Below are positions 1 through 64,000 of a DNA stretch of 64,000 nucleotides, piece after piece. Every line of letters starts with the position of its first letter. The stretch's first letter is position 1. The DNA is taken from positions 18,899 through 82,898 of the forward strand of contig JABMQJ010000018.1 of assembly GCA_013203315.1 (NCBI GenBank), written 5' to 3'. The position numbers and the translations under genes are program-made. The DNA comes from Candidatus Omnitrophota bacterium (GTDB taxonomy: Bacteria; Omnitrophota; Gorgyraeia; JABMRN01; RBG-13-46-9). Below the pieces are notes generated by a model. That model searched no databases. It had not been told where the DNA came from and saw nothing but the letters and a program-made list of their open reading frames with translations.

Positions 1-2
1 AG

Positions 3-1124
3 CCGTGGTCTGATTTTGCTGGTTTTCTAATAAAAAATATATCGCGTTACCTACCTTTATTCAACTTGCACAAAATAAATCGTTGGCTTTTTGGGTATAT
101 TTTCGATGTTATCGTAGATTTAAGTTTTTTTGAACCTCTATTTCTGTTTAACGGAACAAAGATATTATGGTTTATAGATTCGGATAATACCCACATGCAG
201 GTTGCTGCTATAGCAATTAACAGGGTTGGCGGTATTAGTCTTGGTACGTCGGGATCCCTTGCACTCTTACCTGAGTGGAGCATTCACCACAACAAAAATG
301 ATATTTTCTTTGTTTGGGGCAAACGATTCCTCAATATAAGTATAAACACCAAAGACCAAAGCGATTCTTTTGTGATGACCGGGCATTTTGCGGACAAGGC
401 CTTTTTAGATGAGATCAAAAAGGCAGAGGAGTTCCGTTCCTCGCTTACAAAAAAATACCGAATAAAGAATGTAGTTACTTTTTTTGACACCGGCTCTGGT
501 TGGGATCAGTTTATTACTCCTAGGCGAGTTTTTGAGATATATGAGCAGTTTTTTGCATGGTTGAATGAGGATAACAGCAATTTTCTTGTAATTAAAGCAA
601 AAGGCCAAAAGACAATAAACAAATATCCTGAATTAAAAAAAGAGATAGACAAATTTTGTACAACTGGACATGCCCTCATTTCTTATGAAAGATCCGCTGT
701 ATACCCTGGGCTGGCAGCCGACGTTGCTTTAAGCGCATCTCCGACATTATCATCCATAACCGCTATGTTGGGTAGGCCTGTCATATTTTATGATATTCAG
801 GGCACATACGATGAATACTCCTTTGCGCTTCCGACTGTTAGTGTCATTGACGATGTGTGCAAGATGCGCGAAGCGATAAATATTGCGATAAGAAAAAAAC
901 AAAATCTTGGGTATCAATACAAGCTAGGGCCGATAAAAGATTCGGCCGTTGATCAATTTGCAGATGGGAAATCTATAGTCAGAATGCGTGCGTATATAGA
1001 AAATCTATTAGAGGCTTTTGACCAGAAACATTCTAATTCCGCCGCCATAAGATTTGCAAATGATGAGCATAAAAAACAGTGGGGTGAGGGTACTGTAACC
1101 AGAGGTCCTTTGCCGGTTAAGTAG
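3..1124 (+). CDS. 5'-truncated polysaccharide biosynthesis protein, probable GT-B-like fold (orphan transferase)
   Basis: The frame is open back to position 3 (PWSDFAGFLIKNISRYLPLF...), so the true start lies upstream of the window. C-terminal Rossmann-like pattern VIKAKG...ADVALSASPTLSSITAMLGRPVIFYD. Confidence 0.55.
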   Translation, partial: PWSDFAGFLIKNISRYLPLFNLHKINRWLFGYIFDVIVDLSFFEPLFLFNGTKILWFIDSDNTHMQVAAIAINRVGGISLGTSGSLALLPEWSIHHNKNDIFFVWGKRFLNISINTKDQSDSFVMTGHFADKAFLDEIKKAEEFRSSLTKKYRIKNVVTFFDTGSGWDQFITPRRVFEIYEQFFAWLNEDNSNFLVIKAKGQKTINKYPELKKEIDKFCTTGHALISYERSAVYPGLAADVALSASPTLSSITAMLGRPVIFYDIQGTYDEYSFALPTVSVIDDVCKMREAINIAIRKKQNLGYQYKLGPIKDSAVDQFADGKSIVRMRAYIENLLEAFDQKHSNSAAIRFANDEHKKQWGEGTVTRGPLPVK

Positions 1125-1135
1125 AAGAGGTATAT

Positions 1136-2338
1136 ATGAATTTTACTCGAAAAAAGCTAAATATGGTTGTTGTAGGTGCAGGCATGTATGCTTGCGGAAG
1201 AGGAACGAAAGAATATGGGACAATTATTCCAGCTATCCTTGAATGGAAGAAGAAGGGTAGCCTTGGTGAAGTCTATGTTGTCGGCACAAGTTCGAAAAAT
1301 ATACGGATATCTAAAAATAAAATAAAAAAGCTTGAAAAATACACGGGTATAAAAGCTCCTTTGACATATTTTCCACAAAATCGAACGAATGATTTGCAAT
1401 GTTACAAAAAAGCGATACGCATGGTTCCCAAGCCTGCAGTCTGCATTATAGCCGTTCCGGATAATCTTCATAGTCGTATCGCAAGCGAAGCAATTAAAGC
1501 AGGTGTGCATACGTTTGTCGTAAAACCGCTCGCGCCGACAGTAAAAGAAGTTTTGAAGCTAGTTAGCGCTGGCAAGAGAAAAGGTGTTTATTGCGCCGTA
1601 GATTTTCATAAGCGCTTTGACCGCGCTAATATAAAATTAAAAGATACAATCTTGCAGAACGTAATAGGCGATCCTTTGTATTTTCTCGCTGAATATAGCC
1701 AGCGAAAGAGCATACCGCATAAAAGATTTAGAAAATGGGTTAAAAATACGAATATATTCCAATATCTCGGAATCCACTATCTTGATATCATATATTTTGT
1801 TACGGGCGCTACCCCTAAAAGGGCGATGGCAACCGGGCAAAAAGGATGGCTTTTTTCGAAGGGAATAAATACCTACGATTCAATTGAGGCCCACATAGAA
1901 TGGGAGACCTCATCCGGTAAAAAATTCACTTCGCATATATTAACAAATTGGATTGACCCTGAGTCGACATCCGCAATGTCAGACCAGAAAATTAAAGTAA
2001 TAGGTACTAAAGGAAGATTTGAGTCAGATCAGAAAAGAAGGGGCATAACGATTGTTACAGATGAAAAAGGCATAGAGGAACCTAATCCATATTTTTGTTC
2101 TGCTTACGGCAAAGACGGAGCAGCTTCTTACCGTGGTTATGGAATAGAGAGCATTCACCAGTTCTTAGAAGATGTAATGCAAATTACCGAATACAGGCTA
2201 AGCATAGAAGAGCTGGAAGATAAAAGACCTACTTTTAAACAATCTCTAGTACTAACGGCCACTCTGGAAGCTGTAAACAAAAGCCTTAAGAACAATAATC
2301 AATGGGTAAGGGTTGGGAGCGTGAAGCAATATGACTAA
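1136..2338 (+). CDS. Gfo/Idh/MocA family NAD(P)-dependent oxidoreductase
   Basis: VVGAGMY dinucleotide motif, IAVPDNLH, VKPLA (EKP-equivalent), DFHKRFD; GAGG RBS upstream. Confidence 0.8.
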   Translation: MNFTRKKLNMVVVGAGMYACGRGTKEYGTIIPAILEWKKKGSLGEVYVVGTSSKNIRISKNKIKKLEKYTGIKAPLTYFPQNRTNDLQCYKKAIRMVPKPAVCIIAVPDNLHSRIASEAIKAGVHTFVVKPLAPTVKEVLKLVSAGKRKGVYCAVDFHKRFDRANIKLKDTILQNVIGDPLYFLAEYSQRKSIPHKRFRKWVKNTNIFQYLGIHYLDIIYFVTGATPKRAMATGQKGWLFSKGINTYDSIEAHIEWETSSGKKFTSHILTNWIDPESTSAMSDQKIKVIGTKGRFESDQKRRGITIVTDEKGIEEPNPYFCSAYGKDGAASYRGYGIESIHQFLEDVMQITEYRLSIEELEDKRPTFKQSLVLTATLEAVNKSLKNNNQWVRVGSVKQYD

Positions 2339-3398
2339 GATTCGAATTCCTGTTAATAAACTTAAAAGTTTTGCTAAAGAAGTTTTGTTGAAAGCGGGTA
2401 CACGCAAAGATGTGGCGGAATATGTTGCCGAAGGTCTTGCACAAACTTCTTTAAGAGGCGTTGATTCACATGGCATAAGACTTTTTCCTCACTATCTTGA
2501 AGGTGTCAAAAAAGGGCGAATTAACCCAAAACCAAAATACAAATTTAAAAAAACATCTGCAACTACGGGACTATTTGATGCCGATCATACGTTTGGTCAT
2601 GCCGCAGGCATGGAAGCCGCCAAAAAAGCAGTTAAACTTGCTAGTGAAGCAGGCACCGGCCATATCGCTATTTATAACTCAAGTCACTTTGGAGCGGCGG
2701 CGTACTATGCGTTAGAAATAGCGAAACACGATATGATAGGGATGAGTTTTACAAACACAGACGCCCTTGTTAAAACATACGCAGGCAAAAGATCCTTTTT
2801 AGGTAATAACCCTATATGTTTTGCTGCCCCGTGCAAGGATGAAGAGCCGTTTTGTCTTGATATGGCTACGAGCATAGTAACCTTTAATAAGATAAAACAG
2901 CTATGTGCAGAAGGTAAAGAAGCTCCACCGGGAGTTGGCACAGATAAAGAAGGGATGGAAACCACCAAGTCATTCGATATAAGTATGCTTTTACCCATGG
3001 GTACCTATAAAGGCTACGGTCTTAGTATGGTTATAGAAATTTTATGTAGTTTACTGACAGGCGCACCTTACGGACCGCATATTCCAAAGATGTTTGAGCG
3101 GCCTATGAATGAAAAACGTTACCTAGGGCATTTCATAATAGCTATAAATATTGGTTGTTTCCAAAAAATAAATGTTTTTAAAGAACGCTTATCTTGTATG
3201 ATGAATGAGCTCAGAAGTGAACCGAGATTGAATGCGGAAATACCTATTCAAATAGCGGGTGATCCCGAGAAAAATGCTGCTAGAAAAAGAACGATCGAAG
3301 GCATTCCGGTAGATCAAGAAGAGTATGAAAGGTTCAAAAAAATCGCCAATGAATATAAAATTGTTATTGATTTCGATAAAAAAGGAGACCGACATTGA
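2331..3398 (+). CDS. Ldh_2 (malate/L-lactate/ureidoglycolate/sulfolactate dehydrogenase; AllD/ComC/YiaK-like) family oxidoreductase
   Basis: Family motifs RGVDSHG, SSHFGAA, GNNPICFAAP, LDMATS, GTYKGYGL. Confidence 0.88.
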   Translation: MTKIRIPVNKLKSFAKEVLLKAGTRKDVAEYVAEGLAQTSLRGVDSHGIRLFPHYLEGVKKGRINPKPKYKFKKTSATTGLFDADHTFGHAAGMEAAKKAVKLASEAGTGHIAIYNSSHFGAAAYYALEIAKHDMIGMSFTNTDALVKTYAGKRSFLGNNPICFAAPCKDEEPFCLDMATSIVTFNKIKQLCAEGKEAPPGVGTDKEGMETTKSFDISMLLPMGTYKGYGLSMVIEILCSLLTGAPYGPHIPKMFERPMNEKRYLGHFIIAINIGCFQKINVFKERLSCMMNELRSEPRLNAEIPIQIAGDPEKNAARKRTIEGIPVDQEEYERFKKIANEYKIVIDFDKKGDRH

Positions 3399-3508
3399 AT
3401 CTATTGAAAGTGCTGATCAAAAAAATAGCAATGTTTTTTGCTAAATATTTTTCAAACGGGAAAAAAAATGATTCGACTCCACCGGATGATTATTACCCTC
3501 TTTTTTAG
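3395..3508 (+). CDS. 37-aa microprotein MNLLKVLIKKIAMFFAKYFSNGKKNDSTPPDDYYPLF (not in the supplied ORF track)
   Basis: TTG start overlaps the TGA of the Ldh gene (TTGA). Strong AAAGGAG RBS at 3381-3387, 7 nt upstream. It fills the otherwise unexplained 122-nt gap, and its TAG is followed at once by the RBS of the next gene. Confidence 0.7.
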   Translation: MNLLKVLIKKIAMFFAKYFSNGKKNDSTPPDDYYPLF

Positions 3509-3520
3509 AAAGGAAACTTT

Positions 3521-4624
3521 ATGTTTTGGTTAATAATTTTCTTGATTTCAATAATATCTTTAGAAGTTGCATCGTATTTTATATACCGCAGCAATAAAGA
3601 CATAAAGGAAATTTTAAAAGAAATGCTTAAAAGGAGCCAGAAAGGTGACATAAGAACTTTTACGCCCAGATATATAGAGCATCCTTTTCTTGCATTTAGC
3701 CTAAACCCTGAATTCAAAAATTCTTTTGGAGAAAAAATCCATAACAAATATGGTTTCCGAAGCAATGATGATTTTTCCAACATTAAGGAGAAGGATCTTA
3801 TATATTGCGCAGGTGCAAGCTCTACATATTGCAATTTTATCGAAAAAAACGAGGATACTTGGCCTCACATCCTGGAAGGGGAATTACATCAAGAATTAAA
3901 CCACGATGACATAAGAGTTATAAACGGCGGCTGCGGTGCTTGGACGAGCTATCAGAGTTTAATAAGGTTTTCTGCCTGGGTAGATGTTATGAAGCCAAAA
4001 CTCGTTATTATATATCATGGGAAAAATGATTTTTCACCAATATTAAACGCTAAACCATCGGTGTCAGAAATCTATCCCGATTACGGAAACGTTATGCGTT
4101 CACTACGATTTGATAGTGTTGCGAGATATCTTCCTCGGCTTGCAAAATATACATATACGGGCAAGGTTTTGTATGGGCGTTACATAAATTCAAAGTACAG
4201 CAACGTATTATGGCACGTATATAATTTAAACAAATTGCTGACGCGAGAAACAGCCTTAAAGAATACACAGAGAATAGGCTCGAGAGAAAAAGATATTATA
4301 TTTTCAAGGTTTAAATCGTTTGCATCCCTGTGTAGCTATAGGGCAATTCCTATTCTTTTTGTTGCCCAGAAAGTAATAAGCGACATCTTCGAGCCTTACA
4401 TAAAGGAGCTGAATGAGCGAATAGCGACACTGGAGGACCGTGCCAATGGGTGTTTCGTGTATGATTTCGCTAAAGACGTTGTTGACAAAAAAAATCTGCT
4501 TTCTGACCACATACACTTTTCAGAAAATGGCACAAAAATTTTCAGTAAACTTTTAAAGAATTATATAGTACGCAATATCACTCCTTTTAAAGAAGGAAAA
4601 GAGAAAGTCCATGTCAGTAAATAG
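3521..4624 (+). CDS. Membrane-anchored SGNH/GDSL hydrolase-family protein (candidate periplasmic acyltransferase/esterase)
   Basis: N-terminal TM helix; block I GASST, block II INGGCG, block III HGKND, block V DHIH. Confidence 0.8.
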   Translation: MFWLIIFLISIISLEVASYFIYRSNKDIKEILKEMLKRSQKGDIRTFTPRYIEHPFLAFSLNPEFKNSFGEKIHNKYGFRSNDDFSNIKEKDLIYCAGASSTYCNFIEKNEDTWPHILEGELHQELNHDDIRVINGGCGAWTSYQSLIRFSAWVDVMKPKLVIIYHGKNDFSPILNAKPSVSEIYPDYGNVMRSLRFDSVARYLPRLAKYTYTGKVLYGRYINSKYSNVLWHVYNLNKLLTRETALKNTQRIGSREKDIIFSRFKSFASLCSYRAIPILFVAQKVISDIFEPYIKELNERIATLEDRANGCFVYDFAKDVVDKKNLLSDHIHFSENGTKIFSKLLKNYIVRNITPFKEGKEKVHVSK

Positions 4625-6281
4625 TAGTATCACAGATTTGGCTATTATTATTCCACCAGCAGGGCCAAAAAATTCAAATTATCCGCCTTACGGAGCCTTG
4701 TATATAGCCGGTGCACTAAAAGAGGCTGGGTACCAGACAGAAATAGTAAACGTTGACACGGAGCGGTATACAAATCAAGAGGTAGTTGAAAAAATAAGAA
4801 AATTAAACCCTACATATATAGGATTCAGTGGGATAGTGGCGCCATCCTACAAGTACATTAAAGATATAAGTTTTGATTTTAGGAAAGCGTTTGCGAACAA
4901 AGTGCAGATTTTAGGCGGAGGGTTAGCCAGTGCTGCCGAAGCCGTGCTGAAAAACACATCCATAAATATCATCGTCAGAGGCGAAGGAGATAGAACAATT
5001 GTAGAATTAATGGACTGCTTGAAAAAAGGCGGCGATCTGAAAAATGTGCCCGGAATTTGCTATAAAGAAGGAAGCAAGATTGCATATTCTGTCGATAGAC
5101 GCTTAATTATGAACCTAGATAGCCTCCCGTATCCCGCATTTGATTTGATAGACATGGATAAATATCTTCCTAACGGAGCTGAATTTATCCAAGGTTTTAC
5201 AAGAGGGATAGATGATAAAAGGATCTACCGCTTAAAAAAAAGTGGAAAAAGAAAGATGATTTCTTTTATGACAAGTCGAGGATGCTTTGGCAGGTGTGCT
5301 TTTTGTTTTAGAGCCTATCCCGGCCTAAGAATGTATTCGATAGACTACATTTTTAATTTTATAGACTACTGTATAGAAAAATTTAATGTAGGCTTTATTA
5401 CTTTTGCGGATGAATGTTTTGCACCGAATAAGAAAAGGAATTGGGAATTTATAGAAGAGTTTAAAAAAAGAAAACCAGATATTGTTTTTAGAATATTAGG
5501 AATGCGGGTGGATACTGTAGATAAAGAAATTCTAAAAGCTTATAAAGAAATCGGATGCTGGATGATAGAATACGGCTTCGAATCAGGCAGCCAAAAAATG
5601 CTTAATATAATAAGTAAAGATGTAACAGTAGAAGACAACAGGTGTGCGGCATTGTGGTCAAAAGAAGCAGGAATATTTACCATGCCGACCGCAGTTTTAG
5701 GCATGCCCGGCGAAACAAACGAAACCATACAGGAAACCATAAATTTTCTAAAATCGCTCTCGTTAGATTTCAAGCAATTTCAGTGGTCATATGCCCTTCC
5801 TATACCCGGATCACAACTTTATGACTTTGCAAAGCTAACAGGTGCCATAGATGACGATGATAAATATCTTTCGTCTTTGGTAGGGCCTGTTGGGCATGCG
5901 GGTATTTTTCACATCAATCTTACAGATCAACCGGACGAAGAGGTTGCAAACTGGGCTAGGAAAATAAGCCGAGAGCTGGATAATGATTTTTTTAATCGAA
6001 AGCTTAAGTATAAACATAAATTTATAAAAGAATTGATGCGTCTTATTGCCTTGATAGAGCTTCACCATAGAAAGAAAACCTTGTTTTCTGTGCTAAGGCT
6101 ACGGGTTAAAAACTTTTTTAAAAGACACAAAGTCGGAAAAAACCAAAAAGCAGGGATTTGCTTCAGGAAAAAAATAACAATAGACGTAGAACGATTTATT
6201 AATAAAAATTCATATTTTAATGTAGACAATGAAGTCTCGCTCAAGCGTATTAATAAAAAGCTAAACGAGATAGTAACATAG
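4611..6281 (+). CDS. B12-binding domain radical SAM protein
   Basis: N-terminal YPPYGALYIAG cobalamin-binding domain, RGEGD, SRGCFGRCAFC (CxxxCxxC), GFESGSQ, GMPGET. Confidence 0.9.
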   Translation: MSVNSSITDLAIIIPPAGPKNSNYPPYGALYIAGALKEAGYQTEIVNVDTERYTNQEVVEKIRKLNPTYIGFSGIVAPSYKYIKDISFDFRKAFANKVQILGGGLASAAEAVLKNTSINIIVRGEGDRTIVELMDCLKKGGDLKNVPGICYKEGSKIAYSVDRRLIMNLDSLPYPAFDLIDMDKYLPNGAEFIQGFTRGIDDKRIYRLKKSGKRKMISFMTSRGCFGRCAFCFRAYPGLRMYSIDYIFNFIDYCIEKFNVGFITFADECFAPNKKRNWEFIEEFKKRKPDIVFRILGMRVDTVDKEILKAYKEIGCWMIEYGFESGSQKMLNIISKDVTVEDNRCAALWSKEAGIFTMPTAVLGMPGETNETIQETINFLKSLSLDFKQFQWSYALPIPGSQLYDFAKLTGAIDDDDKYLSSLVGPVGHAGIFHINLTDQPDEEVANWARKISRELDNDFFNRKLKYKHKFIKELMRLIALIELHHRKKTLFSVLRLRVKNFFKRHKVGKNQKAGICFRKKITIDVERFINKNSYFNVDNEVSLKRINKKLNEIVT

Positions 6282-6283
6282 TT

Positions 6284-7027
6284 ATGAAAAAAATACTTTC
6301 CGGAAAACAGAAAATACTAGCCATGATACCTGCAAGAATGGGCAGTACAAGGCTTTCCATGAAAAATCTTGCACTTATCAATAAAAAACCTCTTATTTAT
6401 TATGCTGTTGGAGCCGCCAAAGCGTCAAAGATATTTGATGACATAATTATCAATTCCGAGGATGGTATATTCAAAAAAATAGCAGCGCGCTATAAAGTAA
6501 AATTTTATAAAAGGCCTATTAAATTAGGCGGTTCCTCTGTTAAATCCGATATGGTTGTATATGATTTTATCAAGAAAAACCCCTGTGATATCGTCGTATG
6601 GGTTAATACTATAGCACCGCTTCAAGTCGGGGAGGAAATTAAAAATATAGTAAAATATTTTGTTAATAAAAAACTCGATTCACTCATAACGGTTAAAGAC
6701 GAACGAGTTCACTGTATATATAAAGGCAAGCCCGTTAATTTCAAGAAAGAAGCCACTTTTGCTAAAACGCAGGATCTTTTGCCGGTTCAACCCTTTGTAT
6801 ATTCGGTTATGATGTGGCGAACGGATGTCTTTATGAGCACCTTCAAGAAAAAAGGGCACGCGCTTTTCTGCGGCAAGACAGCTTTTTATCCGGTAAGCAA
6901 GCTATCAACATTTATAATCAAGAGAAAAGAAGACCTTGCATTGGCAGATTTTATTATGCGTGCGATGAAAAAAAGATACAGGGTGTGCTATGACAAAGTT
7001 CTCAAAAATAGGAGAACAGGGAATTGA
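6284..7027 (+). CDS. Acylneuraminate/CMP-ulosonate cytidylyltransferase family (NeuA-like), atypical C-terminus
   Basis: IPARMGSTRLSMKN...KPLI nucleotide loop and KTQDL. The usual C-terminal DID is replaced by IIK. Confidence 0.8.
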   Translation: MKKILSGKQKILAMIPARMGSTRLSMKNLALINKKPLIYYAVGAAKASKIFDDIIINSEDGIFKKIAARYKVKFYKRPIKLGGSSVKSDMVVYDFIKKNPCDIVVWVNTIAPLQVGEEIKNIVKYFVNKKLDSLITVKDERVHCIYKGKPVNFKKEATFAKTQDLLPVQPFVYSVMMWRTDVFMSTFKKKGHALFCGKTAFYPVSKLSTFIIKRKEDLALADFIMRAMKKRYRVCYDKVLKNRRTGN

Positions 7028-8409
7028 AAAACTATAATGTCTCAATTATCATAAGAACCAAAAATGAAGAGCGCTGGATATCACAGTGCCTGAACGCTGT
7101 TTTGAGCCAAACCTATAGGGATTTCGAAATCATCATAGTTGATAACGAAAGTCAGGACAAAACAATAGAGAAGGCAAAACAATTTAAGGAACGGCTTAGC
7201 GATAAAAATAGGCTGAAAGTCATAGAATGCAGTGACTATCTTCCGGGAAAAGCGTTAAACATGGGAATAGAAAAAGCTACCGGGACATTTATTGCATGTC
7301 TATCTGGGCATTGTATTCCTGCAAACGATAAATGGCTGGAAAGTCTTTTAGAGCCTTTTGGTACAGACCAGCGTGGCGTTATAGCCGGGGTATACGGACG
7401 GCAGCAGCCGATGTCTTTTACGTCTGACTCTGATAAAAGAGATTTGACCCTGGTTTTCGGGATGGACAAGAGGGTCCAGAAAAAGGATAGCTTCTTCCAC
7501 AATGCCAACAGCATGATAAGGCGGGATGTATGGAAAGATGTGCGATTCGATGACAAGGTCACGAATATTGAAGACAGGGTATGGGCAAAAGAGGTACTGG
7601 ATAGAAAAAAGGAGATTGTATATACACCCGATGCCAGCGTATATCATTATCACGGGATACACCAAAATGGAAATAGCGAAAGATGTGCCAACGTAGTTCG
7701 AATAATGGAAGGCATGCATTCCGATTACAGCAAAAAATACATCGAAATCGAAAAGCTGAACATAGTTGCCCTAATACCCATAAAAGACGAAATCAAATAC
7801 TTAAATAAAAAACCTCTTATTGAATACACCGTAAAAAGGGCCTTGGATTCAAAATATGTTAAAAAAGTAGTAGTTTCAACCGATAATGAAAAAATGGCCA
7901 GCCTCGCAAAAAAACTCGGAGCAGAAGCACCCTTTATAAGAGACCCGTATCTTTCAAAAGAAGACGTAAGTATAAGTAATGTGCTAGAATTTTCACTCAA
8001 AAAAATGGAAGAAGAAAAAATATTTCCAGATCTTATTGTATCACTCGAGGCTACCTTTCCGTTCCGGCCAAGCGGTCTGATAGACGGGATGATAATAGAG
8101 CTGGCAAAAAGAGGGTTAGATAGTATAAGGGCCGTCAAAACGGAAAATAAGGCTATTTGGAAAGAAGAACGCGATAGGAATATAAAACAGCTTGATGAGG
8201 GAGTAACACCCCGCAAATTAAAGGACCCAACTTTCATAGAACTCAGGGGAGTGGGGACCGTAACACACCCAGAGTTCTTAAGAAACGGTTCTCTTTTTGG
8301 GCAAAAAAATGGTATTTACGAAGTAAATAACCCCTATTCGCACATTGAGGTAAGAGACGAGGAGGATTTTGAAATGGCTTCGGTTCTCATGAAGGAATGG
8401 TTTAAATAA
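7024..8409 (+). CDS. GT2 glycosyltransferase fused to a degenerate NeuA-like cytidylyltransferase domain
   Basis: N-half: SIIIRTKNEE, IVDNESQD, FHNANS, IEDRVW. C-half: KPLIEY, VVVSTD, APFIRD, EATFPFR, but without the ARxGSK loop. Confidence 0.8.
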   Translation: MKNYNVSIIIRTKNEERWISQCLNAVLSQTYRDFEIIIVDNESQDKTIEKAKQFKERLSDKNRLKVIECSDYLPGKALNMGIEKATGTFIACLSGHCIPANDKWLESLLEPFGTDQRGVIAGVYGRQQPMSFTSDSDKRDLTLVFGMDKRVQKKDSFFHNANSMIRRDVWKDVRFDDKVTNIEDRVWAKEVLDRKKEIVYTPDASVYHYHGIHQNGNSERCANVVRIMEGMHSDYSKKYIEIEKLNIVALIPIKDEIKYLNKKPLIEYTVKRALDSKYVKKVVVSTDNEKMASLAKKLGAEAPFIRDPYLSKEDVSISNVLEFSLKKMEEEKIFPDLIVSLEATFPFRPSGLIDGMIIELAKRGLDSIRAVKTENKAIWKEERDRNIKQLDEGVTPRKLKDPTFIELRGVGTVTHPEFLRNGSLFGQKNGIYEVNNPYSHIEVRDEEDFEMASVLMKEWFK

Positions 8410-8412
8410 AAC

Positions 8413-9885
8413 ATGAAAATTTATTTTGTATACCCAGACATCTCATCCTTTCACGGTCTTCCGTACCATGCTGGACTTGCGTCGATTGCATCAACACTGA
8501 TTGAGCATGGTCACGAAGTCAGGGTAAGCTATTTCGATAATATCAATAAGACGAAAGACATCGTACAAGATATACGCGCTTTTAAAGCTAAGTTGGTTGG
8601 CTTTACTACCGTTGAAACTCAATCTCGATATGCAAAACACCTCGCCTCGGAAATAAAAAAAACGCATCCTTGCTTTATTGTCTCTGGTGGTCCTCATGCA
8701 ACATTAGCACCGGAAAGCATGCTTGATAATAATAGTTCTATTGACGCGGTTATTATCGGAGAGGGAGAGCGTGCAGTGACGGAACTAGTTGAAAAACTTG
8801 AAAAAGGCGAAAGCTGGTCGCACCTGAATAACATTGTTTATCGTGATAAAAAAACAGAGCACTTGATAAAGAACCGGTTAAATCCCCTTATTGATAATCT
8901 TGACTCCTTAAGCTACCCGGCTACAGAGCTTTTTCCGTATCAAGATATAATAAACCGCCATAATATAGCGATGTTCCATTTTAATAGAGGGTGCCCTTAT
9001 CGGTGTGGTTTTTGCTCGAACGTTGCCCTTGGCAAGATCTACGATTTGCCGTCGAATCGTGTAAGATTCCGGTCAGTTGAAAGCGTGATTGATGAGATTA
9101 ATGCTACGCTTTCGAAATATAGATTACGTGATGACACGGTTCTGCATTTCAGCGACGATTTGTTCACATTAAATAAAAAGTGGATAACTCATTTCTGCGA
9201 TCTTTACAGAGAAAAAATCGGTAGACCATTCTGGTGCACCGGAAGATCAAATCTTATGACCGAAGAGATATGTGCGGTTCTAAAAAAGGCAGGGTGTGTA
9301 TTACTTATGATGAGTGTTGAGTCGGGCAACGATTACATTCGCAACAAAGTGATGTTGCGTGATATAGACAGGGAGACAATGTTCAGGTCCTTTGATTTGT
9401 GCCACAAGCACGGAATCAATACCTTGGCAACGTGTATTATAGGGCTTCCGTTCGAAACAATAGAGATGATAGAGGATTCCATCAAGACCGTGACCAAGCT
9501 CAAGTCCATTACTTCATACGGTATCAATATTTTTTATCCATATCAGGGGACATATTTGAGGAAAGTTTGTGAAGAGAAGGGGCTCATGTCGTCACGAATC
9601 GAGAATGATTTTATAGAACGTAAGGGTTCGATTTTAAACCTGCCCGATTTGCCTAATGATAAACTGTTATACTATTATAACAATTGGATAAGTCTGATTA
9701 TGCGACATAAGCTGGCAAAGGAAAGAATAAAATATGCGCTACGTAACTGGTGGCAAGTGGTTAGAAAAACAGCCTTTGGCGACAAAATACGCCACATTAT
9801 AAACAACACAAGGCTTGGGAAAGCATTCAAAAAATATATAATGAAACACGTTTGGAGCCGCAATTACGCGGAAAGAACTGTATGA
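8413..9885 (+). CDS. B12-binding domain radical SAM protein
   Basis: GGPHAT, IGEGE, NRGCPYRCGFC, DDLF, VESG, GLPFET. Confidence 0.9.
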   Translation: MKIYFVYPDISSFHGLPYHAGLASIASTLIEHGHEVRVSYFDNINKTKDIVQDIRAFKAKLVGFTTVETQSRYAKHLASEIKKTHPCFIVSGGPHATLAPESMLDNNSSIDAVIIGEGERAVTELVEKLEKGESWSHLNNIVYRDKKTEHLIKNRLNPLIDNLDSLSYPATELFPYQDIINRHNIAMFHFNRGCPYRCGFCSNVALGKIYDLPSNRVRFRSVESVIDEINATLSKYRLRDDTVLHFSDDLFTLNKKWITHFCDLYREKIGRPFWCTGRSNLMTEEICAVLKKAGCVLLMMSVESGNDYIRNKVMLRDIDRETMFRSFDLCHKHGINTLATCIIGLPFETIEMIEDSIKTVTKLKSITSYGINIFYPYQGTYLRKVCEEKGLMSSRIENDFIERKGSILNLPDLPNDKLLYYYNNWISLIMRHKLAKERIKYALRNWWQVVRKTAFGDKIRHIINNTRLGKAFKKYIMKHVWSRNYAERTV

Positions 9886-11771
9886 AAATAAAGAAGCTTG
9901 TATTTGTCGATAATATCACTGGCTGCGGAAAAGGGGATGCCGATACATTATATATTGCGTTAAAACCAGCTGCATATTCCTATCTCAAAAAGCAGGGCGC
10001 GAATGTGCATTCCACGATTAATTATTTTACCAACGATTCGCACAAAAAAGCGTTAGAGAAATCCGAAGCACTTATGAAATGGATAAGAAGGGAATTGAAA
10101 TTTAAGAGCCTTGACATAGGTGTGAACCGGGCATACAGCGATCTTTTTTCTTTCTGGATGCGGCTCGAGATCCACTATTTTTTATGGACAACGGAGATTA
10201 TCAGGAATGCAGCTATTCTGCATAAACCCGAGATAATCGCCGCTGCCCTTCCGGGTAAATACGCCAGCATGAAGCTATCCATAGAGTCCGAAGAATGCTA
10301 TTTAGGTACCCTAGCACAGGCAATGGCACGTAACGAAAATATAGAATTCGAAAATCTCAGTAAAAGCAGAATTAAACACGCAAAAAATTTTCCAGATATC
10401 GATACGAGAAGAATAAAACACCTTATAAAATTTATATTGAAATACGTTAAGTTTTACATATGGCAAAGGGTCTTATATTTTAGAAATATGAATAATAAAA
10501 AACGTCCTGTTTTTTTTGCGACGATGCACTACAATATGCACAGTCTCGCCAATGACTTAAAGAAAGCAATTCCGGATAGAAAATTTTACCTATTCACAGG
10601 CCCGATTCTTTCTTACACAAAAATACCGCGCATATTTATAAAAATGTTTGAAAGACGTTTTGCAAAAACTATACTAGGACAGAAAGAACTATTGGATGGT
10701 TTTGCGACAAAACTTGGCAAAGAAACAACTCTTTTTTCCTCAAATGGCATTTCTTTTTCTTCCATGCTTTCCCATAAAATAAAGGCCAATATCACAGACC
10801 ACATAATAAGTTTCTATCTTTGGACGGCAAAACTTGATAGTTGTCTGGATATTATAAAACCTGGCATGGTCATATCAAACGGTAACCGTTCAGACGATAT
10901 CGCCCTCGCAGAGCTATGTTTAAGAAAAAAAATCCCTGACATATTAATATCGCACGGTTCTCATGTATGTCCGAAAAACAAATACGAATGCATAGAATGG
11001 GGTGAGCATGGGGTAGCTTTTTTAAAGGCGCCGTTTTCATCCCTGGTATTGCAGTCGCCTCTTGCAGAAGGATATATTAAAGCCTTTCCAACGCAAAGCA
11101 ATATATTTCGTAGCAAACCCATTCTTTGGGGTAAGCCGGCAGAACCTAATATAAAGGCGAATTTATCCAAGGAATTGCTCGAGTTAAAACATGAAAAGCA
11201 GAATGTAAAAATCATAGTGCACGCGGGCACACCCAAAATGAGCAATAATCTACGATTATATGTTTACGAAACGCCCGATGAATATCTGGAAGCGCTTTCT
11301 GATCTGGCGAATACAGTGAAGAGCATGAAAGAGACAGTTCTCATCGTAAAGTTTCGGCCGTCACCTGAAATCAGCGTTAATAACCTTAGAGAGCGTATAC
11401 CTTTTTCAGAAAACGTGATTTTAAGTGTGGAGGAACCGTTCAATGCTGTACTGGAAATGGCGGATGTATTGATAAGCTTTTCTTCTACCACTATCGAAGA
11501 GGCATTGCAAAAAAAGATTCCTGTTTTGCTTTACGGCGGACAAGGTAGGTATAAACACGTTTCTGCCGGAAGCATTACACTCGGAGATCCCGTTAAGCCG
11601 GAAGCCGTTTATCATGTGGAAAATAAGCAAGACTTGAAATATGCTATAAAAACGATTTTGGGGTTAAATATCAATGGTAAAAATAGAGATAACGATTTAT
11701 TTAAACCGTATATATATCCTGACCACGAGACGAAACCGCTTCTTAATTTGATAGAAAAAGAGGTCGGATGA
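9882..11771 (+). CDS. Orphan GT-B-like polysaccharide biosynthesis protein (candidate CMP-sugar or CDP-alcohol transferase)
   Basis: Start moved to ATG 9882 (ATGA overlap with the previous stop). ISHG, IVKFRP and ADVLISFSSTTIEEAL...IPV are typical of GT-B C-terminal domains. Confidence 0.55.
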   Translation: MKIKKLVFVDNITGCGKGDADTLYIALKPAAYSYLKKQGANVHSTINYFTNDSHKKALEKSEALMKWIRRELKFKSLDIGVNRAYSDLFSFWMRLEIHYFLWTTEIIRNAAILHKPEIIAAALPGKYASMKLSIESEECYLGTLAQAMARNENIEFENLSKSRIKHAKNFPDIDTRRIKHLIKFILKYVKFYIWQRVLYFRNMNNKKRPVFFATMHYNMHSLANDLKKAIPDRKFYLFTGPILSYTKIPRIFIKMFERRFAKTILGQKELLDGFATKLGKETTLFSSNGISFSSMLSHKIKANITDHIISFYLWTAKLDSCLDIIKPGMVISNGNRSDDIALAELCLRKKIPDILISHGSHVCPKNKYECIEWGEHGVAFLKAPFSSLVLQSPLAEGYIKAFPTQSNIFRSKPILWGKPAEPNIKANLSKELLELKHEKQNVKIIVHAGTPKMSNNLRLYVYETPDEYLEALSDLANTVKSMKETVLIVKFRPSPEISVNNLRERIPFSENVILSVEEPFNAVLEMADVLISFSSTTIEEALQKKIPVLLYGGQGRYKHVSAGSITLGDPVKPEAVYHVENKQDLKYAIKTILGLNINGKNRDNDLFKPYIYPDHETKPLLNLIEKEVG

Positions 11772-12760
11772 TACAAAAGAAAGAATTGTTAAATGAAATG
11801 AAGAATTCAAAGGCATTAAAATCGCTTGCTGTTTTTGGCAAAAAGCGTTTTTACAACATATATCATAGGGCAAGGCTGATTAAAACCGAATTTCCATCAG
11901 AAATCTGGATTGAAAATACCAATTGTTGTAACGCCTCTTGCGTGATGTGCCCTCGTGAAAAACATACAAGAGCGCAGGGGTTCATGGATTTTTCACTTTT
12001 TGAAAAGCTAGCTAAGGAAATATCGCATTTTGGCAATATTGTAAAGAGGGTACATTTACACAACTATGGTGAACCCTTACTAGATAGAGACCTTGCCCGG
12101 CGCATAAGAACGGCGAAAGATTGCGGTATTAAGCATACATATATTGTTACCACTGCTTCGCTTCTTACCGTCGCGAAATCCAAAGAGATTATAGAAGCAG
12201 GCCTTGATGAGATGAAAATTAGTTTCTATGGGACCGATCAAAAAACGTATAACGATACAATGGTAGGACTTGACTTTTACAAGACACTTACCAATGTGGC
12301 CGATTTTTTTAAAACAAGAAAGAAAATTGGGAAAAAGAATCCCCGAGTAGTCTTGCAATATCTGCCAACAGACAGCAATAAATCAAAGACAGAAGATTTT
12401 TTCCGTATCTTAAAACCGCTTATCGAAGAAGAAGTGGGAGATTGTTTCAATATTTTTGAACTCCACAATTATGGGTCCGGAAGATCCTATGTTAAATTGG
12501 GAGATATAACGCGGATTTGTCATTTTCCCTGGCGCACCATGGTTATTTTGCATGATGGGAAAGCAGTGCTCTGTTCACCCGATTATAATGGATTGCAGGT
12601 AGTTGGTGACACTAACACGAACACGATAAAAGAAATATGGAACGGTAATAAATATAAAAAGGTAAGGCAGGATTTTAAAAAATTAGAGTATCAAAATTAC
12701 TCAGTTTGTAAAGAGTGTACCGCTGTGCGAGAAACTATGTACCCTAAAATAAATAGATAG
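11768..12760 (+). CDS. Radical SAM protein with SPASM/twitch domain
   Basis: CNASCVMC, NYGEPLL; C-terminal CHFPW...LCSPD...CKEC. Confidence 0.9.
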   Translation: MIQKKELLNEMKNSKALKSLAVFGKKRFYNIYHRARLIKTEFPSEIWIENTNCCNASCVMCPREKHTRAQGFMDFSLFEKLAKEISHFGNIVKRVHLHNYGEPLLDRDLARRIRTAKDCGIKHTYIVTTASLLTVAKSKEIIEAGLDEMKISFYGTDQKTYNDTMVGLDFYKTLTNVADFFKTRKKIGKKNPRVVLQYLPTDSNKSKTEDFFRILKPLIEEEVGDCFNIFELHNYGSGRSYVKLGDITRICHFPWRTMVILHDGKAVLCSPDYNGLQVVGDTNTNTIKEIWNGNKYKKVRQDFKKLEYQNYSVCKECTAVRETMYPKINR

Positions 12761-12771
12761 GATCATATCAA

Positions 12772-14568
12772 ATGAAGGTTACAAAATTTGTATTTCGTTA
12801 TCTCAAAGTTTATCCGGCTCTCTCATTAACGATTTTAGCGCTTATCATTATAACATCACTTTTTGAAGGTGCAAGTTTTAGCGTCCTTATTCCGCTAATA
12901 CAAAGCATGATTGGTGGAAGCACTAACCTGTTTGATAAAATCCCATTCATAAACACCTTATGGCAGCCTTTTTCATCTATGGGGCAAGCAGAAACGGTGT
13001 CACTTATCTTTATTTTGATGCTTGGGCTGCTTTTGATAAAAAATGTATTTGTGTATTTTTCCGGCGTTCTCATAGCAAAATTAGGATTTGGAGCGACACG
13101 GGACTTCAGAGTAAAACTTATGGACAATTTACTTGATTACGATATGCGTTTTTTTGATAGCGCTAAAACAGGCCACATAATAGCCAGCATTAATACCGAA
13201 ACCGAGCGTATGGGGAATTTTATAAAGGCAGTTCTTCAGCTTATTGCCTTTTCCGGAAAAGTAATTGCATATATGGTGCTTTTATTTCTAATATCATGGA
13301 AGGTAAGCATCTTGGTATTTTCATTGGTTGCAATAGTTTTAATACCTATTGAGTCTATCATGAAGAAGATAAGGGACGTAAGCATGTTTATATCAAGCGC
13401 TGTCGCAAATTATAATTATAAATTAATAGAATTACTCAGCGGTATACGACTTATAAGGGCATGCGGTACCGAGAGTTTGGAGAAAAAAGCTTTTAAAACC
13501 AAAGCGGACGACATCTTTAATTTTCGCTATAAAGGGCATAAGTATATAAATCTTATCATACCCTTGTCGGAGGTTTTAATATTCACCCTTATCGTGATTA
13601 GCGTTCTGGTCCTTATTAATGTTGTAAAAGTAGATATTGCAAGCACGTTCCCTTTGATGGCTACATATCTACTCGCTATGGTAAGGATGCTTACGCAGAT
13701 AAACACGCTAAACAATAACCGCTCTGCTGCATTGAAGAAATTAGCATCATTTACGGTCTACGATAGATTTTATGACGAAAGAGGTAAAAAGGCGATAAAA
13801 AACGGGCAGAAAAAAATCAATGTTTTTTCTAATTCAATAGAATTTAAAAAAGTAAATTTTTCTTACACAAAGGACAAAGAAGTCTTGAGAGATGTAAGCA
13901 TGAAAGCCCCAAAAGGAAAAGTAACCGCCCTTGTGGGTGCCTCCGGAGCAGGCAAGAGTACAATTGTTAATTTAATATTGAGGTTTTACGAAGTTAATTC
14001 GGGAGATATATTGGTTGACGGAGTAAGTTTAAAAAGTTTTGATTTGAAAAGCTGGAGGCAAAAAATCGGTCTTGTTTCGCAGGATGTATTTATTTTTAAC
14101 ACAAGCGTGAAAGATAATATTGCCTATGGCCACGCGCGAATAGAGGAAGAAAAAATAGTCGCCGCTGCCAAAACAGCTAATGCGCATGATTTTATAATGA
14201 GCTTCCCCAATCAGTATGACACAATTTTAGGGGAAAGAGGCGTGAGACTTTCAGGCGGACAAAAACAGCGAATTTCCATAGCCAGAGCCATCATACATAA
14301 TCCCGAGATACTAATTCTTGACGAGGCAACCAGTTCGCTTGATACAAAAACAGAAATATTAATAAATGAAGCTGTTGACAGACTTACTAAAGACCGAACA
14401 GTTATAGCTATTGCGCATCGGCTATCTACGATTCTGCATGCAGACAATATTATTGTTTTAGACGAAGGCAGGGTTGTTGAAAGCGGCACACATCCAAGTC
14501 TGATAAGCGAAAAGGGTCTTTATAAACAATTATATGATGTGCAGTTTAGTTCTCAGGTAGCAAGATGA
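12772..14568 (+). CDS. MsbA/PglK-like ABC exporter (fused TMD+NBD), candidate lipid-linked glycan flippase
   Basis: Hydrophobic N-half; Walker A GASGAGKS, signature LSGGQ, Walker B ILDEATSSLD, IAHRLST. Confidence 0.9.
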   Translation: MKVTKFVFRYLKVYPALSLTILALIIITSLFEGASFSVLIPLIQSMIGGSTNLFDKIPFINTLWQPFSSMGQAETVSLIFILMLGLLLIKNVFVYFSGVLIAKLGFGATRDFRVKLMDNLLDYDMRFFDSAKTGHIIASINTETERMGNFIKAVLQLIAFSGKVIAYMVLLFLISWKVSILVFSLVAIVLIPIESIMKKIRDVSMFISSAVANYNYKLIELLSGIRLIRACGTESLEKKAFKTKADDIFNFRYKGHKYINLIIPLSEVLIFTLIVISVLVLINVVKVDIASTFPLMATYLLAMVRMLTQINTLNNNRSAALKKLASFTVYDRFYDERGKKAIKNGQKKINVFSNSIEFKKVNFSYTKDKEVLRDVSMKAPKGKVTALVGASGAGKSTIVNLILRFYEVNSGDILVDGVSLKSFDLKSWRQKIGLVSQDVFIFNTSVKDNIAYGHARIEEEKIVAAAKTANAHDFIMSFPNQYDTILGERGVRLSGGQKQRISIARAIIHNPEILILDEATSSLDTKTEILINEAVDRLTKDRTVIAIAHRLSTILHADNIIVLDEGRVVESGTHPSLISEKGLYKQLYDVQFSSQVAR

Positions 14569-16079
14569 AAAAAACAATTCTTTTTAATCCCGTTGGCATT
14601 GTCCACGATAGAAATATCGAGAAATTCGAAAATGTATTATCAGAGTGGAATATAAGGCGTCTATACAATCCAAATCTTCCATGGACATCGTCTTTCAGGA
14701 AAGACAAAGCCGACACGCATTATTTTACCGGCGGAAGGGTACCTGATAGTGCCTTCAAAGATGTAAGAGCAGTTATTTGCTTTTCAGCGCAACCACGGAT
14801 TCCGTTTTCAGTTCTTGCGGAAAAGGCGTTGCTTCGATCCATCCCGGTAATCGCCATAGAAGAGGTGTATCAAATGGCTTTGCAGCAGGGCCACGTGAAC
14901 GAATATTTTTTGCCTGTTGATCATCTTTTTGTCGGTTCGGATTACGAAAAAGACGCGTTTCTTAAAATAGGTGTACCGGAAAATGTTGTCGAGGTAACGG
15001 GTTGCCCGTTTCGGATAAGCAAAGAGAAGGGCACATCGGATATAGAAGAAAAGTATAATATTAAAAGAATACTCGGTTGTGATCCGAAAAAACCCCTTGC
15101 CGTGATTTGCCTTACACTTCTTACTCCTGACGGAGAAACAAGAGAAGTGAGACAAAGGATTCTGGGCATGGCAAGCAAAGAAGTGCCCGAAAGCTATGAA
15201 TTGATCGTAAAGGCGCATCCCGCAGAAGACAAAAAGAATCTTGAGGAATTCGTGAAAGAATTCGCACCCAGGGCAAGGGTAGTTGATTCGCATATACCAA
15301 TCGAAAGAATATTAAAGGCTACCGATGTATTATTTAACAGAAGCAATTCACAGGTTGTCATAGATGCGCTTGACAAGCACGTCCCTGTAATCGCGTTGCC
15401 GCTGGGTAAAAGAAGTATATTTCACGGATTAATAGAAGAGGTTATAGCGGATAAGCCGGAAGACATTAAAAACATATTAGAGCTTATAAAAGCGAAGGGC
15501 ATGGCCCTCTATAAGCCTATTTTTGAAAAATACCTTTATATAACACCTGAGGAATCATTAAGCAAGGTGGCCTCGCGTATTGCCGAGATAGCGGAGAACG
15601 GTGATCTCTACAAGCCCGAAGAGCGTTTGTTAGAATTTGGATTGTTTTGGGCATGGATGGGGTACCCGTCACAGTCGTTTAGGGTTTTTGATGCGCTTCC
15701 GAGAGTTTTTAAAAGGACAAATGAACATCTTGACGCGGCGCGTCAGCTCGTTTCCTGCAAAGCAACTCATGAAAATATCGATTCTTTGAAGAAGTGGGCA
15801 TCGCGCAGCTACAGGGAGTGGATAGTAAAAAGCTTGTGGATCAGGTCTTTATATCTAAACCGGAGTAAGATGAATGATTTCGACGTGCAATGGCTTGCCG
15901 ATTTTCCTCCGAGGATGAATAGATACCATTTTCTGCCATTTACGCGCATGCTCGGATGGTGCTATAAACGGTCCGGATTGCAATTTGATAAAAACATCAG
16001 CAGCTGGCGGGAGCAAGTTAGTTCTAATTTAAAAACGTCACTTAAAGATATTGTGTTTAGCCACAAAATGAGGCATTAG
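14565..16079 (+). CDS. Orphan GT-B-like protein (UDP-GlcNAc 2-epimerase/capsule transferase-like fold)
   Basis: VEVTGCP, IVKAHPAE (HP motif), TDVL..SNSQVVIDAL..VPV. Confidence 0.5.
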   Translation: MKKTILFNPVGIVHDRNIEKFENVLSEWNIRRLYNPNLPWTSSFRKDKADTHYFTGGRVPDSAFKDVRAVICFSAQPRIPFSVLAEKALLRSIPVIAIEEVYQMALQQGHVNEYFLPVDHLFVGSDYEKDAFLKIGVPENVVEVTGCPFRISKEKGTSDIEEKYNIKRILGCDPKKPLAVICLTLLTPDGETREVRQRILGMASKEVPESYELIVKAHPAEDKKNLEEFVKEFAPRARVVDSHIPIERILKATDVLFNRSNSQVVIDALDKHVPVIALPLGKRSIFHGLIEEVIADKPEDIKNILELIKAKGMALYKPIFEKYLYITPEESLSKVASRIAEIAENGDLYKPEERLLEFGLFWAWMGYPSQSFRVFDALPRVFKRTNEHLDAARQLVSCKATHENIDSLKKWASRSYREWIVKSLWIRSLYLNRSKMNDFDVQWLADFPPRMNRYHFLPFTRMLGWCYKRSGLQFDKNISSWREQVSSNLKTSLKDIVFSHKMRH

Positions 16080-16085
16080 GCAAAG

Positions 16086-17606
16086 ATGCGAGTGTTATTC
16101 GTTAATTTTAATCTTAATTCGACGCCGGGCATAAATAACGGGTTGGCAATTCTGTCTTCTGTTTTAAAGAAAAAAAACCACGAGGTCAGGCTTCTTTTTC
16201 TTTGCAATGAGCTCGGTTATGATTTAGATTTTGCACGTATAAAAAAAGATGTATTGGATTCCAGGCCGGATATCATAGGAATTTCTCTGATGGAAACACA
16301 ACTCAAGCACATGAAGGCTTTTTTAAAAAACCTGAGAAAATATTATAAGGGTTTAGTTGTCTGCGGAGGGCCGCATCCTACGATGAATCCCGAAGACGTG
16401 CTTTCTATAAAAGGCATAGATGTTGTGTGCGTCGGAGAAGGCGAGGGCGCTATTCTTGAATTTATCGAAGCATTAAAAGCCGGAAGGGATTATAAAGACA
16501 TAAAGAACTTATGGTTCAATTCAGATAACGGTAAAATCATCAAAAACAGGCTGCGTTTTTTCACATCGCTTGAGACCTTGCCCCCGGAGGATAAAGAACT
16601 CTTCGACCTTGATAAGTTGCTCCCTCTAAAAAATTATCAACTGGAGGTTATGCTTGGAAGGGGATGTATGTATCAATGCACCTACTGTATTAATAAGCCC
16701 TTTATAGAGCAGTATAGACAGTTGTGTGAAAATGAGATTACTGCAAAAGATTATATGCGAGTTAAAAAAAGTTGTACCGTAATAGAAGAAATTAAGAATA
16801 GCGTGTTACGGCATCCTGAGATCAAAAAAATAGCTTTTATTGATGACGATTTTCTTATGTATACAAATTTCGCGAATGACTTTTTTGAAAAATACAAAAA
16901 AGAAATCAATCTCCCATTCATGTGCAATATAAATCCTGTGTCGTTTAATGTGTCCAAGGGGCATCTGTTAAAGGAAGCCGGTTGTGATGATATACGTTTT
17001 GGCGTAGAGAGCGGTAGCGAGAGGGTAAAAAATGACATCATGAAAAGGCCTATTCGTAACAGGAGCATTATAAGCGCTTTTAATATCACTAAAAAACTAG
17101 GTTTAATGACCAGCTCATTTAACATGATAGGCTTGCCTACGGAAACCAAGGAAGAGATTCTCGAAACCCTGAAACTCAATGCTGCCATAGGGCCCGATAG
17201 CATGAAGGTAATGACTTTCTACCCGTTTAAAAATACACCTCTTTATGATGTATGCCGAGAAATGGATCTAATAGATGAAGAAAAAAAGATGGAGCTGGAT
17301 AATTACGATACTTTTACCTGTCTTAGATTTCCTGCGGAACATCAGCTCTTTTTAAGGAAGGTTCAGAGTGTATTTAACTGGTACATCAATGCATTTTTAG
17401 AGAATGAAGCCTCCGGGGAGTACTCAAAAATGATAAGGGATGTAGAAAAGATGACAGAAAGTCGTTGGGACAAGTTCGACCATCTCTCTTGCGATAAGGA
17501 ACTGTCAGAGAAAATGAGAAGAAAAAACGCGCCGCATTATTCAAAATTCGTAAATAGAAGTTTAGCAGTAAAATATCCAAGTAAACATTGTGAGAAAAAA
17601 AGGTGA
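16086..17606 (+). CDS. B12-binding domain radical SAM protein
   Basis: GGPHPT, VGEGE, GRGCMYQCTYC, DDDF, GVESGS, GLPTET. Confidence 0.9.
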   Translation: MRVLFVNFNLNSTPGINNGLAILSSVLKKKNHEVRLLFLCNELGYDLDFARIKKDVLDSRPDIIGISLMETQLKHMKAFLKNLRKYYKGLVVCGGPHPTMNPEDVLSIKGIDVVCVGEGEGAILEFIEALKAGRDYKDIKNLWFNSDNGKIIKNRLRFFTSLETLPPEDKELFDLDKLLPLKNYQLEVMLGRGCMYQCTYCINKPFIEQYRQLCENEITAKDYMRVKKSCTVIEEIKNSVLRHPEIKKIAFIDDDFLMYTNFANDFFEKYKKEINLPFMCNINPVSFNVSKGHLLKEAGCDDIRFGVESGSERVKNDIMKRPIRNRSIISAFNITKKLGLMTSSFNMIGLPTETKEEILETLKLNAAIGPDSMKVMTFYPFKNTPLYDVCREMDLIDEEKKMELDNYDTFTCLRFPAEHQLFLRKVQSVFNWYINAFLENEASGEYSKMIRDVEKMTESRWDKFDHLSCDKELSEKMRRKNAPHYSKFVNRSLAVKYPSKHCEKKR

Positions 17607-17618
17607 GGTAGGTGCAAT

Positions 17619-18599
17619 ATGTTCAATAAGAACCCAAGTGTTTCCATTGTTTTTCCGATTTTTAACGAAGAAGAGACTATAAAACTTCTATATCAACTTG
17701 TGAGAGATGTCTGCACAAAGTCCAACGTTGACTATGAGATGATATTCGTGGATGACGGCAGTACGGATAATTCACTAAATGTGGTCAAAGATTTGAAGAA
17801 CCAAGACAAAAAAGTTGCCTTTGTTTCGTTATCGCGCAATTTTGGTCATCAAAGTGCGCTTTTTGCAGGCATGTCTTATGCCACAGGGGATGCCGTAATT
17901 ACAATGGACGCCGACTTGCAGCATTCACCGTCATTAATCCCAAAAATGATCGATTTATGGCGCAACGGCTACGAAGTTGTATATACGATGAAGAAAAAAT
18001 ATGATTTACCGTTTATAATGTCATTAGTGATAAAGCTTTTCTATTGGTTTATTTCGAAGATATCCGACATACGTTTGAGCTTCGGTCAATCCGACTTTAG
18101 ATTGCTCGACAGAAAGGTTCTTGATGCTATTTTGGAAATTCCGGAATACCATAAATTTTTACGTGGGCAAATTGAATGGGTGGGTTTTCGACAATACGGT
18201 CTTATGTATGATGTAGAAAAGCGTCACAGCGGTAAATCTAAAATTTCTTATCGAAAGCGCCTTTCGTTTGCCTTAGACGGCATTTTTGCATTTTCCAGTT
18301 ATCCGTTACATTTATTAATGTCTTTTAGCATTGGCGTGGCAATATTATCTTTTCTTTATATATGCATCGAGTTAACCGGATGGATGCTGAAGGCATTAAA
18401 TATTTGCCCCAATTTAATCATACCCCATGGGTGGGTTACTCTAATCGTTTCGGTGTTTTTCCTGGGAAGCTTGCAACTTATGGCCATAGCCCTTGTTGGC
18501 GGATATATCGGAAGAACCTACGACCAAACGAAGGGGCGCCCCGTTTTCATCATAAAAGAGTCGTCGGTTCAGAAGAAAACCCAAGCAGGAGCTCGCTGA
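17619..18599 (+). CDS. GT2 polyprenol-phosphate glycosyltransferase (GtrB/ArnC-like)
   Basis: FNEE, VDDGSTD, LSRNFGHQ, MDADLQH, DFRLLDRKV, two C-terminal TM helices, RPVFI. Confidence 0.9.
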   Translation: MFNKNPSVSIVFPIFNEEETIKLLYQLVRDVCTKSNVDYEMIFVDDGSTDNSLNVVKDLKNQDKKVAFVSLSRNFGHQSALFAGMSYATGDAVITMDADLQHSPSLIPKMIDLWRNGYEVVYTMKKKYDLPFIMSLVIKLFYWFISKISDIRLSFGQSDFRLLDRKVLDAILEIPEYHKFLRGQIEWVGFRQYGLMYDVEKRHSGKSKISYRKRLSFALDGIFAFSSYPLHLLMSFSIGVAILSFLYICIELTGWMLKALNICPNLIIPHGWVTLIVSVFFLGSLQLMAIALVGGYIGRTYDQTKGRPVFIIKESSVQKKTQAGAR

Positions 18600-19441
18600 T
18601 GAATAAATGCGGAATTTGCAGTGGCACTTTCACTAAATCCATGTATGACGGGATACGAAAATGCCAGAAATGCGATCATGTTTTTTTTGATTTAAACTTG
18701 AACGATGAGGAATTGCACAAGCTCTATGGCAGAAATTATTTTTTTGGAGGCGAATATAATAATTACCTAAAAGACAAAAAAATATTGCAAAAGAATTTTA
18801 AATTACGCATGAGAATTCTGCAGAAATTTCTTGAACCGGCGCGTCATAAGCATCTTCTTGAAATTGGTTGCGCGTATGGCTTTTTTCTTGATATAGCAAA
18901 GAACCAATTCCATACAACGCAGGGAATAGATATTGCCGAAGACGGCGTTTCTTATGCGCGTACTCAATTAAAACTCGACGCTATCAATGCTAATTTTACA
19001 CAGTATAATTGGGGCAACCAAAAATTTGATGTAGTATGCATGTGGGACACCATAGAACACTTACGGGATCCGGATATCTATCTAGAGAAAATCAGTAATC
19101 TTATGGAAAAAGGATCTTTACTAGCCCTAACAACAGGAGATATAGAAAGTCTTAATGCAAGAATTAGAAAAAAGAAATGGCGATTAATGCATCCCCCGAC
19201 GCATATACACTATTTTTCCAGAAGAACATTGACTAAGCTTTTAGATAATCATGGGTTTGATGTAATATATAATCGATACTGCGGTTTTTACCGCAGTATC
19301 GACCTTATTGCATACCGCACGTTGATGTTGAATAAAAAAAGGCCATGGCTCTATAATATTTTGCAGAAAAGCGGTATTGCCAATATCGGTATATACTCAA
19401 ATCTCTATGATATTATGTGTGTTGTAGCGCGTAAACGTTAG
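18599..19441 (+). CDS. Class I SAM-dependent methyltransferase with N-terminal CxxC/CxxC zinc ribbon
   Basis: Start moved to ATG 18599 (TGATG overlap). CGIC...CQKC, LEIGCAYG, DTIEHL, PPTHIHYFS. Confidence 0.88.
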   Translation: MNKCGICSGTFTKSMYDGIRKCQKCDHVFFDLNLNDEELHKLYGRNYFFGGEYNNYLKDKKILQKNFKLRMRILQKFLEPARHKHLLEIGCAYGFFLDIAKNQFHTTQGIDIAEDGVSYARTQLKLDAINANFTQYNWGNQKFDVVCMWDTIEHLRDPDIYLEKISNLMEKGSLLALTTGDIESLNARIRKKKWRLMHPPTHIHYFSRRTLTKLLDNHGFDVIYNRYCGFYRSIDLIAYRTLMLNKKRPWLYNILQKSGIANIGIYSNLYDIMCVVARKR

Positions 19442-19514
19442 TGGCTTGCATATTTAGCGGCTGATAATAGTTAGGCATTTTTAAGTTTTTTATAAAAAGA
19501 AAGAGGTGTCGACG

Positions 19515-21485
19515 ATGTGTGGGATATTTGGTTTTACGATAAAAAATAAACCAAACTTGACTAAAGAAGACTTAAAGGATATGGCCTCCATTTTATTCAA
19601 GTTGTCTGCGCGCCGCGGCCATGAAGCAACAGGCTTGGCTATCGCTCATCATGGCAAGATATCGGTTTATAAGCAACCGACAAGCTATAGAGAGATGCTC
19701 GAGGGGGAAGGATTTAATAACTTTCTTAATCGCTTCCAAACCTCTTCAGCTTCTCCCGGACGGCCAAAGCATATTACAACGCCGATAACGCTTATTGGCC
19801 ATACGCGACTTGTTACAAGCGGAATCCAGGTTTTGCATGAGAACAATCAGCCAATTATTTCAAATCACATAGTCGGTGTTCACAACGGCATTATAGCAAA
19901 TGACGATAACTTGGCTAAACGGCATCTTCCTTCGAAAAGAATGCCAAGGAGCGATTCCACTCTTTTGTTCGAACTGATCGACAAATTTTACTCTGACACA
20001 GGAGAACTCAAAGCGGCAATTTCAAAAGTATACAGTGAAATTTTAGGATCAGCTTCAATTGCGTTGTTTAGTGATGATCAATCCGGGCTAACCCTTGCGA
20101 CAAACACAGGTTCTTTATATCACAGTTACAATGATGAGGCCGGCTTTTTTGTGTTTGCATCCGAACATTATATAGTTGAACAATTTCTCAAGAAAAGCAT
20201 TCTCGCAAGAGGCTACGATTCCCACAATATCCAATGTCTTAATCCGGCCACCGGCGCTTTTGTCAAATTCGAAAATGTTATACCTGAAATTTTCCAGCTA
20301 AAAGAACCCATGGACAAGCAAGCGCCCGCGCCTACGGATAGAAAAAAGAACATCTATGAAATTATCAATGCCAGTTCACCTCGAAAATCTTTACGCCATT
20401 GCACGCGTTGTGTATTACCGGAAACCTATCCCTTTATTTCGTTTGACGAGAATGGCGTCTGCAATTATTGCAGAAAATACAAAAAACAGGAATTTCTTGG
20501 TTATGATGCACTTGAAAATATCCTAAGTAAATACCGTTCGAAGGACGGCAGGCCTGATTGTATTGTTGGGTTTAGCGGTGGCCGAGATAGTTCATATGCG
20601 TTACATGTTTTGAAGACAAAGCTTGGCATGCATCCGATCGCATATACTTACGACTGGGGATTGGTCACGGACCTTGCGAGGCGCAATCAGGCAAGGGTTA
20701 CCGGAAAGCTCGGTATTGAGCACCTTATCCGTGCGGCTGATATTCATACGAAACGGCGGCATATCAAAAAACATATTTATGCATGGCTTGAAAAACCCGA
20801 ATTGGGAATGGTCCCGCTTTTTATGGCCGGTGATAAAATGTTTTATTACTATGGCGGGCAACTTCGCAAGGAAACAGGTATAAAGCTTACGGTTTTTGCA
20901 GCCGGGCAGCAACTAGAGCAAATGGAGTTCAAGGTTGGTTTTTGCGGAATCGATGAGCACCTAGAGAATAATACAAAACTATATCATTTTAAACTCATAT
21001 CAAAGGTTCGTTTGGCATTGTGGTATCTAAAGCAATACTGCTTAAATCCACGTTATTTCAACGAATCTTTTTTTGATAGCGCTTTTGCTTTTTATGTGTC
21101 CTTTCTGAATAAAGACGATTATACTTACCTCTATCGTTATATTCCGTGGGATGAAAAGGTAATAGAGCGAACTTTGAAAGAAGAATATGACTGGGAGTTG
21201 GATAGTAAATACGGTAAAAATCAATGGCGTATGGGCGACGGCCAAACAGCATTTACAAACTACATATATTACGCCATAGCCGGTTTTTCCGAGTTTGATA
21301 GCTTTCGCAGCAACCAGATCCGTGAAGGTCTGATTACTAGGGAAGAAGCTGTGGAACTTCTGAAAGATGATAACAGGCTGCGTATTGGAATGTTGCAGGA
21401 TTTTAGCCAGCTAATCGGTTTTAATCTTGAAGAAGTCCTGCTAAAAATTAATAAAATTCCTAAATTGTACCAAGAGAAAAAATAA
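19515..21485 (+). CDS. Class II (Ntn) glutamine amidotransferase fused to a WbpG-like N-acetyl-sugar amidotransferase (PP-loop)
   Basis: ATG 19515 gives MCGIFG (Cys nucleophile) behind an AGAGGTG RBS. RRGHEATG, GHTR, HNG; then CTRCVLPET, CNYC, DCIVGFSGGRDSS. Confidence 0.82.
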   Translation: MCGIFGFTIKNKPNLTKEDLKDMASILFKLSARRGHEATGLAIAHHGKISVYKQPTSYREMLEGEGFNNFLNRFQTSSASPGRPKHITTPITLIGHTRLVTSGIQVLHENNQPIISNHIVGVHNGIIANDDNLAKRHLPSKRMPRSDSTLLFELIDKFYSDTGELKAAISKVYSEILGSASIALFSDDQSGLTLATNTGSLYHSYNDEAGFFVFASEHYIVEQFLKKSILARGYDSHNIQCLNPATGAFVKFENVIPEIFQLKEPMDKQAPAPTDRKKNIYEIINASSPRKSLRHCTRCVLPETYPFISFDENGVCNYCRKYKKQEFLGYDALENILSKYRSKDGRPDCIVGFSGGRDSSYALHVLKTKLGMHPIAYTYDWGLVTDLARRNQARVTGKLGIEHLIRAADIHTKRRHIKKHIYAWLEKPELGMVPLFMAGDKMFYYYGGQLRKETGIKLTVFAAGQQLEQMEFKVGFCGIDEHLENNTKLYHFKLISKVRLALWYLKQYCLNPRYFNESFFDSAFAFYVSFLNKDDYTYLYRYIPWDEKVIERTLKEEYDWELDSKYGKNQWRMGDGQTAFTNYIYYAIAGFSEFDSFRSNQIREGLITREEAVELLKDDNRLRIGMLQDFSQLIGFNLEEVLLKINKIPKLYQEKK

Positions 21486-21496
21486 GTAATAACAAA

Positions 21497-23413
21497 ATGA
21501 ATTTTAGTAAAACAAAGATATTGGTTCTGATAGTAGTTTGCGCTGCTAATTTACTATTATTACTCCCTACCATGGGGAATAATGTCGACAATCCCAACCT
21601 AATTACTTATTTTAGCGGCGATGAAGGCTATACGATGGATGTTTTGTGGTTTTATTATAGCGGAGAAAAGAGGGAGAGTTACCAGGGGGACGTTGATTAT
21701 GGAATTGAGTGGTTTTATGTTTCACGCTTTGCGCGTTTGATATTATCAAAATTCATAGATTTTGGACCAGGTACCCTTATCTTATTATTAAAATGGATTC
21801 ATTTGATTGCTTGGATCGGCGCTTTAATCGCACTGTGGTTTTTTGTGGGTTATCATTTTGGGAAAGGATGGCAACAGATAGTGGCCGTTCTTTTGCTGGC
21901 AACCAGGCCTTCATTGGATTATGTTTTTAATAGTGCTAAACCAGAACCGCTTGTTTTGCTAATCATGCTGCTTGGGTTCCATTTTGTTTTAAGAATTATA
22001 GAAAAACCATCGATTAAATACTTTTTATTTTCTATATTATGTGTCGTAACCGCATTCGCTATAAAGTTTGCAGGTATTTTTCTGCTTCCTGCAATAATTG
22101 CTGCCATGTATTATTCAAAACAATATCAGAACGATCTTGGCAGAAAAAATTATATTGGGCCTTTCCCGAAATTTAAACACAACTGGATATTTGAGTTTCT
22201 AATAGGCATATTTTTTATTACAATTCCGTTTTTATTTATCTTTTCTTATGTTCGTAAATCGACAGGTCTTACTTTCTACAATGAATTTGGTATTTTAGGA
22301 AGCCTTGCAAAGAACAAAATATCTTTTTTAGCCTTTTTTACGGGCGCAGTTTTTTTGTTTATCTCGGCCATATTATTTTTCCTAAATAAAAGTAGAAAAT
22401 TTTCCAATAAAAAAATTACAGAAACGATTAACGAAATAAATTCATATGCCTTACTGTCAGGAGGACTATTTTTCATTTTTTTGTTATTAATCGAGTTTAA
22501 ATGGATTTTATCTAGTCCGGATCTATTTCGCACAACATATTTCTATAATATTTCTGACTTTATAGGCGTATTTGCCACCAGAACCGTTACTGTCAGTAAC
22601 ATTCTAGGAAGATATTCAGGAATTGTTATTTCGAAAATAAAGGGGTTCGATCCTATAATACTTCTTTTATTTGGCATTTATCTAATTGTGGAGTTACGTT
22701 TACGTAAGCAGAAATCAAACATTGAGAGACGATCATTCTATAAAAGATTATCCTTAGACTTCATGCTTATACCGATTTTTATAGCCATCTTTACCATGGG
22801 TAGATTTACGCATCATCATATGCTGCCATTTTTTTGCGTAGCATCTATTTTAGCAATTAAAGGGGTTGATATGTTTAGAACTGCGTTTAAAGGTCCGAGA
22901 TTGATAAAAATGGCATTTTTATTCTTTGTCAGTATCTTATTTACGATTAGTATAGTGACGCATGGGGCAGAGTTAATAAAGCTAAGGTTGTATCAGTACA
23001 GACAGAGGGAGGATGTTGTTTTCGAGATAGAAAAGTGGTGGAGACAAAATGTTCCCCTAGATGAAACCGTTGTAGCAGATCATCATTCAATGGTTTACAT
23101 GCCTCCAGAGTATAAAAACGTGACATTTATTAAAATTTCCCATGATAAAATCGAACAAATAAAAGATCTTGTGCGTACGGTAAAGCCAAAATATGTTTAT
23201 TATAACAGTGGGCATGATGAAAAGCACATAGTGCCGCCCATTGAATCAGTTTTGCCCGATTTAAAAGTAAAATTGGTCGCATCTTTTAATAGCGTAGGTA
23301 GATTGTATAGAAGGCTTCCGAACTCGCAATTTCTAATATATGAAGTAATCTCCTACGACAAAACAAGTAAAATAGACGATGTGGAACTCTATTTAAAAAC
23401 AGGGGATATATGA
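21497..23413 (+). CDS. GT-C-type (GT39/ArnT-like) polytopic membrane glycosyltransferase
   Basis: DEG in the first extracytoplasmic loop, KPEP, many TM segments, soluble C-terminal domain. Confidence 0.6.
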   Translation: MNFSKTKILVLIVVCAANLLLLLPTMGNNVDNPNLITYFSGDEGYTMDVLWFYYSGEKRESYQGDVDYGIEWFYVSRFARLILSKFIDFGPGTLILLLKWIHLIAWIGALIALWFFVGYHFGKGWQQIVAVLLLATRPSLDYVFNSAKPEPLVLLIMLLGFHFVLRIIEKPSIKYFLFSILCVVTAFAIKFAGIFLLPAIIAAMYYSKQYQNDLGRKNYIGPFPKFKHNWIFEFLIGIFFITIPFLFIFSYVRKSTGLTFYNEFGILGSLAKNKISFLAFFTGAVFLFISAILFFLNKSRKFSNKKITETINEINSYALLSGGLFFIFLLLIEFKWILSSPDLFRTTYFYNISDFIGVFATRTVTVSNILGRYSGIVISKIKGFDPIILLLFGIYLIVELRLRKQKSNIERRSFYKRLSLDFMLIPIFIAIFTMGRFTHHHMLPFFCVASILAIKGVDMFRTAFKGPRLIKMAFLFFVSILFTISIVTHGAELIKLRLYQYRQREDVVFEIEKWWRQNVPLDETVVADHHSMVYMPPEYKNVTFIKISHDKIEQIKDLVRTVKPKYVYYNSGHDEKHIVPPIESVLPDLKVKLVASFNSVGRLYRRLPNSQFLIYEVISYDKTSKIDDVELYLKTGDI

Positions 23414-24153
23414 GTCCGAAAAGGGATACCGAGAAAGATGATGTAGTGATACTTTGCGGAGGCATGGGCACGCGCCTGCGTGAAGAAACGGAAACAAAGC
23501 CTAAGCCAATGGTGGAAATAGGCGGAAAGCCGATATTATGGCACATTATGAAGTATTATGCAGCTTATGGATTTACGAGATTCATTTTGGCTCTCGGATA
23601 TAAAGGCGCTTATATCAAGGATTATTTTCGTGATTACAACAATGAAAAACAATGGGAAATCGCATGCGTCGATACCGGCCAAAAAACCCTTAAAGGCGGC
23701 CGCATAAAAAGATTGGAACCCCATATAAAAAGCAAAAATTTCCACCTTACATACGGTGATGGCCTGGGTAGGGTGGACCTTAAGCGCCTGGCGAACTTCC
23801 ACTTTTCGCGTAAAAAAATAGGCACAGTTACCGCCGTTCGCCCGCCATCGCGCTTTGGGGAATTGCTGTTAAAAGGCAATTATGTTAAGGAATTCGAAGA
23901 AAAACCGCAACTCACCAGAGGATATATAAACGGCGGATTTTTCATATTTAATAAGAAACTTCTTGAATATCTGACGCCCGATGAAAATTGCGATCTGGAA
24001 TTCGGCGCGTTACAGAAACTAGCATCCGAGGGCCAACTTACCGCATATAAGCATGACGGTTACTGGCAGTGCATGGATACGGCCAGGGACATGAATTACC
24101 TTAATGAGTTATGGGAAAACGGCGACCCGCCATGGAGGATATGGAACAAATGA
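23410..24153 (+). CDS. rfbF: Glucose-1-phosphate cytidylyltransferase
   Basis: ILCGGMGTRLREET, KPKPMVEIGGKPILWHIMK, TYGDG, INGGFF, WQCMDT. Confidence 0.88.
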   Translation: MSPKRDTEKDDVVILCGGMGTRLREETETKPKPMVEIGGKPILWHIMKYYAAYGFTRFILALGYKGAYIKDYFRDYNNEKQWEIACVDTGQKTLKGGRIKRLEPHIKSKNFHLTYGDGLGRVDLKRLANFHFSRKKIGTVTAVRPPSRFGELLLKGNYVKEFEEKPQLTRGYINGGFFIFNKKLLEYLTPDENCDLEFGALQKLASEGQLTAYKHDGYWQCMDTARDMNYLNELWENGDPPWRIWNK

Positions 24154-25202
24154 AGCCCACTGTATTAATTACGGGGAACACAGGCTATATCGGGACGGTC
24201 ATGGCGAAGCACTTTAAAGAGGCCTCTTACAATGTCGTGGGCCTGGATAATGATTTATACCGTGAAAACTCTCTCTTTTCTTCCGGCGATGAGGCAAAGC
24301 CGCAAAAACAAATTATAAAGGATATCCGACAGGTTACAGCAAATGACCTAGAAGGCGTAGACGCAGTGATACATCTTGCGGGGCTCTCAAATGATCCCCT
24401 GGGGGAGTTGAACCCCGGACTAACCGATGAGATAAATTGCGTATCCACATTGCAGTTGGCACGTTTGGCAAAGTCAAAAGGGATAAAACGCTTTCTTTTT
24501 TCTTCTTCCTGCAGTATTTATGGGATATCTTCCGTAGATTTTTCAATAAATGAGACAGGGCGCCTTAAGCCCCTGACCGCCTATGCCAAGGCAAAGGTTG
24601 ATGCGGAATCAGGACTCGCAAAACTTGCGGATGAAAATTTTCATCCTGTTTTTATGCGTAACGCGACAGTCTACGGCCTCTCCCCGAAGATGAGGCTGGA
24701 TCTTGTCGTGAATAACCTTACCGCATGGGCATATTTAAAGGGTGAAATTGCAATAATGAGCGACGGCACGCCATGGAGGCCTATTGTGCACGTCGAAGAT
24801 CTGTCCCGTGCCTTCAAAACGGTTCTTGAGGCGCCACATAAAAAAATTCATTGCCAGGCTTTTAATATCGGGTCAAATACCGAGAATTATCAGGTTAAAG
24901 ATATAGCGCTAAAAGTCGGAAGTGCCGTACCCGAAGCCAGCATAAAGATACTGAATAAAATGGGACCCGATGAAAGAACCTATAAAGTAGATTTTTCCAA
25001 GTTTAAAGACGCGTTTCCGGAATTTAAATGGCTATGGAACGTAGAGAAAGGAATAGAAGCGCTTCTGGATGCATACAAAAGATATTCCTTGAGCGTAGAT
25101 GACTTTGAATCTGACAAATATTTCCGCGTAAGGACAATTAAGTCACTACTTGAATCAGGCAAAATAGATGAAAATCTTAAAATTAAGGGAGGCCAGGCAT
25201 GA
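24150..25202 (+). CDS. NAD-dependent nucleotide-sugar epimerase/dehydratase (extended SDR)
   Basis: Start moved to ATG 24150. TGNTGYIG, HLAGLSNDP, SSCSIYG, YAKAK, RNAT. Confidence 0.88.
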   Translation: MKPTVLITGNTGYIGTVMAKHFKEASYNVVGLDNDLYRENSLFSSGDEAKPQKQIIKDIRQVTANDLEGVDAVIHLAGLSNDPLGELNPGLTDEINCVSTLQLARLAKSKGIKRFLFSSSCSIYGISSVDFSINETGRLKPLTAYAKAKVDAESGLAKLADENFHPVFMRNATVYGLSPKMRLDLVVNNLTAWAYLKGEIAIMSDGTPWRPIVHVEDLSRAFKTVLEAPHKKIHCQAFNIGSNTENYQVKDIALKVGSAVPEASIKILNKMGPDERTYKVDFSKFKDAFPEFKWLWNVEKGIEALLDAYKRYSLSVDDFESDKYFRVRTIKSLLESGKIDENLKIKGGQA

Positions 25203-25648
25203 TAGAAGGGGTAAAGTTAGTTCCGCTTAAAAGAATATCCGACGAAAGAGGCATGATCATGCATATGCTAAAATGCACGGATCCGCATTTCGAACAATTC
25301 GGAGAAGTGTATTTTTCTACGGCCCATCCCGGTGTTATCAAGGGTTGGCACGAGCACACCAAACAAGTCCAGTTCTACGCGGTAGTAAAAGGCATGATAA
25401 AGCTTGTCCTTTATGACGCGAGAAAAAAATCCCCAACCCACGGTGAGCTCATGGAACTGTTTATCGGAGACGACAATTATCAGCTCGTACGAATTCCTGC
25501 CGGCATAATTAACGGCTACAAAAATATAGGCACTGAGACGATAATTCTGGCGAATTGCGCAACGCTACCACACCAACCAGATGAGATGCTTCGATATGAC
25601 CCGCACGGGAGTAAAGTACCTTATAAGTGGACAAGGGCAGATAAGTAA
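25199..25648 (+). CDS. RmlC-like NDP-4-keto-6-deoxysugar 3,5-epimerase (cupin)
   Basis: DERG, GVIKGWHEH, LYDAR, IPAG. Confidence 0.82.
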   Translation: MIEGVKLVPLKRISDERGMIMHMLKCTDPHFEQFGEVYFSTAHPGVIKGWHEHTKQVQFYAVVKGMIKLVLYDARKKSPTHGELMELFIGDDNYQLVRIPAGIINGYKNIGTETIILANCATLPHQPDEMLRYDPHGSKVPYKWTRADK

Positions 25649-25649
25649 T

Positions 25650-26555
25650 ATGAGTAGCAGTGAAAGCAAACTTCAAGCCGTAGTGATCGGCGCAAACGGT
25701 TTAGTAGGCAGGTGCGTCATTAACCTGCTTACACAAAAGGGCATAGAGTGCATAGGCACATGCAACAAGAGGCCACGCAATAAGCTTTTCAAGCTGGATA
25801 TTACAGACCCCGAAGAAATAAACAGGTTTTTTTCTAAATTTTCGCCCGAAGTAGTTTTTCATTGCGCAAATCTTGCGGGTGGCGTAAACTTTTGCCAGTC
25901 AAACCCAAAAATCGCCACTGATTTTCACCTTAATGCCACCAAGAGAATAGGGAACGCCTGCAACGCCAATAACGCAACTATGTTTTTCATATCAACGGAC
26001 TACGTATTTGACGGCACGAAGGCCCCCTACAAAGAGAATGACCCTACAAATCCTTTAAACTTATACGGAAAGCTGAAGCTTGAAGCGGAGGAATGGATAA
26101 AAGGCAACATTTCGAAGTTTGTAATAGTTAGGACAACCAACGTTTACGGCTGGGACCCCGAAACGGTAACCCCGAATTATGTTATGGGCTTATACAGAAC
26201 GCTTAAAGAGGGTAAACCGTTTAATGCGCCGTCGTTCCTTCGCGGAAATCCCACATACGCAAACGATTTGGCAGAGGCAATTGTAGAATTGTACGTAAAA
26301 AATGCACATGGGCTTTTTCATGTGGTCGGAAAAAGTTTTGTCGACAGGCTCGAATGGGCAAACGCCGCATGCGAGATTTTTGAGTTAAACAAATCATTGC
26401 TGAATGAAACAAAGGTGCCGTCGCCGGACATGGTTCCGAGACCACTGGAATCAAACCTTACTTCCGACAAATTTATGCGAGCCTATAAAAGCACTTTGCA
26501 CGACCTTGCAAGCGGTCTCAAGCTCATGAAATCCGACATGAAAACTTTAGGTTAA
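25650..26555 (+). CDS. RmlD-like NDP-4-keto-6-deoxysugar reductase
   Basis: Start moved to ATG 25650. GANGLVG, ISTDYVFDG, YGKLK, PRP. Confidence 0.85.
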   Translation: MSSSESKLQAVVIGANGLVGRCVINLLTQKGIECIGTCNKRPRNKLFKLDITDPEEINRFFSKFSPEVVFHCANLAGGVNFCQSNPKIATDFHLNATKRIGNACNANNATMFFISTDYVFDGTKAPYKENDPTNPLNLYGKLKLEAEEWIKGNISKFVIVRTTNVYGWDPETVTPNYVMGLYRTLKEGKPFNAPSFLRGNPTYANDLAEAIVELYVKNAHGLFHVVGKSFVDRLEWANAACEIFELNKSLLNETKVPSPDMVPRPLESNLTSDKFMRAYKSTLHDLASGLKLMKSDMKTLG

Positions 26556-26557
26556 AA

Positions 26558-27460
26558 ATGCAACAACCCCTTTTTACCGTAATAATTTCAACCTATAATC
26601 GTAAAGACATATTGCCGCGCGCGATTGAAAGCGTCTTGAACCAGACCTTCCCGAATTTTGAGCTTTTGGTAATTGACAATGGCTCGACGGATTCAACCGC
26701 TTCCGTTTGCGACCGCGTAAAAGATGATCGCTTCACGTATGTCCGGAATCCCAAGCCAACAGATTCCTGCGACGGCCCAAGAAACCTCGGCATAGAAATG
26801 GCCCAGGGTAACCTCATCGCTTTTCTCGACGACGATGACATATGGTATCCCACGAGGCTTGAAAAAGTAAAAAAGGCATTTGAGGAAAATCCGGACGTAT
26901 CCTGCGTGTGCCATAATGAAAATAAAAACGTGGACGGTAAGATAACCGAAACATTCAGGTATGGGCCGTGGTCACCTGATTTGTACGAACGCTTGCTCTA
27001 CGAAGGGAACTGTCTCTCTTCCTGTGCGACAACGATAAAGCGTGATTTATTGAAGAAACTGGACGGTTTCGATTTGAGAAAAGAATTTTGTAAGGCGGCA
27101 GATTACGATTTGTGGATAAGAATGGCCAAGAGAGGCGTGAAGATTTATTTTATTGATGAGCCGCTCGGAGAATTTTTCCTGACAGGGCATAACTGGAGTA
27201 CGGCCGATCCGACATTCAGAGGAAAGCTTGCCAATCTTCTCGAAATGCACATTCTTCAACATGAAAAAAAGCCCATTTTACAAATTTCAAAAAGAGGCAT
27301 GTGGCAACTATTTAAACTAAATGCGATTGCCGGCAAAAGATATACGAAGGCCGGGGATTACAGAAACGCCCTGCGTCATTATCGTAAAGCAGCTTTATTT
27401 GTCATGAAAAAACCAAGTTTAATAAGTACCCTATTCTCAGGAACGGTCAAAAATGATTGA
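26558..27460 (+). CDS. GT2 glycosyltransferase
   Basis: STYNR, IDNGSTD, RNLG, FLDDDD, DYDLW. Confidence 0.9.
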   Translation: MQQPLFTVIISTYNRKDILPRAIESVLNQTFPNFELLVIDNGSTDSTASVCDRVKDDRFTYVRNPKPTDSCDGPRNLGIEMAQGNLIAFLDDDDIWYPTRLEKVKKAFEENPDVSCVCHNENKNVDGKITETFRYGPWSPDLYERLLYEGNCLSSCATTIKRDLLKKLDGFDLRKEFCKAADYDLWIRMAKRGVKIYFIDEPLGEFFLTGHNWSTADPTFRGKLANLLEMHILQHEKKPILQISKRGMWQLFKLNAIAGKRYTKAGDYRNALRHYRKAALFVMKKPSLISTLFSGTVKND

Positions 27461-28574
27461 AAATAAATTACCCGCATACAAGAAGGAAAAATGCACCTTT
27501 TTCGCCTTGGGGAGAAATGCAATGTATGCTGCCTGCAACGCACTGGGCCTCAAAAAAGGCGACGAGATTCTTACCCCTGCATTTGATTGTGACGGGTCAT
27601 TGCAACCCTTCAGGGTCTTGGAGTATAAACCAATATTCTTCCGTTCCGACCCGCGAACGTTTTCCGCGGATTTAGAAGACATAAAAAAGAAAATTACCCC
27701 AAAAACGAAATTACTGCACATAATAAACCATTTTGGAATGCCGCAACCTTGGAATGACATCTTGAGCCTTCAAAGAGAGGTAAATATTCCCATCATGGAA
27801 GATAATGCCTATTCGCTTTTTTCAAGCCTTGACGGGAAACCCTTTGGAACGTTCGGGGACGCGGCAATATTTTCACTACGAAAAAACTTACCACTCGCTG
27901 ATGGAGGAATGCTACGCATCAATAACCCGCGATACAAATTCACTGAAGATTCAAAAAAAAGTAAATTCATTTATAAAGAGGACTTGGAAAGTCTCGCAGT
28001 TGTAATAAAAAATAGAGTTGGTTTAAGTACAGTTTTCCGTTCTTTGAGGCAGGGACCCCCTCCGCCGCTTTATTCGAATGGCAACCTGGAATATCCCGTC
28101 TGGGCCGGCCGCGATCATATCGGAAAAGAATTTTCCTGCAATTACACAAGATCCATGTCACGATTTTCAAGACAAGCCTTGGATACGTTTTTACACAATG
28201 ACTACGAGGCTATGATAGAAAAAAAACGCAAGTTCTATTCGATTCTGTCAAAGGGCCTTAAAGGTATTAGAGGGATAGAGGTTTTGTGGCCGGAATTACC
28301 GGAAGGTATAGTGCCTTTCTCATTATCATTTTTGGTATCAAACCACCGAGATGCATTTTTCGACTTTTTGCGAAAAAAATACGACGTTATGGCCTGGCCG
28401 ACGTTATCTGCATTAGTGCTGGAGCAACTTAAAGATTTCCCCGATGTAGAACTTTTGGGAAGGCGTCTCTTACAACTAAATTTACCTTCGGATAAGGTAA
28501 AGAAAACGAATTTTCCGCAGTATATCGAAAATGTCGTAGAGGATATCCACAAGTTAGCGCAAAAATATATTTAG
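27453..28574 (+). CDS. DegT/DnrJ/EryC1/StrS-like PLP-dependent aminotransferase
   Basis: GDEILTPAF, HFG, EDNA, FSLRKNLPLADGG (PLP lysine). Confidence 0.75.
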   Translation: MIENKLPAYKKEKCTFFALGRNAMYAACNALGLKKGDEILTPAFDCDGSLQPFRVLEYKPIFFRSDPRTFSADLEDIKKKITPKTKLLHIINHFGMPQPWNDILSLQREVNIPIMEDNAYSLFSSLDGKPFGTFGDAAIFSLRKNLPLADGGMLRINNPRYKFTEDSKKSKFIYKEDLESLAVVIKNRVGLSTVFRSLRQGPPPPLYSNGNLEYPVWAGRDHIGKEFSCNYTRSMSRFSRQALDTFLHNDYEAMIEKKRKFYSILSKGLKGIRGIEVLWPELPEGIVPFSLSFLVSNHRDAFFDFLRKKYDVMAWPTLSALVLEQLKDFPDVELLGRRLLQLNLPSDKVKKTNFPQYIENVVEDIHKLAQKYI

Positions 28575-28619
28575 TTACACTAGTGCGGAGTTTCACAAAA
28601 AAGTAGAATAGGTTTAATT

Positions 28620-29951
28620 ATGAAAAAAATATTATTAATTATGCAATCCCCCGTAAACAAAGAGAATTACATTAACGTCTTGCCTCCTCTGGGAATATTA
28701 TACATTTGCTCTTTTCTTAAATCCAAAGATATACCCTCAGATATCATTGACTACAATGTGTCGAATATCGATTATTCTGTGGTTCAGGATTATGACTTGA
28801 TAGGTTTTAGCATAAACTGTGCAAATATTACCAATACCCTAAACATGGCAAAGGCTATCAAAAAGCAATATGGCAAGGAAATAATCGTAGGTGGTCCTCA
28901 GGTAACGGGTGATCCGACATTTTTCTTAGACAAGGACTATATCGATGGTGCAGTTGTTGGTGAAGGAGAACACGCCTTATATGAATATTTAATAAAAGGA
29001 AAAGTAGTACCAGGTTTGTATTTAAAAGAAAAAAATAAAAAAATAGTTTTTGGAGAACCACGTCCAGGTAATAAAAACTTAGATTCCTTACCGTTTCCGG
29101 CTTTCGATAAGATTGATATAAGAAAATATAATACGGTTCCCAAAAAAAGAAATCCAGTCTCGACAATAGTTACATCCAGAGGTTGTCCGTTTAAGTGTAT
29201 ATTTTGTTTTCATTCGTTGGGATATTCATTCAGGTCACGTAGTGCCGAGAATATTGTTGATGAGATAGAGTGGCAGGTCAAAAATTTTGGTGTAAAAGAA
29301 ATTTGTTTTCTAGATGATAATCTAAGCCTGGATATCAATAGAGCGAAAAAAATATTCAAAGGTATCATAGATAAGAATCTCGATGTAGTGTTTCAGATAC
29401 ACAACGGTATCAGGGTAGATAAGGTAGATGACGAGTTGTTAAGCTTGATGAAACAAGCAAGATTATGGTTTATGATTATATGCCCCGAAAGCGGCGACTC
29501 GAAAACCATAGAATTGATAAAAAAAGGATTTGATAAAGAAATTGTTAGAAAAGTTGTTAAAACCAGTAAGAAAATGGGATTTTTTACATATGCCTGTTTT
29601 ATGATTGGATTCCCATGGGAAACCGAAGAACGCATAAAGAGAACCGTTGATTTCGCCAAAGAATTAGACACAGATATGGTACAATTCTCGAGGGTAACCG
29701 CATTCCCTGGAACTGAATTATACGATATGTGTAATTTAAATTATAAAATAGAAAAAGATAGCGGCTTATTCTACGGTGATCCCAGATTCAATATAAGCAA
29801 GTTAACTGATTCCAGAATAAATCAAATAATTAAAGAAGCATATAGAAAGTGTTATTTAAAACCAAGAAAGATACTAAAATTATTAACATCTTTGAAATGG
29901 CGAAACGTATACTTATTAGCAAAATATTCTGTAACAACCAAGAGCATCTAA
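28620..29951 (+). CDS. B12-binding domain radical SAM protein (AT-rich gene)
   Basis: PPLGILYI, GGPQ, GEGE, SRGCPFKCIFC, DDN, ESG, GFPWET. Confidence 0.9.
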   Translation: MKKILLIMQSPVNKENYINVLPPLGILYICSFLKSKDIPSDIIDYNVSNIDYSVVQDYDLIGFSINCANITNTLNMAKAIKKQYGKEIIVGGPQVTGDPTFFLDKDYIDGAVVGEGEHALYEYLIKGKVVPGLYLKEKNKKIVFGEPRPGNKNLDSLPFPAFDKIDIRKYNTVPKKRNPVSTIVTSRGCPFKCIFCFHSLGYSFRSRSAENIVDEIEWQVKNFGVKEICFLDDNLSLDINRAKKIFKGIIDKNLDVVFQIHNGIRVDKVDDELLSLMKQARLWFMIICPESGDSKTIELIKKGFDKEIVRKVVKTSKKMGFFTYACFMIGFPWETEERIKRTVDFAKELDTDMVQFSRVTAFPGTELYDMCNLNYKIEKDSGLFYGDPRFNISKLTDSRINQIIKEAYRKCYLKPRKILKLLTSLKWRNVYLLAKYSVTTKSI

Positions 29952-29957
29952 TCCAAA

Positions 29958-31088
29958 ATGGTACATAATTGGATAGAAGATATTAACAAATTTCGCGATG
30001 TCAGTAACGATTGGGATAAAGCCCTTATCGCATCTGATAACTACAATCCTTTTTTACTTTCGGATTTTCTAATAACGTGGTGGAAATATTATTCCAAGGG
30101 GCATAGGCTGGCGATTTTTGTCCTTTACGAAAAAGGCAGCATTATCGGCGGCATACCGCTTTACATCAGAAAAAGCAGTATTCGTACAGGTTTTGCCAAT
30201 GTGCTATTTTACGTTGGGGACGTAGCGGCCAATCATACGGAACCTTTTTTTGCGAGCAAGAAAGAATCTTTCTTACATGTCCTCACCGAGGCCCTGGCGC
30301 AAAGAAAAGATTGGGATGCGTTGCATCTTAAAAACGTTCGTTCCGGAAACCGTATGCTCTCGGAACATAAAAACAACGCATTTCTTAATAAATTTTCCAT
30401 TTATGAAATACAAGACCACTTCGATTGGTCGATTGATATTTCGATGGGAAAGGGTGAATACCTTGCCTTCGTTTCGAAGAAATTAAAAAGAGATTTAAGA
30501 TCTAAACGGCGATTCGCAACAAAAAATTACGGCGAGATATCCTTGAAGCAAATGAAAGGCACCGAAGAAATAGAGCGCCTTTTTGATCTCTACGTAAAAT
30601 TTTCCATTAATGCCTTTGCTTCCAGAGACGTGAAAAGTAATTTTAAAAACTCAGAATATTGCGGCTTTTTCAAAGAATTTTTAGCGCTTATGGAAGAAAA
30701 AGGCAGGCTATATGCTCACGCGCTTTTAGCCGGCGAAAAAGTCCTCGCAATAAGCTTTGCCTACCGCTTTGGCAAGGGATTTAAGTGGATATTAAACGCC
30801 TTTGATTATGAATATCGATACGTGAGGCCCGGATATCTTTTAATCGAGGAATTGATTGAGAAAATTGAGAAACTTGGCGAAACCGAATATAACTGGTATG
30901 GACATGAGAGGTTCTATAAAACGCAGTGGTGCAACAAAAAGACCCCGCTCTCACAGTTTCTTATAATTGACAAGACACTTGCCGGGCAGCGTTACAGGGC
31001 ACGACAGCTTGTCGAACGTGCGCTAAAATCGAACAAAACCGCCAGGAACCTAATCCGAAGCTTAAGAAAAGTGACACCTACCGTCTAA
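29958..31088 (+). CDS. GNAT-family acyltransferase (CelD/BcsL/FemAB-like)
   Basis: NPFL...WW, PGYLL, YKTQW pattern typical of polysaccharide-cluster GNATs. Confidence 0.72.
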   Translation: MVHNWIEDINKFRDVSNDWDKALIASDNYNPFLLSDFLITWWKYYSKGHRLAIFVLYEKGSIIGGIPLYIRKSSIRTGFANVLFYVGDVAANHTEPFFASKKESFLHVLTEALAQRKDWDALHLKNVRSGNRMLSEHKNNAFLNKFSIYEIQDHFDWSIDISMGKGEYLAFVSKKLKRDLRSKRRFATKNYGEISLKQMKGTEEIERLFDLYVKFSINAFASRDVKSNFKNSEYCGFFKEFLALMEEKGRLYAHALLAGEKVLAISFAYRFGKGFKWILNAFDYEYRYVRPGYLLIEELIEKIEKLGETEYNWYGHERFYKTQWCNKKTPLSQFLIIDKTLAGQRYRARQLVERALKSNKTARNLIRSLRKVTPTV

Positions 31089-31107
31089 GCTACTTCCAAT
31101 TTATGTA

Positions 31108-31136
31108 TTGTCACAAAAGGCTCCTTATGCTACAAT
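31108..31136 (+). promoter_or_regulatory. Sigma70-type promoter TTGTCA-N17-TACAAT with extended -10 TG
   Basis: -35 at 31108-31113, -10 at 31131-31136, TG at 31128-31129. It lies in the 103-nt gap before 31192; a second TATAAT is at 31156-31161. Confidence 0.65.
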
Positions 31137-31191
31137 ATCCTTTCGCTATTGTGTATATAATGCTATATATTAGCTACATATAGGGGCAAAT

Positions 31192-33039
31192 ATGCTGCAT
31201 GGGAAGAACATAATCTGCATATCTTCAATTGACTGGGACTTTATCTGGCAGGGCCACCAGGAGATAATGTCGGTCCTTGCCAAAAACGGAAATCGAGTTC
31301 TTTTCATAGAGAACACGGGTGTTCGCATACCGACAATAAAGGATACCGATAGGCTCTGGAAGCGATTTAGTAACTGGAAAAAGGGCTATAAGGGTATCCG
31401 TAAACTACGCGACAATCTATACGTATATTCACCGCTTGTAGCGCCTTTCCCGTATCTGAAACCCGCCATAAAACTTAATAAATTCTTAATGCTGTCTGTC
31501 ATCAAAAGATGGATGAAGGTGATGGAGTTTCACGATCCTGTTGTGTGGACTTTTTTGCCTACGCCGCTGGTGCTGGATATGGTGGATGAACTGGACCCAA
31601 GCATTTTCATTTATTATTGCATAGACGATTTTAGCTCAAGCTCTGAGGGCGCAAGGGGCATTAAAAAAATAGAAAGAAAAGTCTTTAAAAGGGCAGATTT
31701 AGTCTTCGTGACATCACACAAGCTATATGAATACGCTGCCTCAGAGAACAAGGAAACGCACCTGTTTCCTTTTGGCGTTAGTGTGGATAATTATAACAAG
31801 GCCCGGGAAAGTGATACAGCTATACCAGCGGAAATGCGCGACATAAAAAAACCGATTATCGGTTACGTGGGCGGTATACATAAATGGGTTGACATGGAAC
31901 TGGTGAAAAAAATAGCAATTGCTAGAAAAGATCTATCAGTTGTTCTCATAGGGCCGAAACAGACTGATCTTTACGGCATTGATAAATTGGATAACGTATT
32001 TATGCTGGGAAAGAAAGAACCTAAGGATCTGCCCAAGTTTGTAAAGTTTTTTGACGCGGGCATAATTCCATACCGAAAAACAAGCTATACGGAAAACGTC
32101 TATCCTACGAAAATAAATGAATACCTGGCCATGGGAAAACCCGTTATATCTACAGAAATACCCGAAGTTCTGCGATTCGATAAAGAAAACGGAGGAGATT
32201 TTATTTATTTCCTAAAAGACAAAAAAGACATAAATCCAGTTATAGACAGGGCGCTAGGGGAAAATAGTTCTCTCCGGAATCCTAAACGAATAAAAGTTGC
32301 AAACCAGAATTCCTGGTTAGTCAAAATAGAGGGAATGTGTGGTCTAATAGAGAATAAGCTTAAAAACATAGAGCTGCAAATAGGCCGGGACTGGCTGGGA
32401 AGATTCAAGGGCTTTTATGCAAGGGCCCGCAAGAAGGCGATACTGGTTGTGGGTGCAGTGGCCATCATGTATTTTGTGATATTTTACAGTCCGCTCGTAT
32501 GGCTCCTGGCCGCTCCGCTTGAAATTTTTGATAGTCCGCAAAAAGCCGATGCCATAGTAGTTTTAGGAGGCGGGGTAGGCGAGACAGGTTCGCCCGGCAA
32601 GAGCACTATAGAGAGGGCGATGTTTAGCGCAGAGTTATATAAAAAAGGCCTTGCGGAATACATGATATATTCGTCCGGTTATACATGGAAATACAACGAT
32701 GCGGAGAGCATGATGCAGCTTGCTGTTTCGATGGGGGTGCCGAAAAAAAATATTATTTTAGAGAAAAAAGGAGATTTCACCTATACCAATATCGAATATA
32801 CGACCGAAATTTTACGAAAGAAAAATCTTCATAAGATACTACTCGTTAGTTCATCATACAACATGAGAAGGGCATCGCTGGTTTATGAACATATCGCAAA
32901 AGATATAAATGTAACATATGTTCCGGTTCCGAATCCACAGTTTTACCAAAGAGAAAAGAAGGTCAGGCTGGAACAAATAAAGGCAATTGTGCACGAATAT
33001 CTGGGAATAATCTATTACTACCTTAAAGGCTACATTTAA
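31192..33039 (+). CDS. TuaH/GT4-like glycosyltransferase fused via a TM helix to a YdcF/ElyC (DUF218) domain
   Basis: N-part SSIDW...GHQ, YYCIDD, GYVGGI, PTKINEYLAMGKPV; TM helix near aa 417-443; C-part ADAIVVLGGG, LLVSSSYNMRRA, HEYLG. Confidence 0.82.
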   Translation: MLHGKNIICISSIDWDFIWQGHQEIMSVLAKNGNRVLFIENTGVRIPTIKDTDRLWKRFSNWKKGYKGIRKLRDNLYVYSPLVAPFPYLKPAIKLNKFLMLSVIKRWMKVMEFHDPVVWTFLPTPLVLDMVDELDPSIFIYYCIDDFSSSSEGARGIKKIERKVFKRADLVFVTSHKLYEYAASENKETHLFPFGVSVDNYNKARESDTAIPAEMRDIKKPIIGYVGGIHKWVDMELVKKIAIARKDLSVVLIGPKQTDLYGIDKLDNVFMLGKKEPKDLPKFVKFFDAGIIPYRKTSYTENVYPTKINEYLAMGKPVISTEIPEVLRFDKENGGDFIYFLKDKKDINPVIDRALGENSSLRNPKRIKVANQNSWLVKIEGMCGLIENKLKNIELQIGRDWLGRFKGFYARARKKAILVVGAVAIMYFVIFYSPLVWLLAAPLEIFDSPQKADAIVVLGGGVGETGSPGKSTIERAMFSAELYKKGLAEYMIYSSGYTWKYNDAESMMQLAVSMGVPKKNIILEKKGDFTYTNIEYTTEILRKKNLHKILLVSSSYNMRRASLVYEHIAKDINVTYVPVPNPQFYQREKKVRLEQIKAIVHEYLGIIYYYLKGYI

Positions 33040-33062
33040 CAAGCAAAGGAGGAAGGGCAGGA

Positions 33063-33563
33063 ATGAAATTACTGGACGAGAAGGGACGATTATTCGGAAA
33101 AATTAATGTTATTGATTTTTTTATTATTACGCTTCTTGTAATCATTATTCCGGCTTTTTTTCAAGTATATAAGATAATGGGTAAGTCCCCTACGCGCATT
33201 TCTCATGAGTGGATTAAAGTTAAAGCCATAACATTTACACTGCCACACATCGCCGACCTTATCGCGCCCGGCCAGCTTGCGTCTGATGGGTTCGAGGGCG
33301 TTCGCGGAAAGATACTGAAGGTTACCAAGGCTGATAACGAATATGGCAACAAAATGAAGTCGATGATGGGAAAAAACGTTCTATCGGAATATGAATATAG
33401 AATACCCGTGTTTTTAGAATTGGAGTTATCGTGTACCCAAAGTGCGAAAGGCGAATCGTGGTACTACAATAGAATACCGATAGTTGTCGGCATGGAAAAG
33501 ATTCTTTACTTCACTACCGATAAATATGAGATACAGTGTTATACTCTAGAGGTCGAAGAATGA
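33063..33563 (+). CDS. DUF4330-like membrane-anchored protein
   Basis: N-terminus MKLLDEKGRLFGKINVID followed by a TM helix; AAGGAGG upstream. Confidence 0.65.
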   Translation: MKLLDEKGRLFGKINVIDFFIITLLVIIIPAFFQVYKIMGKSPTRISHEWIKVKAITFTLPHIADLIAPGQLASDGFEGVRGKILKVTKADNEYGNKMKSMMGKNVLSEYEYRIPVFLELELSCTQSAKGESWYYNRIPIVVGMEKILYFTTDKYEIQCYTLEVEE

Positions 33564-33886
33564 AGAGCAAACCCAGTAGGGATTTGACTAAAACTATTAT
33601 ATTATATTTCCGTAGCAGCAAAACGTACGAACTTTTTGTGGCATTCAATCAATTTTTTAGAGAAATATTGAAAGCAAAAAACACAAGTTGCACTATCAAT
33701 TTTCTAAAAAAACTGGGAAAACAAATAACATTAAAAGACGTTGGGGTATTCGTTATTCTAACGGTTTTATTTAATACGGCGGCAAGATTTGCGTTAAACG
33801 GGACGTTCGACATATTTTCAATCTCGTCCAGAATTTTCTTCCTTTTCCTGGGTTTAGTTTTATTTTTTAGTAGAAAGCAAAAATGA
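33560..33886 (+). CDS. Small hypothetical membrane protein (2 TM)
   Basis: ATGA overlaps at both ends; two C-terminal hydrophobic segments. Confidence 0.55.
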   Translation: MKSKPSRDLTKTIILYFRSSKTYELFVAFNQFFREILKAKNTSCTINFLKKLGKQITLKDVGVFVILTVLFNTAARFALNGTFDIFSISSRIFFLFLGLVLFFSRKQK

Positions 33887-35070
33887 AAAAGTTGAAAATA
33901 CTGCGAATAATAACAAGGCTGAATATTGGCGGGCCCGCCATACATGCAGCGCTTCTTACAAAAGAGTTTAACAACGGTGAGTTTGAATCAAGGCTTTTGT
34001 GTGGGCGTATTTCCGAGAAGGAAGGCGATATGGGGTATGTTGCCCGTGATTACGGCGTAGATCCTATCTACATATCATCGCTCAGAAGGGAAATTAGCCC
34101 TTTTTCCGATATTGCGGCATTTTTTCGCATCGCTTTCGTTATGCTAAGAATTAGGCCCGATATTGTCCACACACATACGGCAAAGGCAGGTACCCTAGGT
34201 CGCATTGCGGCTGTACTGACAGGGGTGCCCGTAAAAATTCATACGTTCCACGGTAACGTGTTTCAGGGGTATTTCAAGACTTCCGAAGCAAGGTTTTTTA
34301 TGTTCACAGAACGCTTGCTAGCTAAATTCACGGATGCGATTATAGCGATATCCCCAAGTCAAAAAAAAGATATAGTAGAGAAATACCGAATAACAGAAGA
34401 GAAAAAATGCCACGTTATTCAACTAGGGTTTGACCTGCAAAAGTTCTTAAATCCGGGCCAGAAGCGGAAAGCCTTCCGTGAAAAATACAAGCTTAAAGAT
34501 AACGATATTTTCGTTGGTATAATAGGCCGCCTTGTCCCGATAAAAAACCATAAAATGTTTATCGATGCGGTTTATCACATGAATAAGAATGCCACAGAGA
34601 ACCTGGCAGACAGAATGAAATTTGCCATAATAGGGGATGGTTACATGAAAGAGGAGGTTCTGGCGTACAGTAAGTTCAGGGGACTTGCAGATAAGATATT
34701 GTGTATTGGTTGGGCCCGGGACATCGATGAGGTTTACGCAGGATTGGACATCGTCGCGCTTACATCGATAAACGAAGGCACGCCCGTAAGCCTAATAGAA
34801 GCAATGTCTTCAGAGAAGCCCGTAGTGTCTACCGACGTCGGTGGCGTAAAAGACGCACTCGGAGAGGCGGGGATTCTTGTAAAAAGCGAAGACTATAAAC
34901 GTTTGGGTGTGGAAATATCCCTGCTTGCAGCATCTCCCGAAAAAAGAGAAAAACTTGGACGTCTTGGCAGGGATTTTGTGAAAACGAGATTCTCAAAAGA
35001 ACGGCTCGTATCGGAATTAAAAGAACTCTATAAAGATTTAATGTCAAAAAAGAGAGGAACAAAAGCATGA
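33883..35070 (+). CDS. GT4 glycosyltransferase
   Basis: RLNIGGPA, HTHTAKAG, HTFHG, GRLVPIKNH, EGTPVSLIEA (EX7E). Confidence 0.92.
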   Translation: MKKLKILRIITRLNIGGPAIHAALLTKEFNNGEFESRLLCGRISEKEGDMGYVARDYGVDPIYISSLRREISPFSDIAAFFRIAFVMLRIRPDIVHTHTAKAGTLGRIAAVLTGVPVKIHTFHGNVFQGYFKTSEARFFMFTERLLAKFTDAIIAISPSQKKDIVEKYRITEEKKCHVIQLGFDLQKFLNPGQKRKAFREKYKLKDNDIFVGIIGRLVPIKNHKMFIDAVYHMNKNATENLADRMKFAIIGDGYMKEEVLAYSKFRGLADKILCIGWARDIDEVYAGLDIVALTSINEGTPVSLIEAMSSEKPVVSTDVGGVKDALGEAGILVKSEDYKRLGVEISLLAASPEKREKLGRLGRDFVKTRFSKERLVSELKELYKDLMSKKRGTKA

Positions 35071-36035
35071 GAGCACTAGTTACAGGAGGAGCGGGTTTTA
35101 TAGGAAGCCATCTTTCCGAGGCCCTTCTAAAGAAAAAACATGAAGTTTATGTTGTCGATAATTTATCCACCGGCAGTATCAAAAACATAAAGCGCCTGAA
35201 AAAAAGAAAGGCGTTCCATTTTCACATTGACGACATAATGAATGAGAAAATAATGAAGCGGCTAATCAAGAAGGTCGATGTTATTTTTCATCTGGCAGCC
35301 GCTGTCGGTGTTAAATATATTCTGGATAATCCCCTGGAATCAATAAGAACGAATGTCAAGGGCACCGAAGTAATTTTAGAATTCGCCAATTCCCTGGGAA
35401 AGAAAAAAGTCTTTTTAGCTTCCACATCGGAAATCTACGGAAAGAACCAGGACGGAGCCGCATCGTTTAAAGAGACCGATGACAGGCTTTTGGGTTCCAC
35501 GACCAAGTGGAGATGGAGCTATTCCTGCACGAAGGCGCTGGACGAATTTTTAGCACTTGCCTATCACAGAGAAAAGGAGTTGCCTGTTACGATAGCGAGG
35601 TTTTTTAATACATGCGGTCCCAGACAGAGCGGCCGTTACGGTATGGTCATACCGCGTCTCATTAAGCAAGCACTCATGAATAAGCCGCTCACCGTATACG
35701 GAGACGGAAAGCAGACGCGATGTTTTTTGTATGTAGATGATGCGGTAAATGCAATTCTAGGATTGGTTGAAAAAAAGAAAGCATTGGGAGAAATTTTCAA
35801 TATAGGAAATCCAAGAAGCATATCTATACTTGACCTCGCAGAAAAAATTAAAAAGTTTACGGGGTCCTCGTCCAAAATTGAGTTTGTCCCGTATGAAAAG
35901 GCGTACGAGAAGGGATTTGAGGACATGCGCCATAGAAAGCCGGACATCTCCAAGATAAAAGCGCTTTTGAAATTCTCTCCCAAGGTTGATATGGATGAAT
36001 TGTTGAAAAGAACAGTAACTTATTTTCAAAAATAA
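35067..36035 (+). CDS. NAD-dependent nucleotide-sugar epimerase (UDP-glucose 4-epimerase-like SDR)
   Basis: TGGAGFIG, HLAAAVGV, STSEIYG, YSCTK, RFFN, GDGKQTR. Confidence 0.9.
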   Translation: MRALVTGGAGFIGSHLSEALLKKKHEVYVVDNLSTGSIKNIKRLKKRKAFHFHIDDIMNEKIMKRLIKKVDVIFHLAAAVGVKYILDNPLESIRTNVKGTEVILEFANSLGKKKVFLASTSEIYGKNQDGAASFKETDDRLLGSTTKWRWSYSCTKALDEFLALAYHREKELPVTIARFFNTCGPRQSGRYGMVIPRLIKQALMNKPLTVYGDGKQTRCFLYVDDAVNAILGLVEKKKALGEIFNIGNPRSISILDLAEKIKKFTGSSSKIEFVPYEKAYEKGFEDMRHRKPDISKIKALLKFSPKVDMDELLKRTVTYFQK

Positions 36036-36041
36036 CAGGTT

Positions 36042-37067
36042 ATGATTACAACGCAAGACATATTCGGCGCGTTTTTTATAGCGATTATAATATCTTACGG
36101 CTTTACGCCCCTTGCAAGGCAAATAGCTTTTAAGATAAAATTGTTGGACCACCCTAGCTCTAAGAAGTCGCATGCGCACCCTACGCCTCTTTTGGGAGGG
36201 CTTTCGATACTTCTGGCCTTTTTTACGGCTGTTTTCTTTACCACTAACATCAATAGCCAAATGTACGGTATTTTAGCAGGGGGCATAATTCTTATGACCC
36301 TGGGCATGATTGATGACAAACTCGGCATGATGCCAAAAATGAAGCTCTCGGGACAAATCTTGGCAGCGCTTATTGTATACAAAGCAGGCGTCAGGGTTAT
36401 TACGTTTGAAGACTATTACGTAAGCATGTTTTTTACGGTTTTTTGGATTGTGGGTATCACGAACGCTTTTAACCTTCTGGATAATTTAAACGGTCTTTCA
36501 AGCGGTATTGCTGGCATTTCCGCTATTTTCTTTGGTGTAATGGCCCTATTAAATTCCCAGGTTTATGTTGCGGTTCTTGCATTTGCTTTAGCAGGGGCGT
36601 GCTTCGGATTTTTGAAACATAATTTCCCGGAAGCGAAGATTTTCATGGGAGATTCCGGCAGCATGTTCCTGGGTTTCACGTTGGCATGCATAGCAATACT
36701 AGGAAGCTGGGAAACCGAAAAGATAAGCCTGTCTTTCTGCCTGCCTATTCTTGTTCTCGGATATCCGATTTTTGACACGACACTGGTTACATTCTTAAGA
36801 ATCAAAGAAAAAAGGTCTATTTTTATAGGCGGTAAGGATCATTCATCACATATACTTGCGTCACTGGGATTTAAGAAAAAAAGAGCGGTCGTGCTCATAT
36901 ATGTTATATGCATGATGCTCGGCCTTGCTGCGTTTCTAATATCGGTCTTTTCTCTTGCAATAGGTACGACGATATTTGTGATTACTACTTTAAGCATGTT
37001 CGGTTTCGGTATCTATCTATGGATTATACGCTCAAAAAGCGCCAAATTACGGAGAAAGCACAAGTAA
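36042..37067 (+). CDS. wecA: Undecaprenyl-phosphate GlcNAc-1-phosphate transferase (WecA/TagO, MraY superfamily)
   Basis: PTPLLGG, GMIDDK, NAFNLLDNLNGL, NFPEAKIFMGDSGS, DHSSH. Confidence 0.85.
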   Translation: MITTQDIFGAFFIAIIISYGFTPLARQIAFKIKLLDHPSSKKSHAHPTPLLGGLSILLAFFTAVFFTTNINSQMYGILAGGIILMTLGMIDDKLGMMPKMKLSGQILAALIVYKAGVRVITFEDYYVSMFFTVFWIVGITNAFNLLDNLNGLSSGIAGISAIFFGVMALLNSQVYVAVLAFALAGACFGFLKHNFPEAKIFMGDSGSMFLGFTLACIAILGSWETEKISLSFCLPILVLGYPIFDTTLVTFLRIKEKRSIFIGGKDHSSHILASLGFKKKRAVVLIYVICMMLGLAAFLISVFSLAIGTTIFVITTLSMFGFGIYLWIIRSKSAKLRRKHK

Positions 37068-38305
37068 TGGATAAAGACAAAATCATACGCGCCTTAGATA
37101 AGGTTACGGAGTGGTCGATTTATCTACTTATTTTTTGTGTGCCTTTCTCAAAAACAATGATCGAGGGTTGTATCACGATAGGGTTTATTGCCTGGATTTC
37201 AAAGAAGATTTTAACACGAGATTTCCGGATTAAAAAGACCCCGCTCAATAATTTATTATTCATATTCTTTGTTGTCGCTGCCATATCGTTCGTGAACGCG
37301 GATCTTAAAATGCTTTTCATGAGGTCACTGGTCTCCAAATGTTTAAAGTTCATAATTTTGTATTTTCTAATCGTTGAAACGATAAATTCCAAAACAAAGC
37401 TCAAAAATCTACTTAAGATGGCCATTATATCGGCGGTCATCGTTATGATAGACGGTTATATTCAGCGATATTTCTATAATCTGGACCTTTTTCGCTTTTA
37501 TCCTGCCTTCAAATCCAGGGCTGCGGATCACTATATGGGATTTGCTCGCGGAGCGCCAACAGGTCCTTTTCCTTTTCCGAATGATCTCTCTGCGTGGATG
37601 CTTATGATTATTATGCCAGTCACATCATTACTGATATGGGGCCGAAGGAGTGTGCGCGAAAAATTTGCGCTAACCTCTTTTCTGGCTCCTTTTCTTTTTT
37701 TATTTTATTTGGCAAATGCCCGAAGCGCGTGGGGTGGTTTTATTATTTCCTTTTTTACAATTCTTTCTATGCAAAGCAAGAAGCTTTTTTTAGTATTTCT
37801 GGTACTTCTTTTATCGGTATCAGCTATTGTGCTTATCTTGCCCAAAGAAAAGACCATTAACATTCTTGGCCTTTCAAGTATGCAGGACAGATTAGGAATG
37901 TGGCAGATAGGGTGGAAAGCATTTACCGAACACCCGATCATAGGAAACGGCCTTAATATGGGCTTTAGAAAATTTCAGGAGTATCGTGAAGATGAATACA
38001 AAAATAAAAAAGGCGCCTATTTTCATAACGGTTTTTTACAAATAGCCGTTGAAATGGGGCTAATAGGTCTCACAGTTTTTTTATTAATTATAATAACAAC
38101 TTTTAAAAGCGCGATTGAACATATCCGGAAGGCGTCCGGGACATTTGACAGGGCTTTGTGCTTAGGTTTAACAGGAGCAATTTTGGCATTTTTGGTGCAT
38201 AGTTTCTTTGACACAAATTTGCAGTCTCTTCCGCTTGTTTCACTATTCTGGTTTGCCATGGGCACTCTATTTAGTTTGCAGAACATATATGCACGAAAAA
38301 TATAA
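37067..38305 (+). CDS. O-antigen ligase (WaaL/Wzy_C) family protein
   Basis: Start moved to ATG 37067 (TAATG overlap). FPFPNDL, ARSAW, R...W...HPIIGNG, HNGFLQ..VEMGLIG. Confidence 0.85.
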   Translation: MDKDKIIRALDKVTEWSIYLLIFCVPFSKTMIEGCITIGFIAWISKKILTRDFRIKKTPLNNLLFIFFVVAAISFVNADLKMLFMRSLVSKCLKFIILYFLIVETINSKTKLKNLLKMAIISAVIVMIDGYIQRYFYNLDLFRFYPAFKSRAADHYMGFARGAPTGPFPFPNDLSAWMLMIIMPVTSLLIWGRRSVREKFALTSFLAPFLFLFYLANARSAWGGFIISFFTILSMQSKKLFLVFLVLLLSVSAIVLILPKEKTINILGLSSMQDRLGMWQIGWKAFTEHPIIGNGLNMGFRKFQEYREDEYKNKKGAYFHNGFLQIAVEMGLIGLTVFLLIIITTFKSAIEHIRKASGTFDRALCLGLTGAILAFLVHSFFDTNLQSLPLVSLFWFAMGTLFSLQNIYARKI

Positions 38306-39389
38306 AAAAATACTTATCATCAATACCTTTGGCATCGGAGACGTTTTATTTGCTACGCCCATGGTAAGGGCTTTAAAGCGTGCTATCCCGAACGCGCATA
38401 TAGATTTCATGTGCAATCAAAGGTGTCGGCATATCGTGCGGAATAACAGGAATATTGACGATATTTTGGTATTTGAGAAGGATGCATTCCGCGAAGCGTT
38501 CAGGGAATCAAAAATAAAGTTCGTGAAAAAAATGTCAGGTTTTTTGGGGACTATATTGCGTAAAAAGTATGATCTCGCGATAGATTTATCTCTGGGTTAC
38601 CAAATTTCTTTGCTTTTGAAACTACTGGGCGTTAAACGAAGAGTCGGTTTTAATTACAGGGATCGCGGCAGATTTTTGACCGACAAGTTAGATATCGATA
38701 ACTTTAGCTCGAAGCACGTGATAGAGTACTACTTAAGTATTCCCAAACTTTTAGGGATAGATGGTACCACGCAAAAAAATCTCGAAATTACTTTATCCCC
38801 GCAGCAGGATCAGTGGGCGGATGATTTTGTGTCCGAAAATAAACTTGAAAGCTCGGTGATCATCGGCATCGCACCCGGGGGCGGCAAAAGCTGGGGAAAA
38901 TACGCTAAGTTTAGGAGATGGGACCCTCTCAATTTTGCTTATGTTGCGAAAAAATTAACCAAAGAAAATAAAGACTTATCTTTTTTGATCTTCGGTTCCA
39001 GGGATGAAAAATCCCTCGGTCGAAAAATCGAAGAAGCGATGGGGGGCGTTCCCAGCGGAAAATGCTTAAATCTATGCGGTAAATTATCACTTCCGCATTC
39101 AATTGCCCTTATAAAGAAGTGCAGGCTCTTGCTGTGTAATGACGGGGGGCTTCTCCACATAGCGGTTAGCCAGGCGATAAATACAATTTCCATTTTTGGG
39201 CCGGTAGACGACAAGATATACGGGCCGTATCCGCCGTCTTCCAAACACAAGGTTGCGAAAGCCGAAGGCGTGAAATGCAGGCCATGTTACAAGAATTTTA
39301 AGCACAAAATGTGCGGAATCCACGATTGCCTAATAAAAATAGACAAGGACAAAGTATTGAAGCTTGCCAAGGAGAGTATAGAATTATGA
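38289..39389 (+). CDS. GT9 ADP-heptose:LPS heptosyltransferase (WaaF/WaaQ-like)
   Basis: Start moved to ATG 38289. GIGDVL..TP, APGG, CNDGGLLH.A, FGP, CRPC. Confidence 0.88.
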   Translation: MHEKYKKILIINTFGIGDVLFATPMVRALKRAIPNAHIDFMCNQRCRHIVRNNRNIDDILVFEKDAFREAFRESKIKFVKKMSGFLGTILRKKYDLAIDLSLGYQISLLLKLLGVKRRVGFNYRDRGRFLTDKLDIDNFSSKHVIEYYLSIPKLLGIDGTTQKNLEITLSPQQDQWADDFVSENKLESSVIIGIAPGGGKSWGKYAKFRRWDPLNFAYVAKKLTKENKDLSFLIFGSRDEKSLGRKIEEAMGGVPSGKCLNLCGKLSLPHSIALIKKCRLLLCNDGGLLHIAVSQAINTISIFGPVDDKIYGPYPPSSKHKVAKAEGVKCRPCYKNFKHKMCGIHDCLIKIDKDKVLKLAKESIEL

Positions 39390-41593
39390 AATGTGACCTT
39401 GTTCTGGTGTCATGGAACCACCTGGAACACCTGCGCCCATGCGTAGAGCATATTGTGCGGAATACCCACTACTCTTACAGGCTTATAATAGTTGACAACG
39501 CCAGCGATTCGGAAACCATAAACTATCTTGAGGTTCTGGAAAAAAGCGCCCCTTGTGAAATCATTGTAATTAAAAACAAGGACAATCGCGGTTTTGTCAA
39601 AGCGGTGAATCAGGGGCTCAAGATTTCCACCGCACCCTATGCGTGTATTTTTAACAATGATACCCTGCCGGGAAATAGCTGGCTTACCGAAATGGTAGAA
39701 TTCGCAGAAAAAAGGCCGGACGTCGGGCTTCTGAACCCCATGTCTAGCGGCCATAACGCAAACGGCTTGACAGTGAATGAATATGCCGGGAAACTCTTAC
39801 CCAACAAGGGTAAGTACATGGAGATGAATCAGTGCCAGGGCTATTGCATGCTTGTAAAACGTGAAGTTATGGAAAAAATAGGGTATCTGGACGAACGCTT
39901 TGACACTGTGGGCTTTGATGATACGGATTATTCGATGAGGGCGCACTTGGCCGGGTATAGATCAGTTTGTGTTCACTCATCTTACGTGTTTCATAGATTG
40001 CATGCCTCGTTTAGTAAGATGGGGGATAGGAAGACAATACAATCTGTTCTCGAAAATAGGTATTTTGCAAAATGGCCCAGACACCTTCGGGTCGCAATTG
40101 CATTTTCCCTATCGAAAGATACCCGCGATATTCAAGTAGAGAATTTCCTGAATTCCGCGCTTTTTCTGGCAAGGGAATGGTGCTGGGTAAATCTCATGAT
40201 ATTCGGGGATAAAACCGCAGGAAAAAGAATAGATACGATTAGGGAAAGAATGAATTCCCCACTTCACCAAAACATAAAATTCAATTATTTAAATCCGAGA
40301 TTTAAATTTATGGAGATCGCGGTGCGTATATTGGAACGCTCTTTCGGAAGAAAGAAAAGAAAAAAGTACGATACCTTTATAAGCGATGACGCAAGGCTCT
40401 TACGCGGCGTGAAGGTTTTGTGCGGCTTGCAAAAAAGTAATGCGCTATCGCTCGATTTTCATGAATTTTCGGAAAAAAAGCTAAAAGAATCCATGAAACC
40501 TTTCAGAAAGGACGGCTTAAAAGAAAAAAATACAGGCTCCCTAAGATGCGATATTATTCTGCCTGTATGCGACGAGTATGAGTTTACGAAAAACTGCATA
40601 GATAGCATAGTTAAAAATACCGACACACCGTACAGGCTTATCATCATAAACAACGGAAATAACCCCAAAACGCGTAAACTCCTGGATGAGTTGGAAGCCG
40701 CCAAAAATGTAGAGACTAGCATTGTGCATAACGGGCGTAACATCGGATGGGTTAAAGCCCTGAACGTGGGGATTGAGATTTCCGATGCGCCTTACGTGTG
40801 TTTCCAGAACGACGATACCGTGGTAACACAGGGGTGGCTTCGAAAGATGATAGCCACGCTAAAATCCGGCGAAGATTTCGGCATGATTAACCCTACCTGG
40901 GAGGGAAGACCGCCAAGCGTTTCAATAGATAGGTACAATGCTATGCTGGAGACAAGCGCCAAGAAATTCATAAAGACGGATTGGTGCAGGGGGTTTTCGG
41001 CTCTCATGAAAAGGTCCGTAATCGAAAAGGTGGGCAAGGTGGATGAGGTTTACGGCCTGGCATATTTTGACGACGTGGATTATGCTGTCCGCGCCGCTTA
41101 TGCAGGATTTCAAATTTTACGGGCACTTGATACCTATGTTTATCATCACAGAAACGTTACATTTTTTGAAGTTTTAAAAGGAAAAAGGTGGAACGAGCTC
41201 CATGAGAAAAATAAACTTATCTACTATAAAAAATGGGGTAGGCCCCTTAAGCTTGTCATGGTTCTGGATGAAAAAACTTGCAAAGACCCCGAAAGAATAG
41301 AAAAAGCAGAAGACACAATGTTTTATTTGGCGCGAAAACAACATCATATTGATATCTGGGCTCCTCGGAGAATAAAAGGCAGGTTTGAGCACACAAACAT
41401 ACGTCTTAGGATATGCCCATGGCCGTTCCATCTTGTATGGCTTCCTTTTAATTTGCATCTGAATAAAAGAAAAAGAAACGAAAAGCGTTATAGCGCCGTG
41501 TTTAATTACAATTCCGTATCTGACAAGTTTATAAAAGAAACTGTCGATGACATGAAAGAAAAGACAAAGGAATCTATAAATGTCGAGCTGTGA
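39386..41593 (+). CDS. Tandem double GT2 glycosyltransferase (two GT2 + C-terminal-domain units)
   Basis: Start moved to ATG 39386. Two repeats of CD(L/I)...YRLII(V/I)(D/N)N...N(N/D)DT...FDD(T/V)DY. Confidence 0.88.
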   Translation: MKCDLVLVSWNHLEHLRPCVEHIVRNTHYSYRLIIVDNASDSETINYLEVLEKSAPCEIIVIKNKDNRGFVKAVNQGLKISTAPYACIFNNDTLPGNSWLTEMVEFAEKRPDVGLLNPMSSGHNANGLTVNEYAGKLLPNKGKYMEMNQCQGYCMLVKREVMEKIGYLDERFDTVGFDDTDYSMRAHLAGYRSVCVHSSYVFHRLHASFSKMGDRKTIQSVLENRYFAKWPRHLRVAIAFSLSKDTRDIQVENFLNSALFLAREWCWVNLMIFGDKTAGKRIDTIRERMNSPLHQNIKFNYLNPRFKFMEIAVRILERSFGRKKRKKYDTFISDDARLLRGVKVLCGLQKSNALSLDFHEFSEKKLKESMKPFRKDGLKEKNTGSLRCDIILPVCDEYEFTKNCIDSIVKNTDTPYRLIIINNGNNPKTRKLLDELEAAKNVETSIVHNGRNIGWVKALNVGIEISDAPYVCFQNDDTVVTQGWLRKMIATLKSGEDFGMINPTWEGRPPSVSIDRYNAMLETSAKKFIKTDWCRGFSALMKRSVIEKVGKVDEVYGLAYFDDVDYAVRAAYAGFQILRALDTYVYHHRNVTFFEVLKGKRWNELHEKNKLIYYKKWGRPLKLVMVLDEKTCKDPERIEKAEDTMFYLARKQHHIDIWAPRRIKGRFEHTNIRLRICPWPFHLVWLPFNLHLNKRKRNEKRYSAVFNYNSVSDKFIKETVDDMKEKTKESINVEL

Positions 41594-42602
41594 TATTATC
41601 ATTCCCGTTTGGAACCGGCAGGAAGACCTTAAGGCTTGCGTTGATTCAATTGAAAAAAACACGCAGTATCCGTACAGGCTTCTTATCGTTGATAATGCGA
41701 GCGACTCCGAAACAGCAGGCTATATCAATGATTTAAAAAAGGACCGGGGCGAAAATCTTCAGCTAATTAGAAACGAAGAAAACCTCGGGTTTATAAAAGC
41801 GGTGAATAAGGGTATCGCAGCTTCGCTTGCGGAGTACGTGTGCTTATTAAACAATGATACCATTGTGACTCCCGGTTGGTTGGGAGAGATGGTAGCGCTT
41901 ATGGAAAAGCGTCCCGATATCGGCATAGTAAACCCTTCGAGCAACGGCCTTGGCCAGAATCTGCCGAAAGGGGTAACACCGAATGAGTATACTTTGAGGT
42001 CGAAGAGCCAAAGCGGTCAATTTGTAGAGCTTGGAAGTGCTTTCGGGTTTTGCATGTTAATGAGGAGGAAGCTATTTGGCGAAATAGGCCTTTTTGACGA
42101 GGTTTACGGCATGGGAAACTTTGAAGATACGGATTTTTCCCTACGCGCTAAAGAAAAGGGGTATAAATCGGTGCGGGCGTTAGCCTCATACGTTTACCAT
42201 AAAGAGAGCAGTTCTTTCAAGCTCCGCAGGAGTTTCAATAAAGACTTTGAAAGAAATAAAAAGATATTTGAATCTAAATGGGGCGCCACCAAAAGAGTGG
42301 TTATCGTGTTAAAAGATGCCGATAAGCAATTTCAACGCCTCGAGGGCATGCTTCGTGAGTTCGCAAAAGATAGATCCTGGATACATGTCATTTCCCCGGT
42401 TTTCCGGACAGAGAAACTGTTTAAGAAATATTCAAATCTCTCGATCTCACACTTTAAAAACTTTTTTTACGTAAAGGCCTTCTTTAAGGTTGCGTTTAAA
42501 AAGAAAAAACCCGATATCGTATATTGTGACGACAAGACGTTCCTAAATGTTTTAAAGGTATTCAACGACGCAGATAAAAAATTAATAAATGAGGTGACCT
42601 GA
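41580..42602 (+). CDS. GT2 glycosyltransferase (paralog of the 39386 units)
   Basis: CDIIIPVWN, YRLLIVDNAS, LNNDT, FEDTDF. Confidence 0.88.
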   Translation: MSSCDIIIPVWNRQEDLKACVDSIEKNTQYPYRLLIVDNASDSETAGYINDLKKDRGENLQLIRNEENLGFIKAVNKGIAASLAEYVCLLNNDTIVTPGWLGEMVALMEKRPDIGIVNPSSNGLGQNLPKGVTPNEYTLRSKSQSGQFVELGSAFGFCMLMRRKLFGEIGLFDEVYGMGNFEDTDFSLRAKEKGYKSVRALASYVYHKESSSFKLRRSFNKDFERNKKIFESKWGATKRVVIVLKDADKQFQRLEGMLREFAKDRSWIHVISPVFRTEKLFKKYSNLSISHFKNFFYVKAFFKVAFKKKKPDIVYCDDKTFLNVLKVFNDADKKLINEVT

Positions 42603-43381
42603 TGCAGAAAGTTCCCGTAACTGTTGCAGTAATAACCAAAAACGAGGAAAGCAAAATTGCGAAGTGTCTTGAAAGCCTTAAGTGGGCAGATGAAATTGTC
42701 GTTGTTGATGACGAGAGCCGCGACAAGACAGTAGAAATAGCCAAACGCTATACGGATAGGGTAGTGACAAAAAAGATGGAAGTCGAGGGAAAACACAGGA
42801 ATTACGCCTATTCATTGGCAAGAAATAACTGGGTTCTGAGCCTGGACGCGGACGAGGTTGTGTCAGACGGGCTCGAGGCGGAACTTCGGGAATTATTTAA
42901 AACGGAGCCAAAAGACGCGGCTATCACTATACCCATCAAGACTTTTATCGGAGATTATTGGATAAGATATGGTGGCTGGTATCCTGCGTCCAAGGTAAGG
43001 CTGTTCCGAAAGGATAAATTTAAGTATGAAGAGGTCGAGGTGCATCCGCGGGTATTCATTGACGGTTCATGCGGCCACCTCAAAAAAGATATTGTTCATT
43101 ATTCATATCGAGACTTTCATGACTTTTTCACAAGCCTGAACAATCAAACAACGCAGGAAGCGAAAAAATGGTTTAACGAAAAGCGAAAAATAGGTTTTCT
43201 TAAAATGATGCGCAAGTTCTACGACAGATTTTTCAGGAGTTATTTTAGGAAAAAGGGTTATAAGGACGGACTCATAGGTTTTACGGTAGCTTACGGAAAT
43301 TCACTCTATCAGCTTATGAGTTATGTTAAGTATCAATTCATGTTACGCGAGGAGCGAGGAAAATGCGAAAAGCAAAAATAA
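42602..43381 (+). CDS. GT2 LPS core glycosyltransferase (KdtX/WaaE-like)
   Basis: ITKNEE, WADEIVVVD, WVLSLDADE, GGWYP, KGYKDGLIG. Confidence 0.85.
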   Translation: MQKVPVTVAVITKNEESKIAKCLESLKWADEIVVVDDESRDKTVEIAKRYTDRVVTKKMEVEGKHRNYAYSLARNNWVLSLDADEVVSDGLEAELRELFKTEPKDAAITIPIKTFIGDYWIRYGGWYPASKVRLFRKDKFKYEEVEVHPRVFIDGSCGHLKKDIVHYSYRDFHDFFTSLNNQTTQEAKKWFNEKRKIGFLKMMRKFYDRFFRSYFRKKGYKDGLIGFTVAYGNSLYQLMSYVKYQFMLREERGKCEKQK

Positions 43382-44142
43382 CAGCAGGTATAATAACAAA
43401 AAACGAGGAAAAAAATATCGCCGAGTGTATTAACCGCATCAAGGGCTGGGCAGACGAGATAATCGTAGTTGACGGATATAGCGAAGATAAAACTGTCCCC
43501 ATAGCCCAAGATTTGGGCGCCAAGGTTATAATGCACCGCTTCGAGGGCGATTTTTCAAAAGAAAGAAATGCTGTTATTGATAATGCAAAAGGCGAATGGG
43601 TGCTCCATCTGGACGCAGATGACCGCGTTACTTCTGAGTTTAAAAAGCATGTAGATGAGGTTATTGATACCGACAAGAGCGTGGATATCTATAAGTTCAA
43701 AAGAAAAAGTTTCTTTCTCGGGCATTTCATGGAAACAGGAGGATGGTACCACTACATACCGAACCTTGTGAAGCGCACGAGCGGAAGGTTTGAAGGCGTT
43801 TTACACGAAAAAGCAGTATGCCCCGGTAAGGTCGGCGTGATCGAAGCTGATATCGAGCACCACCCCTTCCAGAACATCACGCAGTTTATGGAAAGACATA
43901 ACCGCTATACGTCCATAGTGGCCAAGAAAATGTTTACCGATTTCGGAAATTCTAAATTAAATGAAGTAAAGAAGAATGCCATAAGGAAAACATTTAAAAT
44001 TTTCTGGAAAATGTATGTAAAGAAAAAGGGATACAAAGGGGGCATGCACGGCCTCATTTTTTCGATACTTTTCGCATTTAATAATTTTCTCTCGTGGATT
44101 AAATACTGGGAATTGTGCCAGGAATACAAAGGAGGAGCGTGA
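43363..44142 (+). CDS. GT2 LPS core glycosyltransferase (KdtX/WaaE-like), tandem paralog
   Basis: ITKNEE, WADEIIVVD, WVLHLDADD, GGWY, LHE, KGYKGGMHG. Confidence 0.85.
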   Translation: MRKAKITAGIITKNEEKNIAECINRIKGWADEIIVVDGYSEDKTVPIAQDLGAKVIMHRFEGDFSKERNAVIDNAKGEWVLHLDADDRVTSEFKKHVDEVIDTDKSVDIYKFKRKSFFLGHFMETGGWYHYIPNLVKRTSGRFEGVLHEKAVCPGKVGVIEADIEHHPFQNITQFMERHNRYTSIVAKKMFTDFGNSKLNEVKKNAIRKTFKIFWKMYVKKKGYKGGMHGLIFSILFAFNNFLSWIKYWELCQEYKGGA

Positions 44143-44143
44143 C

Positions 44144-45256
44144 GTGAAAAAGATACTAGTAACTGGAGGGGCCGGATTTATAGGCTCGCACTTGGTTGAC
44201 AGATTGGTAAAAGACGGTGAAGACGTTGTCGTTTTGGATAATTTTGAACCTCAGGTTCACCAGGGTAAAAAACCCGATTATCTAAATAAGAACGCTCGTT
44301 ACGTCGATGGAGACATAAGGAATGAAAAGGCTCTGAAGGAGTCACTGGTCGGCGTCGACTCCGTATATCACCTCGCGGCCAAGGTAGGCGTTGGGCAGTC
44401 CATGTATGAAATAAAAGATTACGTTGACGGGAATACACTGGGGACAGCCTCTCTTTGGGATTACATCATAAACAAAAAAGCAAACATAAAGAAGTTTGTT
44501 GTTGCCAGCTCCATGTCCATTTACGGCGAAGGCGCGTATAAATGCGCCAAGTGCGGTGTGGCATTTCCGCATTTAAGAAATGAAGCCGACTTAAAGAAAA
44601 AAAACTGGGAACCTTTTTGCCCGGATTGCGGCGCACCCCTTGCGTCAGTTCCTACAGGTGAAGACAAAAAGCTGCTCGCCACTTCCGTATATGCCATTAC
44701 AAAAAAAGACCAGGAAGAGCTTTCGCTTAATATCGGTGAAAGTTATAAGATTCCGACCGTAGCCCTACGGTTTTTCAACGTATATGGCCCCAGGCAGTCT
44801 CTCTCCAATCCCTACACCGGGGCGTGCGCAATATTTTCCTCCAGGGTTAAGAACGATAACCCGCCGATTATTTATGAGGATGGCCTACAAACAAGGGATT
44901 TTGTGGATGTCAGAGACATCGTAGAGGCATGCGTCTTAGCCATGAAAAGCGAAAAAGCCGACTATGGCAATTTTAACGTTGGTACGGGCCGGGCAATGAC
45001 GATAAAAAAAGTGGCCGAGACGTTAATTGATTTATACGGTAAGGATATAAAGCCTGAAATTACAAATCAATACCGCGTGGGTGACATAAGGCACTGCTAC
45101 GCGGGCATAGAAAAAATAAAGGCAATCGGATTCGAGCCCAAGATAGACATCAAGTCCGGCTTAAAAAATTTAGTAGAATGGGGTAAAGTTGCGAAGGCAG
45201 TTGATAAAAGCGCCCAGGCGCACGAGGAACTAAAAAAGCGCCGTCTCACTTTATAG
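44144..45256 (+). CDS. NAD-dependent epimerase/dehydratase with CxxC...CxxC insertion
   Basis: GTG start with GGAGG RBS. TGGAGFIG, SSMSIYGEG, CAKC...CPDC, YAITK, RFFNVYG. Confidence 0.88.
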   Translation: MKKILVTGGAGFIGSHLVDRLVKDGEDVVVLDNFEPQVHQGKKPDYLNKNARYVDGDIRNEKALKESLVGVDSVYHLAAKVGVGQSMYEIKDYVDGNTLGTASLWDYIINKKANIKKFVVASSMSIYGEGAYKCAKCGVAFPHLRNEADLKKKNWEPFCPDCGAPLASVPTGEDKKLLATSVYAITKKDQEELSLNIGESYKIPTVALRFFNVYGPRQSLSNPYTGACAIFSSRVKNDNPPIIYEDGLQTRDFVDVRDIVEACVLAMKSEKADYGNFNVGTGRAMTIKKVAETLIDLYGKDIKPEITNQYRVGDIRHCYAGIEKIKAIGFEPKIDIKSGLKNLVEWGKVAKAVDKSAQAHEELKKRRLTL

Positions 45257-45262
45257 AAATCC

Positions 45263-47380
45263 ATGATTAAATCCTTAAAAAAAGAAGCGCTAGTCGTTAT
45301 GCTGGGTAGTTTTGCCGTAACGGTTAAAGCGCTTCTTTTTTTTAAAAGTTTTCTACATTTCGAGCTTGGTGATGATTACGGCATAGTAAGCTGGGTAACG
45401 ATAAATAACTATCCCATGCAGTCTCACGTCTATTACTATGCGCTCTCATTTATAGCGGCGGCTTTGGGAGCGCTCATCTTTTACCTCTTTTGGAATTTTA
45501 CGGGCATTATAATGGCTAAGATTTCAAAACTTTCCGCACGCGACGCATTAAAAATAGATGCTGCTACTTATGTGTTCGGTATCATAGGACTCCTTATCTT
45601 TTTTATAGACAAGGACCTTTTTCTTAAAACACTCACTTCTTTCATTACCCTTATTTTTGTGTCTAAACTTTTTGCTGTTCCATGTTATAGATTCTTTGTG
45701 AGAAATAAGGTGATAGACAATACCCGAGATGCGTTTTATGCGATTATAAAGAGACTAAAGAGAAGGCGGAAAATTATAAAAAGACAAAAGGCGTCAGTTT
45801 TCCTACAGAAACTTTTTATCTATGCCATAATACCGGTTATAATTTATTTCCTTTTTTACAAGCCTGGCTTAAACAGGCCCCTTGACTTTGTGCACGAAGG
45901 GGATCTTTTGGCGCCGTATCAGGCGATAGAAGCCGGAGGGGTTCCGTATAGAGATTTTCACATTCCGCATGGTATTATACACGATGTCTGGCTGCCTTAC
46001 GTAGGGCTTAAGCTCTTTGGCGCTACTCTCGAAGGTTTTAGAAGGTTTTACGATTTTGCAGAATGCGGGCTTATAGCGCCTTTCGGGTATATTGCTTTTT
46101 ATTTTCTTTGCCTTTCATTATTCCGAAGAAAGCTTACTATTTTTCTCACGTTTTTATTTTTTACCAGCGCAACCGGTATCGCGACCCTGGCAGGCCGCCA
46201 GCTTTTCCCGATCATGGCCCTTACATTTCTGGTTTCCTTTATCGATAAAAATAAGTCCTGGAAACTCTTTGCCTCAGGAATCTCGGTAGCGATAGCCATC
46301 ATGTTTTCCATAGACTTAGGGATGCTCTCACTTGCCGCAATAACGCTTTTTCTTATTTTTTATTTCTTTGCGATGTATTTCAAGCCAAAGAGCTATAGCA
46401 TAAAGTATTTTTTCACCTTCGCGGGAGGCGTTGCAGCAGGGATTTTGCCTCTCATGCTTTATCTTGCCAAGACGGGCGGCCTCAGGCAGTACTTCGATAT
46501 TATAGTCAGTAATTCGATGAAGCTTTACTTCGTGATTTGTGGGTCTCCTTTCGGGGCTTACCATGAAGAAAAATATTTTCCTATCATCGTATACCTTATA
46601 GTCACGGTGTGGCTGGTGCGGGACATTGTCTTTAGGAATTTTACAAAAACAAATCTTAAAGCTACGGCTTTGCTTATAGCGGGGGTATTCTATTTCTATA
46701 CGGCACTCCTAAAACCCGACGGTCCACACATCATATTTGCGACCTTCCCGGTGTATCTACTTGTGTTTATACCGGTTGAATCATTTTTTCTCTACATGGG
46801 CCGAATTACGACTTGCGACAAAAAGAAACTGTGGCGCCGCGATTTTGGCAATATAGTTATCGCTTTTCTTTGTATTGTAGCGATTTTGGGGTGGGCAATA
46901 GGAAGATTCTCACCCAAACACGTAATAGAGAAGTTCGCCGAGAGAATCCAGGCGCGCAACGTCATCCCGGAAGGATACGTGCGGATTGGCATCGAACGGG
47001 CGGGCAATATCTACGTGCCGAAACCGCAAGCAGAAAAGGTACGCGCTATTGTGGAGTTTATACAAGATAACACAGAAGACGGTGACTATATATATGACTT
47101 TAGCAGCCAACCGCTCTATTATTTTTTGACAAACAGGAATAATCCAACCCGATACGCTTTTTTGCATTACTCCAGTACGCCGGGTCAGCAAGCGGAAGTT
47201 ATCAAAGACCTTAAAGAGAATAGGCCTCAATATGTTCTTTTCGAAAATTCCGAATACGGTGGTATAGAATTTAAAAAAAGGTGTTATATAATCTGGCCGT
47301 ACATAGACACAAATTATGAACCTGTTTTTGAAAAAGACGGCTTTTATATCCTAAAGATTAAGGAGGGAGTGAACTTATGA
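45263..47380 (+). CDS. GT-C-type polytopic membrane glycosyltransferase with N-terminal membrane extension
   Basis: HEG...PYRDF loop after about 200 aa of extra TM segments; C-terminal soluble domain FIQDNT...YYFLTNR. Confidence 0.6.
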   Translation: MIKSLKKEALVVMLGSFAVTVKALLFFKSFLHFELGDDYGIVSWVTINNYPMQSHVYYYALSFIAAALGALIFYLFWNFTGIIMAKISKLSARDALKIDAATYVFGIIGLLIFFIDKDLFLKTLTSFITLIFVSKLFAVPCYRFFVRNKVIDNTRDAFYAIIKRLKRRRKIIKRQKASVFLQKLFIYAIIPVIIYFLFYKPGLNRPLDFVHEGDLLAPYQAIEAGGVPYRDFHIPHGIIHDVWLPYVGLKLFGATLEGFRRFYDFAECGLIAPFGYIAFYFLCLSLFRRKLTIFLTFLFFTSATGIATLAGRQLFPIMALTFLVSFIDKNKSWKLFASGISVAIAIMFSIDLGMLSLAAITLFLIFYFFAMYFKPKSYSIKYFFTFAGGVAAGILPLMLYLAKTGGLRQYFDIIVSNSMKLYFVICGSPFGAYHEEKYFPIIVYLIVTVWLVRDIVFRNFTKTNLKATALLIAGVFYFYTALLKPDGPHIIFATFPVYLLVFIPVESFFLYMGRITTCDKKKLWRRDFGNIVIAFLCIVAILGWAIGRFSPKHVIEKFAERIQARNVIPEGYVRIGIERAGNIYVPKPQAEKVRAIVEFIQDNTEDGDYIYDFSSQPLYYFLTNRNNPTRYAFLHYSSTPGQQAEVIKDLKENRPQYVLFENSEYGGIEFKKRCYIIWPYIDTNYEPVFEKDGFYILKIKEGVNL

Positions 47381-48072
47381 ATGCAGAGTGCTTATCAATC
47401 GTCATGCCTGTTTATAACGAAAAAAATACGGTTTTGGAGATTGTAAATAAGGTATTAAAGCTCGAGAGTTTAAAAGAGCTCATAATTGTCGATGACGGCT
47501 CTACGGATGGCACGAAAGAACTTATACAAAAAACCGAGTTCGACCCAAAAGTGCAAAAAGTCTTTCATGAAAAAAATACGGGCAAAGGAGCCTGTTTACG
47601 AACAGGGTTTGAAAGGGCCGAAGGAGAGATCGTAGGCATACAGGACTCGGACTTAGAATACGACCCTAATGAATTCTCCGAACTTATAGCCCCGATTCAA
47701 AAAGGCGTTGCCGATGTGGTGTATGGCTCCAGGCTCTGGGGCGGAAAACCCCAACGCGCGCATATGTTCTGGCACTTGGTAGGGAATAGGTTTTTAACCC
47801 TGGTTGCCGATGTGCTTTACAATACCACGCTCACTGACATCGAAACCTGTTATAAGGTTTTTAGACGGGACGTATTAAAGGAAATCCGCATCGAGTCCAA
47901 CGGCTTCTCGGTTGAACCGGAACTCACGGCTAAAATCCTAAAAAAGAAACTTAAGGTCTATGAAATGCCTATTTCCTATTATGGCAGAACCTATGAAGAA
48001 GGGAAGAAGATAAGCTGGAAGCACGGTTTTAGCGCGTTATGGACGCTTATAAAATATAGATTTGTCGATTAA
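47377..48072 (+). CDS. GT2 polyprenol-phosphate sugar synthase (DPM1-like)
   Basis: PVYNE, VDDGSTDGT, GKG, QDSDLEYDP, YGSR, DIETCYK, EGKKISW. Confidence 0.9.
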   Translation: MNAECLSIVMPVYNEKNTVLEIVNKVLKLESLKELIIVDDGSTDGTKELIQKTEFDPKVQKVFHEKNTGKGACLRTGFERAEGEIVGIQDSDLEYDPNEFSELIAPIQKGVADVVYGSRLWGGKPQRAHMFWHLVGNRFLTLVADVLYNTTLTDIETCYKVFRRDVLKEIRIESNGFSVEPELTAKILKKKLKVYEMPISYYGRTYEEGKKISWKHGFSALWTLIKYRFVD

Positions 48073-48073
48073 T

Positions 48074-48466
48074 ATGAAGAAACTCACTCTTATAGCCATT
48101 ATAGCCTGGATAGCGATCTGGGCAAATTTTGTTGCAAGAGACTTGTTTGTAAAAGGATATTTTAAGGAGTACAAAACCCTTGCCTTACAAGATAGCCGCG
48201 GCAAGGCGTCTTTTACGTATGGTAAACGGTTATTTGATTTCTTAAATTTTTGCAAAGAAAGCTTACCTCAATCCGCAGATTACGATTTTGTAGGTATAAA
48301 GGAACCTTCGATAGCGGGCCGCCGCGCTATTTATTATTTGTACCCGCACGTTAAAAAACGTAATGCCAGATTCTTACTAGTTTTTGAAAAATCGGGGTTA
48401 GAAAAAAAAGGCTATAAATTATTTAAAAAACTGGATGACTCCAGGTTCATACTTAAACGGATGTAA
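48074..48466 (+). CDS. Small membrane-anchored protein, YYLYP family (copy 1)
   Basis: ATG 48074 preferred over TTG 48062. One N-terminal TM helix, RRAIYYLYP; paralog of 56397-56786. Confidence 0.7.
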   Translation: MKKLTLIAIIAWIAIWANFVARDLFVKGYFKEYKTLALQDSRGKASFTYGKRLFDFLNFCKESLPQSADYDFVGIKEPSIAGRRAIYYLYPHVKKRNARFLLVFEKSGLEKKGYKLFKKLDDSRFILKRM

Positions 48467-49860
48467 TGATAATGGGATTTTTAAGTACAATTCTTTTCAT
48501 AGTCGTAACGACTTTTGCGGGATTTAACGTAATAATTCTTTTTGACAGGCAGGGTGTGCTTACCATGCTTGAGAAAATAGGGCTTTCCTATTTATTCGGC
48601 ATCGGGGCCATATCCCTGGAGCTTTTTTTCCTGTGGATTTTCGGAATCAAGCTTAACATGCTATTCATTCTCTTGCCCTGGCTATTTCTGATAGTATTAA
48701 ACGTGTTAACCCGTTCGATTGGAAACGTTTTTTCACCGGCCAAACGCAGTGTCGATACGGAGAACACCCCAATTAGCATCTTCGAAAAATGGATACTTTC
48801 GCTATTATCCTTCGAAGTCCTTTATACATTTTTTAGAAGCCTAATGCGCCCCGTAGAGGCTTACGACAGCGTTGCGATATGGTCGCTGAAGGGAAAGATT
48901 CTCTATCTTACGAAAACTCTACCCGGTGAATTTTTTAATATGCTAAGTGCGACTTTCCACGGCGTACATCCCGATTACCCGCTTCTTGTGCCTTTTTCAG
49001 AAGCTTGGTTCTATACGCTTTTTAATAATTTTAATGATTACCTGGTGAAAATTATTTTTCCGCTGAATTTTACGGCATTTTTACTTGTTTTTTATTCGGT
49101 TTTAAGAAGGGTAACGCATAAAAGAAACCTCGCACTATTTTTTACATTTGCATTAGCTTCCGTGAAACAATTTAACGATTATGCCACGATCGGGGTCGCT
49201 GACCTGCAAACGGCAATTTACGCGTTCCTGGCATTCGGATTTTTGTTTATATGGGCAAGAGAAAAAAACACCGTGTATCTTTTTATAAGCGGCCTCTCTT
49301 GCGTATTTGCCTTTTTTACAAAGAACGAGGGAAGTGTTGTTCTTTTGACAATGGTGGGCATGCTTCTTGCCTTCGCTGTCAGGCCGTTTTTCGGAAAGAA
49401 GCTTTCGCTGAATAGCAGAGCTATAATTTTTGCAATTTTTACCCTATCCGCCTTATTGCTTGGCTGGTCATTGTTTAAGGCCGGCATGCACCTTGAGAAC
49501 GATGTTATTAATGCGGAAACTTTTCGGAATATTAGGCTTGTTACTATGTCAAAAAGATTGATACCGATAGCTTACGAATACCAAAAACATATATTCGGTT
49601 TTAAAAAGTGGAATTTAATATGGATAGCTTTTCTATGCGCGATTTTTGTAAAATCACCGAAATTATCGTTTGGAAGACATAAGCTTATACTTTTCCCTAC
49701 ACTGGCTATTTTGGCAGGGTACACGGTCATTTATTTAATAACACCGCAGAGCATAAGCTGGCACTTAGCAGCATCGGCAAGCCGTCTTCTCATTCACATT
49801 CTTCCGCTTGCCGTATTTTTTGTAGCACTTAGAATAAACGACTTATATTATGAAAAATAG
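48466..49860 (+). CDS. GT-C-type polytopic membrane protein (copy 1 of paired module)
   Basis: YDSVAIW..KGK, HPDYP, FTKNEG; many TM segments; no soluble C-terminal domain. Confidence 0.65.
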   Translation: MIMGFLSTILFIVVTTFAGFNVIILFDRQGVLTMLEKIGLSYLFGIGAISLELFFLWIFGIKLNMLFILLPWLFLIVLNVLTRSIGNVFSPAKRSVDTENTPISIFEKWILSLLSFEVLYTFFRSLMRPVEAYDSVAIWSLKGKILYLTKTLPGEFFNMLSATFHGVHPDYPLLVPFSEAWFYTLFNNFNDYLVKIIFPLNFTAFLLVFYSVLRRVTHKRNLALFFTFALASVKQFNDYATIGVADLQTAIYAFLAFGFLFIWAREKNTVYLFISGLSCVFAFFTKNEGSVVLLTMVGMLLAFAVRPFFGKKLSLNSRAIIFAIFTLSALLLGWSLFKAGMHLENDVINAETFRNIRLVTMSKRLIPIAYEYQKHIFGFKKWNLIWIAFLCAIFVKSPKLSFGRHKLILFPTLAILAGYTVIYLITPQSISWHLAASASRLLIHILPLAVFFVALRINDLYYEK

Positions 49861-51592
49861 CGCCAAAAAACATAAAGGATTCATGATTGCAGCCCTTGTA
49901 ATATTTGCTTTTCTTTATTTTTTGTTTTTTGCAAGGTTCGATTTAATGGCCGGAGATGAGGGGTATTTTAACATCGTAAGCTACAGGATGATAGAAGGCG
50001 AGGTTCCATATAGAGATTTTTTTCTGCACACACCACCGGTCTCTTATCTTCTAGAGACGGGTGTTTTTAGCGTATTTGGGCAGGACTTTATTGTGGGCAG
50101 GGTTACGACCGCGATTACGGGCGTTTTAATAACCATTCTTTTATTTTTAGTAGCATCGCGTGTTTCTGATGTGCCGTTCTCTCTTGTGCCCGGCTTAGTT
50201 TTCATATTTTGGGGCACCTCCCACATACCGTATCCGTCGTTTAACTGGCATGGCCTTCTGGTGGCCCTTGGGGTCATGCTCGCTCTATTTAAATTTACGG
50301 ATTCCGGAAAACGTAAATTTCTCGTAGCGGTGGGGATTCTCGTAGGGCTTCTTTGTCTTATCAAACAGAATCTTGGCGCAGCTGCTATTATTTCCGTAGC
50401 GATTTATCTATGGCTTTATAGGCCAAAAAAGATTGACGTTTTTATCGATTATGCGTTTACAGGCATAGGAGGCGTTCTCGCAGGTTTTCCGATAATACTA
50501 TATTTTTACAAAAACGGCGCGTTACAAAGCATGCTTTTTTACCTCTTTAATTTTTCTTCGGATACCCTGAAATTAAGAATGGAACTCTTTCCGTTTCCGC
50601 ACCTTAAGCCCATGACTTTTTTTCTGTTAGGCTTATATCTTTTACTGGGCTACGCGCTCGTAAGAGCGAGCTTCCGAAAAAAATACGTCTTATTTTTTGC
50701 GACGATTTCTACAATTGTTTTAGGGACTGCATTTTTTTATGGATTTGCCACCAAGAACGCTGTTCTCTACGCGAATGATCACATAAAAGAGGGCATTATA
50801 AACGGATTTTTTAATCTCCCTGCTTTTTGCATTATAATGATTTTATTTTTGCTGTTATCAAAAGCTATAAAAAAAGTTGCAACCAGCCAAAGGGACCTAT
50901 ATTTACGCTTTGCGGTCATATTTTCCATTTTCTATATCTGGTTCGGCCTTATTAAGTCACGCGATCTTTTGCACCTGATACCGACGATGCCGATAGCGTA
51001 CCTCTTTTTTGGATATTTACTGGCTTTTGCGTACAACGCATATAAGGCGAAATTGGGGCAGAGCATGATGCTAAAAACATATTATTTTATTGTGCCAGTT
51101 ATTTTCTTTTGCCTTTTCGGGTTATATACAAATATGAATAACGAAACATTCAAGTTTTCTTCCACGCCGCTTACAGAAATGAATTATTCTCCGGCTATTG
51201 AAAGAGCGAAACACCTCATAGTTGAAAAGAAAAAAGGAAAAGACATGGAGGAGCTTGTAAAATACATAGATTCCCACACGCGCCCCAATGAGAAGATATT
51301 CCTTTTTCACATAGACTCCTCCTTTTATATACTGGCTGACAGGTCCCCTGCCACTTTTCATACGTTTTTTATACCGGATGCCTTTCGGTCAGAAGACCAG
51401 GAGAGGGTAATAAGGGAATTAGACGGGAACAAGGTAAGACTCGTCGTTTGCAAGAAAAGAATATACGATAGGTGGGAGGCCGTGGGTGATGCAAAGAAAG
51501 ACTGGCCCACAGCCCGCATCGAGAAATTTCTACGTACAAATTTCTATGTAAAAAAGATCATGGGCCTAAATTATATTTTGATGAGAAAATAA
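49850..51592 (+). CDS. GT-C-type (GT39/ArnT-like) membrane glycosyltransferase
   Basis: GDEG, PYRDFFLHTPP, KQN, C-terminal soluble domain FYILADR. Confidence 0.7.
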   Translation: MKNSAKKHKGFMIAALVIFAFLYFLFFARFDLMAGDEGYFNIVSYRMIEGEVPYRDFFLHTPPVSYLLETGVFSVFGQDFIVGRVTTAITGVLITILLFLVASRVSDVPFSLVPGLVFIFWGTSHIPYPSFNWHGLLVALGVMLALFKFTDSGKRKFLVAVGILVGLLCLIKQNLGAAAIISVAIYLWLYRPKKIDVFIDYAFTGIGGVLAGFPIILYFYKNGALQSMLFYLFNFSSDTLKLRMELFPFPHLKPMTFFLLGLYLLLGYALVRASFRKKYVLFFATISTIVLGTAFFYGFATKNAVLYANDHIKEGIINGFFNLPAFCIIMILFLLLSKAIKKVATSQRDLYLRFAVIFSIFYIWFGLIKSRDLLHLIPTMPIAYLFFGYLLAFAYNAYKAKLGQSMMLKTYYFIVPVIFFCLFGLYTNMNNETFKFSSTPLTEMNYSPAIERAKHLIVEKKKGKDMEELVKYIDSHTRPNEKIFLFHIDSSFYILADRSPATFHTFFIPDAFRSEDQERVIRELDGNKVRLVVCKKRIYDRWEAVGDAKKDWPTARIEKFLRTNFYVKKIMGLNYILMRK

Positions 51593-53169
51593 TGTCCAAA
51601 GACAATAAAATAGTTATTTTACTTGTAATCGTAAGCCTTTTTACATTTTTACTGGCTCTCAACAAGTACTGGGCGCCGTATGACGAGGGGATCGTTACGG
51701 TAGGTGCAGAAAGAATCCTGCACGGTGAGATTCCCTATAAAGATTTTTTTATCATCATGTACCCGCCGGGCCAGTTTTACCTAATTGCGTTTTTGTATAA
51801 AATTTTCGGAACTTCATTAGAAACGGGAAGAATATATACCTGCTTTATTCATGTCTTAATAGCCATGTGTGTCTTCCTTATAGGGAGAGCGCTTACCAAA
51901 AAAACAGTTGTACCGCTTATACTGTGGATAATAAGTCTCTCATGCCTGGCGCCCCGCATGGGCCTTGCGCCGTTTCCAATTTGGCCGGGTATGGCTTTCT
52001 CACTTCTTTCCGTATTTTTGTTTATGAAGTATCTTGAAAAAGGAAAACTTAATTTTGTAGTATTTTCAGGCCTTGCGGTAGGGTTAGCTGCGCTTTTCAG
52101 GCACGATATGGCATGTTATGCATTTCTTGCAATACTGGCAGGTTTTATTCTTTATAGAAGAAGGATTAAAGAAGCATCGGTTTTTATATTATCCTCATTC
52201 GTTGTGCCGTTGCCGGTTTTTCTGTATCTCTCCTTGAAGTCAGCCTTTCGGGACATGTTCGAGTCTTTACTTGTTTTTACTTTTTCCCATCACGAAGCTG
52301 CCGCGCTTTCTTTCCCGAAACCATGCTTTAACCTAAACATGATATTCCACCAGAGCCTCTACTTTATCAAGGTAAACCAGTACTACATCCCCTTAATAAT
52401 ATTTGCTTTTGTAGCCATTTTCCTTATAAAAGAGTTCCTGGTAAAAAGGAAATTCGGCAAAAAAGAAATCACACTTTTTGTGTTGCTTGTTTTCGGGGCA
52501 TTATGCTTTAACCAGGTAAGGGTAAGGACCGATCCGGCGCACCTTTTAACTTCAATCTACCCGGCTATTTTACTTTTCGGATTTATCCTGGATAACGCCC
52601 TTTTCAACCGCCGAATGACGCGCGCCGAAAGAGTTGCATTCCGGTCCTTCGCGATTCTTATAGGAGCGCTTTTTCTATTGCTTTTTGTAAAAAATGTAGA
52701 TAAATCTTTCAAAAACGTCTTCAGGAAACCGTATAGGGGAGACGTCTTGTTAACCAGGTTCGACAGGGGCGCTGTTTATATACCGAAGGCTCAAAGGGAC
52801 GACATTGTAAATACCGTTTCGTTTATCAAGGCTAACACGAGTGTCGATGAATCAATTTATGTAGGCAACATTGTTCACTGGAGGGATGAGTACGGTGGAA
52901 ATATGCTTCTTTATTTTCTATCGGAACGGCTTCCACTAACCAAGTATTACGAGTTGGCCCCGGGCCTTACCACGCAACCGCATGTACATGCGGAAATCAT
53001 CGAATCACTCTCGAATGAAAAGATAAATATTATCGTACTGCAGGACATAGCGCTTCCCGAGGAAGGGCCGGTTGACAGTGATTTATTGTCTCTAGACGAG
53101 CATATAAAGCGCAATTTTAAACAGGTTAAAAAATTCGGTAAATATAATATTTATAAAAGGAAAAGATAA
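51592..53169 (+). CDS. GT-C-type (GT39/ArnT-like) membrane glycosyltransferase
   Basis: NKYWAPYDEG, PYKDFFIIMYPPG, FRHD, RTDPAH, LYFLSER. Confidence 0.7.
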   Translation: MSKDNKIVILLVIVSLFTFLLALNKYWAPYDEGIVTVGAERILHGEIPYKDFFIIMYPPGQFYLIAFLYKIFGTSLETGRIYTCFIHVLIAMCVFLIGRALTKKTVVPLILWIISLSCLAPRMGLAPFPIWPGMAFSLLSVFLFMKYLEKGKLNFVVFSGLAVGLAALFRHDMACYAFLAILAGFILYRRRIKEASVFILSSFVVPLPVFLYLSLKSAFRDMFESLLVFTFSHHEAAALSFPKPCFNLNMIFHQSLYFIKVNQYYIPLIIFAFVAIFLIKEFLVKRKFGKKEITLFVLLVFGALCFNQVRVRTDPAHLLTSIYPAILLFGFILDNALFNRRMTRAERVAFRSFAILIGALFLLLFVKNVDKSFKNVFRKPYRGDVLLTRFDRGAVYIPKAQRDDIVNTVSFIKANTSVDESIYVGNIVHWRDEYGGNMLLYFLSERLPLTKYYELAPGLTTQPHVHAEIIESLSNEKINIIVLQDIALPEEGPVDSDLLSLDEHIKRNFKQVKKFGKYNIYKRKR

Positions 53170-53183
53170 GTTACTTCAAAAGT

Positions 53184-54797
53184 ATGGACACAAAAAGATT
53201 TTTAAATAGATATGGTATGTTTCTGGCAGTTATAGTGAGTTTTCTTGCATTCCTGCCCGCATGCAACAAATTCTGGGCGCCCTATGACGAGGGGTTTATA
53301 TTAGAGGCATCGCGCATGGCCGCAAAGGGGATGGTTCCTTATAAAGATTTTTTTATACTCATGTATCCGCCGGGTCAAATTTATACACTGGCAGGGCTTT
53401 TTAGTATTTTCGGCACAAGTTTAGCGGCAGGAAGGATATACACGATTTTTCTGCAGTCTATCATTACGGCCTGTGTTTTTTATGCCGTAAAAAAGTTCTC
53501 CGGACTTTTGTGGGGAATAGTCGCATTTATAATATGCGTGAGCACTCTTGCGTCACTTGGCCGAGCCATTCCCCGGCCTACATGGCCCGGGATTGCGCTT
53601 AGCCTGCTCGCGGTATTATTTCTTTTATCGTTCATAGATAAGGAGAAATATAGGCACCTCATGTGCGCGAGTTTTTTTACAGGGCTCTCGGTTATTTTCA
53701 GGCACGATATCGGAATTCTTACATTTAGCGCATGCTTAGCCGGCCTTTCGCTTTATACGGTATATAAATTCCAGGAAGGACATATTGCGAAAACAAAAGT
53801 TGCCCCAAAGGCATTACAGCTTTACGGAATCTATTCGATTTTTCCGTTTCTATTTATTGTAACAGCGATTTTTATGCTATATAAGGCAGGCGCTTATCCC
53901 GATGTGGTCAAATCTCTTATAATATTCCCCCGGGAATTCTTGAAAGGCGCATATATTCCTTTTCCCGCGTTCTCCTTTGATGTGAAGAGCATATTTTACG
54001 GGGGGTGCCTCTTTATAGAGAAGAACCGCTTCTATATACCGATAATAACCTATGCCGCTACGGCTATATTAATTTTTGCGGAATTTGTACCGGAAAAGAA
54101 ATTAACAAAAAGGTGCGTTTCCCTGGTAACCCTTTTATTTTTAGGTATATTTTATATGCAGCAGGTCATGGTAAGGGCAGATGATGGGCACCTCGCCTCT
54201 GCCAGCGCCCCTTTTATAATTTTATTCGGAATTATACCCTCATTTAAAGTAAGCCGGGGAAAGAATCCATTGAAGGCATTTAAAGTTTTAGTCATGATCT
54301 TTTTGTCATTTCTGATGGCGCTTTTTGTTTTCAAGAACACAGAAGAGCTTTACAAGCATTTTTATAAAAGGGCGTATGTCAAAAAAACGATAAATCCGGT
54401 AACATTCGGAAAAAGCACTGTCTACATCCCAGATGACACGAGAGATGAATTTTTGTCCTTAATGAGATACGTTGAGCAGAATACGGATTCCAACGATACG
54501 ATTTATATAGGGAGCCTGAACCATTCGGTTCCGCAATACGGCCGGTATGAACTGATTTATTTTTTGACCGGTCGAACACCGGGGGTTAAATATTATGAAA
54601 TTCATCCCGGATTGCAGGACAAGAAAAATATACAGGAAGAGATGATCTTGTCGCTTGAGAAGAGCAAGCCCAGGGTGCTACTCCTCAGGGACTTTAAAAC
54701 TAACGCAGCGCGTCCGGGCCCCCTTGACAAATATATACGAAAAGTGTATAAACGTAATAAAATTATAGGATCATATCACATTTATGAAAAAGAATAG
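53184..54797 (+). CDS. GT-C-type membrane glycosyltransferase, close paralog of 51592-53169
   Basis: NKFWAPYDEG, PYKDFFILMYPPG, FRHD, RADDGH, IYFLTGR. Confidence 0.7.
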   Translation: MDTKRFLNRYGMFLAVIVSFLAFLPACNKFWAPYDEGFILEASRMAAKGMVPYKDFFILMYPPGQIYTLAGLFSIFGTSLAAGRIYTIFLQSIITACVFYAVKKFSGLLWGIVAFIICVSTLASLGRAIPRPTWPGIALSLLAVLFLLSFIDKEKYRHLMCASFFTGLSVIFRHDIGILTFSACLAGLSLYTVYKFQEGHIAKTKVAPKALQLYGIYSIFPFLFIVTAIFMLYKAGAYPDVVKSLIIFPREFLKGAYIPFPAFSFDVKSIFYGGCLFIEKNRFYIPIITYAATAILIFAEFVPEKKLTKRCVSLVTLLFLGIFYMQQVMVRADDGHLASASAPFIILFGIIPSFKVSRGKNPLKAFKVLVMIFLSFLMALFVFKNTEELYKHFYKRAYVKKTINPVTFGKSTVYIPDDTRDEFLSLMRYVEQNTDSNDTIYIGSLNHSVPQYGRYELIYFLTGRTPGVKYYEIHPGLQDKKNIQEEMILSLEKSKPRVLLLRDFKTNAARPGPLDKYIRKVYKRNKIIGSYHIYEKE

Positions 54798-55359
54798 AAA
54801 AACCATATTTTTAGACAGAGACGGCGTAATAAATAAAGACCCCGGTGGCTGGACAGAGCACAGCTATGTTACCCACTGGGAATATTTTAAGTTTTTACCG
54901 AATTCGATAGAGGCTATAAAGAAACTAAACGATGCCGGTTACGATATAGCACTTATATCCAACCAGGGCGGTATCAGTAAAGGGTATTACAGTGAGGATA
55001 AGCTACGGGAAATCAATAAAAAGATGATGGCCGAACTGGAAAAAAAAGGCGCAAAAATAAAAAAGGCATATTATTGTCTTCACCAGGATAGTGATAATTG
55101 CGATTGCAAGAAACCAAAAACCGGCCTTTTCGAAAAGGCAGAAAAAGAATTAAATATTAAGGCCCAAGGAAATTTCTTTATCGGTGACGGCAAGATGGAT
55201 GTCGAGGCCGCCGAAAAAATGGGACTTAAATCTATTTTGGTTTTAAGCGGAAAATCAGACCTTGCAGGCGTCCGGGACTGGGAATTAAAGCCGGATTATA
55301 TTTTTGACAATCTATCCGAGGCGGTAAATTTTATATTAAAACAAAAGGAGCAAAAATGA
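54784..55359 (+). CDS. gmhB: D-glycero-D-manno-heptose 1,7-bisphosphate phosphatase (HAD IIIA)
   Basis: FLDRDGVIN, SNQGG, CLH...CDCKKP, IGD. Confidence 0.85.
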   Translation: MKKNRKTIFLDRDGVINKDPGGWTEHSYVTHWEYFKFLPNSIEAIKKLNDAGYDIALISNQGGISKGYYSEDKLREINKKMMAELEKKGAKIKKAYYCLHQDSDNCDCKKPKTGLFEKAEKELNIKAQGNFFIGDGKMDVEAAEKMGLKSILVLSGKSDLAGVRDWELKPDYIFDNLSEAVNFILKQKEQK

Positions 55360-56393
55360 AAATACTAATAACGGGTGGGGCAGGCATGGTAGGTAGCCAC
55401 ACCGCTTTGCACTATGCTTCAAAAGGGGATGAGGTCATAGTTTTTGACAACCTGATGCGCTCAAAACTATTCGGGTATGACAAAAAAAGCGTAGAATACA
55501 ACTGGAACTTTCTGGCGGGACAGAAAAACATAAAAAGGGTGTTGGGCGACGTAAGGAATCCCAAGGACCTAAAAAAGGTCGTTTCCGCAGATTTGGACGC
55601 TATAATACATACGGCGGGTCAACCAGGTGTAGGATTTTCAATAAATGATCCGGCAGAGGATTATTCGATAAACGCATTCGGAAGCTTCAACGTGCTTGAG
55701 TGTGTGCGTAAGGTTTGCCCGAAAACCACTTTCGTATATTGCTCAACCAACAAGGTTTACGGTGAAAATGTAAGCGAATTAGCCTTAGCCGAAGAAAGCA
55801 AAAGATATTCCTTTAGGGATATAAAGGCCATTAGTGAAACGTTTAATCTGGATTTAACCGGACATACGCCATACGGGGTAAGTAAGTACGTAGGTGATCT
55901 CTATGCGCAGGAGTATGGTTATTCCTATGGCCTGAAGGCCGGTATATTTCGCATGAGTTGTACGTACGGGACGCGACAGTTTGGTTTCGAGGACCAGGGG
56001 TGGCTTGCGCACTTTATCATATCGAACCTGACCGACAAACCCATTACCATTTATGGTGACGGCAAGCAGGTCCGGGACATATTGTATGTAGAGGATTTAG
56101 TCCGCGCCTTTGATTTATTTATAAAATCAGACCTAAAAACAGAAGTTTTTAATATTGGGGGAGGCCCGGATAACACCATATCGCTTCTTGAATTCATAGA
56201 AATGATAGAGCAAAAAACAGGCAACAAAATGAAGAAGGGTTTTGACAAATGGAGGCCCTCGGATCAGAAGGTGTACATATCCGACATATCGAAAGTGAAA
56301 AAGATTTTATCGTGGCAGCCCCAGATCGATGCGAGCCGGGGCATAGATAAGCTCATATCGTGGGTGAAAGAGAACCTTTCTTTCTTTAAATAA
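55356..56393 (+). CDS. CDP-paratose 2-epimerase (RfbE/Tyv)-like SDR
   Basis: TGGAGMVG, STNKVYG, TPYGVSK, FRMSCTYG..QFGFEDQGW, WRPSDQ. Confidence 0.8.
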   Translation: MKILITGGAGMVGSHTALHYASKGDEVIVFDNLMRSKLFGYDKKSVEYNWNFLAGQKNIKRVLGDVRNPKDLKKVVSADLDAIIHTAGQPGVGFSINDPAEDYSINAFGSFNVLECVRKVCPKTTFVYCSTNKVYGENVSELALAEESKRYSFRDIKAISETFNLDLTGHTPYGVSKYVGDLYAQEYGYSYGLKAGIFRMSCTYGTRQFGFEDQGWLAHFIISNLTDKPITIYGDGKQVRDILYVEDLVRAFDLFIKSDLKTEVFNIGGGPDNTISLLEFIEMIEQKTGNKMKKGFDKWRPSDQKVYISDISKVKKILSWQPQIDASRGIDKLISWVKENLSFFK

Positions 56394-56396
56394 AAA

Positions 56397-56786
56397 ATGA
56401 CAAAGATGTACCCAAAATTAATTTTTAATAGAACGACCTGGAAATATATATTCTACCTTTGGATATTCATATGGGCGTTTGTTTTTTGCAAAAATTTATT
56501 TTACAAGGGGCACCTGAAAGAATATATAGCAATCATAAAAAGGCCTACCCTGGAGGATAAAAGGTCTTTTGTGACAGGCGACCGCCTGTATGAACTCATA
56601 AGATCCGCCGAGGCCAAGATTCCGGAAAACGCTACTTTTGAATATGAGGGCATTGAAGAGGCTTCCTTAAGCGACAGGCGCATTAGATATTATTTATACC
56701 CGCGTTTAAAATCCGACAACGCCGACTATATAATTCGTTACGGTCAAAGCCCTGCCCGCGATGATGTATTGAAAAGGAGAAAATAG
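56397..56786 (+). CDS. Small membrane-anchored protein, YYLYP family (copy 2)
   Basis: One TM helix, RRIRYYLYP; paralog of 48074-48466. Confidence 0.7.
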   Translation: MTKMYPKLIFNRTTWKYIFYLWIFIWAFVFCKNLFYKGHLKEYIAIIKRPTLEDKRSFVTGDRLYELIRSAEAKIPENATFEYEGIEEASLSDRRIRYYLYPRLKSDNADYIIRYGQSPARDDVLKRRK

Positions 56787-58207
56787 TGGAACTTGCTTTA
56801 ATCGTCATAGCGCAAATCTTTGCAAGCCTTCTGGGCAGGGCTATCTTGCGTTTTTTCTTTTACAAAGAGATTCGTAAATTCGCCCTCGCCGAAAAAATAG
56901 CGCTTTATTACGTAATAGGCATGGGCCTGATTCCTCTATATATGATGCTTCTTAATTGTTTTGGAATGAAATTCAGTATATCTACAATTTATCTACCGTG
57001 CGCTCTTATAATTGTGTTTGAAACACTGCATCATACGTCTAGAAAACCGACTCTGACCGGCGCGCAAAATAGTTCTCGCTCGCGGGTCAGAATTGATCCT
57101 GTGAATGCTTTTCTCTCTCTAGGCATCTTTTTCGTGGTATTTTATTCTTTTTTCACAGGGCTTGTAAAGCCGATAGCGAGTTTCGATAGCGTTGCGTCAT
57201 TTGCCATAAAAGCGAAGATCTTTTTCCTCGGTGCGGGTATTCCCCGGGGATTTTTTGAAAATCTGGCTCAGAATTTTCCGCATCCCAGGTTCCCGCTTAT
57301 GATTCCGCTCCAGGAAACATTTTGTTTCATTAGCATGGGTTCATTTAACGATATTTTGGTTAAGATGATTTTTCCGGCGCACTTCCTGGCTTTCGCCGCT
57401 CTATTTTATTTCGGATTAAAGGAACTTACCGGCAAAAGGTGCGCGCTTATTTTCACCTTTCTTTTATGCAGCATAAACGAGGTGAGCCGTTTTTCCGCAG
57501 TGGGTTATACGGATATACATTTTTCGCTTTATCTTTTCGTGGGTTTTATTTACTGGTATAGATTCGCCACCACTGCCTCCGGGGGAGCGCTTTTCTCGCT
57601 TTTCATACCTGCTGTCTTTTCCGCCTTCGCGATATTTACCAAGGATACGGGCTTTATCGTACCGTTTCTTTTTCTTTTACTTTTTGTGCTTTATTCAAAA
57701 GAAAGAAAAGAGGGTAAGGGCGCTATATTGGCCTATGTGCGGTATCTTGCATTGCTGATTTTTCTTATCCTGTCGTGGCTTTTTGTAAGGCTTGCGCCGG
57801 AATCAACGCATAGACTTATGACTCTCAATGCCCTTAATCCCGCATATCTTGTGAGCGCTTTTATGGATAGAATATTGCCGGTACTGTACGAATTTCAGGT
57901 TAATGTTTTTAATCCGAAAAGATGGAATCTGTTGTGGCCCATTTTTATTGTTTTATTTATCTTGAACTATAAATGGTCACTCCGGACGCGCCTTAAGTAC
58001 ATTACGGTTTTTATCACGTCCATCTTTTTGTTGTATCTTTTTTTCTATATAACCGTAGAGCCGTCAGCCTTTGGCTACGGAAAGGTATATGCGCAGAGTC
58101 TCAGGTCGGGGATGAACAGGCACCTTATCCATGTCACGCCATTTGCGGTGTTATGGCTGGCTCTCATTTTTAAAAAAATGTGCGAAAGCAAAAAAGAAAA
58201 GGCCTAA
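56786..58207 (+). CDS. GT-C-type polytopic membrane protein (copy 2 of paired module)
   Basis: GTG start overlapping TAG. FDSVASF..KAK, HPRFP, FTKDTG; paralog of 48466-49860. Confidence 0.65.
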   Translation: MELALIVIAQIFASLLGRAILRFFFYKEIRKFALAEKIALYYVIGMGLIPLYMMLLNCFGMKFSISTIYLPCALIIVFETLHHTSRKPTLTGAQNSSRSRVRIDPVNAFLSLGIFFVVFYSFFTGLVKPIASFDSVASFAIKAKIFFLGAGIPRGFFENLAQNFPHPRFPLMIPLQETFCFISMGSFNDILVKMIFPAHFLAFAALFYFGLKELTGKRCALIFTFLLCSINEVSRFSAVGYTDIHFSLYLFVGFIYWYRFATTASGGALFSLFIPAVFSAFAIFTKDTGFIVPFLFLLLFVLYSKERKEGKGAILAYVRYLALLIFLILSWLFVRLAPESTHRLMTLNALNPAYLVSAFMDRILPVLYEFQVNVFNPKRWNLLWPIFIVLFILNYKWSLRTRLKYITVFITSIFLLYLFFYITVEPSAFGYGKVYAQSLRSGMNRHLIHVTPFAVLWLALIFKKMCESKKEKA

Positions 58208-58211
58208 CAAG

Positions 58212-60104
58212 ATGTGCGGAATATGCGGATTCATTAAAAATAACGGTAAGATAGAAGAAGGCGCCATAGAAAAAATGCTTCTGCCGCTCGCCCGTCGCGG
58301 CCCGGATGCTAAAGGCATTTTTTATGACAACGACAGGGTTCCGTTTGCCGCATTGGGTCACCGCAGGCTCAGCATTATTGACTTAAAAACCGGCGATCAG
58401 CCAATGCAAGACCAAAGCGGTAATTTTAGCTGCGTTCACAATGGGGAGATCTATAACTTTTTGGAGTTAAGAGAAAGCCTTGCCGGGAAAGGCTATAGGT
58501 TCAAGACAAACTCTGATACGGAAGTAATACTTAACATGTATCGTGAATATGGCAAAGAATGCGTAAAGCATTTTAACGGCATGTTCGCCTTCGCGATTTG
58601 GGATAAAAAAGAACGCTCGATTTTTTTGGCGAGGGACAGGGTCGGGATAAAACCGCTCTATTATTACCACGACCGCGATAATTTTCTTTTTGCCTCGAGC
58701 CTAAAATCTTTTCTTGGGTTTAATTTTATTGAAAAAAAGATAAGTCCCGCCGCGCTCTCGGAATATCTTCAATATCTATATATAAACGCCCCCCGCACTA
58801 TCTTTGGGTCCATCAGAAAGCTCCAGGCCGGTTCAACGCTCTTATTTAAAAACGACAAAATCACAATCGAAAAATATTGGGATATTACACGGATTGTAGG
58901 CGAGAGAAAGAATAACTTTATACGCGACGAAAAGAAATGCATGGGCGAAATTAAATCATTGCTTGCAAATTCTGTGAAAAGCCGGCTTATAAGCGATGTT
59001 CCTCTCGGCGTTTTTTTGAGCGGCGGCGTGGACTCAAGTATCATAACCGCGCTGGCTGCCAAAAGCTCAAACAAGAGAGTCAAGACCTTTAGCGTTACAT
59101 TCAAGGGCAGGGGTTACTATGACGAAAGCAAATTTGCGAAGAAGATTTCAGGAATGTTCGAAACAGACCATAATGAGCTGGAAATAACCCCGAATTTAAA
59201 ATCCGATTTGTCAAAAATTGTAGATTTTCTGGATGAACCCTTTGCTGATTCATCATTCATACCTACGTATTACCTTTCGGACTTCACCAGAAATCATGTT
59301 AAGGTTGCTCTTTCAGGGACCGGTGGAGACGACATATTTGCCGGATACAGGCGCTATGCTGTCGACGCGGCCGTAAATATGTTCGATAAAAGTCCCGGTT
59401 TCATTAAAAAAGCCTTCTCTCTTGTAATTAATAGTGTAACACCGACAAGACAAAGCAAGGCAGGGGAAAAGGCGCTACTTGCGAGAAGATTTTTTAAAAT
59501 CGCTAAATTGGAAAAAGAAAAACGCCACGACGCGGTAATGAGTTTCATAAATAAGGACATGCAAAAAACGCTTCTGGAAAATTCTCCTGTGGAAAAGCAT
59601 GCGTCATCGGATGTATTAACCGAGCTCTCAGGCAATTTTAACGGCCAGCCATATATAAATCAGGCGCTTTATACCGACTTTCTTTCATATCTTGCGGGGG
59701 ATTTATTAATAAAGGAAGACGCCGCAACGATGGCCGTAGGGCTTGAAGGAAGGCTCCCTTTTCTGGACCATCGCCTTGTCGAGTATAGTTTTGGCATAGA
59801 TCCCGCCCTAAAACTAAAAGGTCTATCAACAAAGTATATATTAAAAAAAGCTTTCGAAGACGTTTTGCCGCGCGACATATTATATAGGGAAAAACACGGG
59901 TTTGCGTTTCCTGTCAGTGAATATTTGCGGGAAGGCCTAAAAGACACTGCGCAGGATATACTGCTTTCCGATACGCATAAGTTTTTTAACAAGAATGCCG
60001 TGGAAACACTTTTCAAAAGGCATCTTGACGGAACCGAAGACCTGGGTAGTCATATCTGGGCGCTACTCGTTTTTAATTTATGGTATGAAAAAAATGTTAA
60101 ATAA
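58212..60104 (+). CDS. asnB: Asparagine synthase (glutamine-hydrolysing)-like amidotransferase
   Basis: ATG 58212 gives MCGICG. RGPD, HRRLSIID, HNGEIYN, LSGGVDSS, DEPFADSS, RLPFLDH. Confidence 0.9.
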   Translation: MCGICGFIKNNGKIEEGAIEKMLLPLARRGPDAKGIFYDNDRVPFAALGHRRLSIIDLKTGDQPMQDQSGNFSCVHNGEIYNFLELRESLAGKGYRFKTNSDTEVILNMYREYGKECVKHFNGMFAFAIWDKKERSIFLARDRVGIKPLYYYHDRDNFLFASSLKSFLGFNFIEKKISPAALSEYLQYLYINAPRTIFGSIRKLQAGSTLLFKNDKITIEKYWDITRIVGERKNNFIRDEKKCMGEIKSLLANSVKSRLISDVPLGVFLSGGVDSSIITALAAKSSNKRVKTFSVTFKGRGYYDESKFAKKISGMFETDHNELEITPNLKSDLSKIVDFLDEPFADSSFIPTYYLSDFTRNHVKVALSGTGGDDIFAGYRRYAVDAAVNMFDKSPGFIKKAFSLVINSVTPTRQSKAGEKALLARRFFKIAKLEKEKRHDAVMSFINKDMQKTLLENSPVEKHASSDVLTELSGNFNGQPYINQALYTDFLSYLAGDLLIKEDAATMAVGLEGRLPFLDHRLVEYSFGIDPALKLKGLSTKYILKKAFEDVLPRDILYREKHGFAFPVSEYLREGLKDTAQDILLSDTHKFFNKNAVETLFKRHLDGTEDLGSHIWALLVFNLWYEKNVK

Positions 60105-60119
60105 AAAGGAAGCGTTAAC

Positions 60120-61229
60120 ATGAGTAAGACTCTGATATTTTACGCTACAGCCGGCATCGGACACAAGAAAGCGGCATTTGCTGTCAAAGAAGCCTTTGAC
60201 GCGGCCGGCAGAAAAGACGTATTACTAAAAGATGCATTGGATTACACAAATGCATTCTTCAAACGCTCTTATTGCGCGACGTACCTATTTCTTATAAAGC
60301 GCGTTCCGACATTGTGGGGATTTTTTTATTACATTCTGGATAATCCCCTGATTTATACTCTCTTAAAATCGGTCCGGCGCCTGGTAAATCATATAAATTC
60401 TAAACGCCTCGTAGAATTCCTTTTGACCACAAAACCTGAAACAGTAATCGTTACCCATTTTCTTGCCCTGGAGGTTATAGCGCACTTGAAAAGAAAAGGT
60501 ATCCTAAATACGCGACTCATCGTTGTCATAACCGACTACAAGTCCCACACTTTTTGGATTTCACAATATGTAGATTCTTACATTGTAGCTTCGGACTACA
60601 CAAGAGAGGACCTTCTTGGGAGGGGAATAGACTCCGGCCGCATAAAGGTTTTTGGAATACCATGCGAGAAAAAATTTTCCGAAACACACGATATAAACGC
60701 GCTAAAAACTAAAATGGGTCTCGCCCCAAATAAAAAAACCATTTTTATTTTAAGCGGTGGTTTCGGCGTGGGCCCCATAGCGAATATAGTTTTACATTTA
60801 GATAAGCTCGAAGAGGATATTCAGGCAATCGTTGTTTGTGGATATAATAAGAAGCTGTATGAAAAAATAGAAAAAATCGCAGCCTCTGCAAGGCACGCCT
60901 TCAAAATATACGGATTTGTTAATAACATAGACGAAATGATGGCCGTTTCAGACGTGCTCGTTTCCAAGCCCGGAGGCATAAGCGTGACGGAAGCATTAAA
61001 CGCATCTCTTCCCATGATCGTCATGAGCCCGATCCCTGGGCAGGAAATGAGAAATTACAAGTTTTTGGAGAAAAACAATGCTGCTTTAAGAATACAAAAA
61101 CCGGACCAAATTGAAGGAGTCTTAAAAGAAGTGTTTGCTTCCGGCAAGATGGGCGCTTTGAAAGAGGCCGTAAAGCGAATAAGATGCGCAGATTCAGCTG
61201 AAAGGATAGTAAATGAAGCCAGTCAATGA
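60120..61229 (+). CDS. MGDG synthase/UgtP-like GT28 glycolipid glycosyltransferase
   Basis: GIGHKKAA, THF, VITDY, GIP, SKPGG...EA, PIPGQE. Confidence 0.85.
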   Translation: MSKTLIFYATAGIGHKKAAFAVKEAFDAAGRKDVLLKDALDYTNAFFKRSYCATYLFLIKRVPTLWGFFYYILDNPLIYTLLKSVRRLVNHINSKRLVEFLLTTKPETVIVTHFLALEVIAHLKRKGILNTRLIVVITDYKSHTFWISQYVDSYIVASDYTREDLLGRGIDSGRIKVFGIPCEKKFSETHDINALKTKMGLAPNKKTIFILSGGFGVGPIANIVLHLDKLEEDIQAIVVCGYNKKLYEKIEKIAASARHAFKIYGFVNNIDEMMAVSDVLVSKPGGISVTEALNASLPMIVMSPIPGQEMRNYKFLEKNNAALRIQKPDQIEGVLKEVFASGKMGALKEAVKRIRCADSAERIVNEASQ

Positions 61230-61902
61230 AGAACTTAAGGAAATAGTAGACTCAGTAAAAAAGTACATAGAAATAGAAAAGTTGGCAACCGGTACCGATG
61301 CGCTGGCCCTTACACCACGAAGTGTATCTGGTGCGCGAGGAGGAAATACGCTGGAAGATTTAAGGAAGCGTGTTCTTTCCTGTGCGGGGTGCGAGCTTTG
61401 CCAAACAAGAACAAACGTTGTTTTTGGCTCGGGTAGCGCTCGCGCAAAACTAATGTTTGTCGGAGAGGCGCCGGGCATGCAGGAGGACTTGCAGGGACTT
61501 CCCTTTGTAGGTAGGGCAGGCCAGCTTCTCACCAAAATAATAGAGTCTATCGGGCTAAAGAGGGAGGATGTGTATATTGCAAATGTTTTAAAGTGCAGGC
61601 CGCCTGAAAACAGAAACCCTCTACCGACAGAAATACTTACGTGCGAAGAATACCTTATTAAACAGATAGAGTTAATAAGGCCGCGCGTCATATGCGCGCT
61701 CGGTAAATTTGCGGCGCAAACACTCCTCCGGAGCCAGGAAACTATAAGCAGATTAAGAGGCAATTTCTACGATTATCACGGAGCTAAGTTAATACCGACA
61801 TTTCATCCTGCGTATTTGTTGCGGAATCCGAATGATAAGCGCTTTGTTTGGGAGGACATGAAGAAAATTCGAAAGGAGCTAACAAAGCGCCATGCAGTTT
61901 GA
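61213..61902 (+). CDS. Uracil-DNA glycosylase, family 4 (Fe-S)
   Basis: CAGC, GEAPG, PFVGRAG, KCRPPENR, HPAY. Confidence 0.92.
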   Translation: MKPVNEELKEIVDSVKKYIEIEKLATGTDALALTPRSVSGARGGNTLEDLRKRVLSCAGCELCQTRTNVVFGSGSARAKLMFVGEAPGMQEDLQGLPFVGRAGQLLTKIIESIGLKREDVYIANVLKCRPPENRNPLPTEILTCEEYLIKQIELIRPRVICALGKFAAQTLLRSQETISRLRGNFYDYHGAKLIPTFHPAYLLRNPNDKRFVWEDMKKIRKELTKRHAV

Positions 61903-62995
61903 TGCGAACAAAAGATGCGATATAGTGATTCCGGTCTGGAATAATCCGGAACTTACAAGGGACTGTGTGAACAGCATAATCAAGCACACGAGATATCCTT
62001 ATAGAATCGTGATTATTGATGACGCAAGCGAGGCTTACACAAGGCAGTATCTTGACACCTTGAAAAAAGATACTGGTGGCAAAACCAATGTAATAAGAAA
62101 CGCGAAAAATCAGGGGTTTGTTAAGAGCGTAAACCGGGGCATGGAGCATTCGGATGCGCCGTACGTTTGTATTATGAATAACGATACTATTGCAACGAAC
62201 GGCTGGCTTGGGGAAGCGATATGCATACTTCGGGAAAATCCGAATATAGGCCTCATCAATCCTTCCAGCAATACCTCGTGCCAGTTTCCCGGGAAGTTAA
62301 GCATAGACGCTTATGCGGAAACGCTAAAAGTCTTTAAAGGGAGCTACCAGGAGCTTTACACGTGCAGGGCCTTTGCGATGATCGTGAAAAGGGAGGTCAT
62401 AAAGAAAATTGGTTATCTCGATGAGCAATACGGTATGGGTTATTTTGACGATACGGATTATTGCAAACACGCTCAGAAGCTCGGCTATATGACCGTAAGG
62501 TCTAAAGCCTCATATGTTTACCATAAGGAGAGCCAGTCTTTTTCTCTCGTTAAGGAAAAAAGCAATATATTTTTGGAAAATGAAAAAAAATTTGTATCAA
62601 AATGGGGCATGCCCTTAAGAATAGCTTATGCGTTACCGAGCCCCGGAACACAAAAGGATAGAGATAGGATCTCCGCGCATATAAACAGAATGGCAAAAAT
62701 AGGTCACCAGGTCTGGATATTTACTACGCGAAGAGTAAAATCGAAGCTCGATTTAATAGACCACGAAAGTATAAGGTTCTACTTTTATCCGCCTTTTCTT
62801 TTTGACGCAACGGCTATTTACAAAATATGGAAAAGAAAAAAGAAAAAGAAAATGCATGTTATCCTGACAAACTGTAGTCGCCTATATAAATTTTTAGATT
62901 TCTTTAAAGGTGCGCTTGGAGCGGAAATTTTTGCGGACGATAACTTATCACCCGTGGAAAAGAAGCTGGCCGAACTTTCACACGCCCCGTTTTAG
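61892..62995 (+). CDS. GT2 glycosyltransferase (paralog of the 39386/41580 family)
   Basis: CDIVIPVWN, YPYRIVIIDDAS, MNNDT, FDDTDY, KWG.PLR. Confidence 0.88.
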   Translation: MQFDANKRCDIVIPVWNNPELTRDCVNSIIKHTRYPYRIVIIDDASEAYTRQYLDTLKKDTGGKTNVIRNAKNQGFVKSVNRGMEHSDAPYVCIMNNDTIATNGWLGEAICILRENPNIGLINPSSNTSCQFPGKLSIDAYAETLKVFKGSYQELYTCRAFAMIVKREVIKKIGYLDEQYGMGYFDDTDYCKHAQKLGYMTVRSKASYVYHKESQSFSLVKEKSNIFLENEKKFVSKWGMPLRIAYALPSPGTQKDRDRISAHINRMAKIGHQVWIFTTRRVKSKLDLIDHESIRFYFYPPFLFDATAIYKIWKRKKKKKMHVILTNCSRLYKFLDFFKGALGAEIFADDNLSPVEKKLAELSHAPF

Positions 62996-63795
62996 ATGAC
63001 ACAAATTTTGCAAGGATAAAGAGATTTTCTTTTCTCTGCCTTCATTTTTTCTATATAATCTCTTCTAAGAGAGCCCGCCCATATTTCTGCAAGCGAAGTC
63101 GTATTTGCGTTGCCGAAGGATGTCGTGCCCTCAAAGTCTATGCAGCACTTGGCTGCCTCGCCGTTTGTCAGTATGATCATATCATTTTCCAGCCTCTGGC
63201 ACCAGTTGAGATTTTTCATCTTTTTTCGCGGGAGGGTAAAACCGCGAACCCTGGGGTATTGCACGTAGGGAGATATCTGGACACGGTCAGCGGTGTCTTT
63301 CCAGTAATCGATAAATTCAAGCCGTGTTTTTTTATCGAAAAACATGTCAACCGCCGAGATCCAAACCTCGGTCGGTGCCCGCTTCACAGAAAGAAGGTCT
63401 TCCACGTTTTTCATAACCGTATCAAAACTTACCTTCCTTATTCTTTCGTACGTTTTCTTGTTTAACGAATCAAGCGATATATTTATGGTGTCCACGCCTA
63501 TATCCACGAGAGCTTTTGATTTTTCCTTATCCAGTAATATGCCGGCAGTGCTCATGAGTATTTTTAAGCCCCTATCTTTGCACTTCTTCAAAATATCCAT
63601 GATCCTGTTATCCGCTATGGGGTCGCCCATCTGATGCGGCATGATCGTAACATCTTTACCTGCGCACTCATCCAGGATTTTCTCAATAAGCGGCATGGGC
63701 ATGAACTTCTGCCTCGCGACAAATTTATGCGGGCACATTATGCATTTTGAGGGGCACAATGTCGTTGTCTCAATCTGAATAATTTTAGGAAACAT
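62992..63795 (-). CDS. Radical SAM protein with SPASM/twitch domain
   Basis: CPSKCIMC, MGDP; C-terminal CQRL...KCCIDF...CKIC; AAGGAG RBS upstream on the minus strand. Confidence 0.88.
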   Translation of the reverse strand: MFPKIIQIETTTLCPSKCIMCPHKFVARQKFMPMPLIEKILDECAGKDVTIMPHQMGDPIADNRIMDILKKCKDRGLKILMSTAGILLDKEKSKALVDIGVDTINISLDSLNKKTYERIRKVSFDTVMKNVEDLLSVKRAPTEVWISAVDMFFDKKTRLEFIDYWKDTADRVQISPYVQYPRVRGFTLPRKKMKNLNWCQRLENDMIILTNGEAAKCCIDFEGTTSFGNANTTSLAEIWAGSLRRDYIEKMKAEKRKSLYPCKICVI

Positions 63796-63818
63796 CTTCT
63801 CACTCCTTCTGTGCCGCT

Positions 63819-63847
63819 ATTATACAATATCCTTTGCTTCTATTCAA
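63819..63847 (-). promoter_or_regulatory. Sigma70-type promoter TTGAAT-N17-TATAAT for the minus-strand radical SAM gene
   Basis: On the minus strand the -35 is at 63847-63842 and a perfect -10 at 63824-63819, about 24 nt upstream of the ATG. Confidence 0.65.
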
Positions 63848-63964
63848 ACCTTTCTCTTTGCAAAACTTACGGAATGAGAGGGTATTGGCGTGCGACTTGG
63901 CATTTAACGACGGAGCTCTTTCTTCTTCAAAAAATTATAGTAAGCCGAATGTATGTATTTATAA

Positions 63965-63991
63965 TTGCGGAAAGAAAGGATCTCCTATAAT
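63965..63991 (+). promoter_or_regulatory. Possible divergent promoter (TTGCGG-N15-TATAAT) for a gene beyond the window
   Basis: Perfect TATAAT at 63986-63991, but the spacer is short and the downstream gene is not visible. Confidence 0.3.
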
Positions 63992-64000
63992 CGGCACAAA

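Follow-up and report, generated by a model that had tools for sequence, protein, structure and literature searches.

Microprotein partners of envelope-modifying enzymes are easily overlooked, and DltX has only recently been recognised as the acyl carrier of a pathway that is decades old. An MBOAT protein has been considered indispensable in acyl-tyrosine systems. The closest described systems, DltX with the MBOAT DltB and the SGNH-like DltD in teichoic acid D-alanylation, and PatA/AlgI–PatB, resemble the locus considered here in that a microprotein of ~40 aa is encoded beside an SGNH-fold gene, the tail being fused to the MBOAT in the case of PatA/AlgI. In PMC12148441, FXYXXF is described as an acyl-shuttle motif, the O-acyl-tyrosine of which donates to the SGNH serine. 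A different pairing is found in crocagin biosynthesis where, in PMC10070186, CgnD is termed a ‘putative esterase’ and frees the C-terminal Ile-Tyr-Trp core from the 21-aa CgnA, whose 18-aa leader is rich in positive charges.

In the window, i.e. the whole stretch of 64,000 nucleotides that was analysed, a preliminary description had pointed to a hidden ORF with its own ribosome-binding site (RBS) and a TTGA overlap, and reading of the sequence confirms a 37-codon ORF on the forward strand at 3395–3508, with a TTG start that overlaps the TGA of the upstream Ldh_2 gene (TTGA) and a TAG stop at 3506–3508, followed 12 nt later by the ATG of an SGNH gene (3521–4624). Its product is (M)NLLKVLIKKIAMFFAKYFSNGKKNDSTPPDDYYPLF. 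The features to which the argument refers are as follows:

1136–2338, forward strand: GFO/IDH/MocA oxidoreductase that opens the conserved module (orthologues in L006 and L035)
2331–3398, forward strand: Ldh_2-family dehydrogenase, in the conserved module (Pfam E 2.5e-104; 66% identical orthologue in L035)
3383–3387, forward strand: Shine–Dalgarno sequence AGGAG of the microprotein gene, 7 nt 5' of the TTG, read from the sequence
3395–3508, forward strand: microprotein gene, 37 codons plus TAG (homologues in other loci; synonymous variation)
3395–3451, forward strand: Lys-rich amphipathic N-terminal helix, residues 1–19 (maximum Kyte–Doolittle value 1.27, not transmembrane)
3479–3505, forward strand: C-terminal tail PPDDYYPLF, residues 29–37, conserved in a family of 27
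3511–3514, forward strand: AGGA RBS of the SGNH gene, within the 12-nt gap after the microprotein stop
3521–4624, forward strand: SGNH/GDSL-fold protein of 367 aa (Pfam Lipase_GDSL_2 E 2e-10; family alignment; AF2; Foldseek)
4611–6281, forward strand: B12-binding radical SAM enzyme (the L035 orthologue lies upstream of the microprotein instead)
6284–14568, forward strand: cytidylyltransferase, GT2–cytidylyltransferase fusion, soluble protein of ~630 aa and ABC exporter, the remainder of the module that L035 also has

Both ends of the peptide are as first described, namely a Lys-rich amphipathic helix with no transmembrane (TM) helix in the peptide and a terminal DDYYPLF, in which the invariant Tyr34 is encoded by 3494–3496; the helix of the window copy is presumed to act as an in-plane membrane tether. 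A GAGGAG stands in the equivalent position 5' of the microprotein start in L038, and the gap between microprotein and SGNH gene measures 12 nt in G008, 13 nt in L038 and 27 nt in L035. It is proposed that the two genes are translationally coupled, with the SGNH RBS located in the gap after the microprotein stop. A look-up of RNA runs covering 2900–4700 of the window listed none.

Comparison shows that the ORF of 37 codons is a genuine gene, because homologous small ORFs occupy the same place in other genomes and synonymous codons vary at invariant residues; its product is a member of a microprotein family that has so far been neither named nor described. The same small ORF lies directly 5' of SGNH orthologues in four of five loci (conserved small ORFs are found in this position in G008/L006, L038 and L035), and a fifth copy, in G346, directly follows an SGNH-like gene that is only distantly related and belongs to another glycan cluster. 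The flanking genes of the compared genomes share ~53% protein identity and 67–70% DNA identity. When 1.84 billion proteins were searched with a profile, another 24 proteins of 30–78 aa with the same tail at their end were recovered (E <= 1e-3), the size of family members, as tether plus tail, being given as 30–46 aa. Conservation of the tail in related loci, on which the preliminary description had hinged, is borne out by the consensus of 27 sequences, PPxDxYPx[F/W]-COOH: P-8, D-6, Y-4, P-3 and the aromatic residue at -1 are present in 27/27 and P-9 in 26/27, and position -5 swaps freely between F, Y, R and I while the tyrosine at -4 is never Phe. The invariant residues are encoded by differing synonymous codons between loci, and selection on the tail at the protein level is demonstrated. 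The N-terminus is a Lys-rich amphipathic helix in 16 of the 27 members and a true TM helix in the other 11.

Searches with a degenerate 30-nt pattern for the tail matched in 2/401 and 2/400 genomes, and the reversed-pattern control gave 0; the second of these phylum-wide searches, centred on G418, covered the same phylum and re-found known copies only. A copy in G745 has a contig number and coordinates identical to those of G346, and a loose-pattern match in G419 was rejected since it lies inside a histidine-kinase gene. An order-wide HMM search found real matches in 2 of 18 genomes, and matches of 10–19 bits in 13 of the 18 were discounted as involving the helix part only. The family is rare, and all members known so far come from uncultivated bacteria, so that it is not readily accessible to experiment at present; the invariant nine-residue tail nevertheless offers an easy search handle for annotating these genes in metagenomes.

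Readable DNA context was available for five microprotein loci only, and in all five an SGNH or SGNH-like gene lies 2–27 nt from the microprotein gene, so that the linkage to SGNH genes suggested at the outset holds in each locus where it could be read. This linkage is kept in L035 although the radical SAM gene changes side there, and in G346 although the glycan cluster differs; in the latter, two tandem SGNH-like genes precede the microprotein, and a distance of 235 nt lies between it and the gene that follows. Indirect indications come from 5 of 20 further microprotein clusters, the source and longest-contig size of which (5733, 3404, 39777, 89275 and 2289) equal those of an SGNH family member. 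Judging from the neighbouring genes, the microprotein–SGNH pairs sit in surface-sugar gene clusters. Compared with L035, the window has an extra B12-radical SAM gene and a radical SAM–SPASM gene interleaved within 6284–14568. A carbamoyltransferase, which the preliminary description had listed among the expected neighbours, was absent from the window ORFs scanned.

The description of the neighbour as a TM-anchored SGNH protein with its Ser and DxxH intact is upheld by Pfam, TM scan and alignment alike. A single N-terminal hydrophobic helix (residues 3–21) is followed by a K/R-rich stretch, and the catalytic residues are intact, viz. Ser100, GKND at 167–170 (Asn169–Asp170) and Asp329/His332 (DHIH); among 24 SGNH homologues S100 and H332 are invariant and D329 nearly so (at least 90%). 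Superfamily blocks I, II, III and V are present as conserved GxS, G, GxND and DxxH, as is the flavodoxin-like fold. The AF2 model of the protein (pLDDT 85) gave 91 Foldseek matches in the PDB at E <= 0.001, and those listed are almost all SGNH/GDSL esterases. The best structural match of the model is CgnD (8a2n; E 9e-8, TM 0.48/0.58), at 12% identity and an rmsd of 7.6 A and with a score only slightly above those of generic GDSL esterases; PatB stands at rank 33 and DltD is absent from the top 50.

Considering the side of the membrane on which the pair resides, all 11 TM-type members have 3–6 K/R in the sequence that precedes the tail, for the most part immediately behind the helix, and the 16 amphipathic members show no export signal; the SGNH proteins examined have none or one to three K/R before the helix (except P0023–P0025) and a K/R-rich stretch after it. 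From these K/R residues following the hydrophobic helix in both proteins, together with the lack of a TM helix in the window copy, we infer, by the positive-inside rule only, that the microprotein tail and the SGNH domain lie on the cytoplasmic side. The SGNH domain also has four conserved cysteines, which would fit an extracytoplasmic domain with disulfide bonds just as well.

The explanation that we consider best, with a probability of roughly 40%, is that the microprotein, tethered to the membrane by its N-terminus, serves the SGNH enzyme as an accessory partner and docks on it through the tail. The two proteins would be made together through translational coupling, and both would reside on the inner membrane at its cytoplasmic face, with the microprotein being tethered by an in-plane Lys-rich amphipathic helix, as here, or by one TM helix. 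A conserved pocket or groove of the SGNH domain would receive the proline-stiffened, extended tail, with its free aromatic C-terminus and tyrosine hydroxyl, through non-covalent contacts. The enzyme would thereby be positioned or gated on a glycan intermediate (lipid-linked or nucleotide-activated) that is bound to the membrane and belongs to the surface-polysaccharide pathway encoded around the pair. In this scheme we infer the topology, the binding itself and a role in regulation or positioning that involves no covalent bond; interchangeable anchors combined with an invariant tail fit a ‘tether plus docking peptide’. Prediction of a complex between the SGNH protein and the microprotein gave scores of 0.00/0.02 against a mark of 0.32, which counts neither for nor against binding. 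SGNH relatives without the microprotein provide weak evidence that it is accessory and not obligatory: no such ORF precedes the SGNH orthologue in L037, whose genome also lacks the strict motif, and none lies downstream of the family-2 homologue in G836. The evidence is weak because the L037 contig breaks off within the SGNH gene and the completeness of G836 is 78%.

Small membrane proteins that regulate envelope enzymes are known in PmrR, MgrB and AcrZ, which act on LpxT, PhoQ and AcrB, respectively. Regulators of this type act mainly via the TM helix and are poorly conserved. The proposed partner would resemble them as an inner-membrane peptide of 30–50 aa with one specific target, encoded with or near the pathway that it modulates and dispensable in some lineages; it differs in that the anchor is interchangeable and the soluble nine-residue C-terminal tail invariant. 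Should the tail dock on or gate the SGNH enzyme, this would be a clean new case of a microprotein regulating glycan tailoring.

That the tyrosine is never replaced by Phe while position -5 varies, including between F and Y, is a hint that the hydroxyl takes part in chemistry and does not serve docking alone, and it speaks for a relay modelled on the transfers from DltX to DltD and from the PatA tail to PatB. Here Tyr34 would be transiently loaded, i.e. acylated or otherwise esterified, and would exchange the group with Ser100 of the SGNH protein at the cytoplasmic face of the membrane and independently of an MBOAT, which we regard as unlikely. Set against FXYXXF as given in PMC12148441, Y-4 and the terminal aromatic residue of all 27 members coincide with the Y and the last F, and in both cases the function-bearing part is the extreme C-terminus, with the tyrosine four from the end and the aromatic residue last; the consensus PPxDxYPx[F/W] differs from the motif in its invariant Asp at -6, where the motif has Phe, and in the invariant Pro at -3, directly after the tyrosine. 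The relay also gains from the adjoining SGNH(-like) gene in each of the five loci, here with Ser, His and Asp intact beside the candidate carrier as in the MBOAT–SGNH shuttle systems, and the tandem SGNH-like pair in G346 could in principle comprise a loader and an unloader. The 11 single-pass members of the family recall DltX, in contrast to the window copy with its amphipathic helix and a tail predicted to be cytoplasmic and not extracellular.

The lack of a visible loading enzyme weighs against the relay. The statement that the 64 kb hold no MBOAT could be extended to the whole 1.5 Mb genome (97% complete), in which PF03062 gave 0 matches with positive controls, and the parallel statement on AT3 stands for the window ORFs scanned, PF01757 reaching only 20.2 bits on another contig, below its 31-bit cut-off; in G346, where 13 ORFs of 90 aa or more lie within 14 kb and 10 of them were scanned against Pfam, neither MBOAT nor AT3 was found. 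None of the 27 members matches Pfam DltX at E <= 10, and a whole-genome search with PF12459, which in control runs exceeded its cut-off in 2 of 14 well-known genomes, gave only 10.6 bits elsewhere on the contig and nothing at 3395–3508. DltX identity was rejected on the strength of these Pfam results, the Asp in place of the first Phe of FXYXXF, the missing MBOAT and the predicted cytoplasmic tail. With tail and enzyme both predicted to be cytoplasmic there is nothing to shuttle across the membrane, and a cytoplasmic SGNH protein can use acyl-CoA directly and needs no shuttle; moreover, SGNH orthologues occur without the microprotein, and the fold of the partner is of the generic GDSL type, the Pfam model of DltD does not match it, and DltD and PatB rank as low among its structural matches as stated above. 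The DltX-like shuttle of the preliminary description thus survives in part: a conserved peptide, the tyrosine and aromatic positions and the SGNH linkage stood, while DltX membership, an MBOAT and the topology did not. What emerges, on present sequence evidence, is a second microprotein family, unrelated to DltX, with a tyrosine-bearing C-terminal tail and tied to SGNH enzymes without an MBOAT. If its tyrosine were chemically used, the acyl-tyrosine paradigm would be widened, and if the relay were true, DltX/PatA/OatA chemistry would exist also as a free-standing unit of microprotein and SGNH protein, usable in different surface-glycan pathways.

The structural resemblance of the SGNH model to CgnD raises the rather improbable alternative of a RiPP-like precursor, from which a CgnD-like SGNH protein would clip a short C-terminal peptide (~xYPL[F/W]), possibly after modification by the radical SAM neighbours, for export by the ABC transporter. 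The likeness to the crocagin system as given in PMC10070186 is that of a short peptide with a positive, here Lys-rich, N-terminal part and a tiny aromatic end, encoded adjacent to an esterase-like hydrolase, and a B12-radical SAM enzyme, a radical SAM–SPASM protein, an ABC exporter and glycosyltransferases are close by in the window. However, a resemblance in fold is seen for the hydrolase only, by a match barely above generic GDSL esterases and with no sequence-level match to CgnD in the PDB search. The crocagin system also comprises the peptide-binding proteins CgnB and CgnE and the dioxygenase CgnC; no dioxygenase-type Pfam family, the predicted nature of CgnC, occurs in the window ORFs scanned. 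A TM helix replaces the soluble leader in 11/27 members, and it is the leader that varies whereas the ‘core’ and its flank are invariant. The pairs are embedded in polysaccharide clusters, that of G346 being a different sugar cluster with neither radical SAM nor ABC exporter among the 10 of 13 ORFs scanned, and the radical SAM–SPASM gene is missing from the orthologous L035 module. The suggestion in the preliminary description that the peptide may be a substrate of the adjacent B12 radical SAM enzyme is weakened by the same G346 result and by the position of that gene on the other side in L035.

TnaC, SecM and MifM are arrest peptides that act in the ribosome tunnel, and pausing at PPD is EF-P-dependent. 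It is conceivable, if very unlikely, that PPDD...P-x-aromatic-stop acts in the tunnel and tunes translation of the coupled SGNH gene, the released peptide being without function, or that the element is an EF-P-dependent PPD pause. Such a leader would account for conservation concentrated in the last nine residues, which include Pro-Pro-Asp, and for ORFs that end 12–27 nt 5' of the SGNH start with the SGNH RBS in the gap. Conserved RNA structure is lacking at the stop and RBS (consensus energy -0.57 kcal/mol, 4 pairs), though, and in G346 the microprotein follows the SGNH-like gene, with the next gene as far as 235 nt away. The membrane-anchor N-terminus is kept in 27/27 members, and a peptide of 37–46 aa, which at termination would not yet have left the exit tunnel, would have no use for an anchor.

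That the ORF is no functional gene and arose by chance in the short spacer between two genes has a negligible probability and is already contradicted by the conservation data. In favour of this reading, 37 codons are by length alone unremarkable here (12 kb contain 97 ORFs of 30 aa or more), the window microprotein has no Pfam match and a word-indexed search (two-sequence alignment, 20–70 aa) gave no candidate homologue of near length. Against it, the peptide is kept across genomes as diverged as given above, synonymous codons vary at its invariant residues, 24 independent small proteins share its C-terminus and the reversed-pattern controls gave no matches.

Several further searches yielded matches of a different kind. 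Weak Pfam matches to a YxzE-like bacteriocin in 4/27 members (best E 0.0024) were taken as compositional, and a PDB profile search with the microprotein returned only chance matches to ‘GIPPD’ of ubiquitin. The ESM Atlas yielded a single cluster without a name, whose value of 0.83 falls short of the useful range, and in the whole viral-contig collection the tail pattern had a single match, which lies within an ORF of 307 aa rather than at the terminus of a small one. Fused forms of the tail were not found in a search of proteins of 82–2000 aa, in which the nine-residue tail alone could not score. The only match in that search was P0051 (99 aa, E 1.4), which appears to be an ordinary member whose start was miscalled.

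The gene pair under study is arranged as follows.

3383-3387, + strand: ribosome-binding site AGGAG, 7 nt 5' of the TTG start of the microprotein ORF
3395-3508, + strand: microprotein ORF of 37 codons, with a TTG start and a TAG stop at 3506-3508
3521-4624, + strand: SGNH/GDSL gene, beginning 12 nt after the microprotein stop, with AGGA in the gap

The start of the microprotein ORF overlaps the TGA of the preceding Ldh_2 dehydrogenase gene (TTGA), and its product runs from a Lys-rich amphipathic N-terminal stretch through a polar linker to a C-terminal PPDDYYPLF. The SGNH gene product matches Pfam Lipase_GDSL_2 (E 2e-10), has a single N-terminal hydrophobic helix (residues 3-21) and retains its catalytic blocks, with Ser100 and His332 invariant and Asp329 conserved in at least 90% of 24 homologues; a B12-binding radical SAM gene lies 3' of it. 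The preliminary description had been accurate on this structure, since the ORF, its ribosome-binding site, the overlap, the tail and the intact SGNH gene were all found again.

A 37-codon ORF is by itself insignificant in this window, where 97 ORFs of 30 aa or more occur in 12 kb; it is conservation across genomes that makes it a gene. Among 41 related genomes searched at the DNA level, G008, from another genus of the same family, has the Ldh_2–SGNH junction, with a 40-aa ORF ending ...IPPDDFYPLF in between. With the SGNH protein as query, public collections yielded three loci in genomes and one in a metagenome, and five distinct loci were counted, window included, L036 being identical in sequence to the G008 locus. 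L036 and L037 are labelled Candidatus Omnitrophota, and L035 Planctomycetia. A small ORF lies directly upstream of the SGNH gene in four of the five (window, G008, L038 and L035), ending ...MPPDDYYPLF in L038 and ...EPPHDIYPMW in L035. No such small ORF precedes the SGNH gene of L037, where a radical SAM gene ends 12 nt upstream instead; the strict tail motif was not found in the genome of this locus (G419), and the sole match there to a loose pattern falls inside a histidine-kinase gene.

Of 401 genomes from the phylum, two (G000 and G346) were matched by a degenerate 30-nt tail pattern and none by the reversed pattern, used as a control; in a second draw of 400 genomes only the genome of L035 (G418) and again the G346 contig were matched. 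A single match in the entire viral-contig collection was out of context and was discarded. Synonymous codons differ among the five loci at the invariant Pro, Pro, Asp, Tyr and Pro and at the near-invariant Leu (23/27), which is the signature of protein-level selection. A profile built from five members and searched against 1.84 billion representative proteins (E ≤ 1e-3) returned 25 matches, 24 of them proteins of 30-78 aa aligned through the last residue; the other, a 703-aa repetitive protein aligned mid-sequence, was dropped. The search for short ORFs with this tail proposed in the preliminary description, together with the junction and SGNH-protein searches, has now given homologues at four other loci and these 24 database proteins. 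Family statistics were taken over 27 sequences, namely those of the window, G008 and G346 and the 24 database proteins.

Conservation of the microprotein tail, positions counted from the C-terminus
-9: Pro, 26/27
-8: Pro, 27/27
-7: Asp, 22/27
-6: Asp, 27/27
-5: free (F/R/Y/I/N)
-4: Tyr, 27/27
-3: Pro, 27/27
-2: Leu, 23/27
-1: aromatic, 27/27 (Phe 16, Trp 11)

Two N-terminal forms occur among the 27, correlated with the last residue. The 16 members ending in F, the window's included, have a Lys/Arg-rich helix of high hydrophobic moment, with hydropathy below TM level, and the 11 ending in W have a true TM helix with three to six Lys/Arg ahead of the tail, mostly directly after the helix. A search for longer forms added one database member, P0051. 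These peptides fall into no known family: Pfam has none for the window microprotein, neither PDB sequences nor the ESM Atlas yielded a usable match, and a literature search that combined DltX and acyl shuttles with SGNH-linked microproteins turned up the Dlt and PatAB systems only. The microproteins are a bona fide, previously unnamed family, defined by the tail PPxDxYPx[F/W]-COOH behind a membrane tether. Their genes are coupled to those of SGNH enzymes, in surface-glycan clusters of bacteria that have not been cultivated.

What always accompanies the microprotein is an SGNH-fold gene: an SGNH or SGNH-like gene adjoins it in all five readable loci that carry it (window, G008, L038, L035 and G346). 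The order Ldh_2–microprotein–SGNH is found in the window, G008 and L038; in L035 it is Ldh_2–radical SAM–microprotein–SGNH, with the orthologous B12-radical-SAM gene on the other side, and despite this relocation the microprotein keeps its place ahead of the SGNH gene, at a distance of 27 nt. L035 and the window have in common a module of orthologues, 40-66% identical, comprising GFO oxidoreductase, Ldh_2, radical SAM, SGNH, cytidylyltransferase, GT2-cytidylyltransferase, a ~630-aa soluble protein and an ABC exporter. In G346 (locus L041) a TM-type microprotein begins 2 nt after the gene for a 357-aa SGNH-like protein, which is distant from the window SGNH protein (BLASTP E 0.033, hhalign E 0.02) and aligns with it in all four SGNH blocks; a second SGNH-like gene lies upstream, with a weak match to NCBIfam LA_2486 GDSL. 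Only a nucleotidyltransferase and one GT2 are common to this cluster and the window, and of the 13 ORFs of 90 aa or more within 14 kb, the 10 scanned included no radical SAM, ABC exporter, MBOAT or AT3. A secreted protein matching Pfam SpvB (E 1.1e-22) is encoded 235 nt downstream of the G346 microprotein, at 2-1057 (-) of L041 (G346:C4), and is cut by the contig end.

For five of 20 database microproteins, source and longest-contig size (5733, 3404, 39777, 89275 and 2289) match an independently found SGNH member, which is indirect support for the pairing. The SGNH gene stands without a microprotein in L037, and in another genome, G836, a homologue of the G346 SGNH-like gene (58%/47% identical) is followed directly by an oxidoreductase gene; both absences are soft, as the contig of L037 breaks off within the SGNH gene and the completeness of G836 is 78%. 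Members of the SGNH family are themselves rare: of 5.8 billion proteins, 24 matched at E ≤ 1e-3.

The SGNH homologues listed carry either no Lys/Arg or one to three before the N-terminal helix, except for P0023-P0025, the most distant of them, and close homologues have a Lys/Arg-rich stretch behind it. From this distribution and the positive-inside rule the catalytic domain is predicted to be cytoplasmic, with four conserved cysteines as a caveat. TM-type microproteins show the same charge arrangement, and the amphipathic type has no export signal; tail and enzyme would be expected to meet at the cytoplasmic membrane face. Within the SGNH helix (window 3521-3590, residues 1-23; compared across P0002-P0024) a near-invariant Glu (E15) is followed by conserved Tyr19, Tyr22 and Arg23, and such conservation of a charged residue within an anchor helix suggests that it makes a specific contact, either intramembrane or interfacial. 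In G346 a similar AEGxLRxxW is found in the second SGNH-like protein.

The reading we rank first, tentatively and at a probability of about 0.4, is that the microprotein would act as a membrane-tethered accessory partner of the SGNH enzyme, its tail docking at the cytoplasmic face on the enzyme's SGNH domain. Below it we place, in descending order, an acyl-tyrosine relay, clipping of a precursor, a translational leader and a chance ORF, and leave the remainder to an option we have not considered.

A relay independent of any MBOAT is a doubtful second. DltX is the microprotein of teichoic acid D-alanylation. According to PMC12148441, FXYXXF is found in DltX and at the C-terminus of PatA-type MBOATs; its invariant Tyr is acylated by the MBOAT at the outer face and then hands the acyl group on to the SGNH partner's serine. 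The Tyr at -4 and aromatic at -1 of the microproteins fit this motif as given there, their partner is likewise an SGNH protein, and the Tyr is never Phe, although the adjoining position alternates between Phe and Tyr. However, the Pfam DltX profile matches none of the 27 microproteins and nothing above cut-off in the genome, Asp occupies the place of the first Phe, the window microprotein lacks a TM helix and its tail is predicted to be cytoplasmic. The genome-wide search for MBOATs that had also been proposed found none (97% complete, positive controls working), and AT3 gave a sub-threshold match only, on a different contig, so a relay would have no loader and, on the predicted side, no reason to shuttle. 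The likeness to DltX drawn in the preliminary description is therefore partly supported, as a possible functional analogy, and membership of the DltX family is rejected.

Clipping of the microprotein as a precursor is unlikely, though it has a real lead. An AF2 model of the SGNH protein, made from 24 homologues (mean pLDDT 85), gave 91 Foldseek matches in the PDB at E ≤ 0.001, those listed being nearly all SGNH/GDSL esterases. The first is CgnD (8a2n; E 9e-8, TM 0.48/0.58, 12% identity), closely followed by TesA, Axe2 and Bacteroides acylhydrolases; PatB ranks 33rd and DltD is absent from the best 50 of 91. According to PMC10070186, CgnD is an esterase-like hydrolase that releases the three-residue C-terminal core of a 21-aa, positively charged crocagin precursor. 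Against this parallel, the structural match is marginal and the remaining crocagin pathway components were not seen.

That the ORF is a translational leader is improbable, as the stop/RBS junction has no conserved RNA structure; its tight spacing to the SGNH gene is ordinary translational coupling, not a SecM/MifM-type switch. A chance ORF is scarcely credible given the conserved position, the synonymous codon variation and the 24 small database proteins sharing its C-terminus.

All 64 kb of the window make up a single surface-glycan region with its genes on the same strand. It has many GT2/GT4/GT9 glycosyltransferases, epimerases and cytidylyl- and nucleotidyltransferases, a GT4-family WecA-like initiating transferase, a Wzy_C protein, two AsnB-like amidotransferases and an ABC exporter. 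It also contains the following.

4611-6281, 8413-9885, 16086-17606, 28620-29951: four B12-binding radical SAM genes
11768-12760: a radical SAM-SPASM gene
21497-23413 and 48466-54797: five PMT_2 (ArnT/GT-C-like) polytopic membrane proteins, four in tandem
45263-47380 and 56786-58207: two polytopic membrane proteins, both large (~15 and ~10 predicted helices) and unmatched in Pfam at E ≤ 0.01
61213-61902: a uracil-DNA glycosylase family gene

The radical SAM genes are interleaved with glycosyltransferases and cytidylyltransferases, at a density unusually high for a polysaccharide cluster. A soluble protein of ~630-656 aa without a Pfam family is encoded in the window (9852-11771), L035 (6622-8502) and L041 (9014-10984); the first two copies are 40% identical, and the third matches NCBIfam TIGR04326, 'surface carbohydrate biosynthesis protein' (E 6.6e-25), with no BLASTP match to the window copy at E ≤ 1e-3. 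Two ORF pairs overlap, 17619-18599 with 18362-19441 by 238 nt and 36042-37067 with 36908-38305 by 160 nt, and the true starts of the methyltransferase and Wzy_C genes probably lie downstream of the first start codon. Glycosyltransferase genes flank the uracil-DNA glycosylase family gene, which lies towards the end of the region.
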